Positions 1 to 64,000 of a DNA stretch of 64,000 nt are shown here, one piece after another. Within the stretch, counting starts at the first letter, position 1. Each line of letters opens with the position of its first letter. The position numbers were made by a program, and so were the translations under genes. Under the pieces are notes generated by a model. That model was not told the DNA's origin. It made no database searches and saw nothing but the letters and a program-made list of their open reading frames with translations. Origin of the DNA: an uncultured Anaerolineaceae bacterium (GTDB taxonomy: Bacteria > Chloroflexota > Anaerolineae > Anaerolineales > E44-bin32); the NCBI GenBank assembly GCA_964475265.1, contig CAYYVY010000003.1, forward strand, positions 1,500 to 65,499. The letters run 5' to 3'.

Positions 1-306
1 TTCGGCAGCCTGGCGTTCGTCGACCTCGGTCACGTCGAACAGGGGCTGTCCTTCGTATTCGGCGTCCTGCAGCAGGCGGATGAAGGTCCGGCCCGCGGCG
101 GAGGATTCAGCGCCGGAAGCTCCGGTGCCTGCGTCGAGGTTCAACACCAGGACGGAAATATATTTGGCCAGACCCTCGCTCGTCGGGCCGAAGGATACGT
201 AATAGAAGCCCACGAGCAGCGCCGGGAAAACCAGCATCAAGGCCACGGTCATGCGCTCGCGCAGCAGTTCGCGCAACGTCTTGCGCATCACGGAGAGCGT
301 TTTCAT
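1..306 (-). CDS. ABC-2-type transporter permease, N-terminal part (runs off the window edge)
   Basis: Absent from the ORF track because it has no stop in the window. Hand translation from the ATG at 306 gives MKTLSVMRKTLRELLRERMTVALMLVFPALLVGFYYV..LVLNLDAG..FIRLLQDAEY..FDVTEVDERQA. This is the basic N-terminus, first TM helix and large loop typical of ABC-2 permeases. Its ATG overlaps the TetR stop (ATGA, 303-306). Confidence 0.55.
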   Translation of the reverse strand, partial: MKTLSVMRKTLRELLRERMTVALMLVFPALLVGFYYVSFGPTSEGLAKYISVLVLNLDAGTGASGAESSAAGRTFIRLLQDAEYEGQPLFDVTEVDERQAAE

Positions 307-1049
307 GCCCCCGCCTCCTGCATGGGCTGCGCCGACCCTTGGTCCCCGATCCCCGCCTGGATGAGATCGAGCAGCGCCTCGACGACACGTTCGAAGGACA
401 CCTTGTCATCACTCACGCGCAGGTAGCGGTTCAGGTAGGGCAGCAGCTGGCTGTCGCCGATGGCGAGCAGGGCGGCGTTGATCAGGCGCGCCGCGGCCTG
501 CAGATCGACGTCCGGACGCACTTCGCCGCGTGCGGCGGCCTGTGCCAGCATCTGCTCCACAAGGGCGAGCATTTTCCCTGCAATCGGTTCCACGCACTGC
601 GGGTAGAAGGATTCATCACCCTGGTAGGCGGCGCGAACGAAGAACTGCACCAGGCCGGCCTGCGTCTGGTTCCATTCCAGCCCGCCCTGCAGATAGGCGG
701 CCAGCGCCTCGCGCAGCGGCAGGGAGACGAGATAGGGTTGGAAGGCGTCGAACATATCCAGCACGTAGCGCGTGCAGATTTCGACCGTGAATGCGAGCAG
801 GTTTTCGCGGTTGCCGAAGTAGTTGTAGAGCGAGCCGACGGCGATGCCGGCGCGGGCGGCGACGTGTTTGACGTTGACCGCCGTCGGCCCGACCTCGCTG
901 GCCTCGTCGAGCACGGCCTGCAAGATCATCTGCTGGCGTCCGGGATCGAGGCGTCGGAAAGTGCGCGTGACCAGCCCGGCCTGCTCCAGGGCCAGGATGT
1001 GCGTGTGGATCGTCGTCCACTCGGGGAATTCGAGCATATCTGAACTCAT
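303..1049 (-). CDS. TetR/AcrR family transcriptional regulator
   Basis: 248-aa ORF. The N-terminal HTH VKHVAARAGIAVGSLYNYFGNRENLL is the TetR_N signature. It is translationally coupled to the downstream ABC-2 permease. Confidence 0.85.
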   Translation of the reverse strand: MSSDMLEFPEWTTIHTHILALEQAGLVTRTFRRLDPGRQQMILQAVLDEASEVGPTAVNVKHVAARAGIAVGSLYNYFGNRENLLAFTVEICTRYVLDMFDAFQPYLVSLPLREALAAYLQGGLEWNQTQAGLVQFFVRAAYQGDESFYPQCVEPIAGKMLALVEQMLAQAAARGEVRPDVDLQAAARLINAALLAIGDSQLLPYLNRYLRVSDDKVSFERVVEALLDLIQAGIGDQGSAQPMQEAGA

Positions 1050-1056
1050 GGTTCAT

Positions 1057-1085
1057 ATTATATAGAATATCGGTTCATAATTCAA
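1057..1085 (-). promoter_or_regulatory. sigma70-like promoter of the TetR gene, geometry implies a leaderless mRNA; overlapping palindrome is a candidate operator
   Basis: The minus strand reads TTGAAT (1085-1080), 17 nt, TATAAT (1062-1057), 7 nt, ATG (1049). There is no Shine-Dalgarno. The imperfect 16-bp palindrome ATATTATATAGAATAT (1055-1070) overlaps the -10. Confidence 0.5.
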
Positions 1086-1153
1086 GTCCGCAGGTTGGGT
1101 TGAGGGGGATCGAAACCCAAGATTTCACACGGGATGTACTCAACTCGTACGCT

Positions 1154-1328
1154 GGTTGCGGATATTCATCCGCAACCGATACCGGGCAGATATCGATCTG
1201 CCAATCTTCGCTTCGTGATGTGATGCCTAAGGGGGAAAAATAATTCGTCCCCCGATTCCCATTATTACGTGAGCACAGGTGGATGAATATCCACCAAATA
1301 CTGGCGCCGGATGCATATCCGGCGCCAG
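1154..1328. repeat. array of five perfect stem-loops in the TetR / ATPase intergenic region
   Basis: H1 1154-1177: GGTTGCGGAT-ATTC-ATCCGCAACC (10 bp). H2 1185-1202: GGCAGAT-ATCG-ATCTGCC (7 bp). H3 1231-1253: GGGGGA-11 nt-TCCCCC (6 bp). H4 1278-1295: GGTGGAT-GAAT-ATCCACC (7 bp). H5 1301-1328: CTGGCGCCGGAT-GCAT-ATCCGGCGCCAG (12 bp). H1, H4 and H5 share a GGAT-N4-ATCC apex. Confidence 0.8.
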
Positions 1329-1552
1329 TAATGTTCTCCTCTTCACCCGTCCCAGCCTTTCACTCATTCCCTTTCAATCATCCTGAGCGGAACGAGATGC
1401 GCAGCATCGAGTGTAGTCGAAGGAAAGGACGCCCGCATCCCGCCTGCGTGACGGCTGTGTCACGCTGAGAACACCCCCATCGTTCGTACAATAACAACGA
1501 AGCTATTCGTGTGCGGGGAGAAGCTGACCAACTCCTCGCAGTCAGGACGTGC

Positions 1553-4480
1553 ATGCTATCCGAGCCCGCGGTCGTTTGTCCGACCTGCAATCTCTCCCAG
1601 ACTCTGGCGCAAGGCGCCAGCCAGGGGATGCGCTGCGGCCGGTGCGGTGCGGAACTTGCGCCGGTCGATGTGCGCTGGATCACCCGAGACGAAAGTGCGG
1701 GTCCGTTTGCGGCCCCATCCGATTTCTCGGCCAGCCAACACTGCGTCGCCGAACTGCTCCTGCCGGCGCACAACGAGGTGGACGAGGAGGCGGTAGGGCA
1801 GTTTTTAAGTTCGCTGCCGCTCCCGTTGGCGCTGGAAATGTACGGCGCGGGGGACCGTCGGGTGATGCTCGTCCGCGGTCGACGAAAAGACCTGCGCTTC
1901 CTGGCGGGGAAGATCCAGACGCTGTGGCCCAGCGCCGTGCTGCGCCTGCTCGACCATGATCCCGTCGGAGCATGCAGCGACACAATGGTGCCCACTATGC
2001 GCTATGATTTTTCATTCCGATTGAAAGCAGCCGGCTACCTGCCGATCCGCACGTGGAAAACATACCTGCAGGGCGATCCGCTGCACTCGCTTCTGGCGGC
2101 CATGCTCGGACTTGAATCCCACGAGCGTATCTGGCTCCAGGTCTTTCTGGCGAGGAAGAGTGAACCGGAATGGTTGGCCAGGATTCAACGCAGGCTCAAA
2201 CTTGAGTTTCAGCGCGGATACGCCATCGATGACGGCGCTGCGATCAGCGCACAGGCCGCCGCTTTTGGGCAGACGCCGCTGCCGCAAAGGATTGCCTGGG
2301 TGAACGGAATCGCATACCTGATACTCCTGCTGTTCGCCTTCGTCATGGCGGTGCTCGCCATCCAGGGGAACTGGTTTTCTTTCACCATTTTTTCCATCCT
2401 GGGCATGTCCCTCGCGGGAGTGCTCTGGCGTTTTCTCGGCCGGCCGGAGGATCCGTGGCACGAAGCCGATCTGTCGCTCGTGCGGCAGAAAGTCGTCCAT
2501 CAGGACAGCTATTATCAGGCTGTGCTGCGGGCCAGTGTCTGGGCGAAATCTCCCGGCGAGGCGCGAAATCTGGCTGAACGACTCGAGGGTGCGATGGCGC
2601 AGTATGCTGTAGCAGGAGGCAACAGCTTCATGATCGCGCCGGATCCCTTTGAGGGTCTGGGCTCATGGCCGCTGCGGCACGTCGTGCCTGACGATACGTG
2701 GATATGGCTTGGCCCGGATGAAATTGCCGGACTTTGGCATCCGCCGATCGTCAATGACCGCATCTCTCCTGGACTGGTTCCGGTGCGGGGAGTGGAGATG
2801 CGTTCACCCGATCCGCAGGATGTTATCGGGTTCTACAAGATTGGAACGTACCTCACGGCAGACGGTGTCAAGAAGGCGGTTCATGTCTCTTCCGCGGCAT
2901 TGAAGCATAACATTTTCTGTATCGGAAAACCGGATGCGGGAAAATCAACGTTGATGCTGCATCTATCCCGAGCGGCGATGGTGGATCAAGATCAGCCGGC
3001 ATTGATCCTGATCGATCCACATGGCGATCTGGTCAATGAATTTCTGGGCACACTCGATCCTGCGGATGTGGATCGAGTTCGGATTTTCGACATCACCGAC
3101 GAGGACTACGCATATACGCTGAATCCACTCGATGTCCATCGAGAGGGATGGGGCGTCATCGAGGTCACGAATTCGATCGTCGACATCGGACAGGCTTTGT
3201 GGACGAGGTATTGGGGTCCGAGAATGCAGATTCCGCTCAAGCGCGGGGTTCAATTGCTCACGGCCGCCAACGAGCTTCGCCCCAAAGACGCATGTTTGGG
3301 ACTATCCCAACTGGCCGCGGTGCTGAATGCGGATGCGGGGGTTCGCCGAAAATTCATTGCTCAGGATTTAGACGGCAGTCCCCACAGGAAAACGCTCGCA
3401 AAATATTTTCTGCATGACTATGAAGACCTCTCACGCAGTTTCCGGGAACAGGTGATTCAACCCGTTCTTTCGAAGGCTCATCGTTTTGAAGAAGAGCCGA
3501 TGCTGCCAATCTTCAGCTGTCCCGAATCGAAATTGAACGTCGGTGAGATTGTGCGCAATCGCAATGTCCTGGTGATTAATACCGGCAAGAACAAGTATGG
3601 ATCTGAAGTGAGTGACTTTGTGGGCTCGTTAATGATCAACATCGTTCTCATGGAATTGATCCGGCAGGGGGAGAAAACATCCCACAACCGTGTGCCGGTT
3701 CTGATCGTGATTGACGAATTTCAGACTTTCACGGGTGTTTGCTGGGAAGACCTCGTACAACAAATGCGCAAATATGGTGGCCGTATGATCCTGGGAACGC
3801 AATCCATGGCCAGTCTTCGAAAACAAAATCCTGAAATCCCTGAAATCATTTTGAGCGGTGTGTATTCCCTTTTTGCTTTCACGATGAACGGAGACGATGC
3901 GGCGTATATTTCGAAAAATGAACTTAGCGGTGAGAAGGGTGGACCCAGTGCCGATACGCTCATCAGCCTCGAACCGCACAAGGCGTACGTGCGTCTTGAA
4001 CGGCAGTCTGGAGGGCTAAGTCGCCCCTTCTATTTTGAAAGCGAACCTCCTCCTGAATACGATCAACTCCTTGCCGATCGCGTCCTCAAATTACGCGCCA
4101 ATTATAGTTTCCCATATCAAGCCGCCATGCAAAATGCACTTGAAATGCTTTCGATTTTCGACGGACACGGACGGGCGATGAGCACGTTGGGGGTCCATGC
4201 GACCCAATCTCAACACCCGGTGTACGCCACTCGATCGCCGGCGTTTGGTGTCGGGTTGTCCGGAAGAGAGATCGATACGCTACGCGATTGTCTAGAGGAT
4301 GTTAAGTTGCCCTGGCAGGCTTGTGCTGGCAGTAGCGGGAATTCTTATATTTCTGACGACTTCCAAAACATGGCGGCAGAAGGAGAAATTGCGGCCGAAG
4401 AATGGAGGGATTTCATAGCGGGGTTTGAAGGACCACTGAAAAACCAGGACGAAATGGGGGAGGAGGCGAATTCATTGTGA
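1553..4480 (+). CDS. membrane-anchored zinc-ribbon / type IV coupling protein-like (VirD4/TraD, FtsK-HerA superfamily) P-loop ATPase
   Basis: ORF 1511-4480; the ATG at 1553 is preferred (AGGA 5 nt upstream). Motifs in order: CxxC-x15-CxxC (nt 1577-1645); two adjacent hydrophobic helices (IAYLILLLFAFVMAVLAI / FSFTIFSILGMSLAGVLW); Walker A GKPDAGKST (2924-2950); LILIDPHGDL; TLNPLD; Walker B VLIVIDEFQTF (from 3698); RKYGGRMILGTQS. This is the motif order of TraD/VirD4-type ATPases. Confidence 0.65.
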   Translation: MLSEPAVVCPTCNLSQTLAQGASQGMRCGRCGAELAPVDVRWITRDESAGPFAAPSDFSASQHCVAELLLPAHNEVDEEAVGQFLSSLPLPLALEMYGAGDRRVMLVRGRRKDLRFLAGKIQTLWPSAVLRLLDHDPVGACSDTMVPTMRYDFSFRLKAAGYLPIRTWKTYLQGDPLHSLLAAMLGLESHERIWLQVFLARKSEPEWLARIQRRLKLEFQRGYAIDDGAAISAQAAAFGQTPLPQRIAWVNGIAYLILLLFAFVMAVLAIQGNWFSFTIFSILGMSLAGVLWRFLGRPEDPWHEADLSLVRQKVVHQDSYYQAVLRASVWAKSPGEARNLAERLEGAMAQYAVAGGNSFMIAPDPFEGLGSWPLRHVVPDDTWIWLGPDEIAGLWHPPIVNDRISPGLVPVRGVEMRSPDPQDVIGFYKIGTYLTADGVKKAVHVSSAALKHNIFCIGKPDAGKSTLMLHLSRAAMVDQDQPALILIDPHGDLVNEFLGTLDPADVDRVRIFDITDEDYAYTLNPLDVHREGWGVIEVTNSIVDIGQALWTRYWGPRMQIPLKRGVQLLTAANELRPKDACLGLSQLAAVLNADAGVRRKFIAQDLDGSPHRKTLAKYFLHDYEDLSRSFREQVIQPVLSKAHRFEEEPMLPIFSCPESKLNVGEIVRNRNVLVINTGKNKYGSEVSDFVGSLMINIVLMELIRQGEKTSHNRVPVLIVIDEFQTFTGVCWEDLVQQMRKYGGRMILGTQSMASLRKQNPEIPEIILSGVYSLFAFTMNGDDAAYISKNELSGEKGGPSADTLISLEPHKAYVRLERQSGGLSRPFYFESEPPPEYDQLLADRVLKLRANYSFPYQAAMQNALEMLSIFDGHGRAMSTLGVHATQSQHPVYATRSPAFGVGLSGREIDTLRDCLEDVKLPWQACAGSSGNSYISDDFQNMAAEGEIAAEEWRDFIAGFEGPLKNQDEMGEEANSL

Positions 4481-4604
4481 TGGTCCAGTATGGTCCGAAT
4501 GTCTACGATGGAATAAATCCGGCAGTCAATCTCAGCAGTATGCGTTTGCCTGAACGATAAACTTAGGCACTTACATTGCGTATTAGAGGAGATTTGGGAA
4601 AACG

Positions 4605-4634
4605 GCACGGCACGCTGATACCGTGCATTTGTTG
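4605..4634 (+). terminator. weak candidate intrinsic terminator after the ATPase gene
   Basis: GCACGG-10 nt-CCGTGC followed by ATTTGTTGG. The stem is short and the U-tract poor. Confidence 0.25.
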
Positions 4635-4696
4635 GAAGTTGATTTTGATGGTAAACGGGACGGTTTCATTCGTCCTGAATGGGGGAGTGAAAAAGA

Positions 4697-4909
4697 ATGG
4701 GCGAGACACAGGAAGGTATGGATGTCGATGATGCTGATCGTCAACCCAAAGAAGAATCTGACGAGCGAGACGAAGTTGTTGACGGGATCATGTGCGGCTT
4801 GGAGGCAGGCGAGGGGGATGTACAGGCGGAGGCGATTTCTTACTTTCATCCCATACCGGATGAAGAGCTGGACGTTTCCGGTCTCGAAGTGCCCGAAAAA
4901 GAGGACTAA
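4697..4909 (+). CDS. hypothetical small, strongly acidic protein (70 aa)
   Basis: GGGGGAG lies 7 nt upstream of the ATG. The product is rich in D/E (MGETQEGMDVDDADRQPKEESDERDEVV...). Overlapping ORFs exist in two other frames, so the coding frame is uncertain. Confidence 0.35.
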   Translation: MGETQEGMDVDDADRQPKEESDERDEVVDGIMCGLEAGEGDVQAEAISYFHPIPDEELDVSGLEVPEKED

Positions 4910-4941
4910 AGCATTTATTGGACTCACAAGGATGACGAAGA

Positions 4942-5163
4942 ATGGACGATCAAGCATCCATCGAACAGGATATTGACTGCGTCGATCGCCTTTGGATAGA
5001 GGATCTTGCGTGGCGAAACGATCATTCCGGTGTTATGGAGTACAAGGGGAGAGCTCAAGAGGGGTTCATCGGCTACATTAATAAAAATCCCTTGCTGGTA
5101 TCAATCCTAACATTCATTATCGGGGGAATTGCTTTTTACATTGTTAGTCTGATTCTTATATGA
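4942..5163 (+). CDS. hypothetical small protein with a C-terminal transmembrane anchor (73 aa)
   Basis: AAGGA lies upstream of the ATG. The C-terminus LLVSILTFIIGGIAFYIVSLILI is one hydrophobic helix. Confidence 0.35.
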   Translation: MDDQASIEQDIDCVDRLWIEDLAWRNDHSGVMEYKGRAQEGFIGYINKNPLLVSILTFIIGGIAFYIVSLILI

Positions 5164-5302
5164 GTAGTGATCATCCATGAGGAACTACTCAAACGTTTAA
5201 TCGAAGAATGAGAATTCTGCATTCGGCGATTGATTTTTGATAAGCGCGATGATTGTGTCTCTTCTTTTGAAGGGGATGTCTCAATCAAAAAAGGAGGGTT
5301 TC

Positions 5303-5575
5303 ATGATGGATCATAATGTTGAAGGGACAACAGAAAAGTTAACGTTGCTCTACATCGGCCTGGGCCTTTCTATACTTGGAATTATCATCATGTTTGCATT
5401 TGGCCCAGGTCTGTCTTTCACGATTGGGTTGATCGCCACGGCTTTTGGTTTTATTTTCTTCGGTGTGGGACTTCGATCTCGAATCATGAGGAAAAATCCC
5501 GCATTAGGCAATCTCGTAGTCGTCGCAACATCGTTGTCCAGTGTCATTTTGATCGCCTGGTATTTACTCTTTTAG
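5303..5575 (+). CDS. hypothetical small integral membrane protein (90 aa, about 3 TM)
   Basis: A strong RBS AAGGAGG (5291-5297) lies 5 nt before the ATG at 5303, which is internal to track ORF 5237-5575. There are three hydrophobic segments. Confidence 0.5.
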   Translation: MMDHNVEGTTEKLTLLYIGLGLSILGIIIMFAFGPGLSFTIGLIATAFGFIFFGVGLRSRIMRKNPALGNLVVVATSLSSVILIAWYLLF

Positions 5576-5699
5576 GGCTTGCGTTCATCCATCACGAACG
5601 CTGCTATTTTGGGGATTAAATCAACTCCTCCTCGAAGGAAACGTATAGGAACTTTTGGGGGACTCAGGGGTTCGACCAAGTCCTGGCTCAGGATGAAAG

Positions 5700-6104
5700 A
5701 TGGGGATACAGGATCAATCCAGGTTGGTTGTCCTATCGGACGATGATGTAATTGCCGATAGTGTCATTTATTGCTGTTCTCGAGATTCGCGGCGCAAGGG
5801 ATTGTTGGGTAGATCTCAACTTGCTGTGAACGAGGGGATTCTGATGGCGATGCCAGTCTACCGCAAAGGGAAAGCGGGCGTCGTCAATTCCATACATATG
5901 CTGGGTATGCACTTTTCTATCGCAGTTGCCTGGCTGAATTTCGACGGAAGGGTTGTTCATTCCAAGCTTGCCAAGAAATGGCATCCTTACTATGGGACTT
6001 CCCATCCGTCTTGGTATATTCTCGAGCTTCACCCCTCAAAGCTTTCGTTGTTATCAGAAGGAACGACCATTCAATGGAAGGTTTGGCTGCCGAACGAACT
6101 CTAA
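5700..6104 (+). CDS. DUF192 (COG1430) family protein
   Basis: KGLLGRSQL..EGILM...SIHMLGMHFSIAVAWLNFDGRVVH...SWYILELHPS matches the remembered DUF192 pattern (GLMgr..gmlf..h.fwM....lDiifld.dG.Vv....a.yvLEl). Confidence 0.55.
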   Translation: MGIQDQSRLVVLSDDDVIADSVIYCCSRDSRRKGLLGRSQLAVNEGILMAMPVYRKGKAGVVNSIHMLGMHFSIAVAWLNFDGRVVHSKLAKKWHPYYGTSHPSWYILELHPSKLSLLSEGTTIQWKVWLPNEL

Positions 6105-6124
6105 ACCGGTTTGTAGGAAGCGAG

Positions 6125-7402
6125 ATGACCGTATCAGATTCCATGAAATTTCCACTTGACCTCGAGGACGTGATGGATTGGGCATTTTGTCCTTTGCGAG
6201 TCTGGTGGAAACGAGGGAAACATGATTCGAAAGTCGCCGATGTCGGAAGCAGCTGTACGGCGGATGGACTTGTGCGCCAGTCGATTCTTGCTGCAATTCG
6301 TTTGTACTACCGAGCTGTACGTAAAAGGGCGGAATTTACATTTGAAGAAAGCCTCGGTTTGATTTGGAGAAAATGGCTCAACGCCTGGAATTTATCCGAC
6401 ATCCTTGCCCGACCTCTGGTGGATTACCAACACCGGCGACGTTCTTTGCTGTGTAGATTCAAAGCGGCGACATTTCCCGGACAGAATGGGGCAGGCTATC
6501 GGAGTCTCATGAGGACACGTCAATGGCGGGAATTGGCTGAATCCCACAGACTTTCAAATCTGCGCAGGTTCATCGACAGTCAAGCGAAGAATACTGGCTT
6601 AGAAGTCATCGGACTTCCCGACAGAGAACATCACGGATCACCGATCGGCCTTGCGGATGCCTATTCGGATTCCGTGGACATGGCGGCTTACATCCGTTTG
6701 CCCGAAGCCAGCAGTGTAATTGGCGTAGGTGTTCCTATGGTGGTCGATTTGCCATCTGTCAGCCTGAACTGCCGAGCAGATATTGTTCGTGAAATCGGAA
6801 GATCGAGAGGCGTTGGGCGGCCCTCAAAGGATCCAAAGCGTACCGGCGGCATTCTAAAACTCGAAACCATTCTCCTAATATTTGACGAAGAATTTCCTTC
6901 TCTTCAGGGTCTGGCCAGGGATTTGCGTATCTTGGCATTTGGTAAGGCACGATTGGATCCCCATAAGCATGCGGAGAGAAATATCGTTGAGCGGGTAAGC
7001 CTCTACCACCTTCCGTCCGGGGAGCATCAGGATTTCACGCCTCGTTTGCATGAAGGGCTTGAGCTATTGGATTCAATCTCAAGTTCGGTGCTTACTGGAA
7101 TGCACCAGTCTGTGTATGTTCCTCGCATGGTATGTGGACGGGAAATATGCGGGGGTTGTGAATACTATGTTCACTGTTTTTCAGCAACGGATGTTATGGA
7201 AGTATTTGCTGCCACGCCTATGGCTCATGTCGATGCAAGCCACCCCGACCTTGATCGATTGATGGCGTTCATGATAGACAACTTTTCCTCCGTAAGCCGT
7301 GTTGATGACTTACGTGCAATTCTGGAATTCATGGTGAAGTCCGGCTCGTCTCCTGAAGGCCTGTTATGGCTGCTAGAGAAGATCGAAGCGGAACGATCAT
7401 GA
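6125..7402 (+). CDS. Cas4/AddB-like PD-(D/E)XK-family nuclease candidate with a 4-Cys (Fe-S type) signature
   Basis: Start chosen at ATG 6125 (AGGAAG 4 nt upstream), after the DUF192 stop. There is a single N-terminal Cys in DWAFCPLRVWW and a C-terminal CGGCEYYVHC = C-X2-C-X5-C (nt 7148-7177). That is the Cys arrangement of Cas4/AddB iron-sulfur nucleases. The D...ExK catalytic motifs are not clearly recognisable (RADIV ... LKLET). Confidence 0.4.
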   Translation: MTVSDSMKFPLDLEDVMDWAFCPLRVWWKRGKHDSKVADVGSSCTADGLVRQSILAAIRLYYRAVRKRAEFTFEESLGLIWRKWLNAWNLSDILARPLVDYQHRRRSLLCRFKAATFPGQNGAGYRSLMRTRQWRELAESHRLSNLRRFIDSQAKNTGLEVIGLPDREHHGSPIGLADAYSDSVDMAAYIRLPEASSVIGVGVPMVVDLPSVSLNCRADIVREIGRSRGVGRPSKDPKRTGGILKLETILLIFDEEFPSLQGLARDLRILAFGKARLDPHKHAERNIVERVSLYHLPSGEHQDFTPRLHEGLELLDSISSSVLTGMHQSVYVPRMVCGREICGGCEYYVHCFSATDVMEVFAATPMAHVDASHPDLDRLMAFMIDNFSSVSRVDDLRAILEFMVKSGSSPEGLLWLLEKIEAERS

Positions 7403-8964
7403 AAGATCTCTTCCGAAGACGCACCGTGCGATCGCGGCGACGATTTTTTCTATACATCGCAGGTATTTTTATCATCGCCATCAGCGGCGCGATTGCGATT
7501 TCGTCATCTTTGTTTCCACTGTATACGCGCGTTGGAAATTGGAGCGATGTCGTCCTACAGATTTTTATCGCTTTTCTTGGTGCCCTGATGGGCATCTTGC
7601 TCATCATCGCCGCACGTCAAGAAACAAAGGCATTAGATCTGTTCGACTGGTTGCAGGAATTGAACTCTCTTCTCGCAGGGTTATCGGCCCCACTCAATGC
7701 CGATAGTATCTATCCAGTCTGTGAAAAAATGTTAAGTGTTTTCACCGAAAACGCAGGTTGGATTCTATTAATTCGAGCTCCCGGCTTGCTAATTCGAGGT
7801 GAAGTAAAAAGGCGCAAGTATCTTCCCATCGTTTCCGCCAATTTAGACAGTGAGTGGAATGTCCATTGGGCTGAGAATTACCTCAAAGACTTGATTGAAA
7901 ACGTCGATGGAGACAAAGATCGTGTCACGGCTAGGGTATTGAAAGTCGCTAGGCAACCGGAGGGCACATGGTCGGCAGATATGGCGGACAAGTCCTTGAT
8001 CGATCAAATTGAAGTTGGCTACCAGCCTGGCGGCGCATCATGGAGACATAGATTGTTCTCAGGACAAAAAGCCGAAGATACTCCTGTGCTCGTATGGACG
8101 TCTAGCGTTAAAACTGGAGATATCTCTACTGGAATGGCGATCGGCCTGGGGGAGAAAAATTCGATCCCGGACACGATGACATTGCAGGCATTGACGACCA
8201 GCCTCGATTTGCTTGTGCAACGCATTGGCAGCATCTTGACAGAAGTAATCCAGCGACGTGAAGGATTGGGCATCGAGAACCTAGGCTTGATCATGCGTGT
8301 ACTTGCTCATGAGACCAACAATGATCTCCAGGGGGCGCTCAACACCATGGACGCCTTCTCCATCCCGGCCACAGAGATTTCAAGTGACCAGCTAATAAAG
8401 CTGCGCGCGATGCTTGCTCGGGCTAGTCATTGGAGTCATCTGATGCGTGAAGCGCCGTTTCTGGTAGATAACGTGCTTCCCGTTGAAAGGGACATCGTCT
8501 CTCTTTCGAATTCGCTTCGTCAGACACTTGACGAGATTCGCCAGGCCTGGCCCGACCTATCATTCGTTCTGAAATTTCCGGATGCCAGTGATACGCTGGA
8601 AGTTGTGGGAGATCAACATATATGCTCGATCATCCGCAACCTGCTGCACAATGCGGCTTCCTTTTCCCCAGAAGAAGGAACCGTGACGGTAAATGTTGTG
8701 GTTGATGACGAGTGCGCGCACGTTTCCGTCCATGATGAGGGCCCGGGAGTGGACCCGGCGGACACCGATAAAATTTTCTCTCCTTTGGCGAGTTACAAGG
8801 AGGGAAGGCGAGCGGGTGTGAGGGCAGATTATGGGATGGGGGTTGGATTGACCATTTCCAGGGCGATAACGCGTGCCTATGGCGGGGACTTACTCTGTTT
8901 CAGCAATACGCAAGAAGGTGGAGGCTGTTTCGAAGTTACCTTTCCCTTGGCGTATGAAGACTAA
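7399..8964 (+). CDS. sensor histidine kinase (2 N-terminal TM helices, no obvious periplasmic domain)
   Basis: The ATG at 7399 overlaps the upstream stop (ATGA). H-box LAHETNNDLQGAL; N-box IIRNLLHNAASFS; G1 HDEGPGVDP; F IFSPL; G2 GMGVGLTISRA. Confidence 0.85.
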   Translation: MKDLFRRRTVRSRRRFFLYIAGIFIIAISGAIAISSSLFPLYTRVGNWSDVVLQIFIAFLGALMGILLIIAARQETKALDLFDWLQELNSLLAGLSAPLNADSIYPVCEKMLSVFTENAGWILLIRAPGLLIRGEVKRRKYLPIVSANLDSEWNVHWAENYLKDLIENVDGDKDRVTARVLKVARQPEGTWSADMADKSLIDQIEVGYQPGGASWRHRLFSGQKAEDTPVLVWTSSVKTGDISTGMAIGLGEKNSIPDTMTLQALTTSLDLLVQRIGSILTEVIQRREGLGIENLGLIMRVLAHETNNDLQGALNTMDAFSIPATEISSDQLIKLRAMLARASHWSHLMREAPFLVDNVLPVERDIVSLSNSLRQTLDEIRQAWPDLSFVLKFPDASDTLEVVGDQHICSIIRNLLHNAASFSPEEGTVTVNVVVDDECAHVSVHDEGPGVDPADTDKIFSPLASYKEGRRAGVRADYGMGVGLTISRAITRAYGGDLLCFSNTQEGGGCFEVTFPLAYED

Positions 8965-8990
8965 CCAGACCAGAATGGAGGACGAAGATT

Positions 8991-9746
8991 GTGGCACAAA
9001 GGGATTACGAAAGGGTTGTCATCGCAGAAGATAATCAAGAGCGTGCTTCCGAGATGATGCAAATTCTCACAGTAATCGGTGGATTTGATGTATCGATTAC
9101 GAAATGGAGAGCCGAAGTAGACAATCTCGTCAGCACGACAAACGCCGGATGGCTTATCCTTGATTTGAACCTTGAAGATGGAAATTCGGCAGAAATCGTG
9201 CCTTTACTTCGGGAACGATATGGGGAAGAACTGATAATCATCATTTTATCTGGATATTATGAAGATTTTCCCGAATGGGATTTGTTGTCCTGCGGAGCGG
9301 ATCTATATCTCAGAAAGCCGTATCGACCAAAGGCAATGCTTCAACAAATGGAAACGCTGCGAGCCCGTATGAGAGGGCAGGCACTGAAACAATCCACCAG
9401 CATCAAGCTCAAGATTGGTGATGGCGTTCTCGATCTGGAACGAGCGATTTATAAAAAGGGAACGATGGAAATTGGTATTCCACACGTTCAGATCAAGTTG
9501 ATCCGACTGCTGGCGTCGGCGCGCGATAATGATGGCTGGAAGTTCGTTGAACGCCCAGAAATCATCATGCATGTATGGGGTGAAGACTTTGAAGTGGACC
9601 CGATCACAACGACGGAGCGGCTGCGGAAATTGAGAAACCGAATCCGGAACACGTTGGGCATGGAGATTACCGACAGCATTCAATCGAGCACGAAGCGACT
9701 TCCCAGATATCGACTGATCTCGGAGATTAAGGTTATCGAGGAATAA
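8991..9746 (+). CDS. OmpR/PhoB-type response regulator (receiver + winged-helix)
   Basis: GTG start with GGAGGA upstream. Receiver residues: IAEDN, ILDLNLEDG, ILSG, LRKPY. The C-terminal region (VQIKLIRLLA...ERLRKLRNRIRNTLG) looks like trans_reg_C. Confidence 0.85.
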   Translation: MAQRDYERVVIAEDNQERASEMMQILTVIGGFDVSITKWRAEVDNLVSTTNAGWLILDLNLEDGNSAEIVPLLRERYGEELIIIILSGYYEDFPEWDLLSCGADLYLRKPYRPKAMLQQMETLRARMRGQALKQSTSIKLKIGDGVLDLERAIYKKGTMEIGIPHVQIKLIRLLASARDNDGWKFVERPEIIMHVWGEDFEVDPITTTERLRKLRNRIRNTLGMEITDSIQSSTKRLPRYRLISEIKVIEE

Positions 9747-9785
9747 AAAAGTGTTTCCGTCAGTATTCGAAAAGGATCGGTAGAC

Positions 9786-10859
9786 GTGCCTAAAACCCCG
9801 CCAGGTTTCCATTTACCTCCTTTTGTCATGGTGCCAGAGGATCTTGAAGAGGTAGCCCTTCACGTCGAAGAGAACCTTGCTGCTGGTCGCGAGGAGATGT
9901 TTTGGCCCATCTCCACAGGATTTGAGCCCATCGATCGATACGCGGGTGGGGGACTCCATGCCGGCGATCTGACGATCGTGGGGGGTGTACAGAACGTCGG
10001 TAAAACAGCGCTCGTGCTTCAATGGGCCAATCACCTCGCCGTCAACGACGCCCTTGCCATTGTCGTTTGTTACGAGCACAACACAATCACGCTTTGGGAA
10101 CGTCTACTCTGTCAGAACTCCTATATTGCCAATCGCGAGGAACACATCACTATGGATTTACTCCGTCAGGCATACATCGAGGCAATTCGAGAGCGTGATC
10201 GGATTCAAGTCAATGCGTCCCACGACAAAATGCATATGCTCGACGAGGTCCTTTCGAGGATACCGAGAGGAACTCGAGCCTGGTCGACTCTGACCGACCG
10301 CATCCGCAACATCTGGTTGGTCATGGGCGATGGCGTGAATACAGATCTCGTCTCATTGCGCCGCTATGTTGAGCTTGCCGTTCAACACTATAATAAACCC
10401 AGGGTTGTGCTCTTTATCGATTACGTACAGCGAGTCCCGGTAATTGATGCCTCAGGCGCGCTCGAGACTGAAGAGCGCATCGAGCGAGTTCTGGCGGGCT
10501 TGAAAGGTCTAGCGATGCGGACGACAGCCCAGGGGGCTGTCTTGTCCGTTGTTGCGGTTGGCGCCGCGGATGATGATGGTCTTCGTAAGGGAAGAGTGCA
10601 TCTCGAGAATCTCTGGGGGAACCCCATCATGCAGTATGAGCCGGACGTTGCGCTGATTGCCAACCGGGATGGTGTCGATACAGATGGTGTTCCGTTGGTG
10701 CGTTGGTCGCTGGAAAAAAACCGGCGAGGTCAGAGCAATATCGAGTTTCGTCATCGCTACCACGGTGCCGCATACTCCTTTGAACCAAACGGTGTAATAA
10801 TTGGCCACAATGAAAGCTGGCAATCTGAGCGTGATGGATGTGAAAACCGATGCGAATGA
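9786..10859 (+). CDS. DnaB-C-terminal-like / KaiC-like RecA-fold ATPase (no DnaB N-terminal domain)
   Basis: FEPIDRYAGGGLHAGDLTIVGGVQNVGKTALVLQWANHLA (Walker A); VCYEHNTITLWERLLCQ; Walker B VVLFIDYVQRV (compare DnaB IDYLQL); ENLWGNPIMQYEPDVALI (compare DLReSG.iEQDAD). The start is uncertain (GTG 9786 or ATG 9828). Confidence 0.6.
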   Translation: MPKTPPGFHLPPFVMVPEDLEEVALHVEENLAAGREEMFWPISTGFEPIDRYAGGGLHAGDLTIVGGVQNVGKTALVLQWANHLAVNDALAIVVCYEHNTITLWERLLCQNSYIANREEHITMDLLRQAYIEAIRERDRIQVNASHDKMHMLDEVLSRIPRGTRAWSTLTDRIRNIWLVMGDGVNTDLVSLRRYVELAVQHYNKPRVVLFIDYVQRVPVIDASGALETEERIERVLAGLKGLAMRTTAQGAVLSVVAVGAADDDGLRKGRVHLENLWGNPIMQYEPDVALIANRDGVDTDGVPLVRWSLEKNRRGQSNIEFRHRYHGAAYSFEPNGVIIGHNESWQSERDGCENRCE

Positions 10860-10947
10860 CAGGCTGCGGGGGAATGAGTGTAATAGAACAGAATAACTTC
10901 GGAGTGTTAAACCTCTTGGATAGAACTCTACTTGGGACCACGATGGC

Positions 10948-11541
10948 ATGAACGCCTTCGTGGCCAGTTTTACGACGGCGCTTTTAATCTGGGCAGCGCG
11001 GCTAGACCTAATGACCAGGAAAATCCCCAGAGGTGCTGGTTTTGGCGTCTTGGCCATCGGTCTCTTCGTTCTGCTGTGGAATCAGCTTTGGATCGAAGCA
11101 TTGTATTACGTTCTCGCGATCTGGTGTACTTCGGGAGGCGTTTGGACGTTGCTGTTAATCCTTGCCTCACTGGCAACTGCATTCGTCCGCGGCGGGGATA
11201 GCATCCCGCTTGTTTTAGGCCTCGTTATTATTTCTGTGTTTTTTTGGATGCATTGGTTCGGTGGTGGGGATGCGCAGCTCGCCATCGGACTTATTGGGAT
11301 CGGCCACGATTGGGCCATTCTTGCTTTTCTGGTTGGAGCAACAATTATCTCGATGATTTTTCTTGTTTTCCGAAGACATGGAGTGACAGAAGGTCTCAAG
11401 CGGCTGCACCAGGTTTTTCGTAATCTCGCCGCAAAACCGGACGCACATGCGATCCGTACACCTTGGGCGGTGATTGCTATGATTGCGGGCATCTTGTATC
11501 TTTGGTTGTGGCCTTTGTTCATCGGAGGCAGCTCGGTATGA
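10948..11541 (+). CDS. A24-family prepilin peptidase (CpaA/TadV type, peptidase domain only)
   Basis: Polytopic membrane protein with the two catalytic Asp contexts AARLDLMTRKIP and FGGGDAQLAIGLIG. Confidence 0.75.
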   Translation: MNAFVASFTTALLIWAARLDLMTRKIPRGAGFGVLAIGLFVLLWNQLWIEALYYVLAIWCTSGGVWTLLLILASLATAFVRGGDSIPLVLGLVIISVFFWMHWFGGGDAQLAIGLIGIGHDWAILAFLVGATIISMIFLVFRRHGVTEGLKRLHQVFRNLAAKPDAHAIRTPWAVIAMIAGILYLWLWPLFIGGSSV

Positions 11542-12014
11542 GAAAAATCGTATTGGTTGCCGGCATAGTTGCGATGATCGTCGCAGGATGTTCCATCTTC
11601 GGAAAAGGAACAGACGAGGGCGTACCAGAGGAAAATGTCGCGGCCGGTGACGGAACTCCGCGTGTGATCAGCGGCCAGGAAGCGCTGCAGCTCTACGGCG
11701 TCGCAACGGAAGATCCGGTTTCGATAAAACCGACGAGCACGCCGCTCTATTACTTCCCGGCGCGCGCCTGGGTCCTGCCCAACGAGATTCCCTACGATCC
11801 GCAGGAGACGATCACCATCCTGCCCATGTTCACCCGTCCGGCGTTGAACGACGGCGGCACCTGGCTGGGGGACCTGGAAGCGGGCGCCGAAGTCGTGCTG
11901 CAGGGAGTCAACGCCGACCGCACGGCCTGCCTGGTCGAAGGGCTTACGCTGCAAGGCTGGAGCACCATGGGCTGGGTGGCCTGCAACCGGCTGAGTTTCT
12001 ACGAGGTGGATTGA
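11538..12014 (+). CDS. lipoprotein with C-terminal SH3b-like domain
   Basis: The ATG at 11538 overlaps the peptidase stop (ATGA). Signal and lipobox MRKIVLVAGIVAMIVAGC. The C-terminus LEAGAEVVLQGVNADRTACLVEGLTLQGWSTMGWVACNRL is SH3_3-like. Confidence 0.5.
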   Translation: MRKIVLVAGIVAMIVAGCSIFGKGTDEGVPEENVAAGDGTPRVISGQEALQLYGVATEDPVSIKPTSTPLYYFPARAWVLPNEIPYDPQETITILPMFTRPALNDGGTWLGDLEAGAEVVLQGVNADRTACLVEGLTLQGWSTMGWVACNRLSFYEVD

Positions 12015-12416
12015 GTATCCCTCGATAATGTATTGCACGGCATTTCCGGATTGTCGGGGCTTTTTCTTTGGTTGAAATGCATCCTGATCAAGCAAGATTT
12101 TGGCGAGAGGGGGAAAACCTGATCTTGTCGTAATTACCAGAAATCCAGCAATGAAGTGTATTAATTCCCCGAACGGTAACTGCAGATACAATTTAGACCC
12201 TGTATGTAAACGAGCGTTGTTTCTTCCAATATCAAGATAGCTCAGCAGAATCGCTTGAATATGCGCTCTTCAAAGTGTATGCTATGCCAAGATGCAGCCA
12301 GAACACAACAGAGGGCACATGATCTTATTCGGAAATCGGATTTTCTTGATCGCGCCCTTTTAGATTCAATGCGGAGATTTAGAGTACTTCTGTAGCAACA
12401 TTCAGGGAGGTCGACT

Positions 12417-13043
12417 ATGGGTTACTCCTACCGGTCACGCCAGGAAAATAGAAAGACCATGCTGATGATAGGCCTTGGGTTTGGTGTGCCGGCCTTTTTG
12501 TTGATCATGTACCTCTTCGTGTCTCAATTGCCGATGTCCTCCAAACAGCTGGCTCGTAAGTACGGCGATGAGGTGTATCTATGCCAGGACGTAATCGGGC
12601 TGCAGCCCATGCCGTTATCGGAGAAGAAGCCGGTGGATGAGATTCGGCGCATCGTCTTTGTCGAAGCGGATCTCGACACGAATGCTCTGACCCTGCACGA
12701 TTGGCAGCAACAGCTGCCTCCAGAGTGGGCTGCCAACGGAGAAGATGAAGTCGACGCAATCGTTTGCCTTCGTTTTGCCTATATGACTGTCGGAGAATGT
12801 TCCTACAGCGTAGGTCTCGGTACGGATGTGGTTCAGCGGCAACGCCAGAGACTCGAGATCACGATTATTGATGCGGAATCGGAGAAGTCAATCCGCTATG
12901 ATCAGATAAATGGGGCTGACCCGGGACCGTGCCCGGATACAATGCCCTCCATAGGTGGATCGGTTCCCAATATACAAGGCCCGGACATTTCGTATGAAGA
13001 AGTCGTATCCGAAATTATGCGATACATCGTCCCGGTCGATTGA
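12417..13043 (+). CDS. hypothetical N-terminally membrane-anchored protein
   Basis: 208-aa ORF with GGGAGG upstream and one TM helix (MLMIGLGFGVPAFLLIMYLFV). No family recognised. Confidence 0.5.
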   Translation: MGYSYRSRQENRKTMLMIGLGFGVPAFLLIMYLFVSQLPMSSKQLARKYGDEVYLCQDVIGLQPMPLSEKKPVDEIRRIVFVEADLDTNALTLHDWQQQLPPEWAANGEDEVDAIVCLRFAYMTVGECSYSVGLGTDVVQRQRQRLEITIIDAESEKSIRYDQINGADPGPCPDTMPSIGGSVPNIQGPDISYEEVVSEIMRYIVPVD

Positions 13044-13283
13044 TATACTCAATTGCTGCAGAGCACCAGCATGAACCTGGGTTTTGGATGGCGTAACTGG
13101 AACCGACATGAATGGGTTGATTCACAGTGCGGGTTGGGGATTTGACTTCTGCGCATTCATTTCGTAGTATTACGGTGTAAATCGTCGTATTTGCGCTGTG
13201 ACAGTCCACACTTGGGGAACGCCGTCGAAGCTGGTAGATTCAGGATTATAATCGTGAGTGGGACGAGCGAACGGAGGTCGAAC

Positions 13284-13505
13284 ATGGCACGCGAGGTCTG
13301 GCAGGTGATGAAAACCCGGCACTGTGAGCGCATCGGCGAGGAAGCCGCGCTGGAGGTGCATCTCGTCTTCCCGGCCGATATTCTGCCGGACGCTCGGCCG
13401 CGCGTGCTCGGCCACCGCTGCTCGCACGGTCTGCGCTGCAATCGGCTGGATGCGCCCACCTGCCAGTGGGCGGGGACGCTGCCGGGCTACGATCCCTTCC
13501 GCTAG
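13284..13505 (+). CDS. hypothetical small Cys/His-rich protein (73 aa)
   Basis: GGAGG lies 6 nt upstream of the ATG at 13284 (internal to track ORF 13191-13505). It is followed by a strong hairpin terminator. Confidence 0.5.
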   Translation: MAREVWQVMKTRHCERIGEEAALEVHLVFPADILPDARPRVLGHRCSHGLRCNRLDAPTCQWAGTLPGYDPFR

Positions 13506-13548
13506 TTTCCCTGCAGCACAACAGCGGCAATCCTTATTCGGAGAATCA

Positions 13549-13590
13549 AACGGTGCCCGCGATAAGCGGGCACCGTGTTTGTTGCGTGTT
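13549..13590. terminator. bidirectional intrinsic terminator between convergent genes
   Basis: CGGTGCCCGC-GATAA-GCGGGCACCG (10-bp stem). It is followed by TGTTTGTTGCGTGTTTT on the plus strand and by a T-rich run on the minus strand. Confidence 0.7.
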
Positions 13591-13608
13591 TTGAAGGGAT
13601 GCAACCGC

Positions 13609-14795
<1,187 letters not shown>

Positions 14796-14799
<4 letters not shown>

Positions 14800-15083
14800 G
14801 TGGTTTCACCTTCTCCAAAGTCTGTGCATGGTCGATCTTGCGAGTCGATCAGGTCCAGTTTGCGATCTCGCGAGAGTGATTTTATCGCCCGTTCCCGCTG
14901 CATGGCAGCAGACCGGTCGGGGAGACGCTCGAGGTAGGCCAGGTAAAGCGGGCGTCGAGCGCGCGTGTAGCGCGCCCCTCGGCCGGCATTGTGGTCGCGC
15001 AGGCGTCGTTGGGGATCGGTCGTCCAACCCGTGTACAGCGTCCCGTCCGCACACTCCAGCATGTAGCAGTAGAATTCGGCCAC
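14796..15083 (-). CDS. GIY-YIG nuclease family protein (small, URI domain only)
   Basis: [35 protein letters not shown]. The stop overlaps the kbl start (ATGA). Confidence 0.8.
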
Positions 15084-15153
15084 GGTTTCATTATACGGTA
15101 GACCTGCCGGGAGACCAACGCTTGGGCAAAAGGGGGCGGCCGGAAATGCGAGG

Positions 15154-16137
15154 TCAGCCTCGATCGTCGGGCATATTGATTCCGAGCAGTTTCTCGATCA
15201 AGCTGCGGCGTTTGGGGATTCGCTCGAAAGCCGTACTTTTATCGCTCCGTACGCCGGGCTGCCGGGTGGAAAGCCACTGTGCACGTGCGGCGTTCGCCGC
15301 GCTGACGTATTCGCTGAGTGAATTCCCGCTTTCGTCGGCAAGGGCGTGTTGGAGAGCCTGTAATTCGCCGATGAAGTGAGTCAATTTCGCGCGCAGGATC
15401 TCGAGATTCAGGGCACTGAAATTCCCGGGATCGCCGAGGGGATCTTCACTGCAAAGTGAAGTGATGTCCGCAAAGGTCAATCCCGCCATGCGCTGGATGT
15501 CCTGCCAGTTGCCGGCCCCGGCGGCCTCCTGTAAGACTGCCGCACCGATCAACCGCGGCAGCCACTCTATGGTTGCCGCTACTCCGTCGTGTTCGTACGC
15601 GTCGATGAAAATCGGCGTCGCACCGAGCAGCCTGGCCAGATCGAGTCCCGTCGACACCCCCTCTTCCGAGCTGTCTTTGGGGACGGCGATAGCCAGCAGG
15701 CCATTTTGGAACAGATCGAGTCTGGGCTGTTTTCTTTCTGCCGGCGCAGCGCTGAAAACGTGCGGCCCTATAATGGGGCTTGCGCCAATGTAATGGCGGT
15801 CGGCCGGAAGGGAAGTTTCAGCCCAGCGGATGGCCGTGGAACGCGCTGGTGTGGTGTCGATGAGCATCCCATCGGGTTTGAGTTTCTTTGCCAGCATTTC
15901 GAGATGTTCGTGCAGGGCATTGGGGGGAACGTCGAGTACCACCATGTCCGCCGATTTGGCCGCCTTGCCCGGATTCGAAACCAGTCGACCGATTGCGCCG
16001 AGATCTTTGGCGCGTCGTGCGTTTTCCTGAGTGGAGTCATAGCCTACAAGCACGATGTCCGCTTCGGATCTGGCGAAGTTCAAGGCGATCGACGTGCCGA
16101 TCTGTCCCAGGCCGATAAACAAAATCTCTCTGCTCAT
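15154..16137 (-). CDS. tyrA: prephenate/arogenate dehydrogenase family protein
   Basis: N-terminal Rossmann motif ILFIGLGQIGTSIA, followed by a TyrA-like layout (DMVVLDVPPNAL...MLIDTTPARS). Confidence 0.7.
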   Translation of the reverse strand: MSREILFIGLGQIGTSIALNFARSEADIVLVGYDSTQENARRAKDLGAIGRLVSNPGKAAKSADMVVLDVPPNALHEHLEMLAKKLKPDGMLIDTTPARSTAIRWAETSLPADRHYIGASPIIGPHVFSAAPAERKQPRLDLFQNGLLAIAVPKDSSEEGVSTGLDLARLLGATPIFIDAYEHDGVAATIEWLPRLIGAAVLQEAAGAGNWQDIQRMAGLTFADITSLCSEDPLGDPGNFSALNLEILRAKLTHFIGELQALQHALADESGNSLSEYVSAANAARAQWLSTRQPGVRSDKSTAFERIPKRRSLIEKLLGINMPDDRG

Positions 16138-16146
16138 GCGAACACC

Positions 16147-16662
16147 TCAATTCTCCCCGTCGGCCTGCTGCAGGCGGTAGAGTAAACGATCGATCTCCGT
16201 CTGCGGAGGTGCAGGAGAGGATCCTTGATGGCGGCCAACCAGCGCCACCAGATCGTCCGAACCTCCTGCGGCGCGGATGATTTCGGCACTCCAGCGGGGA
16301 TGCTGTGCGGCGATGACGAAGGGACGCCGCCAGCCGCGTGGTTCTGCGTTTCCCCAACGTTCGACCGCCCGCGGAAACAGCGCCGTGGCCAGCACGACCA
16401 GTATACGATCCCACAGCTGCGGGGGGTGATTCGCTTTGCCCACGTCGTGCAGCAGCGCTGCGGCACACAGGGTCGGGTGGGCATCGTCGGCGCGAATGGC
16501 GCGCAGGACTCGAACGGCGTGAAGTTGATCCGAGCAGCTCATGCGCCGAAAGGCATCTAGCAGGGAGGGAGAGAGGGTGTTTTCGATGAGCAGCTGGTCT
16601 TCCGGAGACAGTCTGGCGAAGAGGGCGTGGATGAATTGAGAGGCCCGGTATTGAATTTTCAT
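16147..16662 (-). CDS. HD domain-containing protein
   Basis: Start taken at [10 protein letters not shown] (the ATG at 16662 overlaps the M50 stop, ATGA). HAVRV...AALLHDVGK is an HD motif. The upstream part of track ORF 16147-17142 is antisense shadow of the M50 gene. Confidence 0.65.
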   Translation of the reverse strand: MKIQYRASQFIHALFARLSPEDQLLIENTLSPSLLDAFRRMSCSDQLHAVRVLRAIRADDAHPTLCAAALLHDVGKANHPPQLWDRILVVLATALFPRAVERWGNAEPRGWRRPFVIAAQHPRWSAEIIRAAGGSDDLVALVGRHQGSSPAPPQTEIDRLLYRLQQADGEN

Positions 16663-17306
16663 ACGCTGAAAACGAGATTTTGGAAGATCACATCCGCCGG
16701 CGCGCCGATGACCAGATCGAACAGATTGAAGCCCGTTACGTTTCCGATCAGAATGATGCCGATGAGAATCATCGGACCAAAAGGCCGCAGACGATAGAGC
16801 ACGTCCTGTCCGCCCGGCGGCAGGAAGAATGCGGCAATTTTCTCGCCGTCGAGCGGGAAAATGGGCAGGAGATTGAAAAAGAGCAGGATGAGGTTGTAAA
16901 AAATGAACAGCAGTAAGAAAGGGGCCACGATGCCGGCGATCTCCGGCTCGATGCTGCCCGAAGAGAACAACCCCATGCGGAACGGCAGTGATGCGAGGAT
17001 GGCGAGGAGCAAGTTCGAGAATGGCCCCGCCAGAGCAACGAGCATGAATCCGGCCGGCGTCCGTCGACGCAGGGCGAAGTAGTTCACGGGGACCGGTTTC
17101 GCCCAACCGAATCCGGCGATGACGAACATCAAGGAACCCCAAAGATCGAGATGGGCGAGCGGGTTGAGGGTCAATCGGCCCGCCAGGCGCGGCGTGTCGT
17201 CTCCCAATTGATCCGCAGTCCAGGCATGGGCAAATTCATGGATGGAGAGGGACAGCACCAGGGTGATGATGAGAGATGCGATTTGAAGCGGTTCAAGCGA
17301 TAACAT
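16659..17306 (-). CDS. site-2 protease (M50) family metalloprotease
   Basis: HEFAHAW (HExxH) inside a TM helix; polytopic; LNPLAHLD motif. Confidence 0.8.
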
Positions 17307-17416
17307 GTTCAGGATTATACCATCCGCAGGGGGCGCAGCGCTTTAGCGCGCCGGAGATTGACGCATATGTGGGTGGTATAATCCGCGCCAACGCCTTCTT
17401 CGTTTTAGGGTGTGAC

Positions 17417-17626
17417 ATGCTGCCGGAATTACAAATGGGAGACGTTCTACGCTTACGTAAGCCGCATCCATGTGGGAACACGGATTGGGTCGTGGTGCGT
17501 TTGGGTGCCGACATTGGTTTGAAATGCCTGGGATGCGGCCGGCGCATTCTCCTGCCGCGGCGAGAGGTGGCTCGCAGGATGAAATCCTACGTTACGAAGG
17601 GCGGTGTGGATGTAAACGGCACTTGA
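17417..17626 (+). CDS. DUF951 family protein
   Basis: [42 protein letters not shown] is the typical DUF951 sequence. The start is internal to track ORF 17276-17626. Confidence 0.7.
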
Positions 17627-17784
17627 GCCGGAAGCGACCTTGGCGCTGCGAGCCTGTTCCCGGTAAAGGCGTGCAGGCGCGAAGATTTTTTAACCGTACA
17701 GTTGCATCACGCAAAATAGAGATTCCAATCGATACGCTGGCACGCCAGCGAGGTTTCTGAGCGGCGTCCGGCCTCGATTGAAGT

Positions 17785-17958
17785 CTATAGGTTTGCGATG
17801 ACGTTACTATACATGTTCCCCACTGCGCCGCCAAAAAGGGCCAGTACCACGATCACGATGATCGCCACCAGAACGAGGATCAGCGCATATTCTACGAGCC
17901 CCTGACCGCGTGGGAAAGAATATAATGAACGAAGACTTCGATAATATAAATTTTGCAT
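17785..17958 (-). CDS. flp: Flp family type IVb pilin precursor
   Basis: 57 aa from MQNLYY.... The motif FPRG/QGLVEYALILVLVAIIVIVV has Gly, then E at +5 and Y at +6, followed by a hydrophobic helix. This is the Flp prepilin processing motif. Confidence 0.75.
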   Translation of the reverse strand: MQNLYYRSLRSLYSFPRGQGLVEYALILVLVAIIVIVVLALFGGAVGNMYSNVIANL

Positions 17959-18078
17959 AATATTAAGTATAGTATACGGTCGCAAAGCGGAATAACTCAA
18001 TAGTATTCCAGTGTAGGGTGTCATCCGGGGAGATTGGCGAGTTCTACCGGTTTACGAAGGAAGCGGGAAGGAGGAATC

Positions 18079-18399
18079 GTGCACAAGTTGATGCTCATTT
18101 TCCGGCGACCGGAGGATTTATCGACTTTCGAAACCCGTTGGAGCCACGATTTTGTACGGGCGGCGGAGAAAATGCCGGGGATCCGCCGTGTGACGGTGAG
18201 TCGGATCAATGGAGGCCTTGCTGAAGCGGTTGACTTCCATCTCGTGCATGAATTCTACTTTGATAACGCAGAATCGATGCGGCGAGCAATGGCTTCGTCG
18301 AGCGGACAGAACGCCGGAAGGATCCTGATGTCCTTTGCCGCAGACATCGTTACGCTTTGTTACGCCGAACATTGGGAAGATGATCTTGAACGATCGTAG
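18079..18399 (+). CDS. EthD family reductase-like protein
   Basis: GTG at 18079 lies 7 nt after GGAGGA. HKLMLIFRRPEDLSTFETRWSHDFVRAAEKMPGIRRVTV is the EthD/TIGR02118 pattern. Confidence 0.6.
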   Translation: MHKLMLIFRRPEDLSTFETRWSHDFVRAAEKMPGIRRVTVSRINGGLAEAVDFHLVHEFYFDNAESMRRAMASSSGQNAGRILMSFAADIVTLCYAEHWEDDLERS

Positions 18400-18452
18400 C
18401 CGGGTTGTATCTCGAGACACAGCAGCTCCGACAGAATGGAAGCGGAAGAGGA

Positions 18453-18938
18453 ATGATGCTGACTCCGGATGATTTGAGAGCGTTCATTGAGAAGAACAAC
18501 GTCGATGCGCAGGTGATCGTCCTTCCTGTGGCGACGCCAACCGTAGAGGACGCCGCACAGGCCGTCGGCACTTCCTCGAGCCAGATCGTGAAGAGCCTGC
18601 TCTTTTTAGCCGATGAAGAACCGGTGTTGGCCGTTGCCTGTGGAAAGGATCGAATCGATCGCCGCCCGATCGGCAGGCATTTCGGGATTGGGCGTAAACG
18701 CGTGAAGATGGCCGACGCCGATGCGGTCTTGAAGTTCTCGGGCTACCCGATTGGGGCGGTGCCGCCTTTTGGGTTGCCCGAGCAGCCGGTGACGCTCATC
18801 GATGTGCGTCTTTTCGAACATGAGGTCGTCTACGCCGGAGGCGGGGACATTCATGCGCTCATAAAAGTACATCCTCGGGAAATTGAGCGAGTGACGCACG
18901 GGATTCGGTTGGACCTTCTCAACCTCGGTGAGCGTTGA
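18453..18938 (+). CDS. YbaK/EbsC-type aminoacyl-tRNA deacylase domain protein
   Basis: TVEDAAQAVG...IVKSLLF...GYPIGAVPPFGL...IDV.L......YAGGG is the YbaK/ProX editing-domain pattern. Confidence 0.7.
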   Translation: MMLTPDDLRAFIEKNNVDAQVIVLPVATPTVEDAAQAVGTSSSQIVKSLLFLADEEPVLAVACGKDRIDRRPIGRHFGIGRKRVKMADADAVLKFSGYPIGAVPPFGLPEQPVTLIDVRLFEHEVVYAGGGDIHALIKVHPREIERVTHGIRLDLLNLGER

Positions 18939-18939
18939 A

Positions 18940-19644
18940 ATGAAAAGGCCCCTGGGTTTGGGTATTTCGCTGGTCGTTGTGGTCGTGCTCGTTGCGGCTT
19001 ATTACGTCTATCAAGGTTACCAATCTTCTTCCGGCCGGATGCAGCGATTGCGAAAATACTGGCAAAATCCCGAAGCGCAGCGCGAGGGCGTGATCCATGC
19101 GGGAGAGCGATGCGGCGAGGCGCCTTTCATCATGCCCACAGACGGGTTGATTGGCTTCGTGTGGGGAGATTCCTTTCGGCCCGGGCACACCCATCAAGGA
19201 CTGGATATATTCGGTGCGGACGGCTTGGGACGCACGCCGGTCGTGGCGGCGTACGATGCCTATCTGACGCGGCTGCCCGATTGGCGATCTTCGATCATTC
19301 TACGCATCGAATCCGATCCGCTTCAACCGACACGGCAAATCTGGCTCTACTATACGCATATGGCGGATGCGCAAGGGAATTCGTTTATTGTGGACACTTT
19401 TCCGCCGGGAACGTACGATCAATTCGTCGAAGCGGGAACGCTGTTGGGGTATCAGGGCAATTATTCGGCCGACCCCGATAACCCCACCGGCATCCATCTG
19501 CATTTCTCCATCGTGAAGGACGACGGAGAGAGGAATTTCAAAAACGAATTGGTGTTCAATAACACAATCGATCCTTCGCCGTATCTGGGCCTGCAGCTCA
19601 ACGCCGATGAGCTGGGCGACGGGGACATCACCTGCACTGACTGA
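18940..19644 (+). CDS. M23 family metallopeptidase (membrane-anchored)
   Basis: N-terminal TM helix, HTHQGLDIF (HxxxD) and GIHLHFSI (HxH). Confidence 0.75.
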   Translation: MKRPLGLGISLVVVVVLVAAYYVYQGYQSSSGRMQRLRKYWQNPEAQREGVIHAGERCGEAPFIMPTDGLIGFVWGDSFRPGHTHQGLDIFGADGLGRTPVVAAYDAYLTRLPDWRSSIILRIESDPLQPTRQIWLYYTHMADAQGNSFIVDTFPPGTYDQFVEAGTLLGYQGNYSADPDNPTGIHLHFSIVKDDGERNFKNELVFNNTIDPSPYLGLQLNADELGDGDITCTD

Positions 19645-19812
19645 CGTTGGACGTGCGGAATCGGCTGTGGCCGTAAATCGAATTCGAGCCTATCATTGTG
19701 GCGTTCGGATGCGATGAAGTCTTCGCTACATCGTAGTCGTGCGTTCGAATTTCCTGTGTTGAGATGCGAAAGCGAAGCGGATCAACGATCTCAAAGGGAC
19801 GTCATTCGAGAA

Positions 19813-20613
19813 ATGCCTTCCTACCGTGACATGATCCACACTTTCCGAGAATTGGAGCTTGGCCCTCACAGCCGTGTCCTGCTGCATGCTTCTCCAGCTG
19901 CGTTGCCGCCGATCCCCGGAGGTGCGGAAACCATTATCGGTGCGCTGCTGTCGACCTGCGAAACCATAATTGCGCCAGCGTTTACGCTGCGTTCGATGGT
20001 CACGCCTGGTGTGGGACCCGAGGACAATGCCTTGGATTACGGAGAAGATGAAGATCGGAATCTCGAGGCCGAGCTCTTCAGCGCAGATTTACCTGCGGAT
20101 GAAGGCCCCGGCAGCATCCCGGAGGCTCTGCGCGAACACCAGGATGCGCTGCGTTCCCGGCACCCCCTGCTTTCCTTCGTGGGCGTGAACGCCGTGGAGG
20201 CTTTGCAAGCGCAGACCATTGATGAGCCATGGGCACCCATCGCCTGGTTAGCGGAATATGATGCCGATGTGGTCATGCTAGGCGTCGATCACACGAGCAA
20301 CGTGAGTCTGCATTATGCGGAGATGAAAGCCGGCCGGCGTCAATTCGTCCGATGGGCGTTGACGCCAAACGCGGTAGTCGAGTGCCCGGGATTTCCGGGT
20401 TGTTCCGCTGGTTTTCAGACGGTCGCTTCGCGTTTACAGAGCATCAGCCGCACGATGCGGCTGGGTGAGGCGACGATCGAGGCGATCCCGCTGCGGGACA
20501 TGGTCAACATTGTCGTGGGCTGGATTCATGAAGACCCTCGCGCCTTGTTGTGCGACCGGAAGGGCTGCCCGCGCTGCGCCGCAGTTCGAGCCTCGGTGCG
20601 CCTCGACGGATGA
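19813..20613 (+). CDS. AAC(3)-family (aminoglycoside 3-N-acetyltransferase-like) protein
   Basis: VLLHASPAAL..IPGGAETIIGALL.....IIAPAFT, RSRHPLLSF and SNVSLHYAEM follow the AAC(3) fold motif order. Substrate unknown. Confidence 0.5.
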   Translation: MPSYRDMIHTFRELELGPHSRVLLHASPAALPPIPGGAETIIGALLSTCETIIAPAFTLRSMVTPGVGPEDNALDYGEDEDRNLEAELFSADLPADEGPGSIPEALREHQDALRSRHPLLSFVGVNAVEALQAQTIDEPWAPIAWLAEYDADVVMLGVDHTSNVSLHYAEMKAGRRQFVRWALTPNAVVECPGFPGCSAGFQTVASRLQSISRTMRLGEATIEAIPLRDMVNIVVGWIHEDPRALLCDRKGCPRCAAVRASVRLDG

Positions 20614-20842
20614 CGATGTCGTCTCGATCGCAACGCGATGTGGCTGAGGAAAAGTACGAAAAGATGCTCTGTTCCTTTGCAGAAGGGAACGAAGCGGGAC
20701 GGGAAATCGTCGCAGAAATAAGCTTCGGTTTGCTGCGGACGCCCCTTTTTGGGCGCTGAAACGATACGACTTTCGATTTCCTAACAAGGTCGCAATCCGT
20801 GGTAATATTTGATTGATAAAATCCACTTGGTTTCTTGCAGAG

Positions 20843-21238
20843 ATGACAGAACCCGAAAAAATCACCATTGTTGAAGGCCCAACCCCCACATTCGAACTGG
20901 TATCCGATCCCTGGCTGCACAGCATAATCGAGAGTCCGCTTCCATCCCGTGTGGCGATGTGCCGCGTGCGCGCTTTCAATGGGCCCGCATTGGTCGAACG
21001 CTGCTACCGCGCCTGGCACGCCGGTGAACCCATCTATCTCGAATATCGGGATGAAGAAGGCCTGACCGATCAAGCCAGCATCATTGCCGTGCGTTGGGTG
21101 GAACAACAAGAAGGGGACACGCTCTTCCTTTGGGTGCGGTTGGAAGAAAGCGAAATCGAGATCGAATTTGACATCGATCTGGATGATTTCGATTTCGACG
21201 ATGACTCTGAAGATACCGATCTGGGTTCCCTCTTTTAA
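20843..21238 (+). CDS. hypothetical protein with acidic C-terminal tail
   Basis: 131 aa from MTEPEKITIVEG, with a C-terminal EIEFDIDLDDFDFDDDSEDTD. Preferred over the overlapping antisense ORF 20504-21304, whose composition is not protein-like. Confidence 0.45.
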   Translation: MTEPEKITIVEGPTPTFELVSDPWLHSIIESPLPSRVAMCRVRAFNGPALVERCYRAWHAGEPIYLEYRDEEGLTDQASIIAVRWVEQQEGDTLFLWVRLEESEIEIEFDIDLDDFDFDDDSEDTDLGSLF

Positions 21239-21300
21239 TGGCCCGAGCTGCCTTGCGAGGCAGCCCGGGTAAAGCGCATTATCCATGGCGTTCGATCGTT

Positions 21301-23079
21301 TCAATCGATGGCGGCTCCCAAACGGCTGCGCTCCTCCTCCGCGATAGAATCATCCAATTTTTTGAACAACGGTTTTGGCTTTTGGAACTTGCGTCCGGCT
21401 TCGAGTTCGCTCGCTGCCCAGCGCCCCGTAGCAGTTGAGGGGTCATAGACGAGCGCCTCGTGCGGGCGGGATGATTCCTGAAAGCTTTCGATGTGCTGCT
21501 CGCCGAAGATGGGCTTTTCGTATCCCAGGCTGGTATGCAGGCGTTCGCTGCTGAAAGGCAGGAAAGGTGCCAACAAAACCTTCAATGAGTCGATGGCCCG
21601 TAGCGCGGTATAGACCGTTGTGGCTGCGCTCGCCTTGTCCTCCTTGATTACGCCAAACCAGGGCGCACGATCGAGATACCCGTTGACCTCCCGCGCCAGC
21701 CGCATCGCTTCCTGAAGCGCGGCGCGCAGTTTCACCGCCTCGATATGCTCCCCCACGCTATCGAAGCCGGATTCGATTTCTGCCAGTAAGGCGCGATCTT
21801 CTGATCGCAATTCCCCTGGTTCGGGAATGACTCCGTCCCAATGCTTGTAGGCAAACGAGAGCACGCGATTGGCGAGATTGCCCCACGTGGCGACAAGTTC
21901 GTCGTTGTTGCGACGCACGAAATCGTCCCAGGAAAAGTCGCTGTCGCGAGTCTCCGGCATTACCGCGGCCACGTAGTAGCGGATGGCATCGGCGTCGTAT
22001 CTTTCCATAATGTCCGGCAGCCAGATGGCCCAGTTGCGGCTTTTGCTGAATTGGGCGCCTTCGATGTTCATGAATTCGTTGGCGGGGACGTCGTAGGGCA
22101 GGTTGAGACGCAGGTTCTCGTCGTCCTCGTACAAGCGTTCGACGCCGAGCAATTCTGCCTGCCAGAACAGCGTGTGGAAGGGAATGTTGTCCTTGCCGAT
22201 GAAACAATAACCGTGCGCAGCCGGATCGTACCACCACGCTTTCCAGGCCTCCGGCTGCTCCAAGTTGTGGGCCCACTCCACGGAGGCGGAAAAGTACCCC
22301 ATTACGGCTTCGAACCAGACGTAGAGGCGTTTATCGTCCCAGCCGTCAAGCGGCACCGGGATGCCCCAGTCGATATCGCGCGTCACGGCGCGTCCCTTCA
22401 AACCGCCTTCGACGTAATTGCGGGCGAAGTTGATCACATTGGGACGCCAGTGGTCGGCATGTTCTTGCATGTAAGCCAGGAGGCGATCGCTGAAGGCGGG
22501 CAGATCGAGATAGAAGTGTTCTGTCTCACGCACGACCGGCGTGCTGCCGTCGGTCTTGCTGCGGGGATCGATCAATTCCAATGCGTCGAGCAAGTTGCCG
22601 CAGTTGTCGCATTGATCGCCGCGCGCTTCTTTGTATCCGCAGATCGGGCATGTGCCCTCCACATAGCGGTCCGGCAGAAAGCGGTCTTCGCTTTCGGAAT
22701 ATAACTGCTCCTGCGTTTGGCGATAAAGATATTCTTCCTCGAGCAAGCGGGTGAAGAAATCCTGGGCTATGCGATGGTGGTTCTCGGTGTCCGTGTGCGT
22801 GAACAGATCGTAGCTGATGCCAATCGCTTTCTGCGTCTCCAAGAAGCGGTGATGATAGTGTTCGAACAGCTCTCGCGAACTGATCCCACGTCGGTCGGCT
22901 TCGATGCTGATGGGCGTGCCGTGCGCGTCGGAGCCGGAGACCATGAGTACGCGGTTGCCCTTCAAACGATGGTAGCGCGCAAATATATCGGCGGGCAGGT
23001 ACGCACCAGCCAGATGCCCCACGTGCAGGTCGCCGTTGGCGTACGGCCAGGCGACGGAAATGTGAATCAGATCGGACAT
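21301..23079 (-). CDS. metG: methionine--tRNA ligase
   Basis: Start at MSDLIHISVAWPYANGDLHVGHLAG (HIGH-type motif) with AGGAG upstream. Zn knuckle CPICG...CDNCG. KMSKS variant FSKSRN. The 71-aa upstream extension in the ORF track is rejected. Confidence 0.95.
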   Translation of the reverse strand: MSDLIHISVAWPYANGDLHVGHLAGAYLPADIFARYHRLKGNRVLMVSGSDAHGTPISIEADRRGISSRELFEHYHHRFLETQKAIGISYDLFTHTDTENHHRIAQDFFTRLLEEEYLYRQTQEQLYSESEDRFLPDRYVEGTCPICGYKEARGDQCDNCGNLLDALELIDPRSKTDGSTPVVRETEHFYLDLPAFSDRLLAYMQEHADHWRPNVINFARNYVEGGLKGRAVTRDIDWGIPVPLDGWDDKRLYVWFEAVMGYFSASVEWAHNLEQPEAWKAWWYDPAAHGYCFIGKDNIPFHTLFWQAELLGVERLYEDDENLRLNLPYDVPANEFMNIEGAQFSKSRNWAIWLPDIMERYDADAIRYYVAAVMPETRDSDFSWDDFVRRNNDELVATWGNLANRVLSFAYKHWDGVIPEPGELRSEDRALLAEIESGFDSVGEHIEAVKLRAALQEAMRLAREVNGYLDRAPWFGVIKEDKASAATTVYTALRAIDSLKVLLAPFLPFSSERLHTSLGYEKPIFGEQHIESFQESSRPHEALVYDPSTATGRWAASELEAGRKFQKPKPLFKKLDDSIAEEERSRLGAAID

Positions 23080-23197
23080 GATTAACTCCTCGATGCGCTT
23101 GCACGCCTTTGCATGCCAGGCATCTCGTTCAAGTATAAACCGGGGGTGAGCATACCACACTTCCTGCGCGAGATTAACTCGGGCTGCGCGCCGCCCG

Positions 23198-23229
23198 GAA
23201 AACGAAAACGCCAGCTCTATCGCTGGCGC
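23198..23229 (-). terminator. intrinsic terminator-like hairpin 120 nt upstream of metG
   Basis: Minus strand: CGCCAGC-GATAGA-GCTGGCG followed by TTTTCGTTTTC. Confidence 0.5.
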
Positions 23230-23431
23230 TGATGGGCTGCCGGGGCTGGCGGCGTCCCCGATGTCTGCTGTTTCAGCAGGAGGCGCGGCCACTCCAAGCC
23301 GATGGTTCGCGCACCACCGGCGACGGCAGCTCAGACATGCGCATGGATTGCTGTGCTTTGAACATCGTTATCCCCGAGGTCGACCTATAAGAATTCGGCC
23401 TCAAATTCGTTTCTTTATTGTACCAATACTG

Positions 23432-23767
23432 TCAAGCGAGTTGATCACATTTCGCGGCAAAGATGAAGTCGGCTTCGCTGAGTCCGCCGATGGAGTGGGT
23501 CCAGAGGGTAATTTTTGCTTTGCCCCAGGTCAGGCAGATCTCAGGATGGTGATTAACCTTTTCGGCCAATTCCCCCACGGCGTTGGTGAAGTCGAGCGCT
23601 TCTTGAAAATCGGCGAATTTATAGACCTTTTCCAGATGGTCCTCATTGATGACCTGCCAATCGTCCCCGAGTTGGTCGTGCATGGCGTGCAGCTCATCAC
23701 CTCGCAATGGTGCGGCGTCCTTTGCGGGCAACTTGAGTTCTCTTCGTGCGAGTTCGGACATCATCAA
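23432..23767 (-). CDS. 4a-hydroxytetrahydrobiopterin (pterin-4a-carbinolamine) dehydratase
   Basis: FADFQEALDFTNAVGELAEKVNHHPEICLTWGKAKITLWTHSIGGLSEADF is the PCD/DCoH signature. Confidence 0.85.
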   Translation of the reverse strand: MMMSELARRELKLPAKDAAPLRGDELHAMHDQLGDDWQVINEDHLEKVYKFADFQEALDFTNAVGELAEKVNHHPEICLTWGKAKITLWTHSIGGLSEADFIFAAKCDQLA

Positions 23768-23829
23768 CTCCAGTTGAACTAGACAAATATTATCTAGATT
23801 CTATCATGCGGACTTTTATTTCTGTGAGG

Positions 23830-25725
23830 CTATTCCGATTGACGGATGGCTTCGATGATGTCGGCGGCGAGATCGTAGCGGTGGAAGGGCGGCATGAGGT
23901 AGACGCCCTGTACGATCGCGGAAAGAGATTCGAGCAATTCGACGGCGAGGCGTACGCCTTCCTGCGGCGCCCGGTCGCCCGCATCCGCGATTTGCCGGCG
24001 GATCGGCTCGGGGATCTGGATGCCCGGCACCTCGTTGTGCAGGAATGCGGCGTGGCGCGAGCCGTAGAGCGGCAGCACACCCACGAGCAGCGATAATTCC
24101 AATGGCCCATATTGTTTTTCGTATGCCTCGATGAAGACTTGGGCCAATTCGGGTTCGTAGACCGGTTGGGTGAGGGCGAAATCGGCGCCGGCGTCGATCT
24201 TCTTGCGCAGCATGCGCATCTCACGTTCGGGGTCCTGGGCGCACAGGTTTAAGGCACACCCGACGAAGAACGAAGTGGCTTCTCCGATGTCGGCCCCGGT
24301 GTGGTCCACGCCGCTGTTGAGTTCTTGTTTGATCAGCTTGATCAAGCCGGAGGGCACGAGGTCGTAATCGTCCATCGCCTCGGGGTAATCGCCGATTGCC
24401 GTGGGATCCCCCAGGACGACGAAGATATTGCGCACATCGAGGGCGTGCGCCGCGAGCAGGTCGCCCTGGACGCGCAGCAGATTCCGGCCGCGCGTCGGGA
24501 AGTGCAGCACGGATTCGATGCCCACTTCTCGCTGGATCAAATTACACACGGCCCAGGGACTCATGCGCATGCGCGCCATGGGGCTGTCGGCCACGTTGAT
24601 CACGTCGGCGCCGGCTTCGGCGAGCAACGATGCGCTGGCGAGCAGCTTGTGGGTGGAGAAGCCGCGCGGAGGGTCCATCTCGACTGAAATCACGAAGTGT
24701 TGCGATGCCAATTTCGAGGCGAGTTCGGTCGGCTCTGGTGACGCCATCGCCGTTTCTGGTTTGCCATCTGCGCCTGTGGAAGACGGTGATTCGATGCAGG
24801 GCGATTCCATGCTGTCCAGGGCGCTGCGCATGGCAGCGATGTGTTCCGGTGTGGTTCCACAGCAGCCGCCGATGATGGAGGCGCCCGCTTCACAAAAGGC
24901 GCGGGCATAATCGCCGAAGTAATCCGCCGTGGCGGGATACATGATGCGTCCAGAGACGCGTTCCGGCCAGCCAGCGTTGGGCATCACGCAGAAATGTGCT
25001 TCGGGCACCGCCCGGCGCATTTGGCGCAGGATGCGCAGCAGCTGCGCCGGCCCGCTGGAACAGTTGGCGCCGATGACGTCGGCGCCGTAGCCCGCCAAGC
25101 GCCTGGCGGCTTGTGTGGGACGGTCGCCCAGCAGCGTGCGGTCGTCGCGCGTGTAGGTAACCGAGGCGATAATAGGTACGTCGCCGATGTCCTTGGCGGC
25201 GCGAATGGCTTGATGAACCTCTTCGAGATCGTTGTGGGTTTCGATGAGCACCACGTCCACGCCCGCCTCCACCAGGGCTTCGATCTGTTCGTGAAACGCT
25301 TGATAAGCCTGCTCGGGTTTCACGCGGCCGAAGGGCGCCATGTGAACGCCCAACGGTCCTACACTGCCGGTCAGAAGTACCTCCTTGAAGGACGCCTCGA
25401 TCACCCGCCGGGCGAGTTGGACGGCGGCAGCGTTGATCTCCGCAACGCGGTCCTCTAAGCCGTGGACGGCGAGTTTGTAACGGTTGGCACCGAAGGTGTT
25501 GGTCTCGATCAACTCCGCGCCGGCGTCGATGTACTCACGATGGATCTCGGCGATTATGGCCGGCTGGATGAGATTGTATTCATCGAAGCATGTTTCGAGA
25601 GATATGCCTTTAACGTGCAGCATGGTGCCCATCGCGCCGTCGGCAAGAACGGGGTTTTTTCGTTCGAGCCAGTGTTGAAAGAGTTCTTTGTCTGCCATTT
25701 TCGTCTCGTTGGATGGTTTCGACAT
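23830..25725 (-). CDS. bifunctional homocysteine S-methyltransferase / 5,10-methylenetetrahydrofolate reductase (YitJ-like)
   Basis: 631 aa. The N-terminal Hcy-binding domain (DGAMGT..., GGCCGTTPEHI) is fused to a C-terminal MetF-like TIM barrel (ISVEMDPP...). Confidence 0.85.
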   Translation of the reverse strand: MSKPSNETKMADKELFQHWLERKNPVLADGAMGTMLHVKGISLETCFDEYNLIQPAIIAEIHREYIDAGAELIETNTFGANRYKLAVHGLEDRVAEINAAAVQLARRVIEASFKEVLLTGSVGPLGVHMAPFGRVKPEQAYQAFHEQIEALVEAGVDVVLIETHNDLEEVHQAIRAAKDIGDVPIIASVTYTRDDRTLLGDRPTQAARRLAGYGADVIGANCSSGPAQLLRILRQMRRAVPEAHFCVMPNAGWPERVSGRIMYPATADYFGDYARAFCEAGASIIGGCCGTTPEHIAAMRSALDSMESPCIESPSSTGADGKPETAMASPEPTELASKLASQHFVISVEMDPPRGFSTHKLLASASLLAEAGADVINVADSPMARMRMSPWAVCNLIQREVGIESVLHFPTRGRNLLRVQGDLLAAHALDVRNIFVVLGDPTAIGDYPEAMDDYDLVPSGLIKLIKQELNSGVDHTGADIGEATSFFVGCALNLCAQDPEREMRMLRKKIDAGADFALTQPVYEPELAQVFIEAYEKQYGPLELSLLVGVLPLYGSRHAAFLHNEVPGIQIPEPIRRQIADAGDRAPQEGVRLAVELLESLSAIVQGVYLMPPFHRYDLAADIIEAIRQSE

Positions 25726-25741
25726 GCCAGCGTGGGGCGGA

Positions 25742-28700
25742 TTATACCTCGTCCAATAATTGCTCTACGCGGCTCACGCCGACGCTGTAGTACTTCGCTT
25801 TTGGATGATGCAGGATGATCGCCGCGGTCGACTGTTCGGGAATCAGTTGATAGGCCGCGGAGAGCTGCATGCCCAAGGACTGCTGCGCAGGTAACAATTC
25901 GAACACCTTGGCGTGATCCTCGAGTTCGGGGATCGCCGGATATCCCCAGGAATAGCGTTTTCCCTGCCCCTCGGCAAGGCCCAGTTCGCGACTGATGTGT
26001 CGATGCAGATACTCAGCAGTCGCCTCCGCCGTTTGCACCGCCAGACCGTGCGTGAAGTAACTCTCGCTGTAATCCCCGGCTTGCTGCAGCTCGTTGATGT
26101 GGTCGCTGGCCTGCGCACCGACTGTCACGACCTGAAAGGCGACCACATCCATCCTGCCGCTTTCTACAGAAGCGAAGTAGTCACTGAGGCAGAGGCGCTC
26201 GCCATCCGGCTGGCGGGGAAAATGAAAACGCGTGAGGATTTGCGGCTGTCCGTCTTCGAACGTTTGGGGATCGTAGATCAGCAGTTCGTCTTCTTGCGCC
26301 TGCGCCGGCCAGTAACCGTACACGCCCTGGGGTTTCAACCAACCTTCTTTCAAAGCTTGTTTCTGCATGCGCTGGAGACGATCTTCGAATTCACTTTCCA
26401 ACGTATCCCATTCCTCGCCGCGCGTGTTCTTGGCGCCCCAGGAGAGACGAAAGAGCTCGTTCTTGAAAAGGTGCTGGAATACGATTTCCAGCGGCATTTC
26501 TTCCACAACGCGCGGCCCCCAATGTGGCGCTGTGGGGATTTCCTCGGCCAATTCCACGTCGGATGTGCCAGTCCTAGGCTTTCGCACCCGGGGCGGCCGG
26601 CTGATTTCGCGCTCCGCTTCCGCAAGACGATCGGCGACCAGCCGGGCGCGTTGATCGGGATGCTGCAGTTGGTCCATGACGCTGAGCCCCTCGAAGGCAT
26701 CCTTGCAGTAGAAAACCCCCGGGGCATAGGCTGGGCCGTCTTCGGTGAAGAGGATGCGCCGCCCGAAGCGACGGTTGATCGCCGCGCCGCCAATCAACAC
26801 GGGAAATTCCAATCTGCGGCGTTGCAGCTCGTTGACAATCAAGGGCATTTGCTTGCTGGTGCTCACGAGCAGGGCGCTCAAACCAATGGCATCGGCGCTG
26901 ACTTCGACAGCTTTGTCGATGATCACGTTGGCGGGCACCTGTTTGCCGAGATCGTAAACTTGATAGCCGTTGTTAGCGAGAATGGTTTTGACCAGATTCT
27001 TGCCGATGTCGTGCACGTCCCCGTATACAGTGGCTAGAACGATGCTGCCTTTGGAAACCCCCTCCTGGCGCTCGAGGAAGGTCTCGACGTGCGAGACGGC
27101 CAGCTTCATCACCTCCGCCGACTGCAGCACGAAGGGCAAAATCAGTTCGCCTGCGCCAAAACGGTCACCGACTTCCTTCATGGCCGGCAGAAGCACGGTA
27201 TTAAGCATCTCCACCGCGCCTTGCGCTTTGTCTTCTGCGGAGAAATCCGAGAGGATTTCGTCGATGTCGGCTTGCACACCTTCCTTGTGGCGGTGCAGGA
27301 TGCGCCAGTGAATGCGCTCCTGGGCGGTCATGTCTGCGGTGGGATCGATGCTGGTTTCCGCTGTAACGACCACCAATTCAAAGTGCTCGATCAGGCGCTG
27401 CAAGGCGTCCGCACGTCGGTTGAAAATCAAATCCTCTGCCAACTGGCGCTCCGCTTCCGGAATCTCCATGTACGGGGTGATGTGCGCCGGGTTGACGATG
27501 GCCATGTCCAGACCGGCCTGCACGCAGTGGTAGAGCATGACGCTGTTGAGCACAGCCCTGGCCGGCTTGCTCAAACCGAAGGATACGTTGGAGACTCCGA
27601 GGGAAGTGAATACGCCGGGGAGTTCGGCTTTGATACGGCGAATGCCTTCAATGGTCTCGGTGGCCGAATCGGCGAATTCGGGATCCCCGGTGGCCAGTGT
27701 GAAGGTCAGGGCATCGAAGATCAAGTCCTCGGGCCGCAAGCCGATTTCGTCTACTGCGAGAGCGAGTATCTTCTTGGCGATTTCGAGTTTACGCTCGGCC
27801 GTTTTGGCCATGCCGGCTTCGTCGATGGTGAGGGCGATCACCGCGGCGCCGTGATCGAGGGCCATCCGCAGCACGCTTTCGATCTTCTCTCGGCCGGACT
27901 CGAGGTTAACCGAGTTGAGCACGCAGCGTCCCGGGGCGGCTTTCAACGCCGCCCGCATGACGTCTGGTTCGGTAGAGTCGATCACCAGCGGCGCTTCGAC
28001 ACTCATGGATAACTTGTGCACGATCTGCTGCATCGTGTCGGCTTCGTCGTCGCGCTCGGTCAGCGCCACGCACACGTCCAGGGCGTGGGCGCCGCGTGCG
28101 ATCTGCTGGCGCCCGAGCGTCACGATGGCGTCGATGTCCCTGGTAAGGATCCATTCTTTCGCCTTGCGCGAACCCTGGGTGTTGATGCGTTCTCCAATGA
28201 GCAGCGGCGGCGGCTCTTGACGCATGGCGATGGATTGCAGTGCGGAGGAGAGCCGCGCCGGGGATTGCGCCGGCCTGGGAGGATGGTCTCGGCCGTGCAG
28301 CGCCTCGACGAGCGGTTTGAGGTGAGTGGGCGTCGTTCCACAACAGCCGCCGACGATACTGATGTTGTGTTTCTCGACAAAATCCAGCATATCCGCCACG
28401 AATGGATCGGGTTCGAGCGGATACACCGCCTCGCCGTCCACGTTGAGTGGAAGTCCGGCGTTGGGGATGCAGGACACCGGCAGGGCGGCATGTTCGCCCA
28501 GGTAGCGGATCGGTTCGCGCATATGTTCGGGCCCTGTGGAGCAGTTCAAGCCGATCACGTCTATCGGCAGGTGCTCGAGGGTGGTCAACGCGGCCGAAAT
28601 GTCGGTGCCCAGCAGCATGCGCCCGGAGGTGTCCAGCGTGACCTGGGCCTGGATGGGGAGCAACTCCCCGGTTTCTTCGAAAGCCTTGTGAATGCCGTGG

Positions 28701-29248
28701 ATGGTGGCTTTCACTTCAAGGATGTCTTGTGCGGTTTCGATCAGCAGTACGTCGACACCGCCCTGAATCAGGCCCACGGCCTGTTCACGGAACACGTCGA
28801 CCAGCTCGTCGAAAGTGATGTCTGAGAGGTCGGGATCGTCCGCCGAGGGGAGTTTGCCGGATGGACCCATCGAGCCGGCGACGAAGCGTGGTTGCCCGGG
28901 TGTGCCGTATTCGTCCGCCAACCGCCGCGCCAGCGACGCGGCAGCCTGGTTGATCTCGATCACTCGCTCCGCCAAGCCAAATTCCGCCAGCGTGATGCGG
29001 TTGGAGCGGAAGGTGTCGGTCTCGATCACATCGACGCCGACTTCGAGGAAGGACCTGTGCACCGCTTCGACGGCGTCGGGTTTGGTGAGCACGAGCACGT
29101 CGTTGCAGCCTGCGTAGCTTTCACCGCCGAAGTCGTCTGCGCTGAGCTGCATGGCCTGCAGGCTGGTGCCCATGGCGCCGTCGTAGACCAGGACGCGTTC
29201 TGCGAGAGCGTCCAGGTAGCGGCGGTTGGTGTAGCGGCGTTGGTCCAA
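25742..29248 (-). CDS. metH: cobalamin-dependent methionine synthase
   Basis: 1168 aa with Hcy-binding, pterin-binding, B12 cap and B12-binding (GDVHDIGKN) domains plus an AdoMet-activation domain. The start is TTG at 29248, with AAGGAG 8 nt upstream. Confidence 0.95.
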   Translation of the reverse strand: MDQRRYTNRRYLDALAERVLVYDGAMGTSLQAMQLSADDFGGESYAGCNDVLVLTKPDAVEAVHRSFLEVGVDVIETDTFRSNRITLAEFGLAERVIEINQAAASLARRLADEYGTPGQPRFVAGSMGPSGKLPSADDPDLSDITFDELVDVFREQAVGLIQGGVDVLLIETAQDILEVKATIHGIHKAFEETGELLPIQAQVTLDTSGRMLLGTDISAALTTLEHLPIDVIGLNCSTGPEHMREPIRYLGEHAALPVSCIPNAGLPLNVDGEAVYPLEPDPFVADMLDFVEKHNISIVGGCCGTTPTHLKPLVEALHGRDHPPRPAQSPARLSSALQSIAMRQEPPPLLIGERINTQGSRKAKEWILTRDIDAIVTLGRQQIARGAHALDVCVALTERDDEADTMQQIVHKLSMSVEAPLVIDSTEPDVMRAALKAAPGRCVLNSVNLESGREKIESVLRMALDHGAAVIALTIDEAGMAKTAERKLEIAKKILALAVDEIGLRPEDLIFDALTFTLATGDPEFADSATETIEGIRRIKAELPGVFTSLGVSNVSFGLSKPARAVLNSVMLYHCVQAGLDMAIVNPAHITPYMEIPEAERQLAEDLIFNRRADALQRLIEHFELVVVTAETSIDPTADMTAQERIHWRILHRHKEGVQADIDEILSDFSAEDKAQGAVEMLNTVLLPAMKEVGDRFGAGELILPFVLQSAEVMKLAVSHVETFLERQEGVSKGSIVLATVYGDVHDIGKNLVKTILANNGYQVYDLGKQVPANVIIDKAVEVSADAIGLSALLVSTSKQMPLIVNELQRRRLEFPVLIGGAAINRRFGRRILFTEDGPAYAPGVFYCKDAFEGLSVMDQLQHPDQRARLVADRLAEAEREISRPPRVRKPRTGTSDVELAEEIPTAPHWGPRVVEEMPLEIVFQHLFKNELFRLSWGAKNTRGEEWDTLESEFEDRLQRMQKQALKEGWLKPQGVYGYWPAQAQEDELLIYDPQTFEDGQPQILTRFHFPRQPDGERLCLSDYFASVESGRMDVVAFQVVTVGAQASDHINELQQAGDYSESYFTHGLAVQTAEATAEYLHRHISRELGLAEGQGKRYSWGYPAIPELEDHAKVFELLPAQQSLGMQLSAAYQLIPEQSTAAIILHHPKAKYYSVGVSRVEQLLDEV

Positions 29249-29270
29249 GATCGTTGCTCCTTGTTCGGAT

Positions 29271-29298
29271 GAAAAGAAACCCCTTCAGGAAGAAGGGG
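29271..29298 (-). terminator. intrinsic terminator forming the expression platform of the SAM-I riboswitch
   Basis: Minus strand: CCCCTTC-TTCCT-GAAGGGG followed by TTTCTTTTC. The 5' half of the stem is complementary to the 3' strand of riboswitch P1 (GGAAGATGAGGG), which allows an antiterminator. Confidence 0.8.
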
Positions 29299-29322
29299 CT
29301 GACTTGCATGCGCAAACGTTCC

Positions 29323-29431
29323 CTCATCTTCCAGAAGACCGGCTTGCGGCGGGCCTTCTGCCGGAGTTGGCACCATCCATTGGTGGTTGCCGAGGCTTCA
29401 CAGGGCCGGTCCCTCCGCCTCTCTCGATGAG
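29323..29431 (-). promoter_or_regulatory. SAM-I (S-box) riboswitch aptamer
   Basis: Minus strand: CTCATCGAGAGAGGCGGAGGGACCGGCCCTGTGAAGCCTCGGCAACC...GGTGCCAACTCCGGCAGA...GGAAGATGAG. This matches the S-box core (P1 pairing, GAGGGA, GGCCC, GAAGCC, GCAACC, GTGCCAA-TCC) upstream of metH. Confidence 0.9.
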
Positions 29432-29565
29432 CGACCGGCGAGTCAACGCCGGTCTATTCGGATAACGTTTGTCAGTTTACCACGTCCGCGCTGCGGATGT
29501 CAATTAATTGGATGGTCAAAGGGGGGCAGCGCCTCGTCAGCGCCACCCCCCTGGCGGCAGATGAA

Positions 29566-31677
29566 TTATGGCGTGCAGGGATCTCCGGGGACGGCGCCGT
29601 CGGGGCAAGGAACGGTACACACCGGGTCTCCGCCCCTTTCGGATTGGACCAGGCAACCGAGGATGGGGGTCTTCGTCGGCAGCGGAGCGGGAATGTAGAC
29701 CTTGGTGCCGTCGACGTCCCCCTCGGTCTCGACGATAGCCCGCAGAATCCAGCAGATTCCATTCCAATCCGGGTTGTTGATCACCAACCAGGTTCCCTCC
29801 TGATTGCGGCCGATCACTTCGGCGCTTTCGCCCGCCAGCAGGTAGCCGGCATCTTCGTAATCGGTGCTGTCGCCTTTGCGGCAGGTGGTGTTCTGGGGGG
29901 CGAAGAGCATGGGCACGAGCGGCTCGGGCGTGGGTGTTGCGGTAGGTTCTTGCGTGGGTTGTTCGTCTGCAGAGGACGTATCACCGCCTTCGCTTTCGAG
30001 TTCGAAAGCGCCGGTGTCACAAGCGCTTCCCGAAGGTTGCGGTCTCGAGACGCCGCGTTGATCCTGCGCCACCGCAGCGGCGGCAACATCGCTGCAGTCG
30101 GTGACAAGATTGAAAGCGATACTGGTGGATGAGATGGCGAAGGTCGGTGTGAAACCACCATTATCGCTGAAGCTGCCCAGCATCGGATCCATGTTGATCG
30201 AAATACCGGGGCAATCACCGACATTGTCAATATTTTCACCGAGGGCCTGGAAGGATCCACCTCCAATATCACAATTTTCCTGCATGCCGGGATCATACAA
30301 AATGCTGTTCTTGATCTGCGTGTTTCCGACGATTTGGAATATCGATTTGCCTCTATCGGCGCTCCCGGCCTTCAACGTTGCGAAGCTTAAGGAAAGATCG
30401 CCAACGTTCAAGATGTTGGCGCCATTTTGGGACACAATGTTCGAGGAAAACGAGACGTTGGTTGCGATGACCTGTCCATGGTTAATGATTGCGCCTCCAT
30501 GATAAGCGATGTTTGAGTCAAAGGCGGATTCCTGAATTGTCGCGGTGCCCTGGTTGTATATGGCTCCGCCCGTAGCGTACATGCCCAGCGTGTAATTCTG
30601 GATGAAGTAAGTTTCGCTGATGTCTACGCTTCCGGCTTCATTATAGATGCCACCGCCGTGTCCAGGACTTCCCGCGGGAGGTTGAAGGCCAGCGGTGTTG
30701 TTCTCGAAGGTGATTTCGTCCCTTAGGGTGAGGTCCCCGTTATGACTGTAGATCGCGCCGCCATTTTGCGCACAACCGTTCAGCTCGAAAAGGGTGCTGG
30801 CGATGTCGAAACGACCGTTCCAGATGTAGATCGCCCCGCCGTTGCTGGGTGAGGTAGAATTTTGGACCATCGCTGTGTTCTCATGGAAGGTATTTCCGCC
30901 GAGGGTAAAGCGGCCGTCTTCGGCGTAGATGGCGCCGCCATGCGAGCGAGATTCATTGTTGAGGAAGGACACGTTGTAGAAGGCGAACTGCGCTTCGGCG
31001 CTTTCGCTGTAAAGCGCGCCGCCCTGCCAGGCGATGTTTTCACGGAAGGTCGTGTGGTTGAGAGTCATGGGGATGCCGACGTCCCCGGCGCTGAAGATAG
31101 CTCCACCTTGGTATGCGTGGTTGTCCAGGAAAATCGTGTCCTGATCGGAAGTGACGGTTCCGCGGTTGAAAATCGCGCCTCCGACGGTTTGACTGAGATT
31201 GGCTTCCAGGGTTACCTGATTCAAGGTGAGTCCACCTCCGTCGTTATAGATCGCGCCGCCGCCGGGATCGACTTCATCTGGATTTTCCTCGCTTCTGCCG
31301 CCGTATAAGCTCATTTCGTCTAACCGCAAACCGCCTTCAGCGGTAATGAAGAAGAAGCGAAATTTGTGGTTCGCCGATGGAGAACGTTGCAGCAGCGCTG
31401 CGTTGCCGTTGATGCGCATATTCGTGGTGATGATCGGGAGTGCGTTGTAGCCGTGACCGCCGTCGTCGTTATCCGCGGAATTGAAGGTGTAGGTGCAATT
31501 CGGATCGAGATGGATGATGGTGGTGTCGTTGTTTGCGTTGGCTGTATTAATGGCGTTGACCAGGTCGTTCACGCTGCAGTTGACATTGATTTCGGAGGGT
31601 GGGTTGCAGCCGGCAAGCAGGATAGTGATGAACAAGGCTGTAAATATCAAGGCGCTGGATTTCATTTTTATATTCAT
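29566..31677 (-). CDS. secreted lipoprotein with polymorphic-membrane-protein-type (GGAIxN) beta-helix repeats and a C-terminal SH3-like domain
   Basis: Lipobox ILLAGC. There are more than 10 repeats of GGAIYN/GGAIFN/GGALYS at roughly 25-aa spacing. A Thr/Pro linker follows, then EDAGYLLAGESAEVIGRNQEGTWLVINN (SH3b-like). Confidence 0.65.
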   Translation of the reverse strand: MNIKMKSSALIFTALFITILLAGCNPPSEINVNCSVNDLVNAINTANANNDTTIIHLDPNCTYTFNSADNDDGGHGYNALPIITTNMRINGNAALLQRSPSANHKFRFFFITAEGGLRLDEMSLYGGRSEENPDEVDPGGGAIYNDGGGLTLNQVTLEANLSQTVGGAIFNRGTVTSDQDTIFLDNHAYQGGAIFSAGDVGIPMTLNHTTFRENIAWQGGALYSESAEAQFAFYNVSFLNNESRSHGGAIYAEDGRFTLGGNTFHENTAMVQNSTSPSNGGAIYIWNGRFDIASTLFELNGCAQNGGAIYSHNGDLTLRDEITFENNTAGLQPPAGSPGHGGGIYNEAGSVDISETYFIQNYTLGMYATGGAIYNQGTATIQESAFDSNIAYHGGAIINHGQVIATNVSFSSNIVSQNGANILNVGDLSLSFATLKAGSADRGKSIFQIVGNTQIKNSILYDPGMQENCDIGGGSFQALGENIDNVGDCPGISINMDPMLGSFSDNGGFTPTFAISSTSIAFNLVTDCSDVAAAAVAQDQRGVSRPQPSGSACDTGAFELESEGGDTSSADEQPTQEPTATPTPEPLVPMLFAPQNTTCRKGDSTDYEDAGYLLAGESAEVIGRNQEGTWLVINNPDWNGICWILRAIVETEGDVDGTKVYIPAPLPTKTPILGCLVQSERGGDPVCTVPCPDGAVPGDPCTP

Positions 31678-31906
31678 TGCAATCCCTCTCTTTTCTCTTC
31701 ATGGAACGTAGAAGAGAACCATCTCTCAAGGGGAATGTGCTGGCAAAGCGAGTGGTTCGAAGCCCCTCCTACACCTTATAACGAAATCTTCATACAACTT
31801 GTGACACATTGATTGTCCATCTTGAGTGCTGCGATATAACCATTCAATTGAGGTCAACATGTTAAGTGACCGGGACGGAGCGCATTGACAAAATGGGTCG
31901 TCTATG

Positions 31907-31926
31907 ATATTCTAATAATAGAATAT
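31907..31926. promoter_or_regulatory. perfect inverted repeat, candidate PadR operator overlapping the padR promoter
   Basis: ATATTCTA-ATAA-TAGAATAT. It lies 17 nt downstream of TTGACA (31885-31890), so it overlaps the predicted -10 (TATTCT), and 21 nt upstream of the padR ATG. Confidence 0.45.
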
Positions 31927-31946
31927 TATAGTATTAGGATAATGAG

Positions 31947-32486
31947 ATGACCAACGCAAAACTGGCGATATTGAGTCTGGTGGCGGAAAAACCCCGGCAT
32001 GGCTACGAAATCGAAAGCGTGATCGAGGAACGCGGCATGCGCGAGTGGACAGAAATCGGTTTCTCCTCGATTTACTACCTGCTTAAGAAACTGGAGGGCG
32101 AAGGCCTGCTTGAGGGGAGTCTGGAGGCGGCCGAGCGCGGCCCGGCGCGTAAAGTCTATCGGGCAACAGCTGCCGGACGTAAAGTGCTGAAGGAGGGCGT
32201 ATTGGAAGCGCTCTCGATTCCGCAACCATGCTACAGCCCGCTGCAGCTGGGGCTGGCCAACCTGCCGGGAATCACGCCGGCGGAGGCGCTCATCTCGCTG
32301 CATCAATATAACCAGGCGTTGTTGGAACGCCTGGCGCGCGTGCAGGAACGCCGGGAATCCCAGCGTCCGCTACCCTACTTCGTGGAGGCGATGTTCGAGC
32401 TTTCGGTCACGATGATCGAAGCCGAGCGGCAGTGGATCGAGCAATTCATCCAGCAAGTGGAGACAGAGGAAGATGGCAAAAATTGA
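31947..32486 (+). CDS. PadR family transcriptional regulator
   Basis: PRHGYEIESVIEERGMREWTEIGFSSIYYLLKKLEGEGLLE is the PadR winged-helix signature. Confidence 0.85.
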   Translation: MTNAKLAILSLVAEKPRHGYEIESVIEERGMREWTEIGFSSIYYLLKKLEGEGLLEGSLEAAERGPARKVYRATAAGRKVLKEGVLEALSIPQPCYSPLQLGLANLPGITPAEALISLHQYNQALLERLARVQERRESQRPLPYFVEAMFELSVTMIEAERQWIEQFIQQVETEEDGKN

Positions 32487-33144
32487 CTTCAAGAAGCAGA
32501 TGAAAGATATATACAACCCACCCAAAGGGAAGTTTTCCGTGGTGCAGGTCCCCGTGCTGAATTACATCATGATCGACGGGCAGGGAGACCCCAACACGGC
32601 GCTGCCCTATCAGCAGGCCGTCGAGGCGCTCTATGCCACGGCGTACAAGCTCAAGTTCATGAGCAAGAACGAACTGGACAAGGATTACGTCGTTCCACCG
32701 CTGGAAGGATTGTGGGGATCGGAAGAGATGCAGGAAAAACTTGCCGGAGCCGGGGATGCGCGCGAGTGGTTGGAACTGTTCAAGGCATCGGAGCGGGATG
32801 AGTGGTTGTGGACGATGATGATCATGCAGCCGGCCTGGATCACGGCGGAGATGGTCGCACAAATCCGTGGAGAAGTCGGGAAGGCGAAAGATCTTCCCGC
32901 GCTGGAGAAGCTGCGTTTCGATTCATACCACGAAGGTCTTTCGGTCCAGACCCTGCACGTCGGGCCGTACGCCGACGAGGGTCCCGTGTTGGCCGAGATG
33001 CATCTCGATTTCATTCCCAACAACGGCTACGTCGAAACGGGGAAACACCACGAAATCTATCTGAGCGATCCGCGCAAGACGGCTCCTGAGAAGCTGAAGA
33101 CAGTTCTCCGGCAGCCGGTTAAGGAGATTAACGATGTCGATTAA
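32473..33144 (+). CDS. GyrI-like small-molecule-binding domain protein
   Basis: KIDFKKQMKDIYNPPKGKFSVVQVPVLNYIMIDGQGDPN...HVGPY is typical of the GyrI-like/DUF family. It overlaps the padR end by 14 nt. Confidence 0.7.
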   Translation: MAKIDFKKQMKDIYNPPKGKFSVVQVPVLNYIMIDGQGDPNTALPYQQAVEALYATAYKLKFMSKNELDKDYVVPPLEGLWGSEEMQEKLAGAGDAREWLELFKASERDEWLWTMMIMQPAWITAEMVAQIRGEVGKAKDLPALEKLRFDSYHEGLSVQTLHVGPYADEGPVLAEMHLDFIPNNGYVETGKHHEIYLSDPRKTAPEKLKTVLRQPVKEINDVD

Positions 33145-34165
33145 ACCTTTGGAAGGTTTTAAATCCTTGGAGACCCATCACTGCGTCACCGGTTCGATGC
33201 TGCACGTCTATCACTACAACGATCATCCCCTCAGTGAGGACATGCTGCTGGGCATCGGCTCGGGGCTCGGGTTCTTCTATTGGCATCAAAAGGGCATGAT
33301 CCCCATGTTCCTCGGCCGCGGCAACGTGCATCGACCGGGTGTGGAAGGTTTGGAGATCACCACGGGGCGACGCACCGGTGTGCGGGTGGAACGCTTCCGC
33401 ACCAGCAGCCGCAAGAAAGCCGATCAAGCGTTGTTGGATTCCATGCGGGCGGACCAACCACTCATGATCCACGTCGACATGGGCTTTCTGCCCTATTTCG
33501 ATCTTCCGGATGATTACCACTTCGGCCAGCACGTCGTGGTTGTCTGTGGGTATGACGCCGCGAGTGAGGAAGTTCTGCTCGCGGATCGTGATGCAGCGCT
33601 GCACCCGGTTTCCATGATGGACCTGGCAGCAGCCCGCGGGTCGACGTACAAACCCTTCCCTCCTGAAAATACCTGGTACAGCTTTGATTTCAAGCAGAAA
33701 CGGATGCCGAATCCGGAGGATGTGCGGCAAGCGATCGGTGAGGTGTGTGCAACGATGCTCGAAGGCCCGATTACCAACATCGGGGTCAAGGGGATCCGCA
33801 AGGCAGCCAAAATGGCGCTGAATTGGCCGGGTAAGATGACCCCTGAAGAACTAAGCTGGGCGTGTTTTAACAACTACATTTTTATCGATGCAGAAGGTGG
33901 TACGGGCGGCGGTATCTTTCGCTACATGTACGGACGTTTTCTGGCGGAAGCGGCGGAGATCACGGGGCAGCCGCGCCTGGCTGAGATCGGGCGGGAACTG
34001 CACGCCGTTGGCGATACGTGGCAGGCCGTGGCGCAAATATTCAAACACGGCGCGGAGATCGATGATCCAGCTTCGATCCTGCCGGAAACGACCGATCCGT
34101 TGATGGAGATCGCGGAAGTGGAAGAGTCGCTCTGGATTGAACTTCGTGACTTGGCCGCCGTTTGA
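33134..34165 (+). CDS. BtrH_N-domain / DUF4872 family protein
   Basis: HCVTGSMLHVYHYNDHPLSEDMLLGIGSGLGFFYW is the N-terminal Cys-containing papain-like BtrH_N pattern. It overlaps the upstream gene by 11 nt. Confidence 0.6.
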   Translation: MSIKPLEGFKSLETHHCVTGSMLHVYHYNDHPLSEDMLLGIGSGLGFFYWHQKGMIPMFLGRGNVHRPGVEGLEITTGRRTGVRVERFRTSSRKKADQALLDSMRADQPLMIHVDMGFLPYFDLPDDYHFGQHVVVVCGYDAASEEVLLADRDAALHPVSMMDLAAARGSTYKPFPPENTWYSFDFKQKRMPNPEDVRQAIGEVCATMLEGPITNIGVKGIRKAAKMALNWPGKMTPEELSWACFNNYIFIDAEGGTGGGIFRYMYGRFLAEAAEITGQPRLAEIGRELHAVGDTWQAVAQIFKHGAEIDDPASILPETTDPLMEIAEVEESLWIELRDLAAV

Positions 34166-34245
34166 CCGTTGAGCCCTGATATGCAAAACTGGATATCCGT
34201 TTTCTTCTGCCTCGATAAGTTGTAGGTCTCTGCTACAATTACGGC

Positions 34246-35067
34246 GTGGGAACGCTGTACCTGGTCGCCACCCCCATCGGCAATCTGGAAGACATCACGC
34301 AGCGCGCGATCCGCACGCTGCGTGACGTGCGCTGCATCGCTGCGGAAGACACGCGGCACACCGGTAAATTGCTCAACCGCTATCAAATCGAAACCCCGCT
34401 GATCAGCTATCACGAACACAGCAAGCGCACCCGCATCGAGCGCGTTTTAGGCGAACTCGAGGCGGGTGATGTGGCGCTGGTTTCCGACGCCGGAACGCCG
34501 GGCCTTTCCGATCCGGGATTCCGTTTGGTTCGGGCGGCATTGGAGGCGGGGCACACAGTGAGTCCCGTTCCCGGGCCCTCGGCGCCGATCGCGGCGCTGG
34601 TTGCATCCGGACTGCCTACAGATTCCTACATTTACCTGGGTTATTTACCGCGTAAAGCTTCGGAAAGACGCAGCGTACTTAAAAGTCTGGCCGACGAAAC
34701 GCGCACGCTGATCCTCTTCGAGGTGCCACACCGCCTGCGGCAGGCTTTGGACGACATGATTTCGGTCTTCGGAAACCAGCGCCCTGTCGCCGTATGCCGG
34801 GAGTTGACCAAGATGCATGAGGAGATTCTGCGAGGCTCGCTGCAGACAATGCGTGAGCATTTCAGCGAAGTCGAACCGCGCGGAGAGTTCACCCTGGTGA
34901 TCGGCGCTGCGCCGCAGGAAGAACGGTGGTCGCCGGACAAAGTCCAGGCGGAAGCAGCCCGGCGCATGGATCGAGGAAGCAGCCCATCGCAAGTGGCGCG
35001 GGAAATTGCGCTCGAGTCGGGTTGGTCCAGACGTGAGGTATATCAGTTAATCATGGAGGAGAAATGA
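34246..35067 (+). CDS. rsmI: 16S rRNA (cytidine1402-2'-O)-methyltransferase
   Basis: GTLYLVATPIGNLEDITQRAIRTLRDVRCIAAEDTRHTGKLL. Confidence 0.9.
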   Translation: MGTLYLVATPIGNLEDITQRAIRTLRDVRCIAAEDTRHTGKLLNRYQIETPLISYHEHSKRTRIERVLGELEAGDVALVSDAGTPGLSDPGFRLVRAALEAGHTVSPVPGPSAPIAALVASGLPTDSYIYLGYLPRKASERRSVLKSLADETRTLILFEVPHRLRQALDDMISVFGNQRPVAVCRELTKMHEEILRGSLQTMREHFSEVEPRGEFTLVIGAAPQEERWSPDKVQAEAARRMDRGSSPSQVAREIALESGWSRREVYQLIMEEK

Positions 35068-36140
35068 AGCTGGACGATCTGCAACGTTTTCAATCGTACG
35101 ACCCTGAGGGATTGCTGGCGAAGATAGACGCCCTTCCGGATCAACTGCAGGAAGCCTGGGACCTAGGGCGAAAACTACCCTTGGGGGACATTTCCGGTGT
35201 GCGGCGGATCATCATCGCCGGCATGGGTGGTTCTGCAATCGGGGGCGATTTGCTCGCTGCTTACGCTGCGCCGATGTGCGCTGCGCCCATTCAAGTCTGG
35301 CGCGATTACGATCTACCCGCGTACGCCGATAGCCGGGAAACTCTGGTCATCGCCTCCTCCTTTTCGGGCAACACGGAAGAGACGATTTCGGCGCTGGAGC
35401 GCGGCGTGGAAACGGGGGTCCAGCCGCTGGTCGTGGCCACGGGTGGAAAGTTGGCCGAGCGAGCCGAATCGCTCGGTATTCCGCTTTGGCGTTTCGATCA
35501 TCCCGGCCCGCCGCGGGCGGTGGTGGGCTTCTCCTTCGGTTTGCTCCTGGCGGCGATCAGCCGCCTGGGATTGATCCCCGATCCGGAAACGGAGGTCTTG
35601 GACGCCGTGGCGGCCATGCGAGAGCAGCAATCCCGGTTGCGCGCCGAGATCCCCGTCGCAGAAAACCCGGCAAAACGTTTGGCCGGGCAGCTGATCGACC
35701 GTTGGCCGACGATCATCGGCGCGGAATTTCTGGCGCCCGTTGCGCGCCGATGGCGAACGCAGATCGCCGAGTTATCCAAGGCTGTGGCGCAGTTCGAATT
35801 TCTGCCGGAAGCGGATCACAACATGGTGGCCGGTGTCGTGAATCCGGAAGCGCTGCTCGCAAAGACGGCGATTATCTTTCTGCGTGCTGCCCACAATCAC
35901 CCGCGGAACCTGGCGCGCATTGACGTAACCAAGGAAATCATGATGGTGGAGGGTTTCAACACAGATGTCGTCGAAGCCCGAGGTGAGACTCTCCTGGCGC
36001 AGCAATGGACGGCGCTGCACTTCGGGGATTACGTAGCCTATTATATGGCCATGGCGTATGGCGTAGATCCTACACCGGTGGCCGCAATTGAGGATCTGAA
36101 GGTGCGGCTTCGGGAATTTTCGGGGTCGAAGGCGAAATGA
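35064..36140 (+). CDS. bifunctional phosphoglucose/phosphomannose isomerase (SIS domain)
   Basis: LPDQLQEAW..., IIIAGMGGSAIGGDLL and SFSGNTEETI form the SIS pattern. ATGA overlaps on both sides. Confidence 0.7.
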   Translation: MKLDDLQRFQSYDPEGLLAKIDALPDQLQEAWDLGRKLPLGDISGVRRIIIAGMGGSAIGGDLLAAYAAPMCAAPIQVWRDYDLPAYADSRETLVIASSFSGNTEETISALERGVETGVQPLVVATGGKLAERAESLGIPLWRFDHPGPPRAVVGFSFGLLLAAISRLGLIPDPETEVLDAVAAMREQQSRLRAEIPVAENPAKRLAGQLIDRWPTIIGAEFLAPVARRWRTQIAELSKAVAQFEFLPEADHNMVAGVVNPEALLAKTAIIFLRAAHNHPRNLARIDVTKEIMMVEGFNTDVVEARGETLLAQQWTALHFGDYVAYYMAMAYGVDPTPVAAIEDLKVRLREFSGSKAK

Positions 36141-37546
36141 GAACCCGCATGTCCAGCGTGCGGCGATCCTTCGTCGGCGGCGCGGCTTTGTTTCTGGCGC
36201 TGGTGGCGCTCTTTTTGCTCGCCACGCCCCGCGTCGTGCAGATCGTGCCGCGAGACGGCAGCGTCGATGTATCATCGAAGCGTGCGCTTCAAATTACTTT
36301 TACCCATGAGATGGACAGAGAAAGCGTTGAATCTCGTATTTTCATCGATCCAGATGTGGCCGGGCGCTTTAGCTGGGAAAGTCGAACACTGACGTTCGAG
36401 CCGGATGAGAGTTGGCCTGAAGGCACCCTGGTGAGCTTGCGATTGGAATCCGGAGCGAGTGCTAAGATTCTCCTGCCGATGCTGCGCAGCTATTCCTGGT
36501 CCTTTCAAATCGCGGAGCGGCGGATTGTATACCTGTGGCTGGAAAGCGGTCCAGCGGATCTCTATCTCCGCCATCTGACGGAAGATGATCCTGTGCGCCT
36601 CACTCAAAGCGGTTCGGGCATTCTCGATTACAGCTTGAGTCCGGACGGGGATACGCTTGTCTACTCGGCGTTGTGCGAAGACGGCAGCACCGAGCTGCGA
36701 GAGCTTTCGCTTTCGACGGCGCAGGATCGGTTGTTGTATGCATGTCCGCAAGGCGATCACTGTCAGGAGATTGCCGTCGAACCCCATGGGAAGCGGATTG
36801 CCTTCGAGCGTTTTGGTTTCGCAGCCGGGCATGGTGGGCAGCCGTTTCCGGGACCGAGCGGCGTGTGGGTGTTGAATCCGGACGCCGGGGAAGAGGTGTT
36901 TCCGATTGGAGATGTGGATCACGCCAGATCCAACCCCGACTGGTCGACGAGCGGTCGGCTGGCGTACTACGATGATACCTTGAAGGCGATCGCCCTCGTG
37001 GATGTTGAAAACAGCCTGGCTGAAAAGCCGTTCAACTTCATTCCCAACGATCTCGGGCTGAATGGCGCCTGGTCGCCGGACGGTCAGGAATTGGTCTATG
37101 CGTCCATCGTGATCCGGGAAGGCGACTCCACGGGTGATTCACAGGTGGACTTCTACAGCCATATCTACCGCATGGACGTGGCTTCGGGCAGCATTTTTGA
37201 TCTCACGGGTGATGAAGCGGGGCAGGTCGAGGACGCTGCACCGATCTACTCCCCGGACGGAAAGTGGATCGCCTTCACTCGCAAATACCTCGATAGCGAT
37301 CGCTGGACACTCGGCCGGCAGTTGTGGGTCATGCGCGCCGATGGATCGGATCCCAGGCAATTGACCGCGGAACCCAATTTGCACGTGTCCTCCGTCGTGT
37401 GGAGTCACGATGCTCGCATGCTGACCTTTGTGCGCAAGAATCAGGCAGACCTCGCCCAACCGATTGAAATTTGGGTGATCGGCGTCGATGGCGGGGGAGA
37501 AGAACTGCTGGTCGAAGGAGGCTATGCACCGCAATGGGTTCCGTAG
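36137..37546 (+). CDS. membrane-anchored Ig-like + PD40/TolB-type beta-propeller protein
   Basis: Signal anchor, an N-terminal SbsA-Ig-like segment (VQIVPRDGSVDV...), then repeated SPDG..L.Y / WSPDG / YSPDGKWIAF blades. Confidence 0.6.
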   Translation: MRTRMSSVRRSFVGGAALFLALVALFLLATPRVVQIVPRDGSVDVSSKRALQITFTHEMDRESVESRIFIDPDVAGRFSWESRTLTFEPDESWPEGTLVSLRLESGASAKILLPMLRSYSWSFQIAERRIVYLWLESGPADLYLRHLTEDDPVRLTQSGSGILDYSLSPDGDTLVYSALCEDGSTELRELSLSTAQDRLLYACPQGDHCQEIAVEPHGKRIAFERFGFAAGHGGQPFPGPSGVWVLNPDAGEEVFPIGDVDHARSNPDWSTSGRLAYYDDTLKAIALVDVENSLAEKPFNFIPNDLGLNGAWSPDGQELVYASIVIREGDSTGDSQVDFYSHIYRMDVASGSIFDLTGDEAGQVEDAAPIYSPDGKWIAFTRKYLDSDRWTLGRQLWVMRADGSDPRQLTAEPNLHVSSVVWSHDARMLTFVRKNQADLAQPIEIWVIGVDGGGEELLVEGGYAPQWVP

Positions 37547-37595
37547 CGAGGCGGACAGCCAAACCGAAAGACGGCTTTTCTCGTAGGAGGTACGC

Positions 37596-38249
37596 ATGGC
37601 GGATGTAATCCGTCTACCCATTCAAACGAGCGATGGGCGCCCCTTGATGCACAAGTTCTACCGGCAGGTTCAGGAAGCGGAAGGTTTGATCGTCCTTCTG
37701 CCGGGAGGCAACTACGGCGTGGATGGGCCGATGTTGTACTACCTTAGCGAGATGCTGCAGGCATCCGGTTGGGATTCGTTCGCCGTGACGTATGGTTACC
37801 AAACGCGCATGGAAGAACTATCTCTGGAGACCATCCCCGGGCTGGTCGGTGAATGCATCGCCGCGCTTCAACACGTACTCTCCGAGCGAAGCTATCCCCG
37901 CATTGGATTGGCTGGAAAATCGATCGGCGCCAGTGTGGTTGCCCACATTTGCCAGGTAGAATCCGCTTTCGCTGCGGCGCGTATCGCCTTGCTCAATCCG
38001 CCGTTTGGGCATCCGTTTTTCGATTCCACTTTTCTGGAGACTGCACAGCCTGCTTTCCTGGCGACCGGCACGGCGGATCGTTTTTACGATGAGGCGGCTC
38101 TCGAAAATTTACGTGCCGCGCGAGCGTTTGAGTTGTATGTCGTCAACGACGCCGATCACAGCATGGACGTGGTGGGGAATCTCGAGGCTTCCGTGGAAGC
38201 CATGAAGCAAGTCGTCACAAAGGCCGTTGCGTTCTTGACGAACGAGTAA
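37596..38249 (+). CDS. alpha/beta hydrolase
   Basis: Nucleophile elbow GLAGKSIGA (GxSxG) and a C-terminal DADHSM. Confidence 0.6.
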   Translation: MADVIRLPIQTSDGRPLMHKFYRQVQEAEGLIVLLPGGNYGVDGPMLYYLSEMLQASGWDSFAVTYGYQTRMEELSLETIPGLVGECIAALQHVLSERSYPRIGLAGKSIGASVVAHICQVESAFAAARIALLNPPFGHPFFDSTFLETAQPAFLATGTADRFYDEAALENLRAARAFELYVVNDADHSMDVVGNLEASVEAMKQVVTKAVAFLTNE

Positions 38250-38394
38250 TCATTCTCGACAACGAAAAGGCGCGGTTATGCATTGCGCGATCCTCACTCG
38301 ACAAGTTGCTCGGCGAGGCCTGGGTTTGATCTGATTGCGCAATGCTTTCAAAGTACCCATCTTGTAGGTTATCGTGGAAGGAGGAATGAAATAT

Positions 38395-38763
38395 ATGTCA
38401 ACGAACCCTGTAAATCTTGGTGTTCGCTTTTTGCTGGAAATGGCTGCGCTGTTGATTCTCGGTTCGTGGGGTTGGCATCAGGGAGACAGTCTTTTACGCT
38501 ATCTTCTCGCGTTAGGCGTTCCCCTATTGGCGGCTTCCCTTTGGGGGACCTTCGCCGTTCCGAATGATCCCAGCCGATCCGGTCGCGCGCCCGTTCCAAT
38601 CCCCGGTTATCTCCGGCTGTTACTCGAGTTCATCTTTTTCGGTGCTGCGGTTTGGATGTTGGCTGCACTGACGTCGAACGTAAGCCCTTGGATATTGGGA
38701 GCGGTTGTCGTGCTGCACTATGTATTTTCCTACGATCGTGTCGCCTGGCTGCTCAGACAATGA
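38395..38763 (+). CDS. DUF2568 (YrdB-like) membrane protein
   Basis: NLGVRFLLEMAALLILGSWGW...WGTFAVPNDP. The ATG at 38395 lies 10 nt after GGAGG; starts at 38374 and 38386 are also possible. Confidence 0.55.
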   Translation: MSTNPVNLGVRFLLEMAALLILGSWGWHQGDSLLRYLLALGVPLLAASLWGTFAVPNDPSRSGRAPVPIPGYLRLLLEFIFFGAAVWMLAALTSNVSPWILGAVVVLHYVFSYDRVAWLLRQ

Positions 38764-38930
38764 CCGGGCAGGGATGGAAACGCTCGGGACGATTAGCCTT
38801 ATCGGCCCAGTCGTCCAGAATCGGTTTTTTATGCTGTTTCTACGCATTCAAATCGCATATACTCGAGGAGCCTGGATATGCGGAAAATTCAAGCAGCAAT
38901 CAGTGTAATCACATAGGAGGGGAAAATACG

Positions 38931-39530
38931 ATGAAGAATCAAAAAAACCCTCGCATTTGGACGACCAGGACGTTCAACCGTTTGTCCCCCTACTATGACA
39001 GATTCATGAAGCTATTCTTCCCCATCGGTGAAACCGGGCGCGAGAAAATCGTGGAGAAACTGACCGCCGGTTCGGTTCTCGACGTGGCTTGCGGCACAGG
39101 GACGCTGTTGGAGATGGCCGTTGAAAAAGGGCTGAAGTGTTACGGTATGGATCTCTCCAAAGGTATGCTTGCACAGGCGCAGCGTAAGGTACCAAACGCC
39201 AGATTCCAGCGGGGGAGTTATTATCGATTGCCTTACGCTGCGGGCACCTTCGATCAAGTCGTTGCGACGAACGCGCTCAGTAGTGACTCGATCGATGCCG
39301 GAGAAGCGCTGCATGAAATGGTCCGCGTGTGCAAGACAGGAGGAAAAGTCTTCATCGCGGAGTGGCCGAAAGCGGTGGAGGAATCAATAACCGAGAGGAT
39401 CCTGGTTTGGTTTGCGAAACTCAACGATGATGCCCCAAAAGATTTTTTTGGGATATTCCGTGAAATGGGATACGAGCCGGAAGTCGATGTTCTTGATAAG
39501 CGGTACTATATATTCACCATTCGGAAGTAA
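38931..39530 (+). CDS. class I SAM-dependent methyltransferase
   Basis: Start at MKNQKNP (GGAGGGG upstream). Motif I VLDVACGTG and a later FDQVVATNAL. Confidence 0.8.
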   Translation: MKNQKNPRIWTTRTFNRLSPYYDRFMKLFFPIGETGREKIVEKLTAGSVLDVACGTGTLLEMAVEKGLKCYGMDLSKGMLAQAQRKVPNARFQRGSYYRLPYAAGTFDQVVATNALSSDSIDAGEALHEMVRVCKTGGKVFIAEWPKAVEESITERILVWFAKLNDDAPKDFFGIFREMGYEPEVDVLDKRYYIFTIRK

Positions 39531-39723
39531 TTGCGATAAAAAAATCGAGAAGGCACAGGACGATGCAGAAGCCAAAGCTGGGTATCCTGCATCCGGATTC
39601 CATGGGCGTCTCGACTGCGGTGTCGGCGCAGCAATCCAACTGAGAGTTTACAATATATCTACAGGTAGAATAATCAATGCTGGATTTGGATCTACTACGT
39701 AAAATCGGCTGGAGGATACACGT

Positions 39724-39933
39724 ATGCGTGATAAAAGTGGATGGGTGAATAGCGTGATCGGAATTGCCGTGATCGGGAGCGCAATCACCGGTGTTGCCGC
39801 GCTTCTCGTTGCTCTGGCATCCGCGCTGAGTGGCGATTGGATGGCGGCGGGTACCTGCCTCATCGCCGCTGCCTTGGCGTTTGGCCTATTGGCAGGCGCA
39901 TTTCTTGGTGGCCAGCCAAAGCCAGGGATGTGA
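39724..39933 (+). CDS. hypothetical small membrane protein (69 aa, 2 TM)
   Basis: Two Ala/Gly-rich hydrophobic helices. There is no other support. Confidence 0.3.
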   Translation: MRDKSGWVNSVIGIAVIGSAITGVAALLVALASALSGDWMAAGTCLIAAALAFGLLAGAFLGGQPKPGM

Positions 39934-39989
39934 GACACGGTACGTTAGCGATAGGTATAATCCATTCGCTGTTTCTGGATAATAAGTAT

Positions 39990-40454
39990 TCACGCCGTAA
40001 AATCGCCGATTTCCGGATTGACTGCCTGGAGTAGATCATCCCGTTGGAGAATGATGCCTGCGTTGCGTATCCCGGCGCCGATGGAGATGGTTTCGTGGTC
40101 CATGATACGGCGGTCGGCGAGGATGCGTATGGGTCGGGGCAGGCCGAAGGGCGAAACCGCGCCCGTCTCGTATCCAGAAACCTGGCGCACTTCGTCCGCC
40201 TCCGCCGTCGTTATGCGTGAAACCCCCAGGTAATGCCGCAGTTTTTGCCAGTCGACTTTTCCCGGACCGGGCATGAGCACCAGGATGTACTTTTCATTTT
40301 CGAGTCGAAATACCAGACTGCGCACGATTTGATCCGGCAGCAGCCCTCTCTCGCTCGCTGCCTGTTCGAGCGAACGCAGCGGCGTGGAGTGGAGGTGCAG
40401 GCGATAGGGGATGTCGAACGCATCCAGGGCCTGTGTGACAGGTGTTTGTTTCAT
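39990..40454 (-). CDS. YbaK/ProX-type aminoacyl-tRNA deacylase domain protein
   Basis: IVRSLVF...VSGYETGAVSPFGL...ISIGAG is the YbaK-family pattern. It is a second paralogue of 18453-18938. Confidence 0.7.
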   Translation of the reverse strand: MKQTPVTQALDAFDIPYRLHLHSTPLRSLEQAASERGLLPDQIVRSLVFRLENEKYILVLMPGPGKVDWQKLRHYLGVSRITTAEADEVRQVSGYETGAVSPFGLPRPIRILADRRIMDHETISIGAGIRNAGIILQRDDLLQAVNPEIGDFTA

Positions 40455-40647
40455 ATACGATTAGATATTCTATCGCAGAGAAACGAAAAGTCCCTGCAGC
40501 ATGTTTTTCATGTTATCTGCTATAATACGCCGGTCGCTCGGATCTGAAGGACCGAGACGAAAAAAGTTCGACCTTTATGCATACCGCCCCGGGTCCAGGC
40601 GGAAACCCTCGGACCGTTGGGCATCTCACTCAAGGGAGGAGATAGCC

Positions 40648-41520
40648 GTGTCAGAATCATCCGAATCCGTTAAACGCAAGAAAATAACCACACGTACCTT
40701 CCAGCAGAAAAAGGCGCGCGGCGAGCCGATCACCGTGCTCACGGCCTACGACTACGCCACCGCACTGGCCGTAGACCTGGCAGAGATCGATGCCATCCTG
40801 GTCGGAGACTCGCTGGGCATGGTGGTTCTGGGCTACGAGAACACCTTGCCGGTGACGATGGACGAGATGCTGCATCACTGCAAGGCCGTGGCCAGGGGCG
40901 CCAAGTATCCGCTCTTGATTGGCGACATGCCGTTCATGTCCTATCAGGTTTCAGTCGAAGAAGCGGTACGCAATGCAGGACGCTTCCTCAAGGAAGCGGG
41001 GATGGACGCTGTGAAGCTGGAAGGCGGGCGCGAGCGTGTCCCGGTGATCGAGGCCATCGTTGCCGCGGGAATTCCGGTGCAGGGGCACCTCGGCCTCACG
41101 CCGCAGTCGGTGCATCAATTTGGGGGATATCGCGCCCAGGGCAAATCGGCGCAGGCCGCCAAACGGCTGCTCGAGGATGCCTTGCTGCTGCAGGAAGCCG
41201 GCTGCTTTTCTATCGTCTTCGAAACGATTCCCACGCGCCTGGGCCGTTTGATCTCGGAGCGGCTGGAAATTCCCACGATCGGCATCGGCGCGGGAGCCGC
41301 TTGCGACGGGCAGGTGCTGGTCTCGCACGACGTGCTGGGACTCTTCGAGCGCTTCACCCCGCGTTTCGTGAAAAAGTACGCCGACCTGCACGGTGAAATG
41401 GTAAGAGCCTTCGCTGCCTATAACAGCGACGTGACGAGCGGCCGCTTTCCAACGGACGAACACAGCATCGAGATGCCGGATGAGGAGTGGGAAGCGCTGA
41501 CTGCGCTGCTCGATGACTGA
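40648..41520 (+). CDS. panB: 3-methyl-2-oxobutanoate hydroxymethyltransferase
   Basis: GTG at 40648 lies 6 nt after GGGAGGAG. ITVLTAYDY, ILVGDSLGMVVLG and GDMPFMSY. Confidence 0.9.
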   Translation: MSESSESVKRKKITTRTFQQKKARGEPITVLTAYDYATALAVDLAEIDAILVGDSLGMVVLGYENTLPVTMDEMLHHCKAVARGAKYPLLIGDMPFMSYQVSVEEAVRNAGRFLKEAGMDAVKLEGGRERVPVIEAIVAAGIPVQGHLGLTPQSVHQFGGYRAQGKSAQAAKRLLEDALLLQEAGCFSIVFETIPTRLGRLISERLEIPTIGIGAGAACDGQVLVSHDVLGLFERFTPRFVKKYADLHGEMVRAFAAYNSDVTSGRFPTDEHSIEMPDEEWEALTALLDD

Positions 41521-41531
41521 GAGACGGAATT

Positions 41532-42452
41532 ATGGGGCGTGAGTCGGTCTTGATCGCCGGGACCGGTGCACTGGCGTGCTACTTCGCCGCACGCCTGGCG
41601 CCGCATGTCGAAGTCACGCTGCTGGGCACATGGCTGCAGGGGATCGCCGCGCTCCAGGAGAGCGGCGTGCAGCTGGTTGCAGCAGATGGTGAAGCAGGTT
41701 CCTACAAAGTGCGCGCCACGAACGATCCGGCGGATTGCGTGGGGCACGCCTGCGCCCTGGTTCTGGTGAAATCCTGGCAGACCGAGCGTGCGGCTGAGCA
41801 ATTGACTGCTTGTTTGGATGAGGATGGCGTGGCGCTGACGCTGCAAAACGGTTTGGGCAATTACGATATCCTTCGGTGCATCCTCGGCCGATCGCGGGCG
41901 GCGCAAGGGGTGACGACCACAGGCGCAACCTTATTGGGACCGGGCCGTGTTCGTGAGGGTGGAAAAGGGGCCATCCTCGTCGCCGAGCATCCGCGAGCGG
42001 CAGCGTTGGTCGACTTGTTGAAGACGGCGGGCTTTGCGGTTGAAATTGTCACAGACATGGAAAGCGTGCTCTGGGGGAAGATGGTCGTCAATGCGGCGAT
42101 CAATCCGCTGACGGCGATCCTGGGGGTTCCCAACGGAGTCTTGCTGGAGCGCCCGCATGCGCGCAGGTTGATGCAGGCTGTTGCAGCGGAAGTGGCTGCC
42201 GTGGCGCGGGCTCGCGGCGTTTCTTTGCCCTACGATGATCCGATCGCACAAGTGGAACGGGTTGCACACCAGACTGCAGAAAACCGCTCCTCCATGCTGC
42301 AGGATGTCACCCGGGGCGCGCCGACCGAAATCGACGCCATCAACGGTGCCATCGTGCAAGCGGCTGAGGAAATGAACCTGGACGTGCCGGTCACAAAAAC
42401 ACTCTGGCACTTGATTCACGGCATGATTTCGGGCAATCAGGGAGAGGTGTGA
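41532..42452 (+). CDS. panE: 2-dehydropantoate 2-reductase
   Basis: VLIAGTGALACYFAARL Rossmann motif, and SSMLQDVTRGAPTEIDAINGAIV (ApbA_C). Confidence 0.85.
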   Translation: MGRESVLIAGTGALACYFAARLAPHVEVTLLGTWLQGIAALQESGVQLVAADGEAGSYKVRATNDPADCVGHACALVLVKSWQTERAAEQLTACLDEDGVALTLQNGLGNYDILRCILGRSRAAQGVTTTGATLLGPGRVREGGKGAILVAEHPRAAALVDLLKTAGFAVEIVTDMESVLWGKMVVNAAINPLTAILGVPNGVLLERPHARRLMQAVAAEVAAVARARGVSLPYDDPIAQVERVAHQTAENRSSMLQDVTRGAPTEIDAINGAIVQAAEEMNLDVPVTKTLWHLIHGMISGNQGEV

Positions 42453-43288
42453 TGAGAATCGTGGAGAGCATACTAGAACTACGAACAGCACGCGGGCAAC
42501 TCGAATCGCCATTAGGCTTCGTACCGACGATGGGGTTCCTGCACGAAGGGCACCTGTCGCTCGTGCGTCAGGCGCGTCAGGAATGCGGAAGCGTCGCGGT
42601 GAGCATTTTCGTCAATCCCACGCAGTTCGGACCGCAGGAGGATTTGGCCGCCTACCCGCGGGATCTCGAACGCGATCTGGGACTTCTCAAAGCCGAAGGG
42701 GTCGATCTGGTTTGGACGCCGACGACGGCGACGATGTATCCGGACGGCTACCAGACCTGGGTGTCGGTCGAAGAATTAACGCAGCACCTGGAGGGTGAGC
42801 AGCGGCCGGGGCATTTTCGCGGCGTGACGACGATCGTGGCGAAATTGTTCAACGCCGTGGGGCCCGATCGGGCCTACTTCGGGCAAAAAGATGCCCAGCA
42901 GGCGACGGTGATTCGCCGCATGAGCGCCGATTTGGATTTTCCCATTCAGATCGTCGTTTGTCCAACCGTGCGGGAAGCGGACGGTCTGGCAAAGTCGAGC
43001 CGCAACACGTACTTAAACGAAGCACAACGAAAGGCCGCGACGGTGCTTTTTCGCTCGCTGAATGCAGCCGTGCAGGCATTCGAAAGCGGGGAGCGCAAGG
43101 CGCAAACGCTGCGGGAGACGATGTCGACGGTGCTTGCCGGAGAGCCGTTGGCGGAGGTGCAGTACATATCTGTGGCCGATCCGGACACCCTGGAAGAATC
43201 GTCGGGAGAGATCACACGGGCACTGCTTTCGATGGCCGTTTTCATTGGCAAGACGCGTTTGATCGACAACATGCTGGTTGGAGAGTGA
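42452..43288 (+). CDS. panC: pantoate--beta-alanine ligase
   Basis: GFVPTMGFLHEGHLSLV and FGQKDAQQ. ATG 42452 is preferred to GTG 42449 on RBS spacing. Confidence 0.9.
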   Translation: MRIVESILELRTARGQLESPLGFVPTMGFLHEGHLSLVRQARQECGSVAVSIFVNPTQFGPQEDLAAYPRDLERDLGLLKAEGVDLVWTPTTATMYPDGYQTWVSVEELTQHLEGEQRPGHFRGVTTIVAKLFNAVGPDRAYFGQKDAQQATVIRRMSADLDFPIQIVVCPTVREADGLAKSSRNTYLNEAQRKAATVLFRSLNAAVQAFESGERKAQTLRETMSTVLAGEPLAEVQYISVADPDTLEESSGEITRALLSMAVFIGKTRLIDNMLVGE

Positions 43289-43312
43289 TTGTAGAGCTGA
43301 GGAGAGAGAATC

Positions 43313-44077
43313 ATGCTGTTAGCCATTGACATCGGCAACACGAACATCACCCTGGGCCTGTATCAGGCTGCAGAAATGAAAGCAGCCTGGCGTTTGGCGA
43401 CGGCGCACGAACGCATGCCCGACGAGTATGGACTGCAGATGTTGGGACTGCTGCAGCACGTCGAACATGGACCGGACGTTGTGGACGGGGTGGTGATGGC
43501 TTCGGTGGTGCCGCCGCTCACGGGTACCTTTCAACAGGCGTGCAAGGAATACATCGGCCAGACGCCGTTGGTGGTCGATGCCGGCGTGAAAACCGGTGTG
43601 CGCATCCGCTACGAGGATCCGAAGGCTGTCGGCGCCGACCGGGTGGTCGACGCGGCGGCGGTGCAGCACTTGTATGGCGGCCCGGCGTGCGTCGTAGATT
43701 TCGGTACCGCGACCACGTTCGACGCCATTTCCGCCGAGGGGGACTATCTGGGGGGAGCCATCGCGCCGGGAATCGGAATCGCCGCAGAGGCACTCTTTCA
43801 ACGCACGGCGAAGCTGCCGCGCGTGGAACTCTCCCGACCCCCGGCGGCGATCGGTAAGAACACCGTCCATGCCATGCAGTCCGGCCTGCTGTATGGTTAT
43901 GTGGGTCTGGTGGAAGGCATGGTGGACCGCTTCCGAGCCGAGTTGGGTCCTAAGATGAAGGTTATTGGCACGGGGGGATTGACCGAGATCATCGCAGCAG
44001 AAACGACTGTGATTCAAATCGTTGCCCCATGGCTCACGCTCGATGGTTTGCGCCTCATCTGGGAAATAAACTGCTGA
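43313..44077 (+). CDS. coaX: type III pantothenate kinase
   Basis: MLLAIDIGNTNITLGLY, VDFGTATTFD and GTGG. Confidence 0.9.
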   Translation: MLLAIDIGNTNITLGLYQAAEMKAAWRLATAHERMPDEYGLQMLGLLQHVEHGPDVVDGVVMASVVPPLTGTFQQACKEYIGQTPLVVDAGVKTGVRIRYEDPKAVGADRVVDAAAVQHLYGGPACVVDFGTATTFDAISAEGDYLGGAIAPGIGIAAEALFQRTAKLPRVELSRPPAAIGKNTVHAMQSGLLYGYVGLVEGMVDRFRAELGPKMKVIGTGGLTEIIAAETTVIQIVAPWLTLDGLRLIWEINC

Positions 44078-44171
44078 TTTACCTGTTTTCGCAGCGGACC
44101 GAATCGAAGTCCAGTGTAGATAACTGGGCCGGTCCTTGGTACACTTCTGCTTTGTAACCGAGGAGAAGCGC

Positions 44172-45149
44172 ATGAATCGCACTAGAGCCCACGCCGGAGA
44201 AGATGTACCTTCAGTGGAAGGACGCCCGGATGCGGCGCGCAAGCAGGATGCACAGGAAACGATCGATCCCGCCGGGTTGATCAGCCTGATGATCGTATAC
44301 CTCGCCTACGGCAGCACGTACCTGGCGATTCGCGTCGCCGTGCGTCCCGGCGGGGGTTTTTCACCGTTCACCCTCGGTTTCATGCGTCTGGTTCTGGCAG
44401 GCATCATTCTCCTGGTTTGGGGTGTGATGCGCAGGAAGCGCATGCTGCCACTGCGAGAGGAATGGCCCGTGCTCATCGGATCGGGGGTTCTCTTTTGGAC
44501 CATCGCCAACGGGCTTGTGGGGTGGGCGGAAATGCGTGCCGCTTCGGGATTGGCGGCGCTGATCGTCGCCTTTACACCGATTTGGGTGGCTTTTATCGAA
44601 TCTTTGATCGACCGTCGCCCACCGTCGTTTTTACTCTTCTTCTCGTTGCTGCTTGGATTTGGCGGCATCGTTCTCTTGAGTGTCCCTTCGCTGCAATCCG
44701 GTGTGCAGGCCGATCTGTACTCGCTGATCGCGCTGCTCGGCGCTTCCTGCAGCTGGGGGCTCGGTTCCGTGCTTCAAAGCAGACGCAAGGTTAGTCTCTC
44801 GCCGGAGGTGAGTTCGGGGTATCAGCAGCTTATCGGCGGCCTTGGTTTCATCATCAGCATTCTCCTCGCCGGCGACAGGTTGCCCACACCGACGGGCGAA
44901 GCCTGGGTGGCCTGGGGATATCTCGTACTGGTTGGCTCGGTTTTGGGGTTCACGGCATTCACGCAGGCTCTCAAGCTCCTGCCTTCCAGCGTGGCCATGA
45001 CCTACGCGTATGTAAATCCGGTGATTGCGGTCATATTGGGGGCGGTCATCTTGGGCGAGGAGATCACGCTGTGGACGTTTGCGGGCGCGAGCTTGGTGCT
45101 GCTGGGGGTAGCAGGCGTTTTCCGGGAGCGTTATGGCGGCATCTCGTAG
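44172..45149 (+). CDS. EamA/DMT family transporter
   Basis: 10-TM pattern with two EamA halves. The ATG at 44172 lies 6 nt after GAGGAG. Confidence 0.75.
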   Translation: MNRTRAHAGEDVPSVEGRPDAARKQDAQETIDPAGLISLMIVYLAYGSTYLAIRVAVRPGGGFSPFTLGFMRLVLAGIILLVWGVMRRKRMLPLREEWPVLIGSGVLFWTIANGLVGWAEMRAASGLAALIVAFTPIWVAFIESLIDRRPPSFLLFFSLLLGFGGIVLLSVPSLQSGVQADLYSLIALLGASCSWGLGSVLQSRRKVSLSPEVSSGYQQLIGGLGFIISILLAGDRLPTPTGEAWVAWGYLVLVGSVLGFTAFTQALKLLPSSVAMTYAYVNPVIAVILGAVILGEEITLWTFAGASLVLLGVAGVFRERYGGIS

Positions 45150-45266
45150 GACGAAGCGTCGTTCGGATTTCTATACAGCGTTGTGCGTGAGCGGAAATCA
45201 ACGGGGCTGTTCAACTTGAACAGCCCCATTCTCGTCCACTGATCGTTGCTTGTGGTTGACCTGCGC

Positions 45267-47327
45267 TCAGCTTATCTTGTCCGCCGCCAGAAGTTCTGCG
45301 TCCTGCGCTCGCGCAACCTTGCGTCCTTCCGCCACGTCTACCGTGGTTAACAGCCAACCACCGATGATGAAGAAGGCGATCAAACTCAGAATGGCGGGCC
45401 GGCTGCTGGCGAACGCCGCGCCGGCGGCTGCAAAGAGGATTGGACCCAGGACGGCGGAAAACTTCTCCATTACGCCGAACAGGCCGAAAAATTCTCCACT
45501 TTTCGCCGCGGGTGACATGACGGCGTACAGGCTGCGGCTTAGCGCCTGGCTGCCGCCCTGGACCGTGGCGACCATCCAGGCCAGGAACCAAAATTCGATG
45601 GTCGAGTTAAGGAAGTAGCCCCAGGCCGCAATGACTGCATACGCCAGCAGGGCCAGGATGATGCTGTGCTTCGTGTCCAGTTTGGCGGCGAGTTTGGAGA
45701 AAAGCCGGTCTCCGACAAGCCAGGCAAACAGCAGCCCAACGATCTGCAAGACCAGGATCAGGCCGAGGATGACGAGCAGACTTTGTTGGCGCGCGGCCGG
45801 CATGACCTCGAATGCGGCGATCGAGATCGTGTTTCCGGCGCTTTCCGCATTCCGATCCGGTGTGTTGATCAGGGAAAGGGTATGGACTCCGGCTTCGTCG
45901 ATCTCGATGGTGTCGGAGAGGACGCCGTAACGCGTAGTGGAAGCGTACGTATCGAGCGTAAGCTCCGTTCCTTCCGAGTCCAGGTAGGGTTCTCCGTCGA
46001 TTTCGACGGCCCAGATGCCCCCGTCCGGTCCTTCGCTGTACGTGAATTGAACTTCCTGCCCGTTGAAAGTGAAATCGAGGCGCGTGTCCGAATCACTGGT
46101 TTGTCGATAGATAACGTCTTCTACGCTTTCACCGAACAGGCGATTGATGAACTCGAAGAAACCGCCCCCGCTGATCTCGCTGGCAGAGACTTCCTCGTCG
46201 CGCCAATTGCCTGTGAACGAAATCGTCTCATGATCCACATCATGTATACCTTCGCCGGCGGCTGCAGCAGTGGCCTGGAAGACCGCGGGCTTCGATCCTG
46301 TAACGTCTGCAGGGAGCAGTTTAAGGCCCAGGACGCCAACGAGGGGCAGCATGATTATGTTGAAGACGATGAAAGCCAGATAGAACGATCTGCGTTTTTC
46401 ACGAGGGCTGGGAATTCGGCCGAAGATCAAACTGAAGGGAATGCCTACGAACTGCACCAGCAGAAGGGCGAGAATCAACTCGACCGTGCCGAAGCCAAGT
46501 TCGGCGCCGTAGATCGCGGCGACGCCGATGATCGTGCCGATGCCATCGTTGTAAATCAAGAAGGCGAGTAGAAATTTAAAGAGTTGACGATATTGGCGAA
46601 TATCTTTGAAGGTTTCACGCAGTCGTTTGAAACTTGCCGAGATAACGTTCTCTCTAGAACCAAGTTCAGCGGTGGCCGCGGGCGGTTCGGGTATGATGCG
46701 CAGCATTGGGACGGTGAAAATCGCCCACCAGACGGCAACACTGAGAAACGATAGGCGGGAGCCCAACGTCCCGGGCAGCATTTGAATCATGGCCACGTTT
46801 ACCGCCAGAAGGATGCCGCCGCCCAGGTATCCGAGTGCGTATCCGCGAGTCGAAACTCGATCGCGATCGTCTTCCTTGGCCACATGCGGCAGCAGTGCGT
46901 CGTAGAAGACATTCGCTCCAGTAAATCCAATGCGGCCGAGCACGAACAGGATCGACGCCAATACCCAGTCACCCGTCTGAATGAAAACCATCAGCCCGGT
47001 GGCCACGATGCCGATACCTGCGAAAACCGACAGAAAACCTTTTTTACCGCGTTTGATGTCGGATATCGTGCCGAGGATCGGGGAGAGCAGAGCGATGACG
47101 AAGAGCGAGATGGATAGGCCCAGGCTCCAAAGCGCCGTCGCAGCGGCGCGACTGGGCAGCGTCGCGCCGGCCACCTGGCTGTAATAAATCGGCAGCACGG
47201 CGGCCAGGATCGTCGTAGCGAAGGCGGAGTTTGCCCAATCGTACAGCGTCCAAGCGCGGATGCGGCGTTTGTATTCCATTTCACTGATTCCGTTATACGC
47301 GGCGACGGTTGCGGCTGCCATGTGCAC
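45267..47327 (-). CDS. MFS transporter, UMF1 (Atg22-like) family, with a roughly 175-aa soluble insertion
   Basis: AWTLYDWANSAFATTILAAVLPIYY is the UMF1 N-terminal signature. Residues about 340-515 (nt about 45783-46310) are non-hydrophobic and beta-rich (RLDFTFNGQEVQFTYSEGPDGGIWAVEIDGEPY ... GVHTLSLINTPDRNAESAGNTISIAAFEV). Confidence 0.7.
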   Translation of the reverse strand: MHMAAATVAAYNGISEMEYKRRIRAWTLYDWANSAFATTILAAVLPIYYSQVAGATLPSRAAATALWSLGLSISLFVIALLSPILGTISDIKRGKKGFLSVFAGIGIVATGLMVFIQTGDWVLASILFVLGRIGFTGANVFYDALLPHVAKEDDRDRVSTRGYALGYLGGGILLAVNVAMIQMLPGTLGSRLSFLSVAVWWAIFTVPMLRIIPEPPAATAELGSRENVISASFKRLRETFKDIRQYRQLFKFLLAFLIYNDGIGTIIGVAAIYGAELGFGTVELILALLLVQFVGIPFSLIFGRIPSPREKRRSFYLAFIVFNIIMLPLVGVLGLKLLPADVTGSKPAVFQATAAAAGEGIHDVDHETISFTGNWRDEEVSASEISGGGFFEFINRLFGESVEDVIYRQTSDSDTRLDFTFNGQEVQFTYSEGPDGGIWAVEIDGEPYLDSEGTELTLDTYASTTRYGVLSDTIEIDEAGVHTLSLINTPDRNAESAGNTISIAAFEVMPAARQQSLLVILGLILVLQIVGLLFAWLVGDRLFSKLAAKLDTKHSIILALLAYAVIAAWGYFLNSTIEFWFLAWMVATVQGGSQALSRSLYAVMSPAAKSGEFFGLFGVMEKFSAVLGPILFAAAGAAFASSRPAILSLIAFFIIGGWLLTTVDVAEGRKVARAQDAELLAADKIS

Positions 47328-47493
47328 CTCCTTCTTGGCATGCCTCGACGAAATTATCGAATCGATTTATCGGGCACTCTACATTACGAAAGGACCACCA
47401 AACATGGAATTGCTTCCTGGCGGTATTATCGCATCATAATGGGCAAAATTAAATAACCCATCACAAGCTCGAAAGCGTGGCGTCTCGTTCTCG

Positions 47494-49035
47494 CTACGGC
47501 TTCGTGAAAGGCCGATCTTTCTCCTCGATCATCTTAAGCATTTCTTGCTGCAGTTGCGAAGCAATTGTCGGATGGGTGGTGAGTAGATTCTGCAATTCTT
47601 CCGGATCATCGCGCAAGTTGTAGAGCTCGTACACACCGTCGTGCCCCTCGTAGCCGCGGTAGTGGATCAATTTGAAATCGCCTTTGATCATCGCCACCGT
47701 CGCTTTGCGTAAAGGAGCCAGTTTGGGGTTGCTTTTGGCTTCAACGACGAAGATGCTTCGCTCGCTGGGATGATCTTGTGCGGCATATGGGGGAAGAACC
47801 AATCCTTCACACCACGAAGGGATTGAACGACCGGCAAGGTGAAGCAGGGTAGGCAGAATGTCGATACAGCTTGTGGGGAGATAGACGTCCTGACGCTCTT
47901 TCTGACCGGGCCGTGTAATCAACAGCGGGACACGGACGATCGGTTCGAACAACGTAGGTGTGGTGTGTTTCCATATCTTGCGTTCAAACATCTCACCATG
48001 GTCGGACGTCAGCACGACAATGGTGTTGTCGTAGAACCCATTGGTTTCCAGATAATGATCCAATCGCCCGAACTCCGCATCGACGTAGGCGATGTATTCG
48101 TCGTAGAAGACGCGTTTCTCGTCCAAAACGTGCTGCCGATCTTCGAAGTTGGCAAAGAAATGATCGGGTTTCGGCGTTGGCGTCCAACCATCCCAGAAAA
48201 TGTTTACAAATTCCTCGCGTGGGCTGTAGGGATCATGTGGAGGCATCATGTGTAAATAACTGATGAAGGGTTGAGGCCACTCGGTCATTTGTTCTTGGAT
48301 CCAATCAATCGTCTCTTCGAGCGGGTAGAGCATGTCGTGATATCCCGGTACACCGCGGGGAAACCTTCGTTCCAAACGTCGCATTATGGATTGGTTCACG
48401 AACTTCTTTATCGACCATAAGATCGGGAAAAGGAAAAGAGAATTGGACGGTTCTCCCGGTTGTTTGTAATGACTGCGTTCGCCCTGGGAAGCGATACCAT
48501 AATCGCGCCGGAAGAGGTTATCGGAGACATTGAAGTCCACCAAGGCGATTTGATTGGGGAGTGTGAAAAGGTCGAGGTTTTGTTGGAGATAGAACAAAAT
48601 GATGTTTACCAAGAGATTGTGGGAAAACCCGACGCGGGTGTAGGTCTCTGCGTTGAATTCGCTGAAAATATTTCTGGAAGTGAATGAATCAAGCGGGGTT
48701 GCGTGGTGGCTGAATGCCCGATGCGTCCAGGGGAGCGTTCCGGTGAGTATGGAGGAGGTGCCGGGCGTGGTGAAGTTGCCGCCGGCGTAATGGTTGTGAT
48801 AGACGGTTGCTCTCTCTGCAAAGCGTTTCAAGTTGGGTGTCGTCTCCCGATGGAATCCGTAGAGAGACACATCGCGGGCTGCGAGCGTGTCGAAAACTAC
48901 GATGAGCACATTGGGTTTGTTCGCATTGGTTTTATTCCGGCCAAACGAAGGACTGGAGCCGGCAACCCACGGTGTGGCGAGCGAGATCAAGGAAGCCATT
49001 TTCAGGAATTCGCGCCGGTTAATTTTTGGTCTCAT
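47494..49035 (-). CDS. Tat-exported sulfatase-fold (alkaline-phosphatase superfamily) enzyme, Thr-type nucleophile motif
   Basis: Tat motif NRREFLKM. Metal and active-site motifs VLIVVFDTL, NFTTPGTSSILTG (TxPxT where sulfatases have CxPxR) and LTSDHGEMF. Confidence 0.75.
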   Translation of the reverse strand: MRPKINRREFLKMASLISLATPWVAGSSPSFGRNKTNANKPNVLIVVFDTLAARDVSLYGFHRETTPNLKRFAERATVYHNHYAGGNFTTPGTSSILTGTLPWTHRAFSHHATPLDSFTSRNIFSEFNAETYTRVGFSHNLLVNIILFYLQQNLDLFTLPNQIALVDFNVSDNLFRRDYGIASQGERSHYKQPGEPSNSLFLFPILWSIKKFVNQSIMRRLERRFPRGVPGYHDMLYPLEETIDWIQEQMTEWPQPFISYLHMMPPHDPYSPREEFVNIFWDGWTPTPKPDHFFANFEDRQHVLDEKRVFYDEYIAYVDAEFGRLDHYLETNGFYDNTIVVLTSDHGEMFERKIWKHTTPTLFEPIVRVPLLITRPGQKERQDVYLPTSCIDILPTLLHLAGRSIPSWCEGLVLPPYAAQDHPSERSIFVVEAKSNPKLAPLRKATVAMIKGDFKLIHYRGYEGHDGVYELYNLRDDPEELQNLLTTHPTIASQLQQEMLKMIEEKDRPFTKP

Positions 49036-49042
49036 TGAATAC

Positions 49043-49561
49043 TCACAGATTCCGTGCGATGACGACTATGACCCCGATGATGTCGAGAAACACATATAGA
49101 AAGGTCAGGATCGTAAGCCGTTCTGCCACGAGGCGGGTTATCTTTTGCAACTTTGATATTCTAGGTACGATGATGAGTGATATTGCCAGGGTCATCAGGC
49201 AAGCAACGAACATCCAACGTAAGGGGGAATACTGCTGTACAAGGTGTTGAAAGACGATGGCCATGATCGAGAGTTCAATCAAGAGGACTGCACACGTGGT
49301 TAGGAAAGGTTCTGGCAGCCATCTCTTGGGGATCAGCAAACCGATGACGAGTATGATGAGATAGATGAGGAGTGTCTCGAAAATCGTAAACATCAGATGG
49401 TATGCCACGCTGCCAACGATGTCGTCCCCACTCATGTACAGAATCCACGAGGGGACGTTTCTGAGCATGATGATGATCGACCAAACGTGGATTGGAAAGG
49501 CGCACAGAACGAATACGTGCATCAGATCTTGTGGAGAAAAGCGTTTTCGCAGGAATTTCAA
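49043..49561 (-). CDS. hypothetical polytopic membrane protein (paired with the sulfatase-fold gene)
   Basis: 172 aa with about 5-6 TM helices. The stop lies 7 nt before the sulfatase-fold start. Paralogue of 51171-51731. Confidence 0.6.
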   Translation of the reverse strand: MKFLRKRFSPQDLMHVFVLCAFPIHVWSIIIMLRNVPSWILYMSGDDIVGSVAYHLMFTIFETLLIYLIILVIGLLIPKRWLPEPFLTTCAVLLIELSIMAIVFQHLVQQYSPLRWMFVACLMTLAISLIIVPRISKLQKITRLVAERLTILTFLYVFLDIIGVIVVIARNL

Positions 49562-49611
49562 CGTTGCTTGACCTCGCTTGGAGATAGTCTCGTCATTTTA
49601 GAGAGGCAAGG

Positions 49612-51162
49612 CTAGTCTGAGTCCGATTGGATAAAAGGCGCATCCTTCTCCTCAATCTTCGCCAGCAGCTCATTTTTTAATGCTAACGCGATAGACGATT
49701 GAGTTGAGTAAAGATTTTCCAGTTCGTCAGGATCCTGTTCTAAATTATAGAGTTCGTATACGTCGTCGTATCCTTGATAACCCCGGTAATAGATCAGTTT
49801 GAACTCGCCTTTAATCATCGCGACGGTGGCTTTGCGCAGCGGTCCTATTTTGGGATTGCTTTTCGCTTCCACAGCGAAGATGCTGCGGTCGGGAGGTTGA
49901 TTTTGCGGCGTGTAGGGGGGAAGCACCGTGCCTTCAACCCAGGATGGAATCTGACGCTTTGTAAGATGCAGGAGGGTAGGCAGGACGTCCACGGAACAAG
50001 TCGTGGTGCGCACATCTTGCCGTGAAGTTTGGCCGGGGGTGGAGATCAGCAGTGGTACGCGGATGATGGGCTGGAACAGCGTCGGCGTAGTGTGCTGCCA
50101 TATCTTGCGTTCGAACATCTCCCCGTGGTCGGATGTAAGGATTACGATACTGTTGTCGAATACGCCAGTTTCCTGCAAATAGTCATGCAGACGTCCGAAC
50201 TCGGCATCCACGTAAGCTATGAATTGATCATAAAAAATGCGATGTCCATCGAGGATGTGTTGTCGGTTGGGGAAGTCGCCGAAAAAGTGGTCGGGTTTTG
50301 AAGGGGGTTGCCAACCATCCAGATACAAATCGATGAAATCTTTCCGGGGGCGGTAGGGATCGTGTGGCGGCATCATGTGCAGGTAGGCCAGGAAGGGTTG
50401 TGACCAGCGCCTCAACTGTTCCATGATCCAGTCGATGGTGTCTTCAAGCGGATACAGCACGTCATGGTCGCCGGGAATGCCCTTGGGGAAGTTGCCCTCG
50501 AGGCGATCGATCAGCAAGTTATTGATTTTTTCCCGAATAGACCAGAGGATCGGGAACAGAAAGAGAGAATCAGACAACCTATCGGGTTTTTTGAAGTAAA
50601 AAGTCTCGCTTTGGGAGGCGATCGAGTAATCCCATGGGAATATGTTATCGGCGAGGTTGTAATCGATCAAAGCCACCTCGTTCGGCAAAATGAATTCATC
50701 GAGGTTGGCTTTCAAATGGTCGAGGATCAGGCTGGCGAAGAAATTGTGTGTGAAGCCGATGCGTGTGTAATCACCGCCGCCAAATTCGCTGAAAACGTTA
50801 CGGTCGTTGTAGGCATCGAGCAGGGTGCCGTAGTGATTTATTGCCCTGTGGGTCCACGGGTAAGTCCCGGTGAGCAGCGAAGAAGTTCCCGGAGTCGTGA
50901 AATTGCCTGCGGAGTAATGCCTGTGAAACACTGTTGCGTGTTCCGCGAAACGCAGCAGGTTGGGGGTAGTTTCTCGATTGAAGCCGTAGAGTGAGGCATC
51001 ATGCGCGGAAAAAGCGTCGAAGACGATGATGATGACGTTGGGAGTGTCCGCATTTGTTCTCTGTTCTTCGAATTCGGGGTTCGACGCAGATAGAATTGGA
51101 GAGGTGAAAGGGATAAGGGATGCCAGCTTGAGAAATCCACGACGATTGATGGTTGGTTTCAT
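49612..51162 (-). CDS. Tat-exported sulfatase-fold (alkaline-phosphatase superfamily) enzyme, paralogue
   Basis: Start at MKPTINRRGFLKL (ATG 51162). The 97-aa upstream extension in the track overlaps the membrane gene and is rejected. It carries the same NFTTPGTSSLLTG and LTSDHGEMF motifs and is collinear with 47494-49035. Confidence 0.75.
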   Translation of the reverse strand: MKPTINRRGFLKLASLIPFTSPILSASNPEFEEQRTNADTPNVIIIVFDAFSAHDASLYGFNRETTPNLLRFAEHATVFHRHYSAGNFTTPGTSSLLTGTYPWTHRAINHYGTLLDAYNDRNVFSEFGGGDYTRIGFTHNFFASLILDHLKANLDEFILPNEVALIDYNLADNIFPWDYSIASQSETFYFKKPDRLSDSLFLFPILWSIREKINNLLIDRLEGNFPKGIPGDHDVLYPLEDTIDWIMEQLRRWSQPFLAYLHMMPPHDPYRPRKDFIDLYLDGWQPPSKPDHFFGDFPNRQHILDGHRIFYDQFIAYVDAEFGRLHDYLQETGVFDNSIVILTSDHGEMFERKIWQHTTPTLFQPIIRVPLLISTPGQTSRQDVRTTTCSVDVLPTLLHLTKRQIPSWVEGTVLPPYTPQNQPPDRSIFAVEAKSNPKIGPLRKATVAMIKGEFKLIYYRGYQGYDDVYELYNLEQDPDELENLYSTQSSIALALKNELLAKIEEKDAPFIQSDSD

Positions 51163-51170
51163 AGTATGGC

Positions 51171-51731
51171 TCACAGGATCCGGGTGAATACGACGACCAG
51201 GGCGACGATATCGACAAAAATATAGAGGAATGTAAGAACGGTCAGCCGTTTGATGATGGCGACGAAGATGTTGTTTAGCTTCTGGATGCGTGATACTGCA
51301 AATGCGACCACGATGGCCAGCAGTATCGCCGCGACGACCAGGAGGCGTCGATAGAGTACATATTTGAGCGTAAGGTATTGAATGGCGATCGCCAAGAGGG
51401 AGAGTTCGATCAACAACACAAAGCAAAAAGGAACGATCGATGGTCCGATCCACCGTTTGGGGATCAATAGTCCCAATAACAAAATACAGGCGAATACAAA
51501 GATGCTCTCGACGAGCATGAAGGTCAAAGTATAGGAAACGGCGCCAACAAGTTCACTTCTTGTTAGGTGAAGCAGCCAGGAAGGAACATCGCGGAACATG
51601 TTGGGGATCGCCCATACATGGATCGGAAACGAACAGGTGACGAAAATCTGTATTAACTCTTCTGAAGAAAACCTGTGCTTAAAGATAGCCAAGATCCTTG
51701 AGCCTTTCTTCCAGAGTTTCCCGATCTTCAT
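51171..51731 (-). CDS. hypothetical polytopic membrane protein, paralogue of 49043-49561
   Basis: Collinear with its paralogue from FKHRFSSEEL onward. The start is uncertain (GTG 51785, ATG 51731 or TTG 51692), and all candidates overlap the end of the upstream gene. Confidence 0.55.
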   Translation of the reverse strand: MKIGKLWKKGSRILAIFKHRFSSEELIQIFVTCSFPIHVWAIPNMFRDVPSWLLHLTRSELVGAVSYTLTFMLVESIFVFACILLLGLLIPKRWIGPSIVPFCFVLLIELSLLAIAIQYLTLKYVLYRRLLVVAAILLAIVVAFAVSRIQKLNNIFVAIIKRLTVLTFLYIFVDIVALVVVFTRIL

Positions 51732-53523
51732 CACTCGTAACTGGCGGCTTGGATGCTGAGGTTTCACGGGGTTGGAATTTTCCACCGATCACCAGATCCG
51801 GAACGTCGGCGTACGAGGGCGATGCGAGTTGTTCCAAGCTCGTGTTGGCAAACAGCACGCCCGGCACGAGGCCCGGGTCGATGCAGTGATCCGCACCCCA
51901 GTGATCGAGATTCCTTTCGAGTGCGTCGGCCTCCCAATTTCCGAGTCCCGTCTGCCCCGAAGCTCGATATCCGCTATTGAATCCCACTACAAGATCCGGC
52001 GCGTAGGGCGTGAGCGGGCCGTGGAACGCTTCCTCGCCCGTCCAGACCGTCCGCACAATCTGTCGGTTATCGGGTCCTTTCCAAGAGAGCAGCTCGTCTT
52101 TGATTTGGGCGGACAGCGCAGCTTGTTCGTTGTCGGCGACAATGCCGAGCTTCTCTCGCCCGGACATGTTGAGGTAAATGCTCGATAATCCCACCGCATA
52201 AGCACGGGTCTTCTGCCAGAGGACGTCCTGAAGTCCCCCTCGTGCCTCGTTGGTCTCAGGGGCAAGATGGCCATGTTCAATGAGCCAGCGATTCAGGTGA
52301 ACTTTGTAGTCGAAGCTGCTAAAGCCATGATCGGAGAGCACCAGAACTCTTGCATCTTGATGACCGCATTTTTTAATTTGCGCCACGATGCGGCCGAACA
52401 AGGCGTCCAATTTCAGGTACCATGATTCGACAATGTCCTCTCGGTCTCGCCAAAACATGTGCTGAAGACGATCGAGGGAGTCGAAAACGATGGCGAGAAT
52501 GCCTTCGTCGAAAGCTTGAATCTGACTCATAAGTACTTTTTCGCGAGACTCGAGGATCGAATCACACAAATATAAAAAGTGGTCGTCCTGAATGAATCCC
52601 TCGTCCAATGCGGTCGTGTCCTGTGGCCAGCCGAGGGTGTGAAACGGGCCGACATTTATCCACAGCCCCTTGGCGAAACCACCTGGATTGGCGTAAGGCC
52701 ACACAGCTTTTTGGGGATGTATCTGCAGCGGGAGGAAGTACAATCCCGGTCCATGGGAATTTTCGGTCAGCAGGACTTGCGTGATGGCGCGCACGGAAAC
52801 ACCGAGCCGCAGTTTGAAAGCAAGTTCGACAAAAGGACTCCAACGATCCTTTTCCAGCGCAATGATGTTCTTGTTGATTTGCAATCTGGCGTTGTTGGCG
52901 TCGATCCATTCGATCTCGAAAGCAAGTGAGGCTTGCTTGTCATCGGTTTTGTCCGATTTAAGCAGCGGTCCCTTCAAGGTGCCGTGTGCTTTTTGCTTGC
53001 CATCCGGTGAGAGGGTTTCGACGTTGGTTTTGTAGGTCTTTTCTGTGGGGTTGGGGTCAAGCTTGAAATAGGTTCCCACACCCAGGCGGCCGAGGATGTC
53101 TGGCGTCCCGAGGCCGGGGATCGTTTGTACGGGGGATTGCCTGCGGGCGGGAAAAGTTGCCGGCCACCAAAGGGTCGTAGCGGGATAGCCCATCTCTACG
53201 GCGTGTTCGAATACGGTATGGGCGTTGTGCGGGGGGACGAACTGCACGCCGAGCGCCGATTTCCTTGTGGGCAGTAAGGAAACGTGCAGGGCGTAATTGT
53301 CTGGATTGCGGTGTACGAAATCGAAGAGTCCGTGTTCGCCCGGGTTCATGCCGCTGGCGATACTGGTCCAGGAAACTTCACTTTGTGCAGGATTAGCAAC
53401 CGCCAAGCGGGCATAACCCTTGTTTGCGACATACTCTCCCAGGTTTGGCAGTTTCCCTTGGCTGTGCAGCCGTTCGAACAGGGTGGGATCGAACGCATCG
53501 AATCCGATAATAAAGGTTTTCAT
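51679..53523 (-). CDS. alkaline phosphatase family protein (type I phosphodiesterase / nucleotide pyrophosphatase-like)
   Basis: MKTFIIGFDAFDP, SEVSWTSIASGMNPGEHGLFDF and VLSDHGF form the PF01663-like motif order. Confidence 0.7.
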   Translation of the reverse strand: MKTFIIGFDAFDPTLFERLHSQGKLPNLGEYVANKGYARLAVANPAQSEVSWTSIASGMNPGEHGLFDFVHRNPDNYALHVSLLPTRKSALGVQFVPPHNAHTVFEHAVEMGYPATTLWWPATFPARRQSPVQTIPGLGTPDILGRLGVGTYFKLDPNPTEKTYKTNVETLSPDGKQKAHGTLKGPLLKSDKTDDKQASLAFEIEWIDANNARLQINKNIIALEKDRWSPFVELAFKLRLGVSVRAITQVLLTENSHGPGLYFLPLQIHPQKAVWPYANPGGFAKGLWINVGPFHTLGWPQDTTALDEGFIQDDHFLYLCDSILESREKVLMSQIQAFDEGILAIVFDSLDRLQHMFWRDREDIVESWYLKLDALFGRIVAQIKKCGHQDARVLVLSDHGFSSFDYKVHLNRWLIEHGHLAPETNEARGGLQDVLWQKTRAYAVGLSSIYLNMSGREKLGIVADNEQAALSAQIKDELLSWKGPDNRQIVRTVWTGEEAFHGPLTPYAPDLVVGFNSGYRASGQTGLGNWEADALERNLDHWGADHCIDPGLVPGVLFANTSLEQLASPSYADVPDLVIGGKFQPRETSASKPPVTSDEDRETLEERLKDLGYL

Positions 53524-53548
53524 CTAAATACTACAGTGAGTCCCGGTT

Positions 53549-53749
53549 TCACTGATCCGTGGATGGATCTACATCCGTGCTTTCGATTTCTGCAGGCGTG
53601 TCGCTTCCCGATTCTCGGAATCGTCGCTTCAACCTCGCCCAAAACATGCGAATCTTGCTTGAAAACACCAGAACCATCCCAGATATCGCCGCAAAGAGAA
53701 TCGCTAAGAGTTGAAAAATCTGGCCTCCGGTGTTCGGATCAATATACAT
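53549..53749 (-). CDS. hypothetical small membrane protein (66 aa)
   Basis: MYIDPNTGGQIFQLLAILFAAISGMVLVF (one TM helix) followed by a basic then acidic tail. It sits directly upstream of the AlkP-family gene. Confidence 0.4.
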   Translation of the reverse strand: MYIDPNTGGQIFQLLAILFAAISGMVLVFSSKIRMFWARLKRRFRESGSDTPAEIESTDVDPSTDQ

Positions 53750-53964
53750 GGTTGCACCTCTATTCTTAAATCGAAACGAAATTTGTGTTCATCCGGGTGC
53801 GATACGTCGCCGAAAACAAAAAGGTTTAACGTCTTTGCCCGAATTGGTGGATTTCATCGATTTATGATCCCCGACATTATAAACCATGTCGCAGGTTGTT
53901 TTCAGTTTGATAAAAATCTGGGCGTGGTTCCGAGCGGCCGCGGGGCCTTTTCACGATTCAATTT

Positions 53965-54564
53965 TTACTTGCGCTGACGGTAGAGCTTGGGATCAACCGT
54001 GCGAACCATCGAATCCAGATCGAGTGCGCAACCGAGGAATTGAGCGATCTTCTCGACGTAGGTTTGTGGATCGTTGACGATTTCCTTATAAGGCATATCG
54101 ATACGGGCAATGTAGTCTTGTTGGGAGAGCCATACTTCGATCTCTCGCAGGTGATTCTCGAGGATCGTTTTCATTTTCTCGTCATCGATCTTATCGGGGT
54201 TTTCACCGCGGCGAACGATCATCTTTCGCTGTGAGGCAAGCACCTCGCCGAGTTCGCGCTGCATAAAGATGACGTGATAGTGCAGGTCTTTGGGAAGCTT
54301 GGGAAGAAGATAGGAAATGATCTTGACGACTTTGCCTCCGGCGTTTTCCACCCAGGAAGTCTCCCCTTCCTTCAGCTGCTTCACTGCTTCGTATTCGTAA
54401 TACCCCAGGGGATTATCATCGTCCGCCTGGCGGACGCCATCGGTGAGGAGTTCTAGCCCGCCGCTTGCGAGCATATTCATCATCATGGATGTCCCTGAGC
54501 GGGGCAATCCAGATACAACGACGATGGTGTCGGATATTTTGGGGTCGATCGTGGGGTTGGTCAT
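53965..54564 (-). CDS. sulfotransferase family protein
   Basis: VVVSGLPRSGTSMMMNML is the PAPS 5'-phosphosulfate-binding loop. The roughly 200-aa size is typical of bacterial stand-alone sulfotransferases. Confidence 0.7.
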   Translation of the reverse strand: MTNPTIDPKISDTIVVVSGLPRSGTSMMMNMLASGGLELLTDGVRQADDDNPLGYYEYEAVKQLKEGETSWVENAGGKVVKIISYLLPKLPKDLHYHVIFMQRELGEVLASQRKMIVRRGENPDKIDDEKMKTILENHLREIEVWLSQQDYIARIDMPYKEIVNDPQTYVEKIAQFLGCALDLDSMVRTVDPKLYRQRK

Positions 54565-54616
54565 CGATTACACTCTGGTTGTTTTCTAATCACGGCAGAT
54601 CACACCCTTACAGACC

Positions 54617-56197
54617 CTATTGGACGGAATCTACGAAGTATTTCGGGTTCAGCGGCTCTGCGGTCACGCTTTCGAGGTGACTCGCCCAATCCTGGCTGGC
54701 GCCGGGTTTGAAGTAATTCTCAATCAGCCACCGGCCGGTCTGGGTCTGTCCCAGGCGTGTGCCACTCTGCTTACTCAGGAACGCTTGCAGCTGCGACGAC
54801 ACGAGATGGCCGATTTCATAGCTATGATAGTAGACGGGGACGAGTGCCACGTGGTACTTTGCAGCCCAGTCCGGTGCGCGCCGATTTTCGGGCCGCCGCA
54901 GCAACTGATATTTCTCGACCAGATCCCACCATAAAGTATCCAAGTCCCGTTCAGGATCAGCGTAGAGGGCACGCTCGAAATCCGTCATCACCATCGCCCA
55001 GCGTGTGAAAACCAGCCGCTGGGCGCGTTTCTGTTCGGCGGCGGCGGAAGAAAGGCGTTCCGCTTCACTGTCATCCATCCCCAGCACGCTGCTCAGCCAG
55101 ATGCGATCGTAGGTCTGTGCTTCCATCAACAGCGCGATGGCTTCTGTGGATAAGGAGTGCGGTGGGGTTCTTAGAATCCACGGCAATTGGGGATCGATGT
55201 GCTGGTCGTATACTGCGTGGCCGAGTTCGTGAAGCAGGATCGACGTCCAGTGGTGGGAGGGCTCCAGGTTGTTTAGCGTGCGTACGTCGCCTTCCCGATC
55301 GATGTCGATACAGAAGGCATGTTGGTCTTTACCTTCACGCGGGTAGAGGTCGGAGCGGTCGAGGATGCCGCGCACATCTATTTCCATGCCGTCGTAGGTC
55401 GCGAGGGCCAACTCGATGGGGTCTCGATCTGCAAAATAAGGATCCAGCGCCACTTCGCTGATCTCTGGCGCGCGTTGGAAAAAACGATCGCCGTAATGCC
55501 AGGGTCGCAGGTCTACCGCGTCGATTCCGAAGTGCCCGGCGCGGACCCGGTCGATCGTTTCCTTCAAGCGTATAAACGGTGTTCGAGTGGCTGTTTCGAG
55601 TTCGGCGAAGAGTGCCGCCAGCTGTGCCTCATCGATTTCATTGAGAACCAGCGACCGCTGGTAATGATCGCGGAAGCCTTGCGCCTGTGCAGATTTGTTC
55701 CGCAGGCGGGCCAACTCCCGTACGTAGTCGGCGACTTCTTCGCCGATGCGCTTGCTCGCTTCCCAGACCTGGCGCACGGCGGAAGAATCATGGCTGGTGC
55801 GCAAAATACTCTCTACTTCGTTATCACTGATCGATTTTCCATCGACGAGGGCGCGAAAGTTGTAAAAGCAATGTTGGGCCTTGGTCTCGAGATCGGTGAT
55901 GGCTTCGATGGTTGCTTCGTCTTGCTGCGCTTTCGCGCTCGCGAGGTAGATCCGCTTTAGCGTTCGACGGTGCAGCGCATCGTCCGTGGTGCTCGTTTCG
56001 TTGAATTTCTGCGCGGTTTCGTACAGTTTTTTATCGGCCCAGAAGCGCATCAATTCGGCTTTGGCGTCTTTCTCGCGTCGTGCGGCCTCTTCCGTGCCCG
56101 TCGTGGCGGACTGCCACATGGCGCTTGAGAATTGAATGTGCAGCTTGCGTACTCGCTCGGTGACTTCGTCAATGAACGTTTGCGGTCGTTCTGTCAT
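54617..56197 (-). CDS. gluzincin zinc metallopeptidase (M2/M3-like)
   Basis: Start at MTERPQTF (ATG 56197). HELGHAVYD is followed by a downstream STEAIALLME (compare HEAIGD of M2). Confidence 0.65.
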   Translation of the reverse strand: MTERPQTFIDEVTERVRKLHIQFSSAMWQSATTGTEEAARREKDAKAELMRFWADKKLYETAQKFNETSTTDDALHRRTLKRIYLASAKAQQDEATIEAITDLETKAQHCFYNFRALVDGKSISDNEVESILRTSHDSSAVRQVWEASKRIGEEVADYVRELARLRNKSAQAQGFRDHYQRSLVLNEIDEAQLAALFAELETATRTPFIRLKETIDRVRAGHFGIDAVDLRPWHYGDRFFQRAPEISEVALDPYFADRDPIELALATYDGMEIDVRGILDRSDLYPREGKDQHAFCIDIDREGDVRTLNNLEPSHHWTSILLHELGHAVYDQHIDPQLPWILRTPPHSLSTEAIALLMEAQTYDRIWLSSVLGMDDSEAERLSSAAAEQKRAQRLVFTRWAMVMTDFERALYADPERDLDTLWWDLVEKYQLLRRPENRRAPDWAAKYHVALVPVYYHSYEIGHLVSSQLQAFLSKQSGTRLGQTQTGRWLIENYFKPGASQDWASHLESVTAEPLNPKYFVDSVQ

Positions 56198-56488
56198 GCA
56201 TGACTCCAAACTGCAGTTGTTTGCAGCGCAGTGATGAAGTATATCAGAGGATCGCACTGCGCGATTGAATGCGCAGACGGCTTGGGCCATCGGCCCCGAG
56301 CGCTTCGTTTAGGAGCGAAAACGGATTTGCCGCAGGTTCGGCTTGAGTCTATTATGGGAGTAAGGCTGCCACGCGTTCTGCGAAACGTCACAAACGGTAG
56401 GCGCGATCCGTTTTGTATATAAAGACGGCAAACGATGACCTGAAATCCACTTTTTCACTCGTGACCGAGTCTAATCAAGGAGGTTCTC

Positions 56489-57448
56489 ATGAATAGCTAC
56501 TACCTTCGAAAATCTGCCGCAGCATGGATGTGCCTCATATTCCTGTTCCTCGCCAGCCTGGCATGCAGTCTTCCTACGAACCAATCATCCGCCGGGTTGG
56601 AAGCTACACAGTTGGCCCTCGAAGTGGAAGCCACGACATTGGCGCTGCAAAAAGCCGTGCTTACCCAGGAGGCGGCATCGCAGGAAGAATCGGCTGGTCC
56701 ACCTGAGGCTGAAGAGCCTGCGCCGGAGGAAGAGCCAGCAGAGGCTACACCAACGGCAACGCAAGAAGCGCTGGAAGAACCCTCCGAGGCGGTGGAGGGA
56801 AGCCTGGAGCGCGCCTCGTACGATCCGGCCTACGGCTGGGGATCGGGACACGACAGCGACAATTTCGACGCATCGACCGGAAAATTTCCTTCGAGCAGTG
56901 CGGGAGCGGCTACCTCCTGGTATGGGGACGGACGCTACAACATCACCTTCACCTCGCGCAACCGCTGGACCTGGTATTGGTCGTTCATCGACGCGGCAGA
57001 TTTCTACGCCGATTTCTTGATCTTCAATGGTGACCAATGTGTTTCCGGGGACACGGCAGGGTTTGTTTTCCGAGGCGATCAGGTTCAGGATTATGGGTTG
57101 ATGTTCGGCATCAGCTGCGGAGGGGAATACTTTATCGGCTTCACTGCCATTCCGGGATCGGACGGTTTCGTGATTAATTTCACAGAAGCAGGCATTGAGT
57201 TTGGTGACCGGCAATTGTTCCATAGCGATCTGATCGCAACAGACCCGGGTGCAGTCAACCGCCTTGGGGTCATGGCTAAGGGAACGGAGATTGACTTCTA
57301 CATCAACGGCAAATGGGTCGCCAACCGATCAGTGGCGATGTACGCTCCTGCCCTTATGCACGGTCATTTCGCGCTCTACCTGGGAACGGCGCAGAAACCG
57401 AACGCCAGTGTGAGTTTCGACGATTTCAATATTTGGTACCTCGATTGA
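56489..57448 (+). CDS. lipoprotein with C-terminal LamG/DUF1080-like concanavalin-type domain
   Basis: Lipobox LASLAC, a helical segment ATQLALEVEATTLALQKAV, an E/P/A-rich linker, then GFVFRGD...NRLGVMAKGTEIDFYINGKWV...FALYLGTAQKPNASVSFDDFNIWYLD. Confidence 0.65.
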   Translation: MNSYYLRKSAAAWMCLIFLFLASLACSLPTNQSSAGLEATQLALEVEATTLALQKAVLTQEAASQEESAGPPEAEEPAPEEEPAEATPTATQEALEEPSEAVEGSLERASYDPAYGWGSGHDSDNFDASTGKFPSSSAGAATSWYGDGRYNITFTSRNRWTWYWSFIDAADFYADFLIFNGDQCVSGDTAGFVFRGDQVQDYGLMFGISCGGEYFIGFTAIPGSDGFVINFTEAGIEFGDRQLFHSDLIATDPGAVNRLGVMAKGTEIDFYINGKWVANRSVAMYAPALMHGHFALYLGTAQKPNASVSFDDFNIWYLD

Positions 57449-57518
57449 GGTTCAGAGTTGAAATTTGCGTGTCGAAATCGAAGTGTGAATTGGCAAGAAA
57501 GTAACAACTCGGAAAGGG

Positions 57519-58475
57519 ATGAGGAGGCGTTCGAATTTGAACAAGATTCTCATCCCTTTATGTTTTCTCTCGCTGTTTATTGCTTCCCTGGCGTGCAGTT
57601 TGCCATCTGAACGGGTAGCCGAATCGCTCGCCTCGACACAGACGGCGCTCGAGGTGCAGGCGACGACTCTGGCGCTGGAGAAAGCCAGGCTCACCCACGA
57701 AGCGGAGCAGCAAGCCGAGTCTCCTCAGCCCACCGTCACTGAAACGGCGAAACCCGAAGCGGGAGAAAAGGCTACGCCGACGGATGACGGTCCGCACGAC
57801 GGCGCGGAAGGGGCTGTGGGGAGCCTGGAACGCGCTGCGTTCGATCCGGCCTTCGGCTGGGGAGCGGCTCACGACGGTGATGATTTCGATGGCGGATCGG
57901 GGAAATTCCCCACCAATTCCGCAGGCGCGGCGAACGCCTGGTACGAAAATGGCCGCTATAAAATTACGTTCAACTCACGGGGTCTCTGGACCTGGTACTG
58001 GTCGTATATCGACGCCGAAGATTTCTACGTCGATTTTCTGATATTCAACGGCGAACAATGCGTCGCCGGGGATACCGCTGGCATTGTTTTTCGGGGGGAT
58101 AAGGCTGCGGATCGAGGCTTGATGTTCGGCCTCAGCTGTGGCGGGGAGTATTTCGTAGGCAAAACCTACTGGCCTCCGACCGATAGCCCGGTGTGTTCTT
58201 GGCTCGGCGGAACGCTGCTCGATTGCGAGCGGAGAGTATTGACGGCTAGTGAATTAATCCAGACTGGACCAGGGGCAGTAAACCGCATCGGTGTTATGGT
58301 GAAGAGCGCGGATGTGGACTTTTACATCAACGGGAAGTGGGTAGATAACCGCGCGATCCCTGCGGGCTGGTTCGAGAGCATTCACGGGCAATTCGCCCTC
58401 TATCTGGGGAGCGCGCAGAAACCGAACGCCAGCGTGAGTTTCGATGATTTCAGCATATGGTACCTGGATGAATAG
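57519..58475 (+). CDS. lipoprotein with C-terminal LamG/DUF1080-like domain, tandem paralogue
   Basis: Same architecture as, and collinear with, 56489-57448 (IASLAC; STQTALEVQATTLALEKA; ...FALYLGSAQKPNASVSFDDFSIWYLDE). Confidence 0.65.
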   Translation: MRRRSNLNKILIPLCFLSLFIASLACSLPSERVAESLASTQTALEVQATTLALEKARLTHEAEQQAESPQPTVTETAKPEAGEKATPTDDGPHDGAEGAVGSLERAAFDPAFGWGAAHDGDDFDGGSGKFPTNSAGAANAWYENGRYKITFNSRGLWTWYWSYIDAEDFYVDFLIFNGEQCVAGDTAGIVFRGDKAADRGLMFGLSCGGEYFVGKTYWPPTDSPVCSWLGGTLLDCERRVLTASELIQTGPGAVNRIGVMVKSADVDFYINGKWVDNRAIPAGWFESIHGQFALYLGSAQKPNASVSFDDFSIWYLDE

Positions 58476-58718
58476 TGGTGTTTCATCCACTACCCGTTTA
58501 CGCCGGTGAAGGACGAGGATTGGGTTTCTACTATTCCTTTGATTGATATGCACCAGAGGGCCGGGGCGATGGCCGTGATATCGGGTTGACGGTACAATTT
58601 GACTTCTTGATCCACATCTCTACAGTAAAGTTGGATCGGCTCAGTGTACAATGGATGCAGGATTTCTTCCCTGATAGATGATGGGAAGCGCGACGCATTC
58701 GATAACGAGGACGGCCAC

Positions 58719-59957
58719 ATGCCGCAGAACGATGGAATTCCGGTTATAAAAGATCGGCATATTCTCTTGGGCGTGACGGGGTCGATCGCGGCCTACAAGG
58801 CTGTAGATCTGGCTTCCAAGCTGACTCAGGCAGGCGCCATCGTGGACGTAATCCTCACACCGGCGGCGCAGCACTTCGTGACTCCGCTGACATTTCAATC
58901 TGTCACCGGAAGGCGGGCCTACACGGATGACGATTTGTGGGGCAGCGAAGCGCACGTCATCCATGTTGGTCTGACCCACGAGATCGACTTGCTCGTCTTG
59001 GCGCCGGCGACGGCGAATACGATTGCCAAATTGGCCCACGGACAAGCCGATAATTTCCTCACCCTGACGGCGCTGGCCGCGACTTGTCCACTTGCCATCG
59101 CGCCGGCGATGGACGCCGGGATGTTCGCCCATGCGGCGACCCAGGCGAATCTCACGATCCTTAAAGAACGCCAGGCGTATATTCTCGGGCCCACTGAAGG
59201 CCGCATGGCTTCGGGGTTGGTCGGCAAGGGACGCATGCTGGAGCCGGAGGAGATATTCGGCCACGTACGCTTGATTCTCGGTCAGCGTGGGGATCTGCAG
59301 GGGCGGACCGTCGTCGTCACGGCCGGAGGTACACAGGAACCGATCGATCCGGTGCGCGTGATCGCCAACCGTTCCTCCGGCAAACAAGGATTTGCCCTGG
59401 CACAAGCGGCGATCGATCGCGGCGCGCAGACGATCCTCATCAGCGCGCCAACCATGCTGCCGACACCGGTCGGAGCCGAGCGAGTCGATGTCGATACCGC
59501 AGAGGAACTGCGCCAAGCAGTATTGGAACGAATCGAGGGCGCAGATGTGCTGCTCATGGCTGCTGCGGTGGCCGATTTCCGGCCAAAGCGCTCGGTCGAT
59601 GAGAAGATCAAGCGCAGCCAGGGGGTGCCCGAAGTGAAATTGGAGCCCACGGAGGACATCCTTGCATTTGTAACGGCGCAGCGCAAGAAGAGCAAGAAAC
59701 CGATCGTGCTCGTCGGATTCGCTGCGGAGAGTCAGGATCTGGTCAAAAACGCACGGGCGAAGCTGCAGCAGAAGGGCATGGACCTGATCGCCGCCAACGA
59801 CATCACGGCGATTGATGCGGGTTTTGGCGTGGATACCAATCGAGTTACTGTATTGGCCAAAGACGGCGACCCGATAGAATTGCCTGTAATGAGCAAATAC
59901 AAGGTTGCCGACTATCTTTTAAATCATGTGGTGGAATTATTGGCATCGGCCGATTGA
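58719..59957 (+). CDS. coaBC: bifunctional phosphopantothenoylcysteine decarboxylase / phosphopantothenate--cysteine ligase
   Basis: Start at MPQNDGIPV. ILLGVTGSIAAYKAVDLASKL (flavoprotein domain) and a C-terminal DFP domain (VVVTAGGTQEPIDPVRVIANRSSGKQG). Confidence 0.9.
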   Translation: MPQNDGIPVIKDRHILLGVTGSIAAYKAVDLASKLTQAGAIVDVILTPAAQHFVTPLTFQSVTGRRAYTDDDLWGSEAHVIHVGLTHEIDLLVLAPATANTIAKLAHGQADNFLTLTALAATCPLAIAPAMDAGMFAHAATQANLTILKERQAYILGPTEGRMASGLVGKGRMLEPEEIFGHVRLILGQRGDLQGRTVVVTAGGTQEPIDPVRVIANRSSGKQGFALAQAAIDRGAQTILISAPTMLPTPVGAERVDVDTAEELRQAVLERIEGADVLLMAAAVADFRPKRSVDEKIKRSQGVPEVKLEPTEDILAFVTAQRKKSKKPIVLVGFAAESQDLVKNARAKLQQKGMDLIAANDITAIDAGFGVDTNRVTVLAKDGDPIELPVMSKYKVADYLLNHVVELLASAD

Positions 59958-60050
59958 GTTACTTTCCGTGTGGGCAACGGTTTTCAGGGCATTTTTACAT
60001 CAAAATTCATTACTTCACGCCTCGCAAAAGAATGTGATCTAATTTTCAGT

Positions 60051-60863
60051 ATGGAAGCTCGAACAGGTAATCTCTATTTAGGCACGCAGGGTTTTTCATT
60101 CAAGGATTGGGTGGGTCCTTTCTATCCCGAGGGAACCACTTCACGATCTTACCTGGAGACGTACGCCCGCTATTTTTCGACGGTGGAAATCGATTCCACG
60201 TTTTATGGCATACCTCGAGCGACGACAGTCCGCGGCTGGTATGAGCGCACGCCGACAGATTTCAAATTCGCGGCGAAATTCCCCAAATTAATTACGCATG
60301 ACAAAAAACTCGAGGGCGCGCGCGGAGATGCGGAAGCCTTCGTCGGCAGCATGCAGGCCTTGGCGGAAAAGTTAGCCGTTCTCACCTTGCAGTTTGCCTA
60401 TGACTTCAAACCCGAATTCTTCGATCGGCTGGACGACTTCCTGGGATCCCTGCCGGTTGGTCCGCACTACGCTGTAGAGGTTCGCAACCGAGAATGGCTG
60501 ACGCCGGCGTTTCGCCAGATGCTCGCCGGACACAATACGGCCCTCGTGCTTCAGGATTTGCATTACATGCCGCGGCTGGATTGGGTCACGGCGGATTTCA
60601 GTGTGGTTCGCTGGTTGGGAAGACGGAAGGACATTGAGGTTTTCGACCGCATCCAGATCGACCGGACAAAGGTGCTCGAAACCTGGGCCGAAATCGTGGC
60701 TGGTTTTCTGGACGCCGGTACGGATGTGTATGGTTTCTTCAACAATCATTTTGCAGGTCACAGCCCCGCCAGTGTGCGTCAATTCGCAGCGCTTCTCGGT
60801 CAACCCGTTCTTGCACCGAAAACAGAAGGCCCGGATCAGCAATTGGATCTCGAGATTGATTAA
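60051..60863 (+). CDS. DUF72 domain-containing protein
   Basis: LYLGTQGFSFKDWVGPFYPEG...YARYFSTVEIDSTFY...VEVRNREW. Confidence 0.8.
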   Translation: MEARTGNLYLGTQGFSFKDWVGPFYPEGTTSRSYLETYARYFSTVEIDSTFYGIPRATTVRGWYERTPTDFKFAAKFPKLITHDKKLEGARGDAEAFVGSMQALAEKLAVLTLQFAYDFKPEFFDRLDDFLGSLPVGPHYAVEVRNREWLTPAFRQMLAGHNTALVLQDLHYMPRLDWVTADFSVVRWLGRRKDIEVFDRIQIDRTKVLETWAEIVAGFLDAGTDVYGFFNNHFAGHSPASVRQFAALLGQPVLAPKTEGPDQQLDLEID

Positions 60864-60919
60864 CGCCATGCGCCGTATCGTAGATTTATTGATCGGCGGA
60901 CCTCGCCGATTCGATTGAA

Positions 60920-61491
60920 ATGACCGAACGGATTGCGATTTCTGAATCCCCGTTTTTTCGTGCCGTACTGGGGCTGGTGCTTTTCTTCGGACTTAGTGCG
61001 CTGTTGTCATCTCTCTGGGGTGCGGCTTGGGGGCCCTCCTCGATGCGTACGGTCAAGAAGGTGTTGGAGATGGCGGCGTAAAACCGGGGGAGAAGCTCGT
61101 CGATCTGGGTGCCTGGGATGGGCGCATCGTGATCGTTGCCGCGTGAAATTTCAAAGCCTAGGCCGTCGGGGTGGAGATCGATCCGCTGCGTTGTTTGATC
61201 GCCAATTTGCTGATCAGGGTCTTGCGGTTGCAGGACGTCGCACGTGTCTATTACGGCAACATGTATACCTTCGACTTCCGTGATGCGGACGTTGTGAGCA
61301 TGTACCTTTTACAAGACACCAATCAGCGCCTCAAACCACGGCTGGCAGCGCAGCTGAAGCCCGGCGCGAGCGTGGTTTCACACTCATTTTCCTTTTACGG
61401 TTGGGCGCCCGTGGCGATCGACGACAAGCGTGGTATATTCCTCTACGAAATGGGGAATACCGGAGCGGATGTATTGCCCAAGCTGGTTTAG
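60920..61491 (+). pseudogene. decayed class I SAM-dependent methyltransferase (frameshift plus two in-frame stops)
   Basis: Hand translation gives frame 2 from 60920 to 61078 = MTERIAISESPFFRAVLGLVLFFGLSALLSSLWGAAWGPSSMRTVKKVLEMAA*. The sequence continues in frame 1 as GVKPGEKLVDLGAWDGRIVIVAA-TGA(61144)-NFKA-TAG(61159)-AVGVEIDPLRC...ADVVSMYLL...KPGASVVSHSF. Motif I reads DLGAWDG where DLGxGDG is expected. Confidence 0.6.
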
Positions 61492-61518
61492 GCGGATTCC
61501 CGCATGATGGATCTTTGT

Positions 61519-61551
61519 GAGGGCAGTAGGATTTTCGTGCCCTCGTTTGCG
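61519..61551 (+). terminator. candidate intrinsic terminator
   Basis: GAGGGCA-12 nt-TGCCCTC followed by GTTTGCG. The U-tract is weak. Confidence 0.3.
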
Positions 61552-61653
61552 CTACAATGAATACGGAAACCGGCGCACTAGCGCTGGGTTTTGTGGATGG
61601 CTGCAAGTGAAAATAGAATCTCTTGGGCCACTTGCCAGGGAGGAGATGAGCGA

Positions 61654-62139
61654 ATGGAATTGTTGAGCGTCAGGATCGAAAAGCCCGAAGCGGTAAACGT
61701 GATTATCGGCCAATCCCACTTTATCAAAACGGTGGAAGACCTTCACGAAGCATTGGTGGGCGCTGTTCCGGGGATTGAATTCGGCCTGGCTTTTTGTGAG
61801 GCTTCCGGGCCGGCGCTCGTGCGCATCAGCGGCACGGACGACGACTTGGTCGAATTGGCGAAGGAAAATGCGTTGGCGCTCTCTGCGGGACACGTGTTCA
61901 TTATCTGTTTGGGAAACGTGTTTCCGGTCAACGTGCTCAACGCCGTGAAAGCCGTGCCCGAAGTGTGCCGTGTCTTCTGCGCGACGGCAAACCTCGTCGA
62001 GGTGATCCTCGCTGAGAGCGAACAGGGGCGCGGCGTCTTGGGTGTGATCGATGGTGTTAAAAGCGCCGGCGTTGAAGGCGAGAAGGAAATCCAGGAACGC
62101 AAGGCCTTGCTGCGCAAGTTTGGCTATAAGTTGGAGTAA
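61654..62139 (+). CDS. adenosine-specific kinase family (PF04008-like) protein
   Basis: MELLSVRIEKPEAVNVIIGQSHFIKTVEDLHEALVGAVPGIEFGLAFCEASGPALVR, with GGGAGGAG upstream. Confidence 0.65.
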   Translation: MELLSVRIEKPEAVNVIIGQSHFIKTVEDLHEALVGAVPGIEFGLAFCEASGPALVRISGTDDDLVELAKENALALSAGHVFIICLGNVFPVNVLNAVKAVPEVCRVFCATANLVEVILAESEQGRGVLGVIDGVKSAGVEGEKEIQERKALLRKFGYKLE

Positions 62140-62264
62140 TCAAGTATTCCCGATGCTGCCCATGTCCACTGAACGTGGGGAGTATATTTTCTGTATCAGG
62201 ATTTCATAGTCTGGTTTCAGCGATAAGCTGGCTCGATCTTGATAGCCGGAGTTAGGGGTGTGCC

Positions 62265-63269
62265 ATGAAGTTCACAGATTCGATCACCGATGTGTCGGGA
62301 ATCATGGTCGGCCATGCGGACGATGCACAGGCGCTAACCGGATGTACGGTGCTGCTTTGCACGGACGGCGCCGTCGGTGGGGTGGATCAACGCGGCGGCG
62401 CGCCGGGCACGCGCGAGACGGACTTGCTGCGTCCGTCCCATCTGGTGGAGAAAGTCCACGCTGTCTTGCTCGCCGGAGGCTCGGCTTACGGCCTGGATGC
62501 CGCGGGGGGCGTGATGCGCTATCTCGAAGAGCGCGACATCGGACACGACACGACGATTGCCAAGGTGCCGATCGTGCCCGCAGCGATCCTCTTCGATCTG
62601 GGCCTGGGACGAGCGGACGTCCGGCCGGATGCCGAGATGGGGTACCTCGCCTGCCAGAATGCCAGCCACGACCGCTTGCAGCAGGGAAACGTCGGCGCAG
62701 GCATGGGGGCCAGTGTGGGGAAGATCCTGGGCATGGCAGGAGCGATGAAGAGCGGCATCGGTACGGCGAGCGCCGATTTGGGCGGCGGTATCATCGTTGG
62801 TGCGATTATGGCCGTCAACGCGCTCGGAGATGTCGTCGATCCGCAGACGGGAAACATTCTGGCGGGCGTACGTCCTGCAAAGGTGGGTCCGATTGCGATC
62901 GGTGGCGAAGGGCCTTTCGCCGACACGCTCGTGGTCATGAAGGGCATGGTGGGTAAAACCGCCCTGCGTTTTGCCGCAAAAAGCAACACGGTGATCGGGG
63001 TTGTGGCGACGAATGCACAATTGGACAAGGAAGAAGTGAACAAGGTAGCGCAGATGGCGCAGGACGGTGTTGCACGCACGGTACGACCCGCGCATACGAT
63101 GTATGACGGAGATACGATCATCGCCCTAGCCACGGGCAAAAAACGAGCGGACGTCAATCTCGTCGGTGCCTATGGTGCTGAAGTCGTCGCCCGCGCCATC
63201 GTGAACGCCGTGCTGAAGGCCGAGGGCGCAGGTGGATTACCCGCCGCAGCGGATATCCAGTCGGCGTAG
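62265..63269 (+). CDS. P1/S58 family peptidase (DmpA-like aminopeptidase)
   Basis: ITDVSGIMVGHADD...TGCTVLLC...GGAPGTRETDLL...NTVIGVVATNA. Confidence 0.8.
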   Translation: MKFTDSITDVSGIMVGHADDAQALTGCTVLLCTDGAVGGVDQRGGAPGTRETDLLRPSHLVEKVHAVLLAGGSAYGLDAAGGVMRYLEERDIGHDTTIAKVPIVPAAILFDLGLGRADVRPDAEMGYLACQNASHDRLQQGNVGAGMGASVGKILGMAGAMKSGIGTASADLGGGIIVGAIMAVNALGDVVDPQTGNILAGVRPAKVGPIAIGGEGPFADTLVVMKGMVGKTALRFAAKSNTVIGVVATNAQLDKEEVNKVAQMAQDGVARTVRPAHTMYDGDTIIALATGKKRADVNLVGAYGAEVVARAIVNAVLKAEGAGGLPAAADIQSA

Positions 63270-63384
63270 ATTCATTGCGGCGGACTTTGGCGGCCGGGCG
63301 ATCGCAGCTGCGGCCAAAGTGATGGCACATTGACATCCATTCCCTGAACGAGTATGCTCCCATTCGAAAGACGCTGGAGGTTGA

Positions 63385-63849
63385 ATGTTCCGGAGAACGA
63401 GCGACATGCCTGCCGAAACCCAGCCGGTGCCCGAAAGGGTGGATTCCGTGCTCGGGCCCGGAATCATCTGGCAAGGGCAAATCTCCGGCATAGGTGGTGT
63501 GCGCATCGAGGGGGTTTTCGATGGGGAGATTGCCCTGCAGGGTTTGGTAGTGGTCGGGGAAGGGGGACGAGTGACTTGCGAACACATCCGCGCAGTGACG
63601 GTGGTCGTCGCCGGCTCCGTCAAAGGGGACATTACCGCACGCAAAGTCGAGATCACGCGCAACGGCCGCATCTGGGGAGATGTCGTCACGACTTCATTTT
63701 CGACGGAAGAGGGCGCCTTTCTGCGGGGAAAGATCACCATGGAAGAGGAACTCGATCTCGGTTTCACGCAGGAATCGGAGCCAGGCGAAACGCAGGAGCC
63801 TCTCGATGAAGGGCAAGCGCCTTCTGAAGCGCCTGTGGGAGAATCGTAG
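63385..63849 (+). CDS. bactofilin family polymer-forming cytoskeletal protein
   Basis: A repetitive beta-helix segment (IEGVFDGEIALQGLVVVGEGGRVTCEHIRAVTVVVAGSVKGDITARKVEITRNGRIWGDV) followed by an acidic tail. Confidence 0.8.
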   Translation: MFRRTSDMPAETQPVPERVDSVLGPGIIWQGQISGIGGVRIEGVFDGEIALQGLVVVGEGGRVTCEHIRAVTVVVAGSVKGDITARKVEITRNGRIWGDVVTTSFSTEEGAFLRGKITMEEELDLGFTQESEPGETQEPLDEGQAPSEAPVGES

Positions 63850-63877
63850 GCTCGATCGTTATACTTTCCCGATTCGG

Positions 63878-64000
63878 CTAAACAATTTTATCGTTCGTTC
63901 CCGCCAATTGGCGCAGCAATTCTGTTTGCCCGGTGTGGTAGGTGTCGTGGAAGTACAAGCCGAAAATCTTTTTCCCAACCGTGACGGCGGGATTTTCCGC
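63878..64000 (-). CDS. DinB-family protein, C-terminal end (partial, runs off the window)
   Basis: Hand translation gives ...GLYFHDTYHTGQTELLRQLAGTNDKIV*. The H-x2-H-x-GQ C-terminal motif is typical of the DinB superfamily. Confidence 0.45.
   Translation of the reverse strand, partial: AENPAVTVGKKIFGLYFHDTYHTGQTELLRQLAGTNDKIV

Follow-up and report, generated by a model that had tools for sequence, protein, structure and literature searches.

A mirror-image palindrome cluster upstream of a T4CP-like ATPase gene in Anaerolineales resembles REP/REPIN-type DNA more closely than transfer origins, terminators or known RNAs

Inverted repeats typically occur in clusters in oriT regions, the operators of AcrR and QacR consist of 10-14-bp arms around a 4-bp centre, and OmpR-type regulators usually bind direct repeats. 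Among other described systems, REPINs are defined by inverted REP doublets with a spacer and by compensatory changes (PMC3116915). REP families may be small or limited to few blocks, the REPs of T. roseum (Chloroflexi) are grouped in blocks at a few loci, and the REP tag is defined as a terminal tetranucleotide of the palindrome, GTAG or CGTC (PMC3733652). Perfect stems can be both created and repaired by template switching (PMC8794818). In Streptomyces, the FtsK-type motor TraB reads the 8-bp direct repeats of clt/TRS via its C-terminal HTH (PMC5365140), and TNfxB3 recognises a pair of 24-bp inverted repeats located between divergent genes (PMC11077950).

We analyzed a 64,000-nucleotide stretch of DNA from an uncultured Anaerolineaceae bacterium, here called the window. 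It contains a cluster of palindromes between the promoter of a TetR/AcrR-family regulator gene (303-1037, minus strand), the first gene of an ABC-2 efflux operon, and a T4CP-like ATPase gene (1553-4480, plus strand), whose product has a zinc ribbon, two transmembrane segments, and TrwB_AAD_bind/TraG-D_C domains. This position, reported in an earlier note on the window, was confirmed. The note had also described five perfect hairpins, all of which are present without mismatch, four of them with 4-nt loops; no strand is assigned to them. The left module consists of an outer unit, H1 (1154-1163/1168-1177), with the perfect 10-bp stem GGTTGCGGAT-ATTC-ATCCGCAACC, and an inner unit, H2 (1185-1191/1196-1202), with the perfect 7-bp stem GGCAGAT-ATCG-ATCTGCC. 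H3 (1231-1236/1248-1253) is a weak central palindrome, with a 6-bp stem and an 11-nt loop (GGGGGA-N11-TCCCCC). The right module contains the inner unit H4 (1278-1284/1289-1295), a perfect 7-bp stem GGTGGAT-GAAT-ATCCACC, and the outer unit H5 (1299-1312/1317-1330), a perfect 14-bp stem TACTGGCGCCGGAT-GCAT-ATCCGGCGCCAGTA. The stem of H5 had been given as 12 bp; since it is 14 bp long, the feature ends at 1330 and not at 1328. The GGAT-N4-ATCC apex described for H1, H4, and H5 is indeed common to them, and H2 carries a one-off variant of it that had been missed (AGAT-N4-ATCT). The motif RGAT-N4-ATCY is common to all four good units (H1, H2, H4, and H5). Also overlooked were the mirror-image order of the two modules and a sixth, weaker hairpin just upstream of the cluster, H0 (TTGGGTT-N12-AACCCAA, 1095-1101/1114-1120). 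The 61-aa ORF at 1283-1468 is spurious, as had been supposed; it had no relative among 5.8 billion proteins and its ATG start codon is lost in orthologues, so that a real small gene was rejected.

The cluster as a whole is above chance, while H3 alone is not. Four hairpins of at least 7 bp within 180 bp appeared as one such cluster in 60 dinucleotide shuffles of the whole window, and a 14-bp stem was never produced in them. Taken as single DNA hairpins, H1 (-12.1 kcal/mol, z = -7.4), H2, H4, and H5 (-19.0 kcal/mol, z = -8.7) were each better than 200 of 200 shuffles. H3 was no better than shuffles (z = -1.2; 20/200 as good) and is poorly conserved among orthologues; the hairpin H0 reached z = -2.1. 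The fold of the 201-nt region has z-scores of -7.6 on the plus strand (-89 kcal/mol) and -5.9 on the minus strand, and none of 200 shuffles folded as well. Additionally, GGATNNNNATCC occurs four times in the 64 kb compared to 1.77 expected occurrences, and three of the four lie inside these 175 bp.

Reciprocal covariance-model matches identified H1+H2 and H4+H5 as inverted copies of one two-hairpin module. The full length of the H4+H5 model aligned to the minus strand at 1149-1205 (46 bits, E 8e-10), and the H1+H2 model aligned to the minus strand at 1275-1331 (41 bits, E 3.6e-12); such reciprocal opposite-strand matches were also found in L007, L008, L011, and L023. The paralogue pairs are H1 and H5 (outer) and H2 and H4 (inner), each inverted. 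With centres at 1165.5/1314.5 and 1193.5/1286.5, both pairs mirror about 1240, and H3, centred at 1242, lies on this dyad axis. The centres of H1 and H2 are 28 bp apart, a spacing found in each pair without indels among orthologues, and the spacer between the two modules measures ~69 bp (1206-1274). The module copies differ by compensatory blocks, GG-TTG-CGGAT/ATCCG-CAA-CC in H1 against GG-CGC-CGGAT/ATCCG-GCG-CC in H5, and GG-CA-GAT/ATC-TG-CC in H2 against GG-TG-GAT/ATC-CA-CC in H4. The ability to fold back was thus retained while the sequence drifted. On these comparisons, the cluster is an ancient duplication, in mirror image, of a DNA module made of two palindromes. The ancestral module would have comprised a 7-bp and a 10-bp palindrome with centres 28 bp apart, both with the RGAT-N4-ATCY apex, and would have been duplicated in inverted orientation around a central palindrome to give the order H1-H2, H3, H4-H5. 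We also considered an invertible segment at the exact 12-nt inverted repeat 1160-1171/1281-1292 and rejected it, as the loop complementarity is not retained in orthologues. No recombinase gene was noticed near the locus in Pfam, NCBIfam, and PADLOC scans on selected ORFs of the first ~19 kb.

The earlier note had offered four options for the hairpins, namely an oriT/clt-like site, a set of operator palindromes, a structured 5' RNA, and a REP-like element cluster. The last of these comes closest in architecture, an inverted doublet of palindromic units, although no dispersed copies were seen. Like REPs and REPINs, the cluster consists of short palindromes (18-32 bp) with short loops, is present in two inverted copies separated by a ~70-bp spacer (on opposite-strand model matches in the window and at four orthologous loci), has its pairing preserved by compensatory changes, is accompanied by other small repeats in an intergenic mosaic, and varies in presence among relatives. 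It differs from them in being known from a single locus, the roughly 195 kb examined containing no dispersed copies, in having two hairpins per arm instead of one, and in lying between divergent genes, the rarest context of REPs. Furthermore, true REPIN arms are near-identical and pair into one long hairpin, whereas the arms of this cluster are ~61% identical (33/54 positions in a base-by-base comparison) and do not pair with each other, the minimum-energy and centroid folds containing local hairpins only. Overall, palindromic DNA of the REP/REPIN type is a closer match for the cluster, whose function is unproven, than are transfer origins, terminators or known RNAs. Our preferred reading, which we hold tentatively and with less than even confidence, is that of a palindromic, REPIN-like DNA element that is bound to its locus and not obligatorily tied to the ATPase. 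Counting against this reading are the differences just listed, the missing REP tags of H1-H5, the lack of a RAYT-like ORF in the window, the statistically weak covariation among orthologues, and the conserved stem sequences with their common core and indel-free spacing described below.

The earlier note would have taken absence or lack of conservation at orthologous loci as a refutation; conservation there was found in part. Four other Anaerolineales lineages (L007, L008, L011, and L023) have retained the cluster in the orthologous position, and it is reduced or lost in several others, among them closer relatives that retain the ATPase. It is absent upstream of the ATPase orthologues of L001/L004, L006, L009, L012, and L013 and reduced upstream of those of L002 and L003, with which L021 is grouped among the losses; the ATPase orthologues lacking the cluster show 60-79% identity. 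Conversely, L023 retains the cluster next to a truncated ATPase gene. An empty site in L012/L013 was rejected, as the site is a deletion derivative in which a remnant of H1 is still there. Every unit in every genome is orthologous to a unit of the window, no new insertions were found, and, because orthologues are far more alike than paralogues, there is no sign of concerted evolution. The element would appear to be inherited vertically, to decay or be deleted in several lineages, and not to be required by the ATPase operon.

Individual units have changed to different degrees. H1 is kept in L007, L008, and L023, its apex being degraded or lost in L011 and lost in L023. The stem of H5 measures 10 bp in L023, 6+1+3 in L007/L008, and 6 bp in L003, and is disrupted in L011, and H4 shows compensatory change at two pairs (U-A to C-G; G-C to U-A). 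Pairwise identity among orthologues was 0.80 for the stems of H1, H2, H4, and H5 (0.90 for H1), 0.64 for loops, and 0.50 for spacers, while four-fold sites of TetR in the same comparison were below the stems at ~0.70-0.75. This excess of stem identity over loops, spacers, and four-fold sites suggests purifying selection on the sequence and hence a specific function.

Neither predicted transcription unit includes the cluster, which is located upstream of both the TetR promoter and the TACAAT promoter of the ATPase. The predicted TetR promoter (TTGAAT-17-TATAAT, 1057-1085, minus strand) is also found in L007, L011, and L023, and the only promoter predicted in every lineage runs away from the cluster, toward TetR. 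Downstream of the hairpins, a GCGTGAC-N6-GTCACGC palindrome followed by TACAAT (1446-1492, plus strand) marks the probable ATPase promoter region; this block is present in all ATPase loci, L009 and L012 included. H1-H5 are upstream of both promoters, at 70-245 bp from the -35 element of TetR and at more than 130 bp from the -10 element of the ATPase. The spacer contains a locus-specific repeat, the CATCCTGAGCGG...GTCGAAGGA unit (1379-1425, plus strand), which occurs in 0.5 to 3 tandem copies among orthologues and is inverted in L001 and L022. Besides the hairpin cluster, this spacer is a mosaic of locus-specific repeats, the GTAG-tagged H0 and CCTGAGCGG units, variable in copy number and orientation. 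The REP-type tag GTAG precedes H0 in L007, L011, L012, and L022, and GCAG takes this place in the window.

Because it is located in a predicted untranscribed spacer between the TetR-efflux and ATPase promoters, we infer that the element acts, if at all, as DNA. It could be a cruciform-prone spacer or the target of a structure- or dyad-specific protein. The property preserved would be the hairpin or cruciform fold-back of each unit and not the stem sequence, and it may be upheld because the fold itself is selected or because template switching during replication corrects one arm from the other. The cluster resembles template-switch hairpins in its perfect stems, and multi-base compensatory differences could arise in single events; that work concerned RNA genes (PMC8794818), whereas here the mechanism would be drawn from 5-7 sequences.

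A set of operator palindromes is a possible though unlikely explanation. H1, H2, H4, and H5 would then be sites for one dimeric protein reading RGAT-N4-ATCY, be it the adjacent TetR/AcrR regulator, the OmpR-type response regulator of the island (8991-9746) or another factor, and the mirror symmetry would let each divergent promoter meet the same site order. This option of the earlier note has been weakened by compensatory changes between paralogues, which preserve dyad symmetry beyond any shared recognition core and are not predicted by a dimer-binding model. Its appeal lies in the core common to four units around a variable central 4 bp, in the better conservation of stems than of loops and spacers, and in the indel-free 28-bp spacing within pairs, which looks like a site set for one protein. 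The cluster also lies between divergent promoters, and the full cluster occurs only where the TetR and ATPase genes are direct neighbours. As in operators of TetR/AcrR efflux repressors, 7-14-bp arms surround a 4-bp centre, a form resembling that of the AcrR/QacR operators, and several dyads share a divergent intergenic region beside an efflux operon and a gene of the TetR family. In such regions, paired 24-bp inverted repeats can serve as binding sites of local efflux repressors (PMC11077950). However, the dyads of the cluster overlap neither promoter nor leader. The TetR leader is overlapped by another palindrome, TGAAC-N5-GTTCA (1041-1055), which sits between the -10 element and the start codon of this gene, is present in TetR loci with and without hairpins, and is a better candidate for the TetR operator than H1-H5. 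Further points against an operator function are the gap of about 80 bp or more that separates the sites from the TetR -35 element downstream of them, a distance to the ATPase promoter that varies with unit number, the preference of OmpR-type regulators for direct repeats, and the loss of the H1 apex in L011 and L023.

Structured RNA, for which we see rather little probability, would mean either a long 5' leader of the ATPase operon, transcribed from a promoter overlapping the TetR operator, or a small RNA, with the hairpins serving stability, processing or protein binding. The very stable predicted fold of the plus strand given above and the compensatory pairs among orthologues and between paralogues are consistent with it, as are G.U-type pairs on the plus strand, two in H1 of L007 and one in H2 of L011. 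A weak plus-strand promoter-like site is present in the window (TTCATA-18-CATAAT, 1052-1081), but it is not predicted in L007, L011, and L023, and the conserved TACAAT block with a covarying leader hairpin downstream of the cluster argues for a separate short 5' UTR. Departures from pairing in orthologues include A.C mismatches, which only the opposite strand would tolerate, at about the frequency of G.T mismatches, and since both types occur, no strand is favoured. Together with the position outside predicted transcripts, this weakens the 5' RNA option of the earlier note. Covariation over the orthologues is weak (84.0% vs 82.5% paired; score reached by 47/500 shuffles), and the loops are A/U-rich, none being of the GNRA or UNCG type. 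Rfam 15 gave only three matches in 900-1700, two to miRNA families and one to a CRISPR repeat, all at chance level (E 3.6-6.9). The same range yielded no terminator-like site, which bears out the earlier statement that the hairpins are not terminators. The cluster has GC-rich stems with 4-nt loops in common with intrinsic terminators; it differs from them in that no T-tract follows any stem and in its location between divergent promoters and not at a gene end.

It is improbable that the locus is one cluster of many in a REP/REPIN or MITE family that is active and has been dispersed through the genome by a transposase of the RAYT or IS200-like kind. No further copy was detected in the 64-kb window by BLAST, a hairpin scan, and covariance models with filters off, or by covariance models in 131 kb of related loci. 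The orthology of all units to those of the window, with neither new insertions nor concerted evolution, likewise speaks against mobility. Neither GTAG nor CGTC tags any of H1-H5, and both are missing from the flanks of H1, H2, H4, and H5; when every ORF of 90 aa or longer in the window was searched crudely for an HUH...Y motif, no RAYT-like ORF was revealed. We found no clean target-site duplication or empty site, and mobile-element ends were rejected for want of a target-site duplication. The inverted doublet with its ~69-bp spacer, the mosaic neighbours (H0 with its GTAG tag), and the variable presence among relatives would agree with such a family, and small or block-confined REP families do exist (PMC3733652).

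Very doubtful is a cis site for DNA processing by the island, either an oriT/clt-like site at which the T4CP-like ATPase would load or the DNA would be nicked for it, or a substrate of the Cys-rich 425-aa protein encoded downstream (6125-7402). The oriT/clt option was the least supported of the four in the earlier note, given the palindromic units, the ATPase orthologues without the cluster, and the lack of a relaxase in the window and of a recognisable sequence-reading C-terminal domain in the ATPase. Like oriT and clt/TRS sites, the cluster is repeat-rich non-coding DNA adjoining a translocase-like gene, and oriT regions typically hold clusters of inverted repeats. It differs from oriT in having no relaxase and no identifiable nic site and in not being conserved together with the ATPase. 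No relaxase was found in the window by tblastn with the Replic_Relax protein of L009 or by Pfam, NCBIfam, and PADLOC scans of island proteins. In L009, the Replic_Relax gene follows the ATPase gene, which would favour a processing site, but the hairpins are absent there. The cluster is likewise missing or reduced at the ATPase orthologues of L001-L004, L006, L012, and L013, and it persists in L023 despite the truncated ATPase gene. Compared to clt/TRS, where direct repeats are paired with an FtsK-type motor, the units here are palindromes and the only domains matched by the T4CP-like motor are TrwB_AAD_bind and TraG-D_C, neither an FtsK gamma nor an HTH domain being found. The gene of the 425-aa protein, which had no match in solved structures or Pfam, is found only in the three full-cluster loci (window, L007, and L008) and is absent from L001 and L002; this co-occurrence amounts to about one evolutionary event.

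A plasmid or phage origin was rejected, as no blastn match to any plasmid or phage record was obtained. Matches to CCGGAT-N4-ATCCGGCGCCA in seven viral contigs were judged to be chance because their flanking sequence is unlike this cluster. A replication origin with DnaA boxes was rejected as well, TTATCCACA (at most one mismatch) being not enriched and absent from the region, as were island boundary repeats, nothing similar being present at the other edge of the low-GC island. The mirrored array is most improbably a cis-acting DNA structure of this island, a loading, nicking or recognition site for the ATPase together with the 425-aa protein; if it were, it would reveal a previously undescribed DNA-export/processing system in Anaerolineae, in which extruded hairpins and not a relaxase-nic pair would define the start site.

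We consider the significance of the cluster modest and not broad at present. On our preferred reading, it would provide a case study of the persistence of perfect palindromes and a warning not to mistake hairpin clusters beside translocase genes for transfer origins. Should the cluster serve the neighbouring island or a specific protein, it would offer a handle on an uncharacterised T4CP-like operon conserved across Anaerolineales. If our preferred reading of a locus-bound REPIN-like element is true, the cluster would be fixed at one locus and inherited vertically, with a fold-back that outlives its sequence, and it would provide an example from the Chloroflexi/Anaerolineae, where such elements are barely described.

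The spacer between the TetR/AcrR-family gene (303-1037, minus strand), which is the first gene of an ABC-2 efflux operon, and the gene of a 975-aa T4CP-like ATPase (1553-4480) carries all five inverted repeats described in an earlier note: H1 (1154-1177, 10-bp stem, loop ATTC), H2 (1185-1202, 7-bp stem, loop ATCG), H3 (1231-1253, 6-bp stem, 11-nt loop), H4 (1278-1295, 7-bp stem, loop GAAT), and H5 (1299-1330, loop GCAT), whose stem is 14 bp long instead of the 12 bp claimed. The reported GGAT-N4-ATCC apex was found in H1, H4, and H5. Since H2 carries AGAT-N4-ATCT, the pattern RGAT-N4-ATCY is common to all four short-loop units. We found four GGATNNNNATCC sites in the 64 kb compared to 1.77 expected per window, three of them within the hairpin cluster; the remaining one (53565-53576, GGATCTACATCC) lies outside any longer palindrome. 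The cluster exceeds chance: its folding z-scores were -7.6 (plus strand) and -5.9 (minus strand), and when the window was dinucleotide-shuffled 60 times, a group of four hairpins of at least 7 bp fell within 180 bp once and a 14-bp stem never occurred. Taken singly as DNA hairpins, H1, H2, H4, and H5 were better than every shuffle; H3 was not. A weak hairpin, H0 (1095-1120, TTGGGTT-N12-AACCCAA), lies directly upstream and is preceded by GTAG, a REP-type tag, in four lineages of related Anaerolineales loci (L007, L011, L012, and L022). No terminator-like site was found at the cluster, as anticipated, and a search of the protein collection returned no relative for the 61-aa ORF at 1283-1468, previously judged spurious.

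Covariance models built from H4 and H5 (R1) and from H1 and H2 (R2) uncovered a mirrored architecture. R1 matched 1149-1205 (46 bits, E 8e-10) and R2 matched 1275-1331 (41 bits, E 3.6e-12), both on the minus strand and at full length, and the reciprocal opposite-strand matches recurred in L007, L008, L011, and L023. Elsewhere in the window (filters off) and across 131 kb of related loci, neither model gave a significant match. Hence H4 is the counterpart of H2, and H5 that of H1: a module of two palindromes has been duplicated in inverted form. The mirror axis lies at 1240 (centers 1165.5 and 1314.5 for H1/H5, 1193.5 and 1286.5 for H2/H4), close to the center of H3 (1242). According to a base-by-base reading of the window sequence, the two arms are ~61% identical and differ mostly in compensatory blocks, namely GG-TTG-CGGAT/ATCCG-CAA-CC in H1 versus GG-CGC-CGGAT/ATCCG-GCG-CC in H5, and GG-CA-GAT/ATC-TG-CC in H2 versus GG-TG-GAT/ATC-CA-CC in H4. 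The same unit is far more similar across orthologues than are paralogous units inside one genome, indicating that the duplication predates these lineages and that concerted evolution is absent.

Searches with the ATPase, with the TetR protein, and with a DNA pattern anchored on the promoter yielded intergenic regions of relatives. H0, H1, H2, H4, and H5 are retained in the same order and with the same 28-bp spacings in L007 and L008 (ATPase identity 74% in both; the L008 contig begins within H1). All five are also retained in L023-L026, where the ATPase is truncated after ~87 codons; in L023-L024, the truncated gene runs into unrelated AT-rich sequence ~500-760 nt upstream of TetR, with the cluster intact. 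L011, whose contig ends in the ATPase gene, keeps H0, H2, and H4; its H1 apex is degraded and an insertion disrupts H5. L002, L003, and L021 (ATPase identity 78-79% in L002 and L003) retain no more than a hybrid-looking H4' and a 6-bp H5'. A gene of 674 aa occupies the spacer of L001/L004 (79%), and the hairpins are absent there, as they are from L006 (60%) and L009/L010 (67%). L012/L013, where the ATPase lies beside a different gene, show a duplicated H0, an H1 remnant, and CCTGAGCGG units, with H2-H5 absent; L022, where ATPase and TetR are not adjacent, has an inverted unit and H0. In L027, H0 comes after an H1-like unit. Absence of conservation at orthologous loci, which the earlier note had named as counting against its observation, was thus found in part: the cluster is positionally conserved in a sub-clade and absent or reduced in other ATPase-bearing loci, having been lost several times with the ATPase always retained. 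It is not tied to the translocase.

The surrounding spacer is a mosaic. A locus-specific unit of ~46 nt, CATCCTGAGCGG...GTCGAAGGA (also given as CATCCTGAGCGGAACGAGATGC...GTCGAAGGA), lies at 1379-1425 in the window, at 140-290 in L011, at 3080-3190 in L012, at 9786-9890 in L001, and upstream of TetR in L022. Tandem copies number 0.5 to 3, with inverted copies in L001 and L022, and the unit includes its own small covarying hairpin. Searches of the rest of the window and of the other loci showed no further spacer units or hairpins.

Base pairs were counted by laying the window-derived six-hairpin structure over seven orthologous sequences. Paired cells amounted to 84.0% compared to 82.5% after shuffling (22 of 500 shuffles as high) and the covariation score to 0.093 compared to 0.077 (47 of 500). 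Covariation support across orthologues is weak, clear compensatory pairs in the alignment being limited to H4 and one basal pair of H5. Pairwise identity among the five lineages that bear the cluster was 0.80 in the H1, H2, H4, and H5 stems (H1 0.90, H2 0.83), 0.64 in the loops, and 0.50 in the spacers. Four-fold degenerate sites of TetR showed 0.68-0.78, mostly 0.70-0.75, so that stem conservation is somewhat above the neutral level, with free variation in the loops. Departures from pairing favor neither strand, comprising G.T pairs on the plus strand (two in L007 H1, one in L011 H2) and A.C mismatches, which wobble only on the opposite strand (L007 H4; H5 of L007 and L008).

A promoter predicted by consensus scan, TTGAAT-17-TATAAT (1085-1057), is directed towards TetR and is the only one predicted in every lineage. 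Between its -10 element and the start codon, the dyad TGAAC-N5-GTTCA (1041-1055), retained at loci both with and without hairpins, is a likely TetR operator candidate; a GGTTCATA direct repeat has copies at 1050 and 1072 (region 1041-1079). On the other side, the block at 1427-1492 is nearly invariant in every orthologue, including L009 and L012 with their other neighbors, and comprises GCGTGAC-N6-GTCACGC (1446-1465) followed by TACAAT (1487-1492). It is probably the ATPase promoter with a regulator site. The block also contains a GGACG-N4-CGTCC-like dyad. A leader hairpin at 1513-1539, directly ahead of the ATPase ribosome-binding site, covaries among orthologues (GCGGGGAG/CTCCTCGC in the window, GAAGGGAG/CTCCCTTC in L007, L008, and L011) and, together with the conserved block and TACAAT, would locate the ATPase promoter and define a short 5' UTR. 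On the opposite strand, this hairpin has a terminator-like score in L011 and L023. Placed by consensus scan only, H0-H5 would thus occupy a spacer that is upstream of each predicted promoter and belongs to neither predicted transcript.

We tentatively read the cluster as a locus-bound, REPIN-like palindromic element, a possible rather than a probable assignment. The symmetric, compensatory differences between paralogues indicate that fold-back ability was retained and not the stem sequence; pairing may persist through selection or through template switching, which can copy one hairpin arm onto the other (PMC8794818). REPINs consist of two inverted REP units with a spacer, and compensatory changes are common in them (PMC3116915); the cluster, likewise an inverted pair with a spacer and compensatory differences, has in them its nearest described architecture. 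In another member of the Chloroflexi, T. roseum, REPs are clustered in blocks at few loci (PMC3733652), and the tagged H0 adds to the likeness. However, H1-H5 bear no tag, divergence between the arms is too great and their folding is local, the window and the other loci showed no dispersed copies, and no RAYT was found within the window. Of the options in the earlier note, the REP-like cluster comes closest in architecture, but membership of the REP/REPIN family is not demonstrated.

The main rival, an operator array, is unlikely. It would account for the RGAT-N4-ATCY core that the units have in common, for spacings fixed at 28 bp, and for better conservation in stems than in loops, but the symmetry extends beyond the core, as predicted by intrastrand pairing and not by a homodimer reading that core. 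Moreover, the cluster is far from both predicted promoters, and the TGAAC-N5-GTTCA dyad is a better TetR operator candidate. A structured RNA is improbable: the cluster would lie beyond the two predicted transcripts, neither strand is favored, the loops are A/U-rich and non-canonical, and the cluster region has no Rfam match, all of which argues for a DNA-level element. An active dispersed REP family appears very improbable.

The ATPase, which has an N-terminal zinc ribbon, TrwB_AAD_bind/TraG-D_C matches, and homologues in Anaerolineales metagenome-assembled genomes, opens a low-GC island of ~11.5 kb (~1500-13050; GC 0.45-0.53 compared to 0.60-0.65 in the flanks). The island also encodes three small acidic or membrane proteins, a DUF192 protein, a histidine kinase, a weakly OmpR-like response regulator, a DnaB_C/RecA-like ATPase, and a Cys-rich 425-aa protein (6125-7402; ORF called from 5978). 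A 197-aa island protein has a faint prepilin-peptidase match (E 0.017), and the core shared with L009 consists of the ATPase and 70-aa and 73-aa proteins. The 425-aa protein has conserved N-terminal DWA(F/Y)CPLRVWW and C-terminal CGxCEYxxHC motifs, by eye reminiscent of Cas4/AddB-type iron-sulfur nucleases, and gave no match in Pfam, NCBIfam, PADLOC, or PDB sequences. Its gene is confined to the three loci with the full cluster (the window, L007, and L008) and is absent from L001 and L002, to which the other island proteins of the window are closer than to L007 and L008. This co-occurrence amounts to about one evolutionary event and is hence a lead, not evidence, for the oriT/clt-like cis site proposed earlier, which we consider highly doubtful: no relaxase turned up in the window (L009, which lacks hairpins, has a Replic_Relax protein after its ATPase, without counterpart here), plasmid and phage records gave no match to the cluster region, the cluster is commonly missing beside ATPase orthologues, and, unlike TraB-type motors, which read 8-bp direct repeats via a C-terminal HTH (PMC5365140), this ATPase shows no such HTH and the repeats are palindromes.

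Overall, the cluster is real, non-random, and conserved within a lineage. Its closest resemblance is to REP/REPIN-type palindromic DNA, and its mirror-image organization is newly recognized.

Follow-up and report, generated by a model that had tools for sequence, protein, structure and literature searches.

A divergent, predicted Cas4/AddB-like iron-sulfur protein, probably non-canonical or inactive as a nuclease, encoded in a probable mobile-element operon of Anaerolineales

Analysis of a 64,000-nucleotide stretch of DNA from an uncultured Anaerolineaceae bacterium (hereafter the window) revealed an open reading frame of 425 codons whose product, judging from its sequence and modelled structure, is a very divergent and so far unannotated protein from the Cas4/AddB ('iron-staple') branch of the PD-(D/E)XK superfamily. 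We lean towards reading this protein (the target) as a Cas4-like module that binds DNA ends or ssDNA, is probably non-canonical or inactive, and belongs to a mobile-element cassette for DNA processing and regulation. The target, the gene directly upstream and the residues discussed below are the following, all on the forward strand.

5700..6104, forward strand: cytosolic DUF192 protein, 134 aa (PF02643, E=7e-8)
6125..7402, forward strand: target, predicted Cas4/AddB-like Fe-S protein with a PD-(D/E)XK fold, 425 aa (AF2 model, Foldseek)
6188..6190, forward strand: Cys22, putative first cluster ligand, in the motif DWAxCPxRVWW
6779..6781, forward strand: Asp219 (RADIV), motif II equivalent, on core strand 212-227
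6815..6823, forward strand: Gly231-Arg232-Pro233, AT-hook-like loop between core strands 2 and 3
6857..6865, forward strand: Lys245-Leu-Glu247 (LKLET), with the motif III Glu, on strand 243-252
7148..7177, forward strand: C342-x2-C345-x5-C351 (C342-GG-C345-EYYVH-C351), putative cluster ligands 2-4

The target starts with the ATG at 6125 and ends at 7402. As an earlier note on this DNA had described, it follows a DUF192 gene after 20 nt, the TAA of the latter ending at 6104. A Shine-Dalgarno-like AGGAAG can be read directly 5-10 nt upstream of the start. A longer ORF beginning at 5978 is also present, but all homologues begin at the methionine encoded at 6125. The cysteine near the N-terminus (FCPLRVWW) and the C-X2-C-X5-C at 7148-7177 have exactly the positions and spacing that the same note had given them. 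The protein contains eight cysteines in 425 residues, and simple arithmetic gives a chance of ~0.003 for a C-x2-C-x5-C to arise. The note had named a lack of conservation of the four cysteines among homologues as a refutation, but all four are kept: they are unchanged across 18 close homologues, they are the sole invariant columns in an alignment of 71 family members sharing 17-50% identity, and each of them is conserved in 158 of 158 distinct family sequences. Conservation on this scale rules out an ORF artefact or a chance cysteine pattern. Cys22, C342, C345 and C351 most likely ligate a [4Fe-4S] cluster, a 2Fe-2S cluster or a zinc ion being the alternatives, and such a cluster would hold the two ends of the chain, N-terminal and C-terminal, together around a restriction-endonuclease-like core.

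Membership of this branch is not visible to standard profile searches with the target itself. Pfam gave no match at E<=0.1, which places the protein below the thresholds of PF12705 (PDDEXK_1) and PF01930 (Cas_Cas4); NCBIfam, PHROGs and PADLOC gave no match either, and searches of PDB chains with the target sequence and with family profiles yielded chance matches only, such as the DBS exchange factor. The family comprises 103 clusters at 50% identity, none of them annotated, and no target homologue was found in PLSDB plasmids or IMG/VR viral contigs. Among the relatives, 9 of 36 matched PF12705 at E<=1 (best 3e-6, one match covering the entire profile), mostly with scores at or under the 22-bit cut-off; some members reach this threshold or come near it (22.3 versus 22 bits).

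Structural comparison points in the same direction. We produced two AF2 models (pLDDT 66 and, for the target, 86.3), and with both of them the top matches of Foldseek in the PDB were all Cas4-family Fe-S nucleases: ACE1 (9IAC), AddB (3U4Q_B), Cas4 (8D3L_I and 4IC1), AdnAB, Dna2, Exo5 and MGME1, with 4CEI_B and 6PPU_A as further AddB/AdnA-AdnB matches. The best match was ACE1 (E 2.7e-4, prob 1.0), the E-values and TM-scores being modest overall (TMt 0.37-0.50). The comparison with Cas4, AddB, Dna2 and PD-(D/E)XK families suggested by the earlier note thus returned Fe-S nucleases of the expected type and no non-nuclease fold. The predicted structure contains a restriction-endonuclease-like alpha/beta core, to which a helical insertion of ~130 residues (46-189) and a C-terminal helical domain (357-424) are added.

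The resemblance to Cas4 (SSO0001, 4IC1; type I-C, 8D3L) covers the PD-(D/E)XK core, the motif II Asp and motif III Glu on equivalent strands, and an N-terminal Cys in CP(R)xx(W/Y/F) combined with a C-terminal C-x2-C-x5-C (PMC3466216). Unlike Cas4, the target has neither the (D/E)xK lysine nor QxxxY, and it is twice as large, owing to its helical insertion, its GRP loop and its C-terminal helical domain of ~70 aa. AddB and Cas4 have an identical four-Cys arrangement (PMC3466216). The nuclease domains of AddB and AdnA-AdnB share the cysteine spacing and the fold with the target, but the latter stands alone, is not fused to an SF1 helicase and has no catalytic Lys; its candidate partner ATPase is of the RecA/DnaB_C type and is separately encoded. 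Yeeles et al. are said to have found in 2009 that the cluster of AddB-type proteins is needed for binding of broken DNA ends.

The earlier note had seen no clean D...ExK triad and had pointed to RADIV and LKLET as the best candidates. Both observations hold for the family as a whole: the two motifs correspond to the conserved motif II Asp and motif III Glu, on strands 2 and 3 of the model, whereas the lysine two residues after the Glu is present in 0 of 158 sequences, so that motif III (D/E)-x-K is absent from the target although E247 is there. The Glu is retained in ~149/158 sequences (~94%) and the Asp in 137/158 (87%). At the Asp position, 19 of the 158 (~12%) have no acidic residue and carry Ala, Asn, Gln or Ser instead, Ala alone accounting for 12 sequences from several lineages. 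The residue at Glu+2 is His in 86 relatives, Thr, Ile or Ser in the clade of the window protein, and Ile in the window protein itself. K245, two residues before the Glu, is confined to this clade (55/158), while R268 and H295 are kept in 135 and 130 of the 158 sequences, respectively. Instead of QxxxY (QhxxY), helix 260-273, matched in position by the order of secondary-structure elements, carries a conserved R265-D266-L-R268. The GRP loop is invariant in the close clade and occurs in about half of the family, two members of which give weak Pfam AT_hook matches; it may have a role in DNA binding.

Because the Lys is never present, QxxxY is replaced and the Asp is lost in ~12% of sequences, canonical nuclease chemistry looks dispensable in this family. 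The same pattern leads us to infer that the conserved job would be to recognise or bind DNA, be it 5' ends, ssDNA or ss/ds junctions, in a manner that depends on the Fe-S cluster, and not to carry out canonical exonucleolysis. The analysis shows the predicted fold, the conservation of the cysteines, the state of the motifs, the synteny and the fusions; the type of cluster, the DNA binding, any link to signalling or replication and the lack of nuclease activity all belong to the inference. Any cleavage would have to proceed through a non-canonical site made of D219, K245-x-E247, R268 and H295. PD-(D/E)XK enzymes are known to tolerate variation at the Lys position, and the protein could instead be a nuclease that has full activity from a non-canonical centre, acting as a 5'-3' ssDNA exonuclease or a flap endonuclease, a possibility that we hold to be less likely. 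In most relatives the centre would consist of D219, E247 and the His at +2; in the clade of the window protein K245, R268 and H295 would stand in for this His. Such a nuclease would resemble phage Cas4-like/RecB-family exonucleases or the helicase-nuclease pairs Dna2 and AddAB. The high retention of Asp and Glu, the position of the His or Lys, which shares a strand face with the Glu, and the fact that the top structural matches are all active nucleases are consistent with it. However, the missing Lys and QxxxY argue against it, the +2 His is itself gone from the clade of the window protein, and the Asp has been replaced in several lineages while the cysteines remained invariant.

Known relatives of Cas4 offer parallels for an accessory or DNA-binding protein. 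ACE1 is, as the target would be, a stand-alone Cas4-family accessory protein working with a partner system (PMC12094033). It shares only ~10% sequence identity with the target, and no Argonaute is found at the target locus. Descriptions of ACE1 present it as an enzyme that works alongside pAgo, while the target family has no Lys. TP1, the nucleocapsid protein of TTV1, is an inactivated Cas4 derivative that has kept the fold, without its catalytic residues, for DNA binding (PMC4625639, PMC5704561), but its context, an archaeal virus capsid, is unrelated to the cassette described here. A phylogenomic survey of the Cas4 family found the catalytic motifs kept by all members, which were presumed to be active nucleases (PMC5704561). 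PF12705 proteins of phages, plasmids and helicase fusions share with the target family the links to mobile elements and to helicases or primases, yet none of the reported contexts (UvrD fusions, type III R-M, Dcm/Vsr, COG1205; PMC5704561) fits the target cassette. A family that keeps the Fe-S 'staple' perfectly without the catalytic Lys, and with the Asp gone from several lineages, would be a natural experiment on the role of the cluster beyond catalysis.

The genes around the target form a conserved operon, the members of which, other than the DUF192 gene and the target, are listed below together with the upstream ATPase and two small membrane proteins.

1511..4480, forward strand: VirD4/TraD/TrwB-like (HerA-FtsK superfamily) ATPase, 989 aa; zinc ribbon at the N-terminus, TM segments (Pfam TrwB_AAD_bind 3e-8, TraG-D_C 1e-5; NCBIfam VirD4-like CD1115 3.9e-6)
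4942..5163, forward strand: small membrane protein, 73 aa, no Pfam match; tblastn matches in this position at 6 loci
5237..5575, forward strand: small membrane protein, 112 aa, kept in some related loci
7399..8964, forward strand: membrane histidine kinase with 2 TM helices and the H-box AHETNND (HATPase_c 1.7e-18)
8991..9746, forward strand: OmpR-type response regulator (Response_reg 5.6e-10, Trans_reg_C), in 25/26 loci
9786..10859, forward strand: DnaB_C/KaiC/RadA-like RecA-fold ATPase, 357 aa, without the DnaB N-terminal domain (DnaB_C 1.2e-13; PHROG DnaB-like helicase 1.5e-15), in 24/26 loci
10948..11541, forward strand: prepilin-peptidase (A24)-like polytopic membrane protein with the Asp motifs ARLDLMTRKIP and GGGDAQL (Peptidase_A24 match weak, 0.017; stronger for orthologues)
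11538..12014, forward strand: predicted lipoprotein with a signal peptide and the lipobox VAGC, last conserved gene of the cassette; orthologues in most loci, with faint SH3_6 matches

Overlaps of start and stop codons recur among the cassette genes, in the window and in its relatives: the start of the histidine kinase overlaps the stop of the target (ATGA), and the ATG of the lipoprotein overlaps the stop of the A24-like gene. Scans for promoters and terminators in this DNA gave background level only. The operon is tightly packed and runs from DUF192 through the target, the kinase, its response regulator, the DnaB_C-type ATPase and the A24-like peptidase to the lipoprotein. The target may act in the processing of element DNA (priming, or loading of a helicase, on DNA that is being transferred or replicated), report the status of the DNA to the adjoining two-component system, or both. 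The prevalence of the DnaB_C ATPase, the occurrence of primases in the neighbourhood of related cassettes and two sequences in which an AEP-primase-like domain is fused to the Cas4-like domain (P0089 and P0108) would also suit an active nuclease, which would then work with this ATPase and with the primase of the element.

The upstream partner is a bona fide member of DUF192/COG1430, with 32.9 bits against a gathering cut-off of 27 for PF02643, and the profile of its orthologues matches the DUF192 structure 3PJY in a PDB search (E=0.004). While 3PJY was deposited as a 'hypothetical signal peptide protein', the subfamily of the window has no obvious N-terminal signal sequence; it has invariant residues of its own (RRxG, SIH, LExH and W) and is fixed beside the Cas4-like gene. 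The DUF192 gene lies directly upstream of the target in 40 of 50 assessable loci and overlaps it in some relatives. The tight pairing highlighted by the earlier note is therefore real, but it is restricted to one lineage, DUF192 being a lineage-specific, tightly linked partner of the target, and the histidine kinase, the response regulator and the DnaB_C ATPase are kept more deeply. The note's remark that such a pairing was not known as described agrees with our literature searches for DUF192, UPF0127 and COG1430, in which neither a function of DUF192 nor this pairing appeared among the matches listed. DUF192, a widespread domain, hereby gains a concrete and testable partner. A 167-aa protein upstream of the target in locus L007 was tested as a divergent DUF192 and rejected.

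The most intimate of the deeper partners is the histidine kinase, directly downstream of the target in 40 of 42 loci with ATGA-type overlaps. In a distant branch the target is found between two kinases, the downstream one (~270 aa) having neither TM nor sensor domain, and in one sequence, P0115, the upstream kinase is fused to the Cas4-like domain. These arrangements, together with the fact that conservation of the cysteines exceeds that of every catalytic residue, could be explained if the Cas4-like Fe-S domain were the input module of the adjoining two-component system, so that DNA ends or ssDNA bound by the domain, or an oxidised cluster, would change kinase activity and, through the OmpR-type regulator, control transfer or replication genes. 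We consider this unlikely, and just as doubtful its fuller form, in which a Cas4-fold Fe-S pseudo-nuclease would be a DNA- or redox-sensing kinase input that times replication or transfer of the element, with DUF192 as dedicated cofactor. We know of no precedent for a histidine kinase whose sensor has a Cas4 fold, the kinase of the window has its own TM helices and a GAF-like region, adjacency may reflect mere co-regulation, and the fusion is a single sequence that could result from read-through or an assembly artefact. Furthermore, the cluster of AddB and Cas4 is regarded as structural (PMC3466216). Were the sensor true, two-component signalling would have its first Fe-S sensor derived from a nuclease, and a first functional handle on DUF192 would be gained. 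As regards the kinases, a 514-aa protein of 'long' loci was tested as a homologue of the upstream kinase of the distant branch and rejected.

The preferred reading, that of a DNA-binding module of a mobile-element cassette, also draws on the genomic setting. Orthologues of the VirD4/TraD-like ATPase are found upstream of the cassette in 9 loci, and in distant loci a Replic_Relax relaxase, a VirB4-like/P-loop_TraG ATPase, an M23 hydrolase and a DnaG-like primase lie beside it; ParAB and defence cargo occur among related loci, and the sequence flanking the conserved block is unrelated from locus to locus. Two copies occur in one MAG, and the block has a GC content of 0.48-0.50, below that of its flanks. 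The operon is probably carried on elements of conjugative or mobilisable type, in Anaerolineales and in uncultured bacteria related to them. It travels with the VirD4/TraD-like coupling ATPase, relatives adding Replic_Relax, VirB4-like, M23, DnaG/AEP-like primase or ParAB genes. A Cas4 clade is likewise carried by conjugative plasmids (PMC5704561). The fixed linkage of the family to two-component genes, to a DnaB-like ATPase and to primases, on elements of conjugative type, points to an undescribed step of control or DNA processing in gene transfer, in a phylum that has been little studied and is for the most part uncultured.

Mobile-element Cas4-like proteins exist, and a phage version perturbs CRISPR (PMC5704561); in one locus (L027) Shedu, Mrr and RES-Xre are found close to the cassette, and the upstream ATPase weakly matches the mad8 and DndH models. 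The target could then be defence or anti-defence cargo, for example blocking CRISPR adaptation of the host, or part of an unrecognised anti-phage system, which we hold to be very improbable. Unlike the locus of a Cas4 sensu stricto, that of the target has no CRISPR array in its 64 kb and no credible cas-family match among the neighbours scanned, so that an association with CRISPR was rejected. In addition, PADLOC matches neither DUF192 nor the other cassette genes, and the target gene belongs to the conserved backbone and not to the variable cargo.

Of the backbone genes expected of a conjugative or mobilisable element, the 64-kb window has the VirD4/TraD-like ATPase only; no relaxase, VirB4 or integrase is present, and the cassette sits among housekeeping genes. 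A scan of the window for tRNA genes found none, and no convincing flanking direct repeats were seen. A TetR gene neighbours both the window copy and that of a related MAG. The window copy may be a domesticated or decayed remnant.

The 425-aa Cas4/AddB-like protein belongs to a block of closely packed genes, running from DUF192 to a lipoprotein, which in the window all lie on one strand. The block, the genes just upstream of it and the cysteines of the Cas4-like protein are placed as follows.

1511-4480, +, VirD4/TraD/TrwB-like ATPase, 989 aa
4942-5575, +, two small membrane proteins
5700-6104, +, DUF192 protein, 134 aa (PF02643, E=7e-8; 32.9 bits, passing the Pfam gathering score of 27)
6125-7402, +, Cas4-like protein, 425 codons, with its ATG at 6125, 20 nt past the DUF192 stop
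6188-6190, +, Cys22 of the Cas4-like protein (FCPLRVWW)
7148-7177, +, C342-GG-C345-EYYVH-C351 of the Cas4-like protein
7399-8964, +, membrane histidine kinase, in ATGA overlap with the stop of the Cas4-like gene
8991-9746, +, OmpR-type response regulator
9786-10859, +, DnaB_C/KaiC/RadA-like ATPase
10948-11541, +, A24 prepilin-peptidase-like membrane protein, both catalytic Asp motifs kept
11538-12014, +, predicted lipoprotein (lipobox VAGC), in ATGA overlap with the A24-like stop

The 20-nt spacing between DUF192 and the Cas4-like gene, claimed in an earlier note, is borne out by the ORF coordinates (6104 and 6125). A longer alternative ORF from 5978 would overlap DUF192; all homologues start at the 6125 Met, upstream of which lies a Shine-Dalgarno-like AGGAAG. 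The same note had placed one Cys near the N-terminus and a C-x2-C-x5-C at 7148-7177, and both positions match exactly. The kinase ORF is listed from 7366, with the in-frame ATG at 7399 making the overlap. Such overlaps of 4 nt (or 1 nt) between the Cas4-like and kinase genes repeat in related loci, suggesting that the two are translationally coupled. The ATPase at 1511-4480 carries a zinc ribbon (CxxC...CxxC) at its N-terminus, along with TM segments; its Walker A and B motifs are intact, and it matches phrog_5156 (6e-24) and, weakly, PADLOC mad8 (4.7e-10) and DndH. Lipoprotein orthologues give faint SH3b matches, and no gene for a pilin or a secretion ATPase was recognised to go with the A24-like protein.

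Structure prediction placed the Cas4-like protein clearly. AlphaFold gave a pLDDT of 66 with a shallow alignment, and a pLDDT of 86.3 and pTM of 0.85 with 71 sequences. The model begins with a short strand and helix bearing Cys22, followed by a long helical insertion (residues 46-189), a beta-hairpin (198-208 and 212-227, including D219), a loop with G231-R232-P233, a strand with K245-x-E247 (243-252), a helix with D266 and R268 (260-273), strands at 286-295 (H295) and 300-304, a helix (312-327) leading into the Cys-rich segment, and a C-terminal helical domain (357-424). With both models the top Foldseek match in the PDB was ACE1 (9IAC, 9IAB; E 2.7e-4, probability 1.0), followed by AddB, type I-C Cas4, SSO0001 Cas4, AdnA/AdnB, Dna2, Exo5, MGME1 and RecE, with no other fold class before E ~0.3. 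The Cas4/AddB-type nuclease fold proposed earlier is thereby recovered, and the assignment, on these predicted structures, is solid. The protein itself has no Pfam match; PF12705 (PDDEXK_1) is matched by 9 of 36 relatives (best 3e-6), one alignment covering the entire profile.

A word-indexed search returned 23 homologues, those with names coming from Anaerolineales MAGs; none had a descriptive name and no Pfam domain covered the family. An exhaustive profile search yielded 103 cluster representatives at E<=1e-3. C22, C342, C345 and C351 are invariant in 18 close sequences and are the only invariant columns of a 71-sequence alignment (17-50% identity). Indeed, each is present in 158/158 distinct family sequences spanning the region, aligned with hmmalign, so that the conservation on which the earlier proposal hinged holds throughout. 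A C-x2-C-x5-C would arise by chance with a probability of ~0.003 (by arithmetic, from 8 Cys in 425 residues), and conservation of the four Cys across the family removes a chance origin altogether. The other positions vary in the same 158 sequences: P333 is kept in 152, the motif III Glu (LKLET) in ~149, G299 in 145, R334 in 137, R268 in 135, D266 in 133 and H295 in 130. The Asp at D219 of RADIV is kept in 137; Ala replaces it in 12, Glu, Asn or Gln in 2 each, and Ser, His or Val in one sequence each. The Cys cluster is therefore, as judged from these alignments, the most constrained feature of the family, above any putative catalytic residue.

These counts support RADIV and LKLET as the motif candidates, and they extend to the whole family the earlier remark that a clean D...ExK triad is missing. 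At Glu+2, Lys occurs in 0/158 sequences; the residue is His in 86/158, and the window's clade (the close relatives of the protein) has Thr, Ile or Ser there. The motif II Asp is lost across several lineages (the L015-L017/L055-L062 clade, L026/P0127, P0028, P0030 and P0096), so these losses appear independent; the Asp-less members mostly have Ala and keep all four Cys. Lys in PD-(D/E)XK enzymes can be relocated or replaced, and His at Glu+2, or K245 at Glu-2 (Lys in 55/158, in the window's clade only), could stand in for the catalytic Lys. The family may thus still have nuclease activity, and an active non-canonical exonuclease is a plausible but less likely reading, given the absence of Lys at Glu+2 and the recurrent loss of Asp. 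In a phylogenomic survey, every Cas4 protein keeps the PD-(D/E)XK catalytic motifs and is presumed active (PMC5704561), with one inactivated derivative cited, the TTV1 nucleocapsid protein (PMC5704561; also PMC4625639). In contrast, the present family never has Lys or QxxxY and loses Asp recurrently, while its cluster ligands are perfect. On balance, we favour a Cas4-like module that would bind DNA and can do without canonical chemistry. The GRP loop, similar to the core of an AT-hook, does not vary within the close clade and occurs in about half the family; two members give weak Pfam AT_hook matches, and the loop may contact DNA.

Synteny was assessed in 82 fetched loci with 56 distinct sequences of the Cas4-like protein, a sample skewed towards Anaerolineales because the search patterns derived from the close clade. 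DUF192 lies directly upstream in 40/50 assessable loci, confirming the tight pairing noted before; a different HATPase_c kinase takes its place in 6/50 (the distant branch) and neither is present in 4/50. The pairing is retained down to 25-26% identity of the Cas4-like protein, with an 8-nt gene overlap in some such loci. DUF192 is a clade-specific partner, probably as a complex subunit; no functional study of it (also as UPF0127/COG1430) was found among the literature matches listed. A kinase lies directly downstream in 40/42 loci (in one of the two exceptions it is 3.6 kb away), a response regulator nearby in 25/26 and the DnaB_C ATPase in 24/26. Furthermore, one family member of 701 aa (P0115) has a histidine kinase fused to the Cas4-like domain. 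Over its N-terminal 330 residues it shares 34-44% identity with the kinase directly upstream in the distant branch; it is a single sequence and could be a read-through. Two others (P0089 and P0108, 50% identical in their N-terminal region) carry a domain with DxD and SGNGxH motifs, a Cys/His-rich segment and the Cas4-like domain. Their N-terminal domain reads, from its motifs, as archaeo-eukaryotic primase-like (AEP), and matches a PHROG 'DNA polymerase/primase' at 1e-4. The fusions link the Cas4-like domain to both kinase signalling and DNA priming. A dedicated sensor for the kinase would agree with the near-constant kinase neighbour and with P0115; we consider it rather unlikely.

The flanks beyond the block are unrelated from locus to locus, and one Anaerolineales genome (MAG_101, CBDAFF01) holds two diverged DUF192-Cas4-like cassettes on different contigs (L012, L017). 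Loci of relatives also encode a Replic_Relax relaxase and a protein containing DnaA_N. Upstream of the block, the distant branch has a VirB4-like P-loop_TraG ATPase, an M23 hydrolase, a DUF87/TrwB-like ATPase, Replic_Relax and a DnaG-like primase. In locus L027 (1-9300) the cassette adjoins ParB and ParA and a cluster of genes for defence or toxins (Shedu SduA_C, Mrr_cat/NA-iREase, a RES-Xre toxin-antitoxin pair); this locus resembles a plasmid or an island carrying defence cargo. Because of the unrelated flanks, the two copies in one MAG and the relaxase, VirB4-like, primase and ParAB genes, the block is read from gene content as travelling as a unit, in the kind of context that marks conjugative or mobilisable elements. 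For the Cas4-like protein itself, a role in defence or anti-defence, which the L027 neighbours might bring to mind, is very improbable. In the window, GC is 0.48-0.50 over 4000-10000 and 0.55-0.62 around it, consistent with horizontally acquired DNA, and the block is flanked by a TetR gene and housekeeping genes (aminotransferase, prephenate dehydrogenase, MetRS, MetH). No relaxase, VirB4, integrase, tRNA target or flanking repeats were found at this copy within the 64 kb, and a related MAG has the same TetR neighbour; the window copy may therefore be reduced or domesticated. Just 3' of the aminotransferase gene, at the island's right edge, a perfect 11-bp GC-rich inverted repeat (13550-13576, ACGGTGCCCGC...GCGGGCACCGT) is probably a bidirectional terminator.

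The same four-Cys arrangement is common to Cas4 and AddB (PMC3466216), and the protein is homologous to these iron-staple nucleases and presumably works like them; unlike them, it fails the (D/E)xK and QxxxY motif tests and the Pfam thresholds. It would bind an Fe-S cluster, Zn or 2Fe-2S being possible instead, as discussed for relatives (PMC3466216, PMC5704561). The DNA-binding module that we favour would recognise the element's DNA ends, ssDNA or junctions, and might then assist loading of the primase and the DnaB-like ATPase, or signal the state of the DNA to the two-component system. Catalogued contexts of Cas4/PF12705 proteins comprise CRISPR, phage exonucleases, pairs with UvrD or COG1205 helicases, type III R-M and Burkholderiales conjugative plasmids (PMC5704561); the cassette matches none of them. 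The genomic context of this family, from uncultured hosts, is unusual. A CRISPR association was rejected, there being no CRISPR-like array in the 64-kb window.

Elsewhere in the window, an HD-domain protein (16147-17142, -) has very weak Cas3_HD similarity (E ~0.01) and is probably unrelated to CRISPR, since no helicase or cas genes lie nearby. Other lower-GC stretches occur at ~30-32 kb, 38-40 kb and 48-54 kb. Unrelated to the cassette are a Chlamydia-PMP repeat protein of 703 aa (29566-31677, -) and a run of two sulfatases and a phosphodiesterase-family protein (47494-53523, -).

Follow-up and report, generated by a model that had tools for sequence, protein, structure and literature searches.

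The window, the whole 64,000-nt stretch of DNA that was analysed, carries eight open reading frames between positions 45267 and 54564, all of them on the minus strand. These frames, together with one promoter-like site, are as follows:

45267–47327, minus strand: MFS transporter of the Atg22 type (Pfam ATG22, 226 bits)
47494–49035, minus strand: SulfA (Pfam Sulfatase PF00884, 133 bits)
49043–49561, minus strand: MemA, the membrane partner of SulfA, with five hydrophobic helices (5-TM) and no Pfam match
49612–51162, minus strand: SulfB (Pfam Sulfatase, 134 bits)
51171–51731, minus strand: MemB, the 5-TM membrane partner of SulfB, 46% identical to MemA
51679–53523, minus strand: NPP-like enzyme, 614 aa (Pfam Phosphodiest PF01663, 101 bits)
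53549–53749, minus strand: s66, a microprotein of 66 aa with one TM helix
53876–53905, minus strand: promoter-like site in the gap between the sulfotransferase and s66, matching 10 of 12 consensus positions
53965–54564, minus strand: PAPS-type sulfotransferase, 199 aa (Pfam Sulfotransfer_3 and Sulfotransfer_1)

From s66 to SulfA, the intergenic spacing is about −50 to +50 nt, with each Mem gene lying 5–50 nt upstream of its Sulf gene and the 3′ end of the NPP-like gene overlapping the start of MemB by ~50 nt. The sulfotransferase is separated from s66 by 215 nt, and SulfA from the MFS gene by 166 nt. These positions and spacings bear out the sequence-only reading made earlier of this DNA, which had described eight minus-strand genes with short gaps between 53749 and 47494. 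The promoter-like site gives only a hint that the genes from s66 onwards might have a promoter of their own, as six such sites were found across the region versus 7.6 expected, i.e. no excess.

The block had also been described as AT-richer than its surroundings, which applies to 47494–54564 (51.4% GC and ~62% GC3, compared with 56.1% GC for the window) but not to the MFS gene, whose composition (57.6% GC, 69% GC3) resembles the pan/coa flanks (GC ~60%, GC3 70–73%) and not the core. Only 8.9% of 7-kb windows have an equally low GC content, all of them in a separate low-GC region at 3–13 kb. The same dip is seen in two relatives (L001 and L004), indicating that it does not reflect a recent insertion.

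The conserved core of the locus is a four-gene membrane module, s66-NPP-Mem-Sulf, found across Anaerolineae (Chloroflexota); the sulfotransferase may or may not accompany it. Its order, s66 followed by NPP, Mem and Sulf, is repeated in most of 78 genome loci, almost all labelled Chloroflexota, at 41–55% Sulf identity. When the search was seeded with the s66 motif only, NPP, Mem or Sulf was found directly 3′ of s66 in 38 of 47 informative loci (those with at least 900 bp downstream). It could be argued that the genes form no functional unit and are neighbours through lineage-specific adjacency only, because conservation of the MFS gene, an M2/M3-like peptidase gene and two lipoprotein genes is limited to close relatives in which the entire pan/coa region is syntenic; the MFS gene occurs in L001–L007 only, and is absent from all 74 distant loci. 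However, the four core genes hold their order in dozens of otherwise unrelated contexts at 41–55% identity and were recovered from two independent seeds, which already contradicts chance adjacency for the core and makes this explanation of the locus hardly credible. It stands only for the MFS and the peptidase, whose membership of the module is unsupported. Hence, of the single unit proposed earlier, the co-conserved four-gene core is retained and the MFS is not. The MFS transporter does contain an insert of ~180 aa (residues ~336–515) between the predicted helices TM9 and TM10, bounded by hydrophobic segments 317–335 and 517–535 and with a predicted outward orientation; this insert had been called lectin-like, a label for which no significant match was found in Pfam or among PDB sequences.

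SulfA and SulfB are 63% identical to each other. A start giving a 613-aa SulfB ORF was rejected in favour of the true start at MKPTINRR, and the resulting N-terminus, MKPTINRRGFLK, is a twin-arginine signal; an RR signal is present in 107 of the 120 best Sulf homologues. In an alignment with the phosphonate monoester hydrolase (PMH) 4upk, T89 of SulfA occupies the position of the formylglycine Cys and T93 that of the motif Arg, and SulfB carries NFTTPGT at the sulfatase C-x-P-x-R position. The motif was readable in 102 of the 120 best homologues and read T-x-P-x-x in all 102, while D49, T89, D345 and H346 of SulfA are invariant across 19 diverse homologues. With T-x-P-x-T in place of C/S-x-P-x-R, Sulf is not a canonical sulfatase: according to established sulfatase biochemistry, Thr is not convertible to formylglycine (PMC12421950). 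Sulf nevertheless has the fold of the type I formylglycine sulfatases and PMHs (PF00884; choline sulfatase, 4upk, EfAS), finds its best sequence matches among them and has a metal site like that of PMH/EfAS, built from Asp, the nucleophile, Asp and His (PMC12421950). It differs from them in that the C/S-x-P/A-x-R motif is replaced across the subfamily, leaving no possibility of formylglycine formation, and in having a dedicated membrane partner. The earlier assignment to sulfatase-fold enzymes is correct as to the PF00884 fold, but these are not ordinary sulfatases, lacking the formylglycine motif and being exported by Tat.

The fold, together with top profile matches to choline-sulfatase and arylsulfatase models, could suit atypical enzymes that hydrolyse sulfate esters without formylglycine, trimming the sulfation laid on an exported glycan by adjoining sulfotransferases. 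Consistent with such editing, sulfotransferase and PAPS synthase genes recur beside the core, and an FGE-domain gene lies beside the cluster in one relative (L001). However, the NCBIfam scores of SulfA (choline-sulfatase 136, arylsulfatase 111 and PehA 93 bits) are all far below cutoff, Thr replaces both Cys/Ser and Arg in every readable homologue and is not open to conversion (PMC12421950), and no FGE homologue was found in the window. We consider sulfate editing of this kind improbable.

The residues D49/T89/D345/H346 reproduce the ligand pattern of the Mn sites of LtaS (E255/T300/D475/H476) and GacH (E488/T530/D711/H712) (10.1101/337519), with Asp as the first metal ligand in Sulf and Glu in the LtaS/EptA-type enzymes. 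As in the LtaS, LtaP, GacH, EptA (MCR) and OpgB-type transferases, the sulfatase-fold domain of Sulf is predicted to lie at the outer face of the membrane and to use a metal-bound Thr as nucleophile, followed by an Asp-His pair, and the associated multi-helix membrane module of those enzymes (five helices in LtaS) recalls the 5-TM Mem. The genes of GacH-type enzymes belong to the cluster for a wall polysaccharide that leaves the cell by an ABC exporter, and the enzymes decorate this polymer once it has been exported (10.1101/337519). In contrast to the LtaS/EptA type, the catalytic domain of Sulf is exported alone, via Tat, Mem is encoded by a separate gene, and nothing in those systems corresponds to the two further obligatory partners, s66 and the NPP-like enzyme. 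Sulf is also closer to sulfatases and PMHs than to LtaS/EptA (136 bits compared with 32 and 25 bits for the LtaS and EptA models); since it groups with the former by sequence, hydrolysis is as plausible as transfer.

The Mem proteins, for which neither Pfam nor NCBIfam has a model, form a family that comprises about 1,091 clusters when grouped at 50% identity; among the matches listed, the best 150 are stand-alone proteins of ~130–240 aa. An AF2 model of MemA (pLDDT 92.8) has five helices (10–42, 45–76, 86–107, 114–134 and 136–171) and gave no PDB fold match at E<1, and no MBOAT-like or channel fold was recognised. Comparison with the TM domains of EptA and LapC by hhalign yielded 0.1% probability, and because Mem has no detectable sequence or fold kinship to these domains, the parallel with LtaS/EptA is one of analogy only. 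Over 74 diverse members, W27, P37, Y54, E62, P78, Y156, R170 and N171 are conserved, with the polar E62, Y54, Y156 and R170 lying within helices. The identity matrices of Mem and Sulf paralogues correlate closely (r=0.93) and best partners are concordant in 8 of 10 cases, indicating that Mem+Sulf pairs duplicate and diverge together; two pairs are present in this genome and three in relatives, with 1–5 Sulf paralogues per locus. Some Sulf copies occur without an adjoining Mem (e.g. in L048, L020 and L022), an arrangement that counts against a Mem-dependent, glycan-tailoring function.

The NPP-like enzyme is 53–60% identical across the class. Its AF2 model (pLDDT 87.6, pTM 0.90) matched Xac NPP, phosphonoacetate hydrolase and ENPP1/5/6 best in Foldseek (E down to 5e-11, target TM ~0.62–0.65), placing its core fold with the NPP/phosphonoacetate hydrolase family (PF01663; COG3379-type ‘AlkP superfamily phosphohydrolase/phosphomutase’), although sequence identity to solved NPPs is only 9–13%. 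D9, S51, D351, H355, D398, H399 and H546 are invariant and S48 nearly so; judged by their likely correspondence to NPP positions, these Asp, His and Ser residues would fit a two-metal NPP-type site. Unlike classical NPPs, the enzyme has a beta-rich insert of ~135 residues (~130–265 in the model) and ends in RLKDLGYL, within which an L-x-x-LGY motif is conserved. Furthermore, classical NPPs are ecto-enzymes, whereas this protein, for which no signal peptide or TM helix was predicted, is for want of a signal peptide expected to be cytoplasmic, and it is always encoded with membrane partners, its gene overlap with MemB indicating translational coupling to Mem. The LtaS/EptA paradigm offers no role for a cytoplasmic enzyme of this kind.

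No Pfam or NCBIfam family was matched by s66. Its N-terminus, which carries M-YIDPNTGG and lies on the outside, is followed by a single TM helix, a run of basic residues (RLKRRFR) and a tail that is acidic and variable. All 54 genome homologues have the motif Y-x-D-P-x-x-G-G with its five specified residues unchanged, and 33 of these 54 carry a signal-peptide-like extension that stops right before AYIDPNTGG, which places the motif outside. A similar layout is known from DltX of the Dlt pathway, also a single-pass microprotein with an invariant Tyr and a short conserved outer-face motif, encoded like s66 in an operon for envelope-polymer modification (PMC12148441). The resemblance is an analogy only: the motif is C-terminal in DltX and N-terminal in s66, there is no sequence relationship, and Dlt chemistry is acyl transfer via MBOAT and SGNH proteins, whereas the core has no MBOAT partner.

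By extension of the DltC, DltB, DltX-Tyr and DltD sequence of D-alanylation, the module might act as a trans-membrane relay, in which the cytoplasmic NPP-like enzyme would capture a group containing phosphoryl or sulfuryl from an activated donor in the cytoplasm, Mem would conduct it across the membrane to the external Tyr of s66, and the exported Sulf enzymes would pass it to surface glycans. A catalytic domain of the alkaline phosphatase superfamily is predicted at each side of the membrane, with NPP translationally coupled to Mem; polar residues are conserved inside the Mem helices; the invariant external Tyr of s66 sits in a ~9-residue membrane-surface motif while the cytoplasmic tail varies; and s66 is kept beside Mem-Sulf where NPP is absent (L011, L059, L060 and L077). 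PAPS synthase and sulfotransferases are recurrently linked to the core, and the microprotein Tyr shuttle has a precedent in DltX (PMC12148441). The case is, however, entirely inferential, Mem-Sulf pairs often lack a nearby NPP or s66 (L009, L010, L043, L070 and L073), Mem shows no recognised MBOAT-like or channel fold, and the NPP-like enzyme could be co-exported with Sulf by Tat hitch-hiking. No such phosphoryl or sulfuryl relay is known, and we regard this mechanism as distinctly unlikely.

The surroundings of the core in other genomes point to surface glycans. Glycan genes were found in 27 of the 38 distant loci that span 15 kb or more, Wzt in 18 and a sulfotransferase or PAPS synthase in 17; ~30% of the long distant loci have no glycan genes within 10 kb, and these loci, like the window, speak against a glycan-tailoring role. 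In a sample of 136 ORFs immediately adjoining the core, the commonest families were ABC-2 membrane proteins, ABC_tran with Wzt_C, sulfotransferases, PMT_2, SGNH/AlgX and PAPS synthase, and no phosphate-starvation or catabolic family appeared among the 25 most frequent families listed. Overall, neighbourhoods elsewhere contain Wzm/Wzt, GT4, PMT_2, O-antigen-ligase-like, SGNH/AlgX and carbamoyltransferase genes, sulfotransferases from two families, and a PAPS synthase that is bifunctional. In Promineifilaceae/Ardenticatenaceae, the core lies within one co-directional cluster, in the order carbamoyltransferase, SGNH, BNR, s66, NPP, Mem, Sulf, Wzm, Wzt, GT4, PMT_2, BNR, sulfotransferase, GT4 and epimerase. 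Wzm and Wzt with Wzt_C are the most frequent core neighbours, and Wzt_C domains bind a terminal glycan modification in O-antigen systems; an alkaline-phosphatase-superfamily module resembling s66-NPP-Mem-Sulf was not found for Wzm/Wzt pathways in the literature searched. Unlike these loci, the window has no glycan-assembly, Wzm/Wzt or PAPS-synthesis gene, so the genes for the acceptor and for sulfate activation must lie elsewhere in this genome. The PAPS-synthesis genes that the sequence-only reading proposed to look for are missing from the window and found near the core in other genomes.

This context also bears on whether the locus serves nutrient scavenging, with the Tat-exported Sulf proteins acting, like PhoD and PhoX, as extracellular phosphodiesterases, phosphatases or esterases that free phosphate or sulfate (or the molecules carrying them) from polymers in the environment or the cell wall, for import by the MFS and final hydrolysis by the NPP-like enzyme. 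Tat export, the 1–5 Sulf paralogues per locus (typical of catabolic sulfatase/phosphatase arrays), the proximity of Sulf to hydrolase models (choline-sulfatase, arylsulfatase, PehA), BNR/sialidase-like neighbours in some loci and the adjoining MFS and peptidase in this lineage would all agree with it. However, biosynthesis and export genes dominate the sampled neighbours, with anabolic PAPS synthase and sulfotransferases among the commonest, and no Pst/Pho, solute-binding proteins, importers or glycoside-hydrolase arrays among the 25 most frequent families listed. Moreover, the MFS is not co-conserved beyond close relatives, and soluble scavenging hydrolases would not be expected to come with a dedicated 5-TM partner or an external microprotein. 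Scavenging is therefore unlikely, though it deserves some weight.

Taken together, we tentatively favour, at somewhat less than even confidence, a conserved and previously undescribed Anaerolineae envelope module that tailors a surface glycan by group transfer or ester editing at the outer face, resembling LtaS, EptA and GacH in action and not belonging to the same family. The s66-NPP-Mem-Sulf module matches no described pathway, in agreement with the earlier reading and with the literature searched. That reading had suggested that the cluster synthesises or remodels a sulfated or phosphorylated surface polymer or lipid; co-conservation of the core and the glycan export, assembly and sulfation genes dominating elsewhere uphold its direction, whereas the unit is now drawn as s66-NPP-Mem-Sulf. 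In the tailoring mechanism, the genes for making and exporting the glycan would be located at other sites in the genome, and Sulf would be folded, probably metal-loaded, in the cytoplasm and then exported by Tat. Each exported Sulf may dock on the Mem protein with which it is paired, next to s66, its metal-bound Thr forming a covalent intermediate through which an anionic ester (putatively phospho-X or sulfate) would be moved or removed on the exported glycan. In this the module would work in the mode of LtaS, EptA and GacH, which combine a Thr nucleophile with a membrane domain; a transferase role for Sulf, in preference to hydrolysis, is inferred. At the inner face, a donor or lipid-linked substrate would be produced or processed by the cytoplasmic NPP-like enzyme, and several Mem+Sulf pairs could provide different acceptor or positional specificities.

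The sulfotransferase gene recurs beside the core but is optional. The Pfam scores of the protein are 41 bits for Sulfotransfer_3 and 32 bits for Sulfotransfer_1, above the respective cutoffs of 27 and 22, and inspection shows a 5′-PSB-like GLPRSGTS and an R-x7-S stretch, QRELGEVLAS. Through this enzyme, sulfate would be added in the cytoplasm, before export. Orthologues with 45–52% identity adjoin the core in ten loci (L008, L015, L044, L050, L056, L062, L072, L078, L079 and L081), and in the s66-motif search a sulfotransferase was found beside the core in 16 of 80 metagenome loci.

The eight genes that the sequence-only reading had placed in an envelope-modification cluster at 45267-54564 are indeed co-directional on the minus strand, as ORF listing, translation, and Pfam and NCBIfam scans confirmed, and a peptidase gene continues the same strand:

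45267-47327, minus strand, Atg22-type MFS transporter (Pfam ATG22, 226 bits against a cutoff of 24)
47494-49035, minus strand, SulfA, sulfatase-fold enzyme (Pfam Sulfatase PF00884) paired with MemA
49043-49561, minus strand, MemA, small polytopic membrane protein
49612-51162, minus strand, SulfB, sulfatase-fold enzyme (Pfam Sulfatase PF00884) paired with MemB
51171-51731, minus strand, MemB, small polytopic membrane protein
51679-53523, minus strand, NPP-like protein (NPP/Phosphodiest family, Pfam 101 bits against a cutoff of 23)
53549-53749, minus strand, s66, 66-aa microprotein with a single TM helix
53965-54564, minus strand, 199-aa sulfotransferase (Sulfotransfer_3, 41 bits against 27; Sulfotransfer_1, 32 against 22)
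54617-56290, minus strand, M2/M3-like peptidase

The close packing claimed between 53749 and 47494 also held, adjacent genes between s66 and SulfA being about -50 to +50 nt apart; the sulfotransferase (215 nt) and the MFS gene (166 nt) stand further off. The 613-aa ORF listed for SulfB is over-extended, and its conserved start is MKPTINRRGFLK. SulfA and SulfB are 63% identical, MemA and MemB 46%. A promoter scan gave six promoter-like sites against 7.6 expected by chance, that is, no excess, and a terminator scan gave 25 terminator-like sites against 12.1 expected from shuffles.

Within this block, s66, the NPP-like gene, Mem and Sulf form a conserved four-gene membrane module, here called the core. 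The nearest contigs belong to MAGs of Anaerolineales (Chloroflexota), and a scan of one genome per species yielded at least 530 confirmed Sulf-type loci. Nearly all of the best 78 of these carry an Anaerolineae or Chloroflexota label, and the remaining few are short contigs, possibly mis-binned, of MAGs labelled Verrucomicrobia or Desulfobacterales. When all window proteins were compared with these 78 loci by tblastn, Mem was found directly upstream of Sulf in nearly all and the order s66, NPP, Mem, Sulf in most, and this order is kept at only 41-55% Sulf, 47-57% NPP and 24-35% Mem identity. As an independent control, we scanned metagenomes for the s66 motif alone; in the 47 motif loci with at least 900 bp downstream, the next gene was directly NPP in 33, Mem in 4 and Sulf in 1. 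Atypical motif loci that were inspected hold genuine s66 genes, apart from L084, where YIDPNTGG is a chance match inside an unrelated soluble ORF. The 199-aa sulfotransferase immediately adjoins the core in about ten independent distant loci, on either side and either strand, and is adjacent in 16/80 motif-seeded metagenome loci.

Neighbourhood conservation, a check named beforehand, therefore held from two seeds for the core and failed for the MFS gene, which recurs, like the peptidase, lipoprotein and pan/coa genes, only in the close syntenic relatives L001-L007. Lacking co-conservation beyond these relatives, the MFS transporter and the M2/M3-like peptidase were rejected as members of the module; that mere adjacency explains the arrangement is scarcely credible and stands only for these two genes. 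The MFS insert matched nothing significant among PDB sequences and gave no usable Pfam match at E up to 10.

The sulfotransferase-to-SulfA block has a GC content of 51.4% (GC3 about 62%), against a window mean of 56.1% and about 60% (GC3 70-73%) in the flanking pantothenate/CoA genes. Only 8.9% of 7-kb windows are equally low, all of them within an unrelated low-GC region at 3-13 kb. The GC profile bears out the AT-richer composition proposed for the cluster over about 7 kb and not for the MFS gene, which at 57.6% is like the flanks. The block interrupts a pan/coa supercluster: panB, panE, panC, coaX and an EamA transporter gene (40501-45149) are followed by the block, two lipoprotein genes, and then coaBC and DUF72 (58644-60863), roughly 13 kb lying between the two sides. 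The relatives L001 and L002 have the same split arrangement, and in close relatives the insertion, the synteny and the GC dip are all as in the window. Since the block and its dip are kept there, the low GC is no mark of recent acquisition, and a recent horizontal island is not supported. The two lipoprotein genes (56489-57448 and 57519-58475, plus strand), which adjoin the cluster in close relatives only, encode paralogous predicted lipoproteins, each with a signal peptide and L-A-C-S lipobox, an acidic linker rich in Pro and Glu, and a beta-rich domain at the C-terminus; among known domains only ConA-like/Laminin_G_3 is hinted at, by a weak match (E=0.011).

The Sulf enzymes have lost the sulfatase nucleophile motif. 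Both copies match Sulfatase PF00884 at 133-134 bits (cutoff 25), and a HMMER alignment to PMH 4upk puts T89 on the formylglycine Cys and T93 on the motif Arg, with N-F-T-T-P-G-T opposite N-P-C-G-P-S-R and T-T-P-G-T in both copies. The motif was readable in 102 of the 120 best homologues; all 102 carry T-x-P-x-x, most commonly TTPGT, and none has Arg at the fifth position. Residues D49, T89, D345 and H346 are invariant, and a twin-arginine signal in 107/120 best homologues marks the enzymes for Tat export. Assignment to the canonical formylglycine sulfatases (S1) was rejected because C/S-x-P/A-x-R is replaced by T-x-P-x-T: type I enzymes have the fold in common with Sulf, but their nucleophile motif and an equivalog-level score are absent. 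Curated NCBIfam models all fall far under their cutoffs (choline-sulfatase 136 against 433 bits, arylsulfatase 111 against 481, PehA 93 against 900). The manganese arylsulfatase EfAS, considered as a Thr-type precedent, was discarded, as it uses Cys/formylglycine. By what is established for sulfatases, Thr offers no route to formylglycine, so the names 'arylsulfatase' and 'choline-sulfatase' given by some sources are unsafe. Names seen for Sulf-type proteins are 'arylsulfatase A-like enzyme', 'choline-sulfatase' and 'sulfatase-like hydrolase/transferase', and with such names on a Thr-type branch, Chloroflexota metagenomes are probably credited with too many sulfatases. That the enzymes are true sulfatases of an atypical kind, editing glycan sulfation, has the common fold on its side and the replaced motif against it, and appears quite improbable. 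In L001, positions 16819-18981, between the MFS and EamA genes, encode a secreted protein of 720 aa that combines FGE-sulfatase and BNR domains; it has no homologue in the window, nor a counterpart there between 45149 and 45267, and such an FGE-domain gene is odd beside 'sulfatases' without a Cys or Ser to convert.

The PMH-type metal site of Asp, nucleophile, Asp and His has the arrangement of Sulf D49/T89/D345/H346 (PMC12421950). The corresponding LtaS residues are E255/T300/D475/H476, and the Thr of LtaS and GacH forms a covalent glycerol-phosphate intermediate (10.1101/337519). Matched by sequence alignment, LtaS and GacH have the Thr nucleophile, Asp and His as in Sulf, but their first ligand is Glu where Sulf has Asp. 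Moreover, LtaS, EptA, OpgB and GacH fuse a multi-TM domain to the catalytic domain, whereas the TM module of Sulf is a separate gene, and the LtaS and EptA models (32-35 bits against a cutoff of 970 and 25-29 against 561) score lower on Sulf than the sulfatase and PMH models. The reading we favour, though tentatively, is that an outer-face Thr-type Sulf, with Mem and s66, transfers or removes an anionic ester group on an exported glycan; in its way of working, Sulf would then resemble LtaS, EptA or GacH while standing outside their family.

Mem, the membrane partner, matched no Pfam or NCBIfam model and gave nothing usable at Pfam E up to 10. Its relatives numbered only 21 close clusters in a word-indexed search and 1,091 clusters (at 50% identity) in an exhaustive profile search; the best 150 matches from the latter are stand-alone proteins of about 130-240 aa, none fused to another domain. 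An AF2 model (pLDDT 92.8) is a five-helix bundle with conserved polar residues inside the helices (Y54, E62, Y156) and a conserved C-terminal R170-N171, and the positive-inside rule suggests that the N-terminus is inside and the C-terminus outside. Compared with the PDB by Foldseek, the model had no match with E below 1 (PbgA/YejM 6v8q, E=3.7, TM 0.29), and hhalign of the Mem profile against the TM domains of E. coli EptA and LapC gave 0.1% probability; on these results a 'split LtaS/EptA' by homology was rejected. The identity matrices of Mem and Sulf paralogues correlate at r=0.93, with best partners agreeing in 8/10 cases, which indicates that Mem+Sulf pairs duplicate and diverge as units. 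Three such pairs are found in close relatives against two in the window. As a separate observation, copy number is very plastic in several loci (L048, L020, L022, L045, L059, L075), with up to five Sulf genes per locus, some without a Mem gene of their own, and one MAG (L009, L010, L075) carries several Mem-Sulf pairs on contigs without NPP or s66 nearby.

The s66 microprotein, which gave no usable Pfam match at E up to 10, consists in order of the motif Y-x-D-P-x-x-G-G, one TM helix, a basic cluster and a variable acidic tail. The motif, mostly YIDPNTGG and with an invariant Tyr, is present in 54/54 genome homologues. A signal-peptide-like extension stands in front of it in 33 of these, such as MKKLVGKATAIVFLMSLAIYGTAQA before AYIDPNTGG in L152, and these extensions place the motif on the outer face. 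Even where NPP is missing, s66 stands beside Mem-Sulf (L011, L059, L060, L077). A precedent for a microprotein acting as a Tyr shuttle is DltX (PMC12148441). Like the Dlt microprotein, s66 crosses the membrane once and has its invariant Tyr at the outer face, a likeness of analogy only: Dlt has MBOAT and SGNH partners and an FxYxxF motif, whereas the core has no MBOAT and the s66 motif is YIDPNTGG.

What the NPP-like protein does is the least explained part of the module. Its homologues are 53-60% identical across the class, and those listed are nearly all about 604-630 aa. The secreted or ecto-enzyme location of the NPP family is not shared: translation and hydrophobicity revealed no signal peptide, TM or hydrophobic segment, the N-terminus is MKTFIIGFDAFDP with the first metal-ligand Asp already at residue 9, and the upstream ORF ends 25 nt before the start. 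Tat hitch-hiking with Sulf would be a hypothetical alternative to a cytoplasmic location. A PDB sequence search returned nothing significant; the AF2 model (pLDDT 87.6), which has a beta-rich insert of about 135 residues, matches in its core Xac NPP, phosphonoacetate hydrolase (PhnA) and ENPPs by Foldseek at probability 1.00. Residues D9, S51, D351-x3-H355, D398-H399 and H546 are invariant and S48 nearly so, an order that, as mapped from sequence, would be expected for a two-metal site. The NPP reading frame ends about 50 nt inside Mem, an overlap suggestive of translational coupling between the two. At the C-terminus lies the motif L-(K/R)-x-L-G-Y-(L/V) (window 51679-51705), in which R607, L608, L611, G612 and Y613 are invariant in the core protein. 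The same ending occurs in a second NPP-family protein of roughly 560 aa (L015, L018, L024, L027, L057), in some of the same glycan clusters, and the shared motif may be a docking peptide.

In other genomes, the core is embedded in surface-glycan clusters with export and sulfation genes. We clustered the ORFs of all loci and scanned representatives for domains. Neighbours include Wzm, Wzt with Wzt_C, GT4 and PMT_2/GT-C glycosyltransferases, an O-antigen-ligase-like protein with TPR repeats, NeuB, a CMP-sugar cytidylyltransferase, a Capsule_synth protein, a carbamoyltransferase, an SGNH/AlgX protein and a second, 275-aa sulfotransferase family. In five loci (L016, L017, L031, L046, L068), the gene next to the core encodes a bifunctional PAPS synthase; in L016, L046 and L068 it is directly downstream of Sulf and is followed by an SDR, a CMP-sugar cytidylyltransferase, NeuB and the Capsule_synth protein. 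In L029, L034 and L036-L038, the core forms part of a co-directional Wzm/Wzt cluster of roughly 20 kb that also has carbamoyl-, acetyl- and sulfo-transferases. Among the 38 distant loci of at least 15 kb, glycan genes occur in 27, Wzt in 18, and a sulfotransferase or PAPS synthase in 17. In a random sample of 136 of the 278 immediate-neighbour ORFs, the top families were ABC-2 membrane proteins (7), ABC_tran (6, five with Wzt_C), sulfotransferases (6) and PMT_2 (6), followed by SGNH/AlgX (5), PAPS synthase (4), additional NPP-family proteins (4) and GT4 (3). Nutrient scavenging as the role of the module is unlikely in view of this biosynthetic context and the dedicated membrane partners, and the 25 most frequent neighbour families listed include no phosphate-starvation genes, importers or catabolic arrays.

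In the window, there is no Wzm/Wzt, glycosyltransferase or FGE gene, and the check for PAPS-synthesis genes named beforehand found none in its 64 kb. The assignment of the sulfotransferase as PAPS-type was upheld: both Pfam profiles score above cutoff, and the translation contains GLPRSGTS at residues 19-26 and the R-x7-S stretch QRELGEVLAS, which we take to be the 5'-phosphosulfate and 3'-phosphate binding motifs. A PDB sequence search with this protein gave nothing significant. The proposal that the cluster tailors an envelope polymer is supported in part by the glycan-export and sulfation context elsewhere and by the co-conservation of the core, except as regards the MFS transporter.

A further reading, distinctly unlikely and built on the DltX analogy, treats the core as one machine that would move an activated anionic group from the cytoplasm to surface glycans. 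The group, phosphoryl-X or sulfuryl, would be loaded by the cytoplasmic NPP-like enzyme, conducted across the membrane by the five-helix Mem, carried by the invariant external Tyr of s66 and delivered to the glycan by the Tat-exported Thr-type Sulf. If true, charged groups would reach extracytoplasmic polymers in a new way and the DltX acyl shuttle would have its first phospho- or sulfo-group counterpart; were the group sulfate, it would also be the first known bacterial polymer sulfation outside the cytoplasm.

In agreement with the earlier statement that no described pathway matches, our search of the literature on Chloroflexi sulfatase-like proteins/Wzt, Thr-nucleophile sulfatases, COG3379 and sulfated Wzm/Wzt glycans found no description of the module. 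The superfamilies of all three enzymes are known already, as is their likely job, envelope-polymer tailoring; what is new is the architecture, namely a Thr-type sulfatase branch whose 5-TM partner is separate and non-homologous, the YIDPNTGG microprotein, and an NPP-like enzyme that is cytoplasmic and coupled, and there is a minority chance that the mechanism is new as well. Sulf represents a large coherent branch of the sulfatase family in which formylglycine was swapped for Thr and a dedicated membrane partner gained. Mem (about 1,091 clusters) and the microprotein are two unrecognised protein families without a Pfam or NCBIfam model. Sediments, digesters and activated sludge are rich in Anaerolineae, and to our knowledge almost nothing is known of their envelope chemistry. 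The module occurs in several hundred species-level genomes and is linked to genes for Wzm/Wzt export and for sulfation; it suggests that anionic (sulfated and/or phosphorylated) surface glycans are common in Anaerolineae.

Elsewhere in the window lies a second low-GC stretch (1511-13043, 45-53% GC), probably a mobile element that has integrated. Its genes include those for a TraG/TrwB-like coupling protein of 989 aa (1511-4480), a histidine kinase with response regulator (7366-9746) and a DnaB/KaiC-like ATPase (9786-10859), beside several ORFs without a Pfam match. A SAM (S-box) riboswitch (29321-29433, minus strand, 85 bits) lies upstream of a 1168-aa ORF (25742-29248, minus strand), and a 703-aa protein with Chlamydia-PMP-type repeats (29566-31677, minus strand, 91 bits) is probably a surface or adhesin-like protein.
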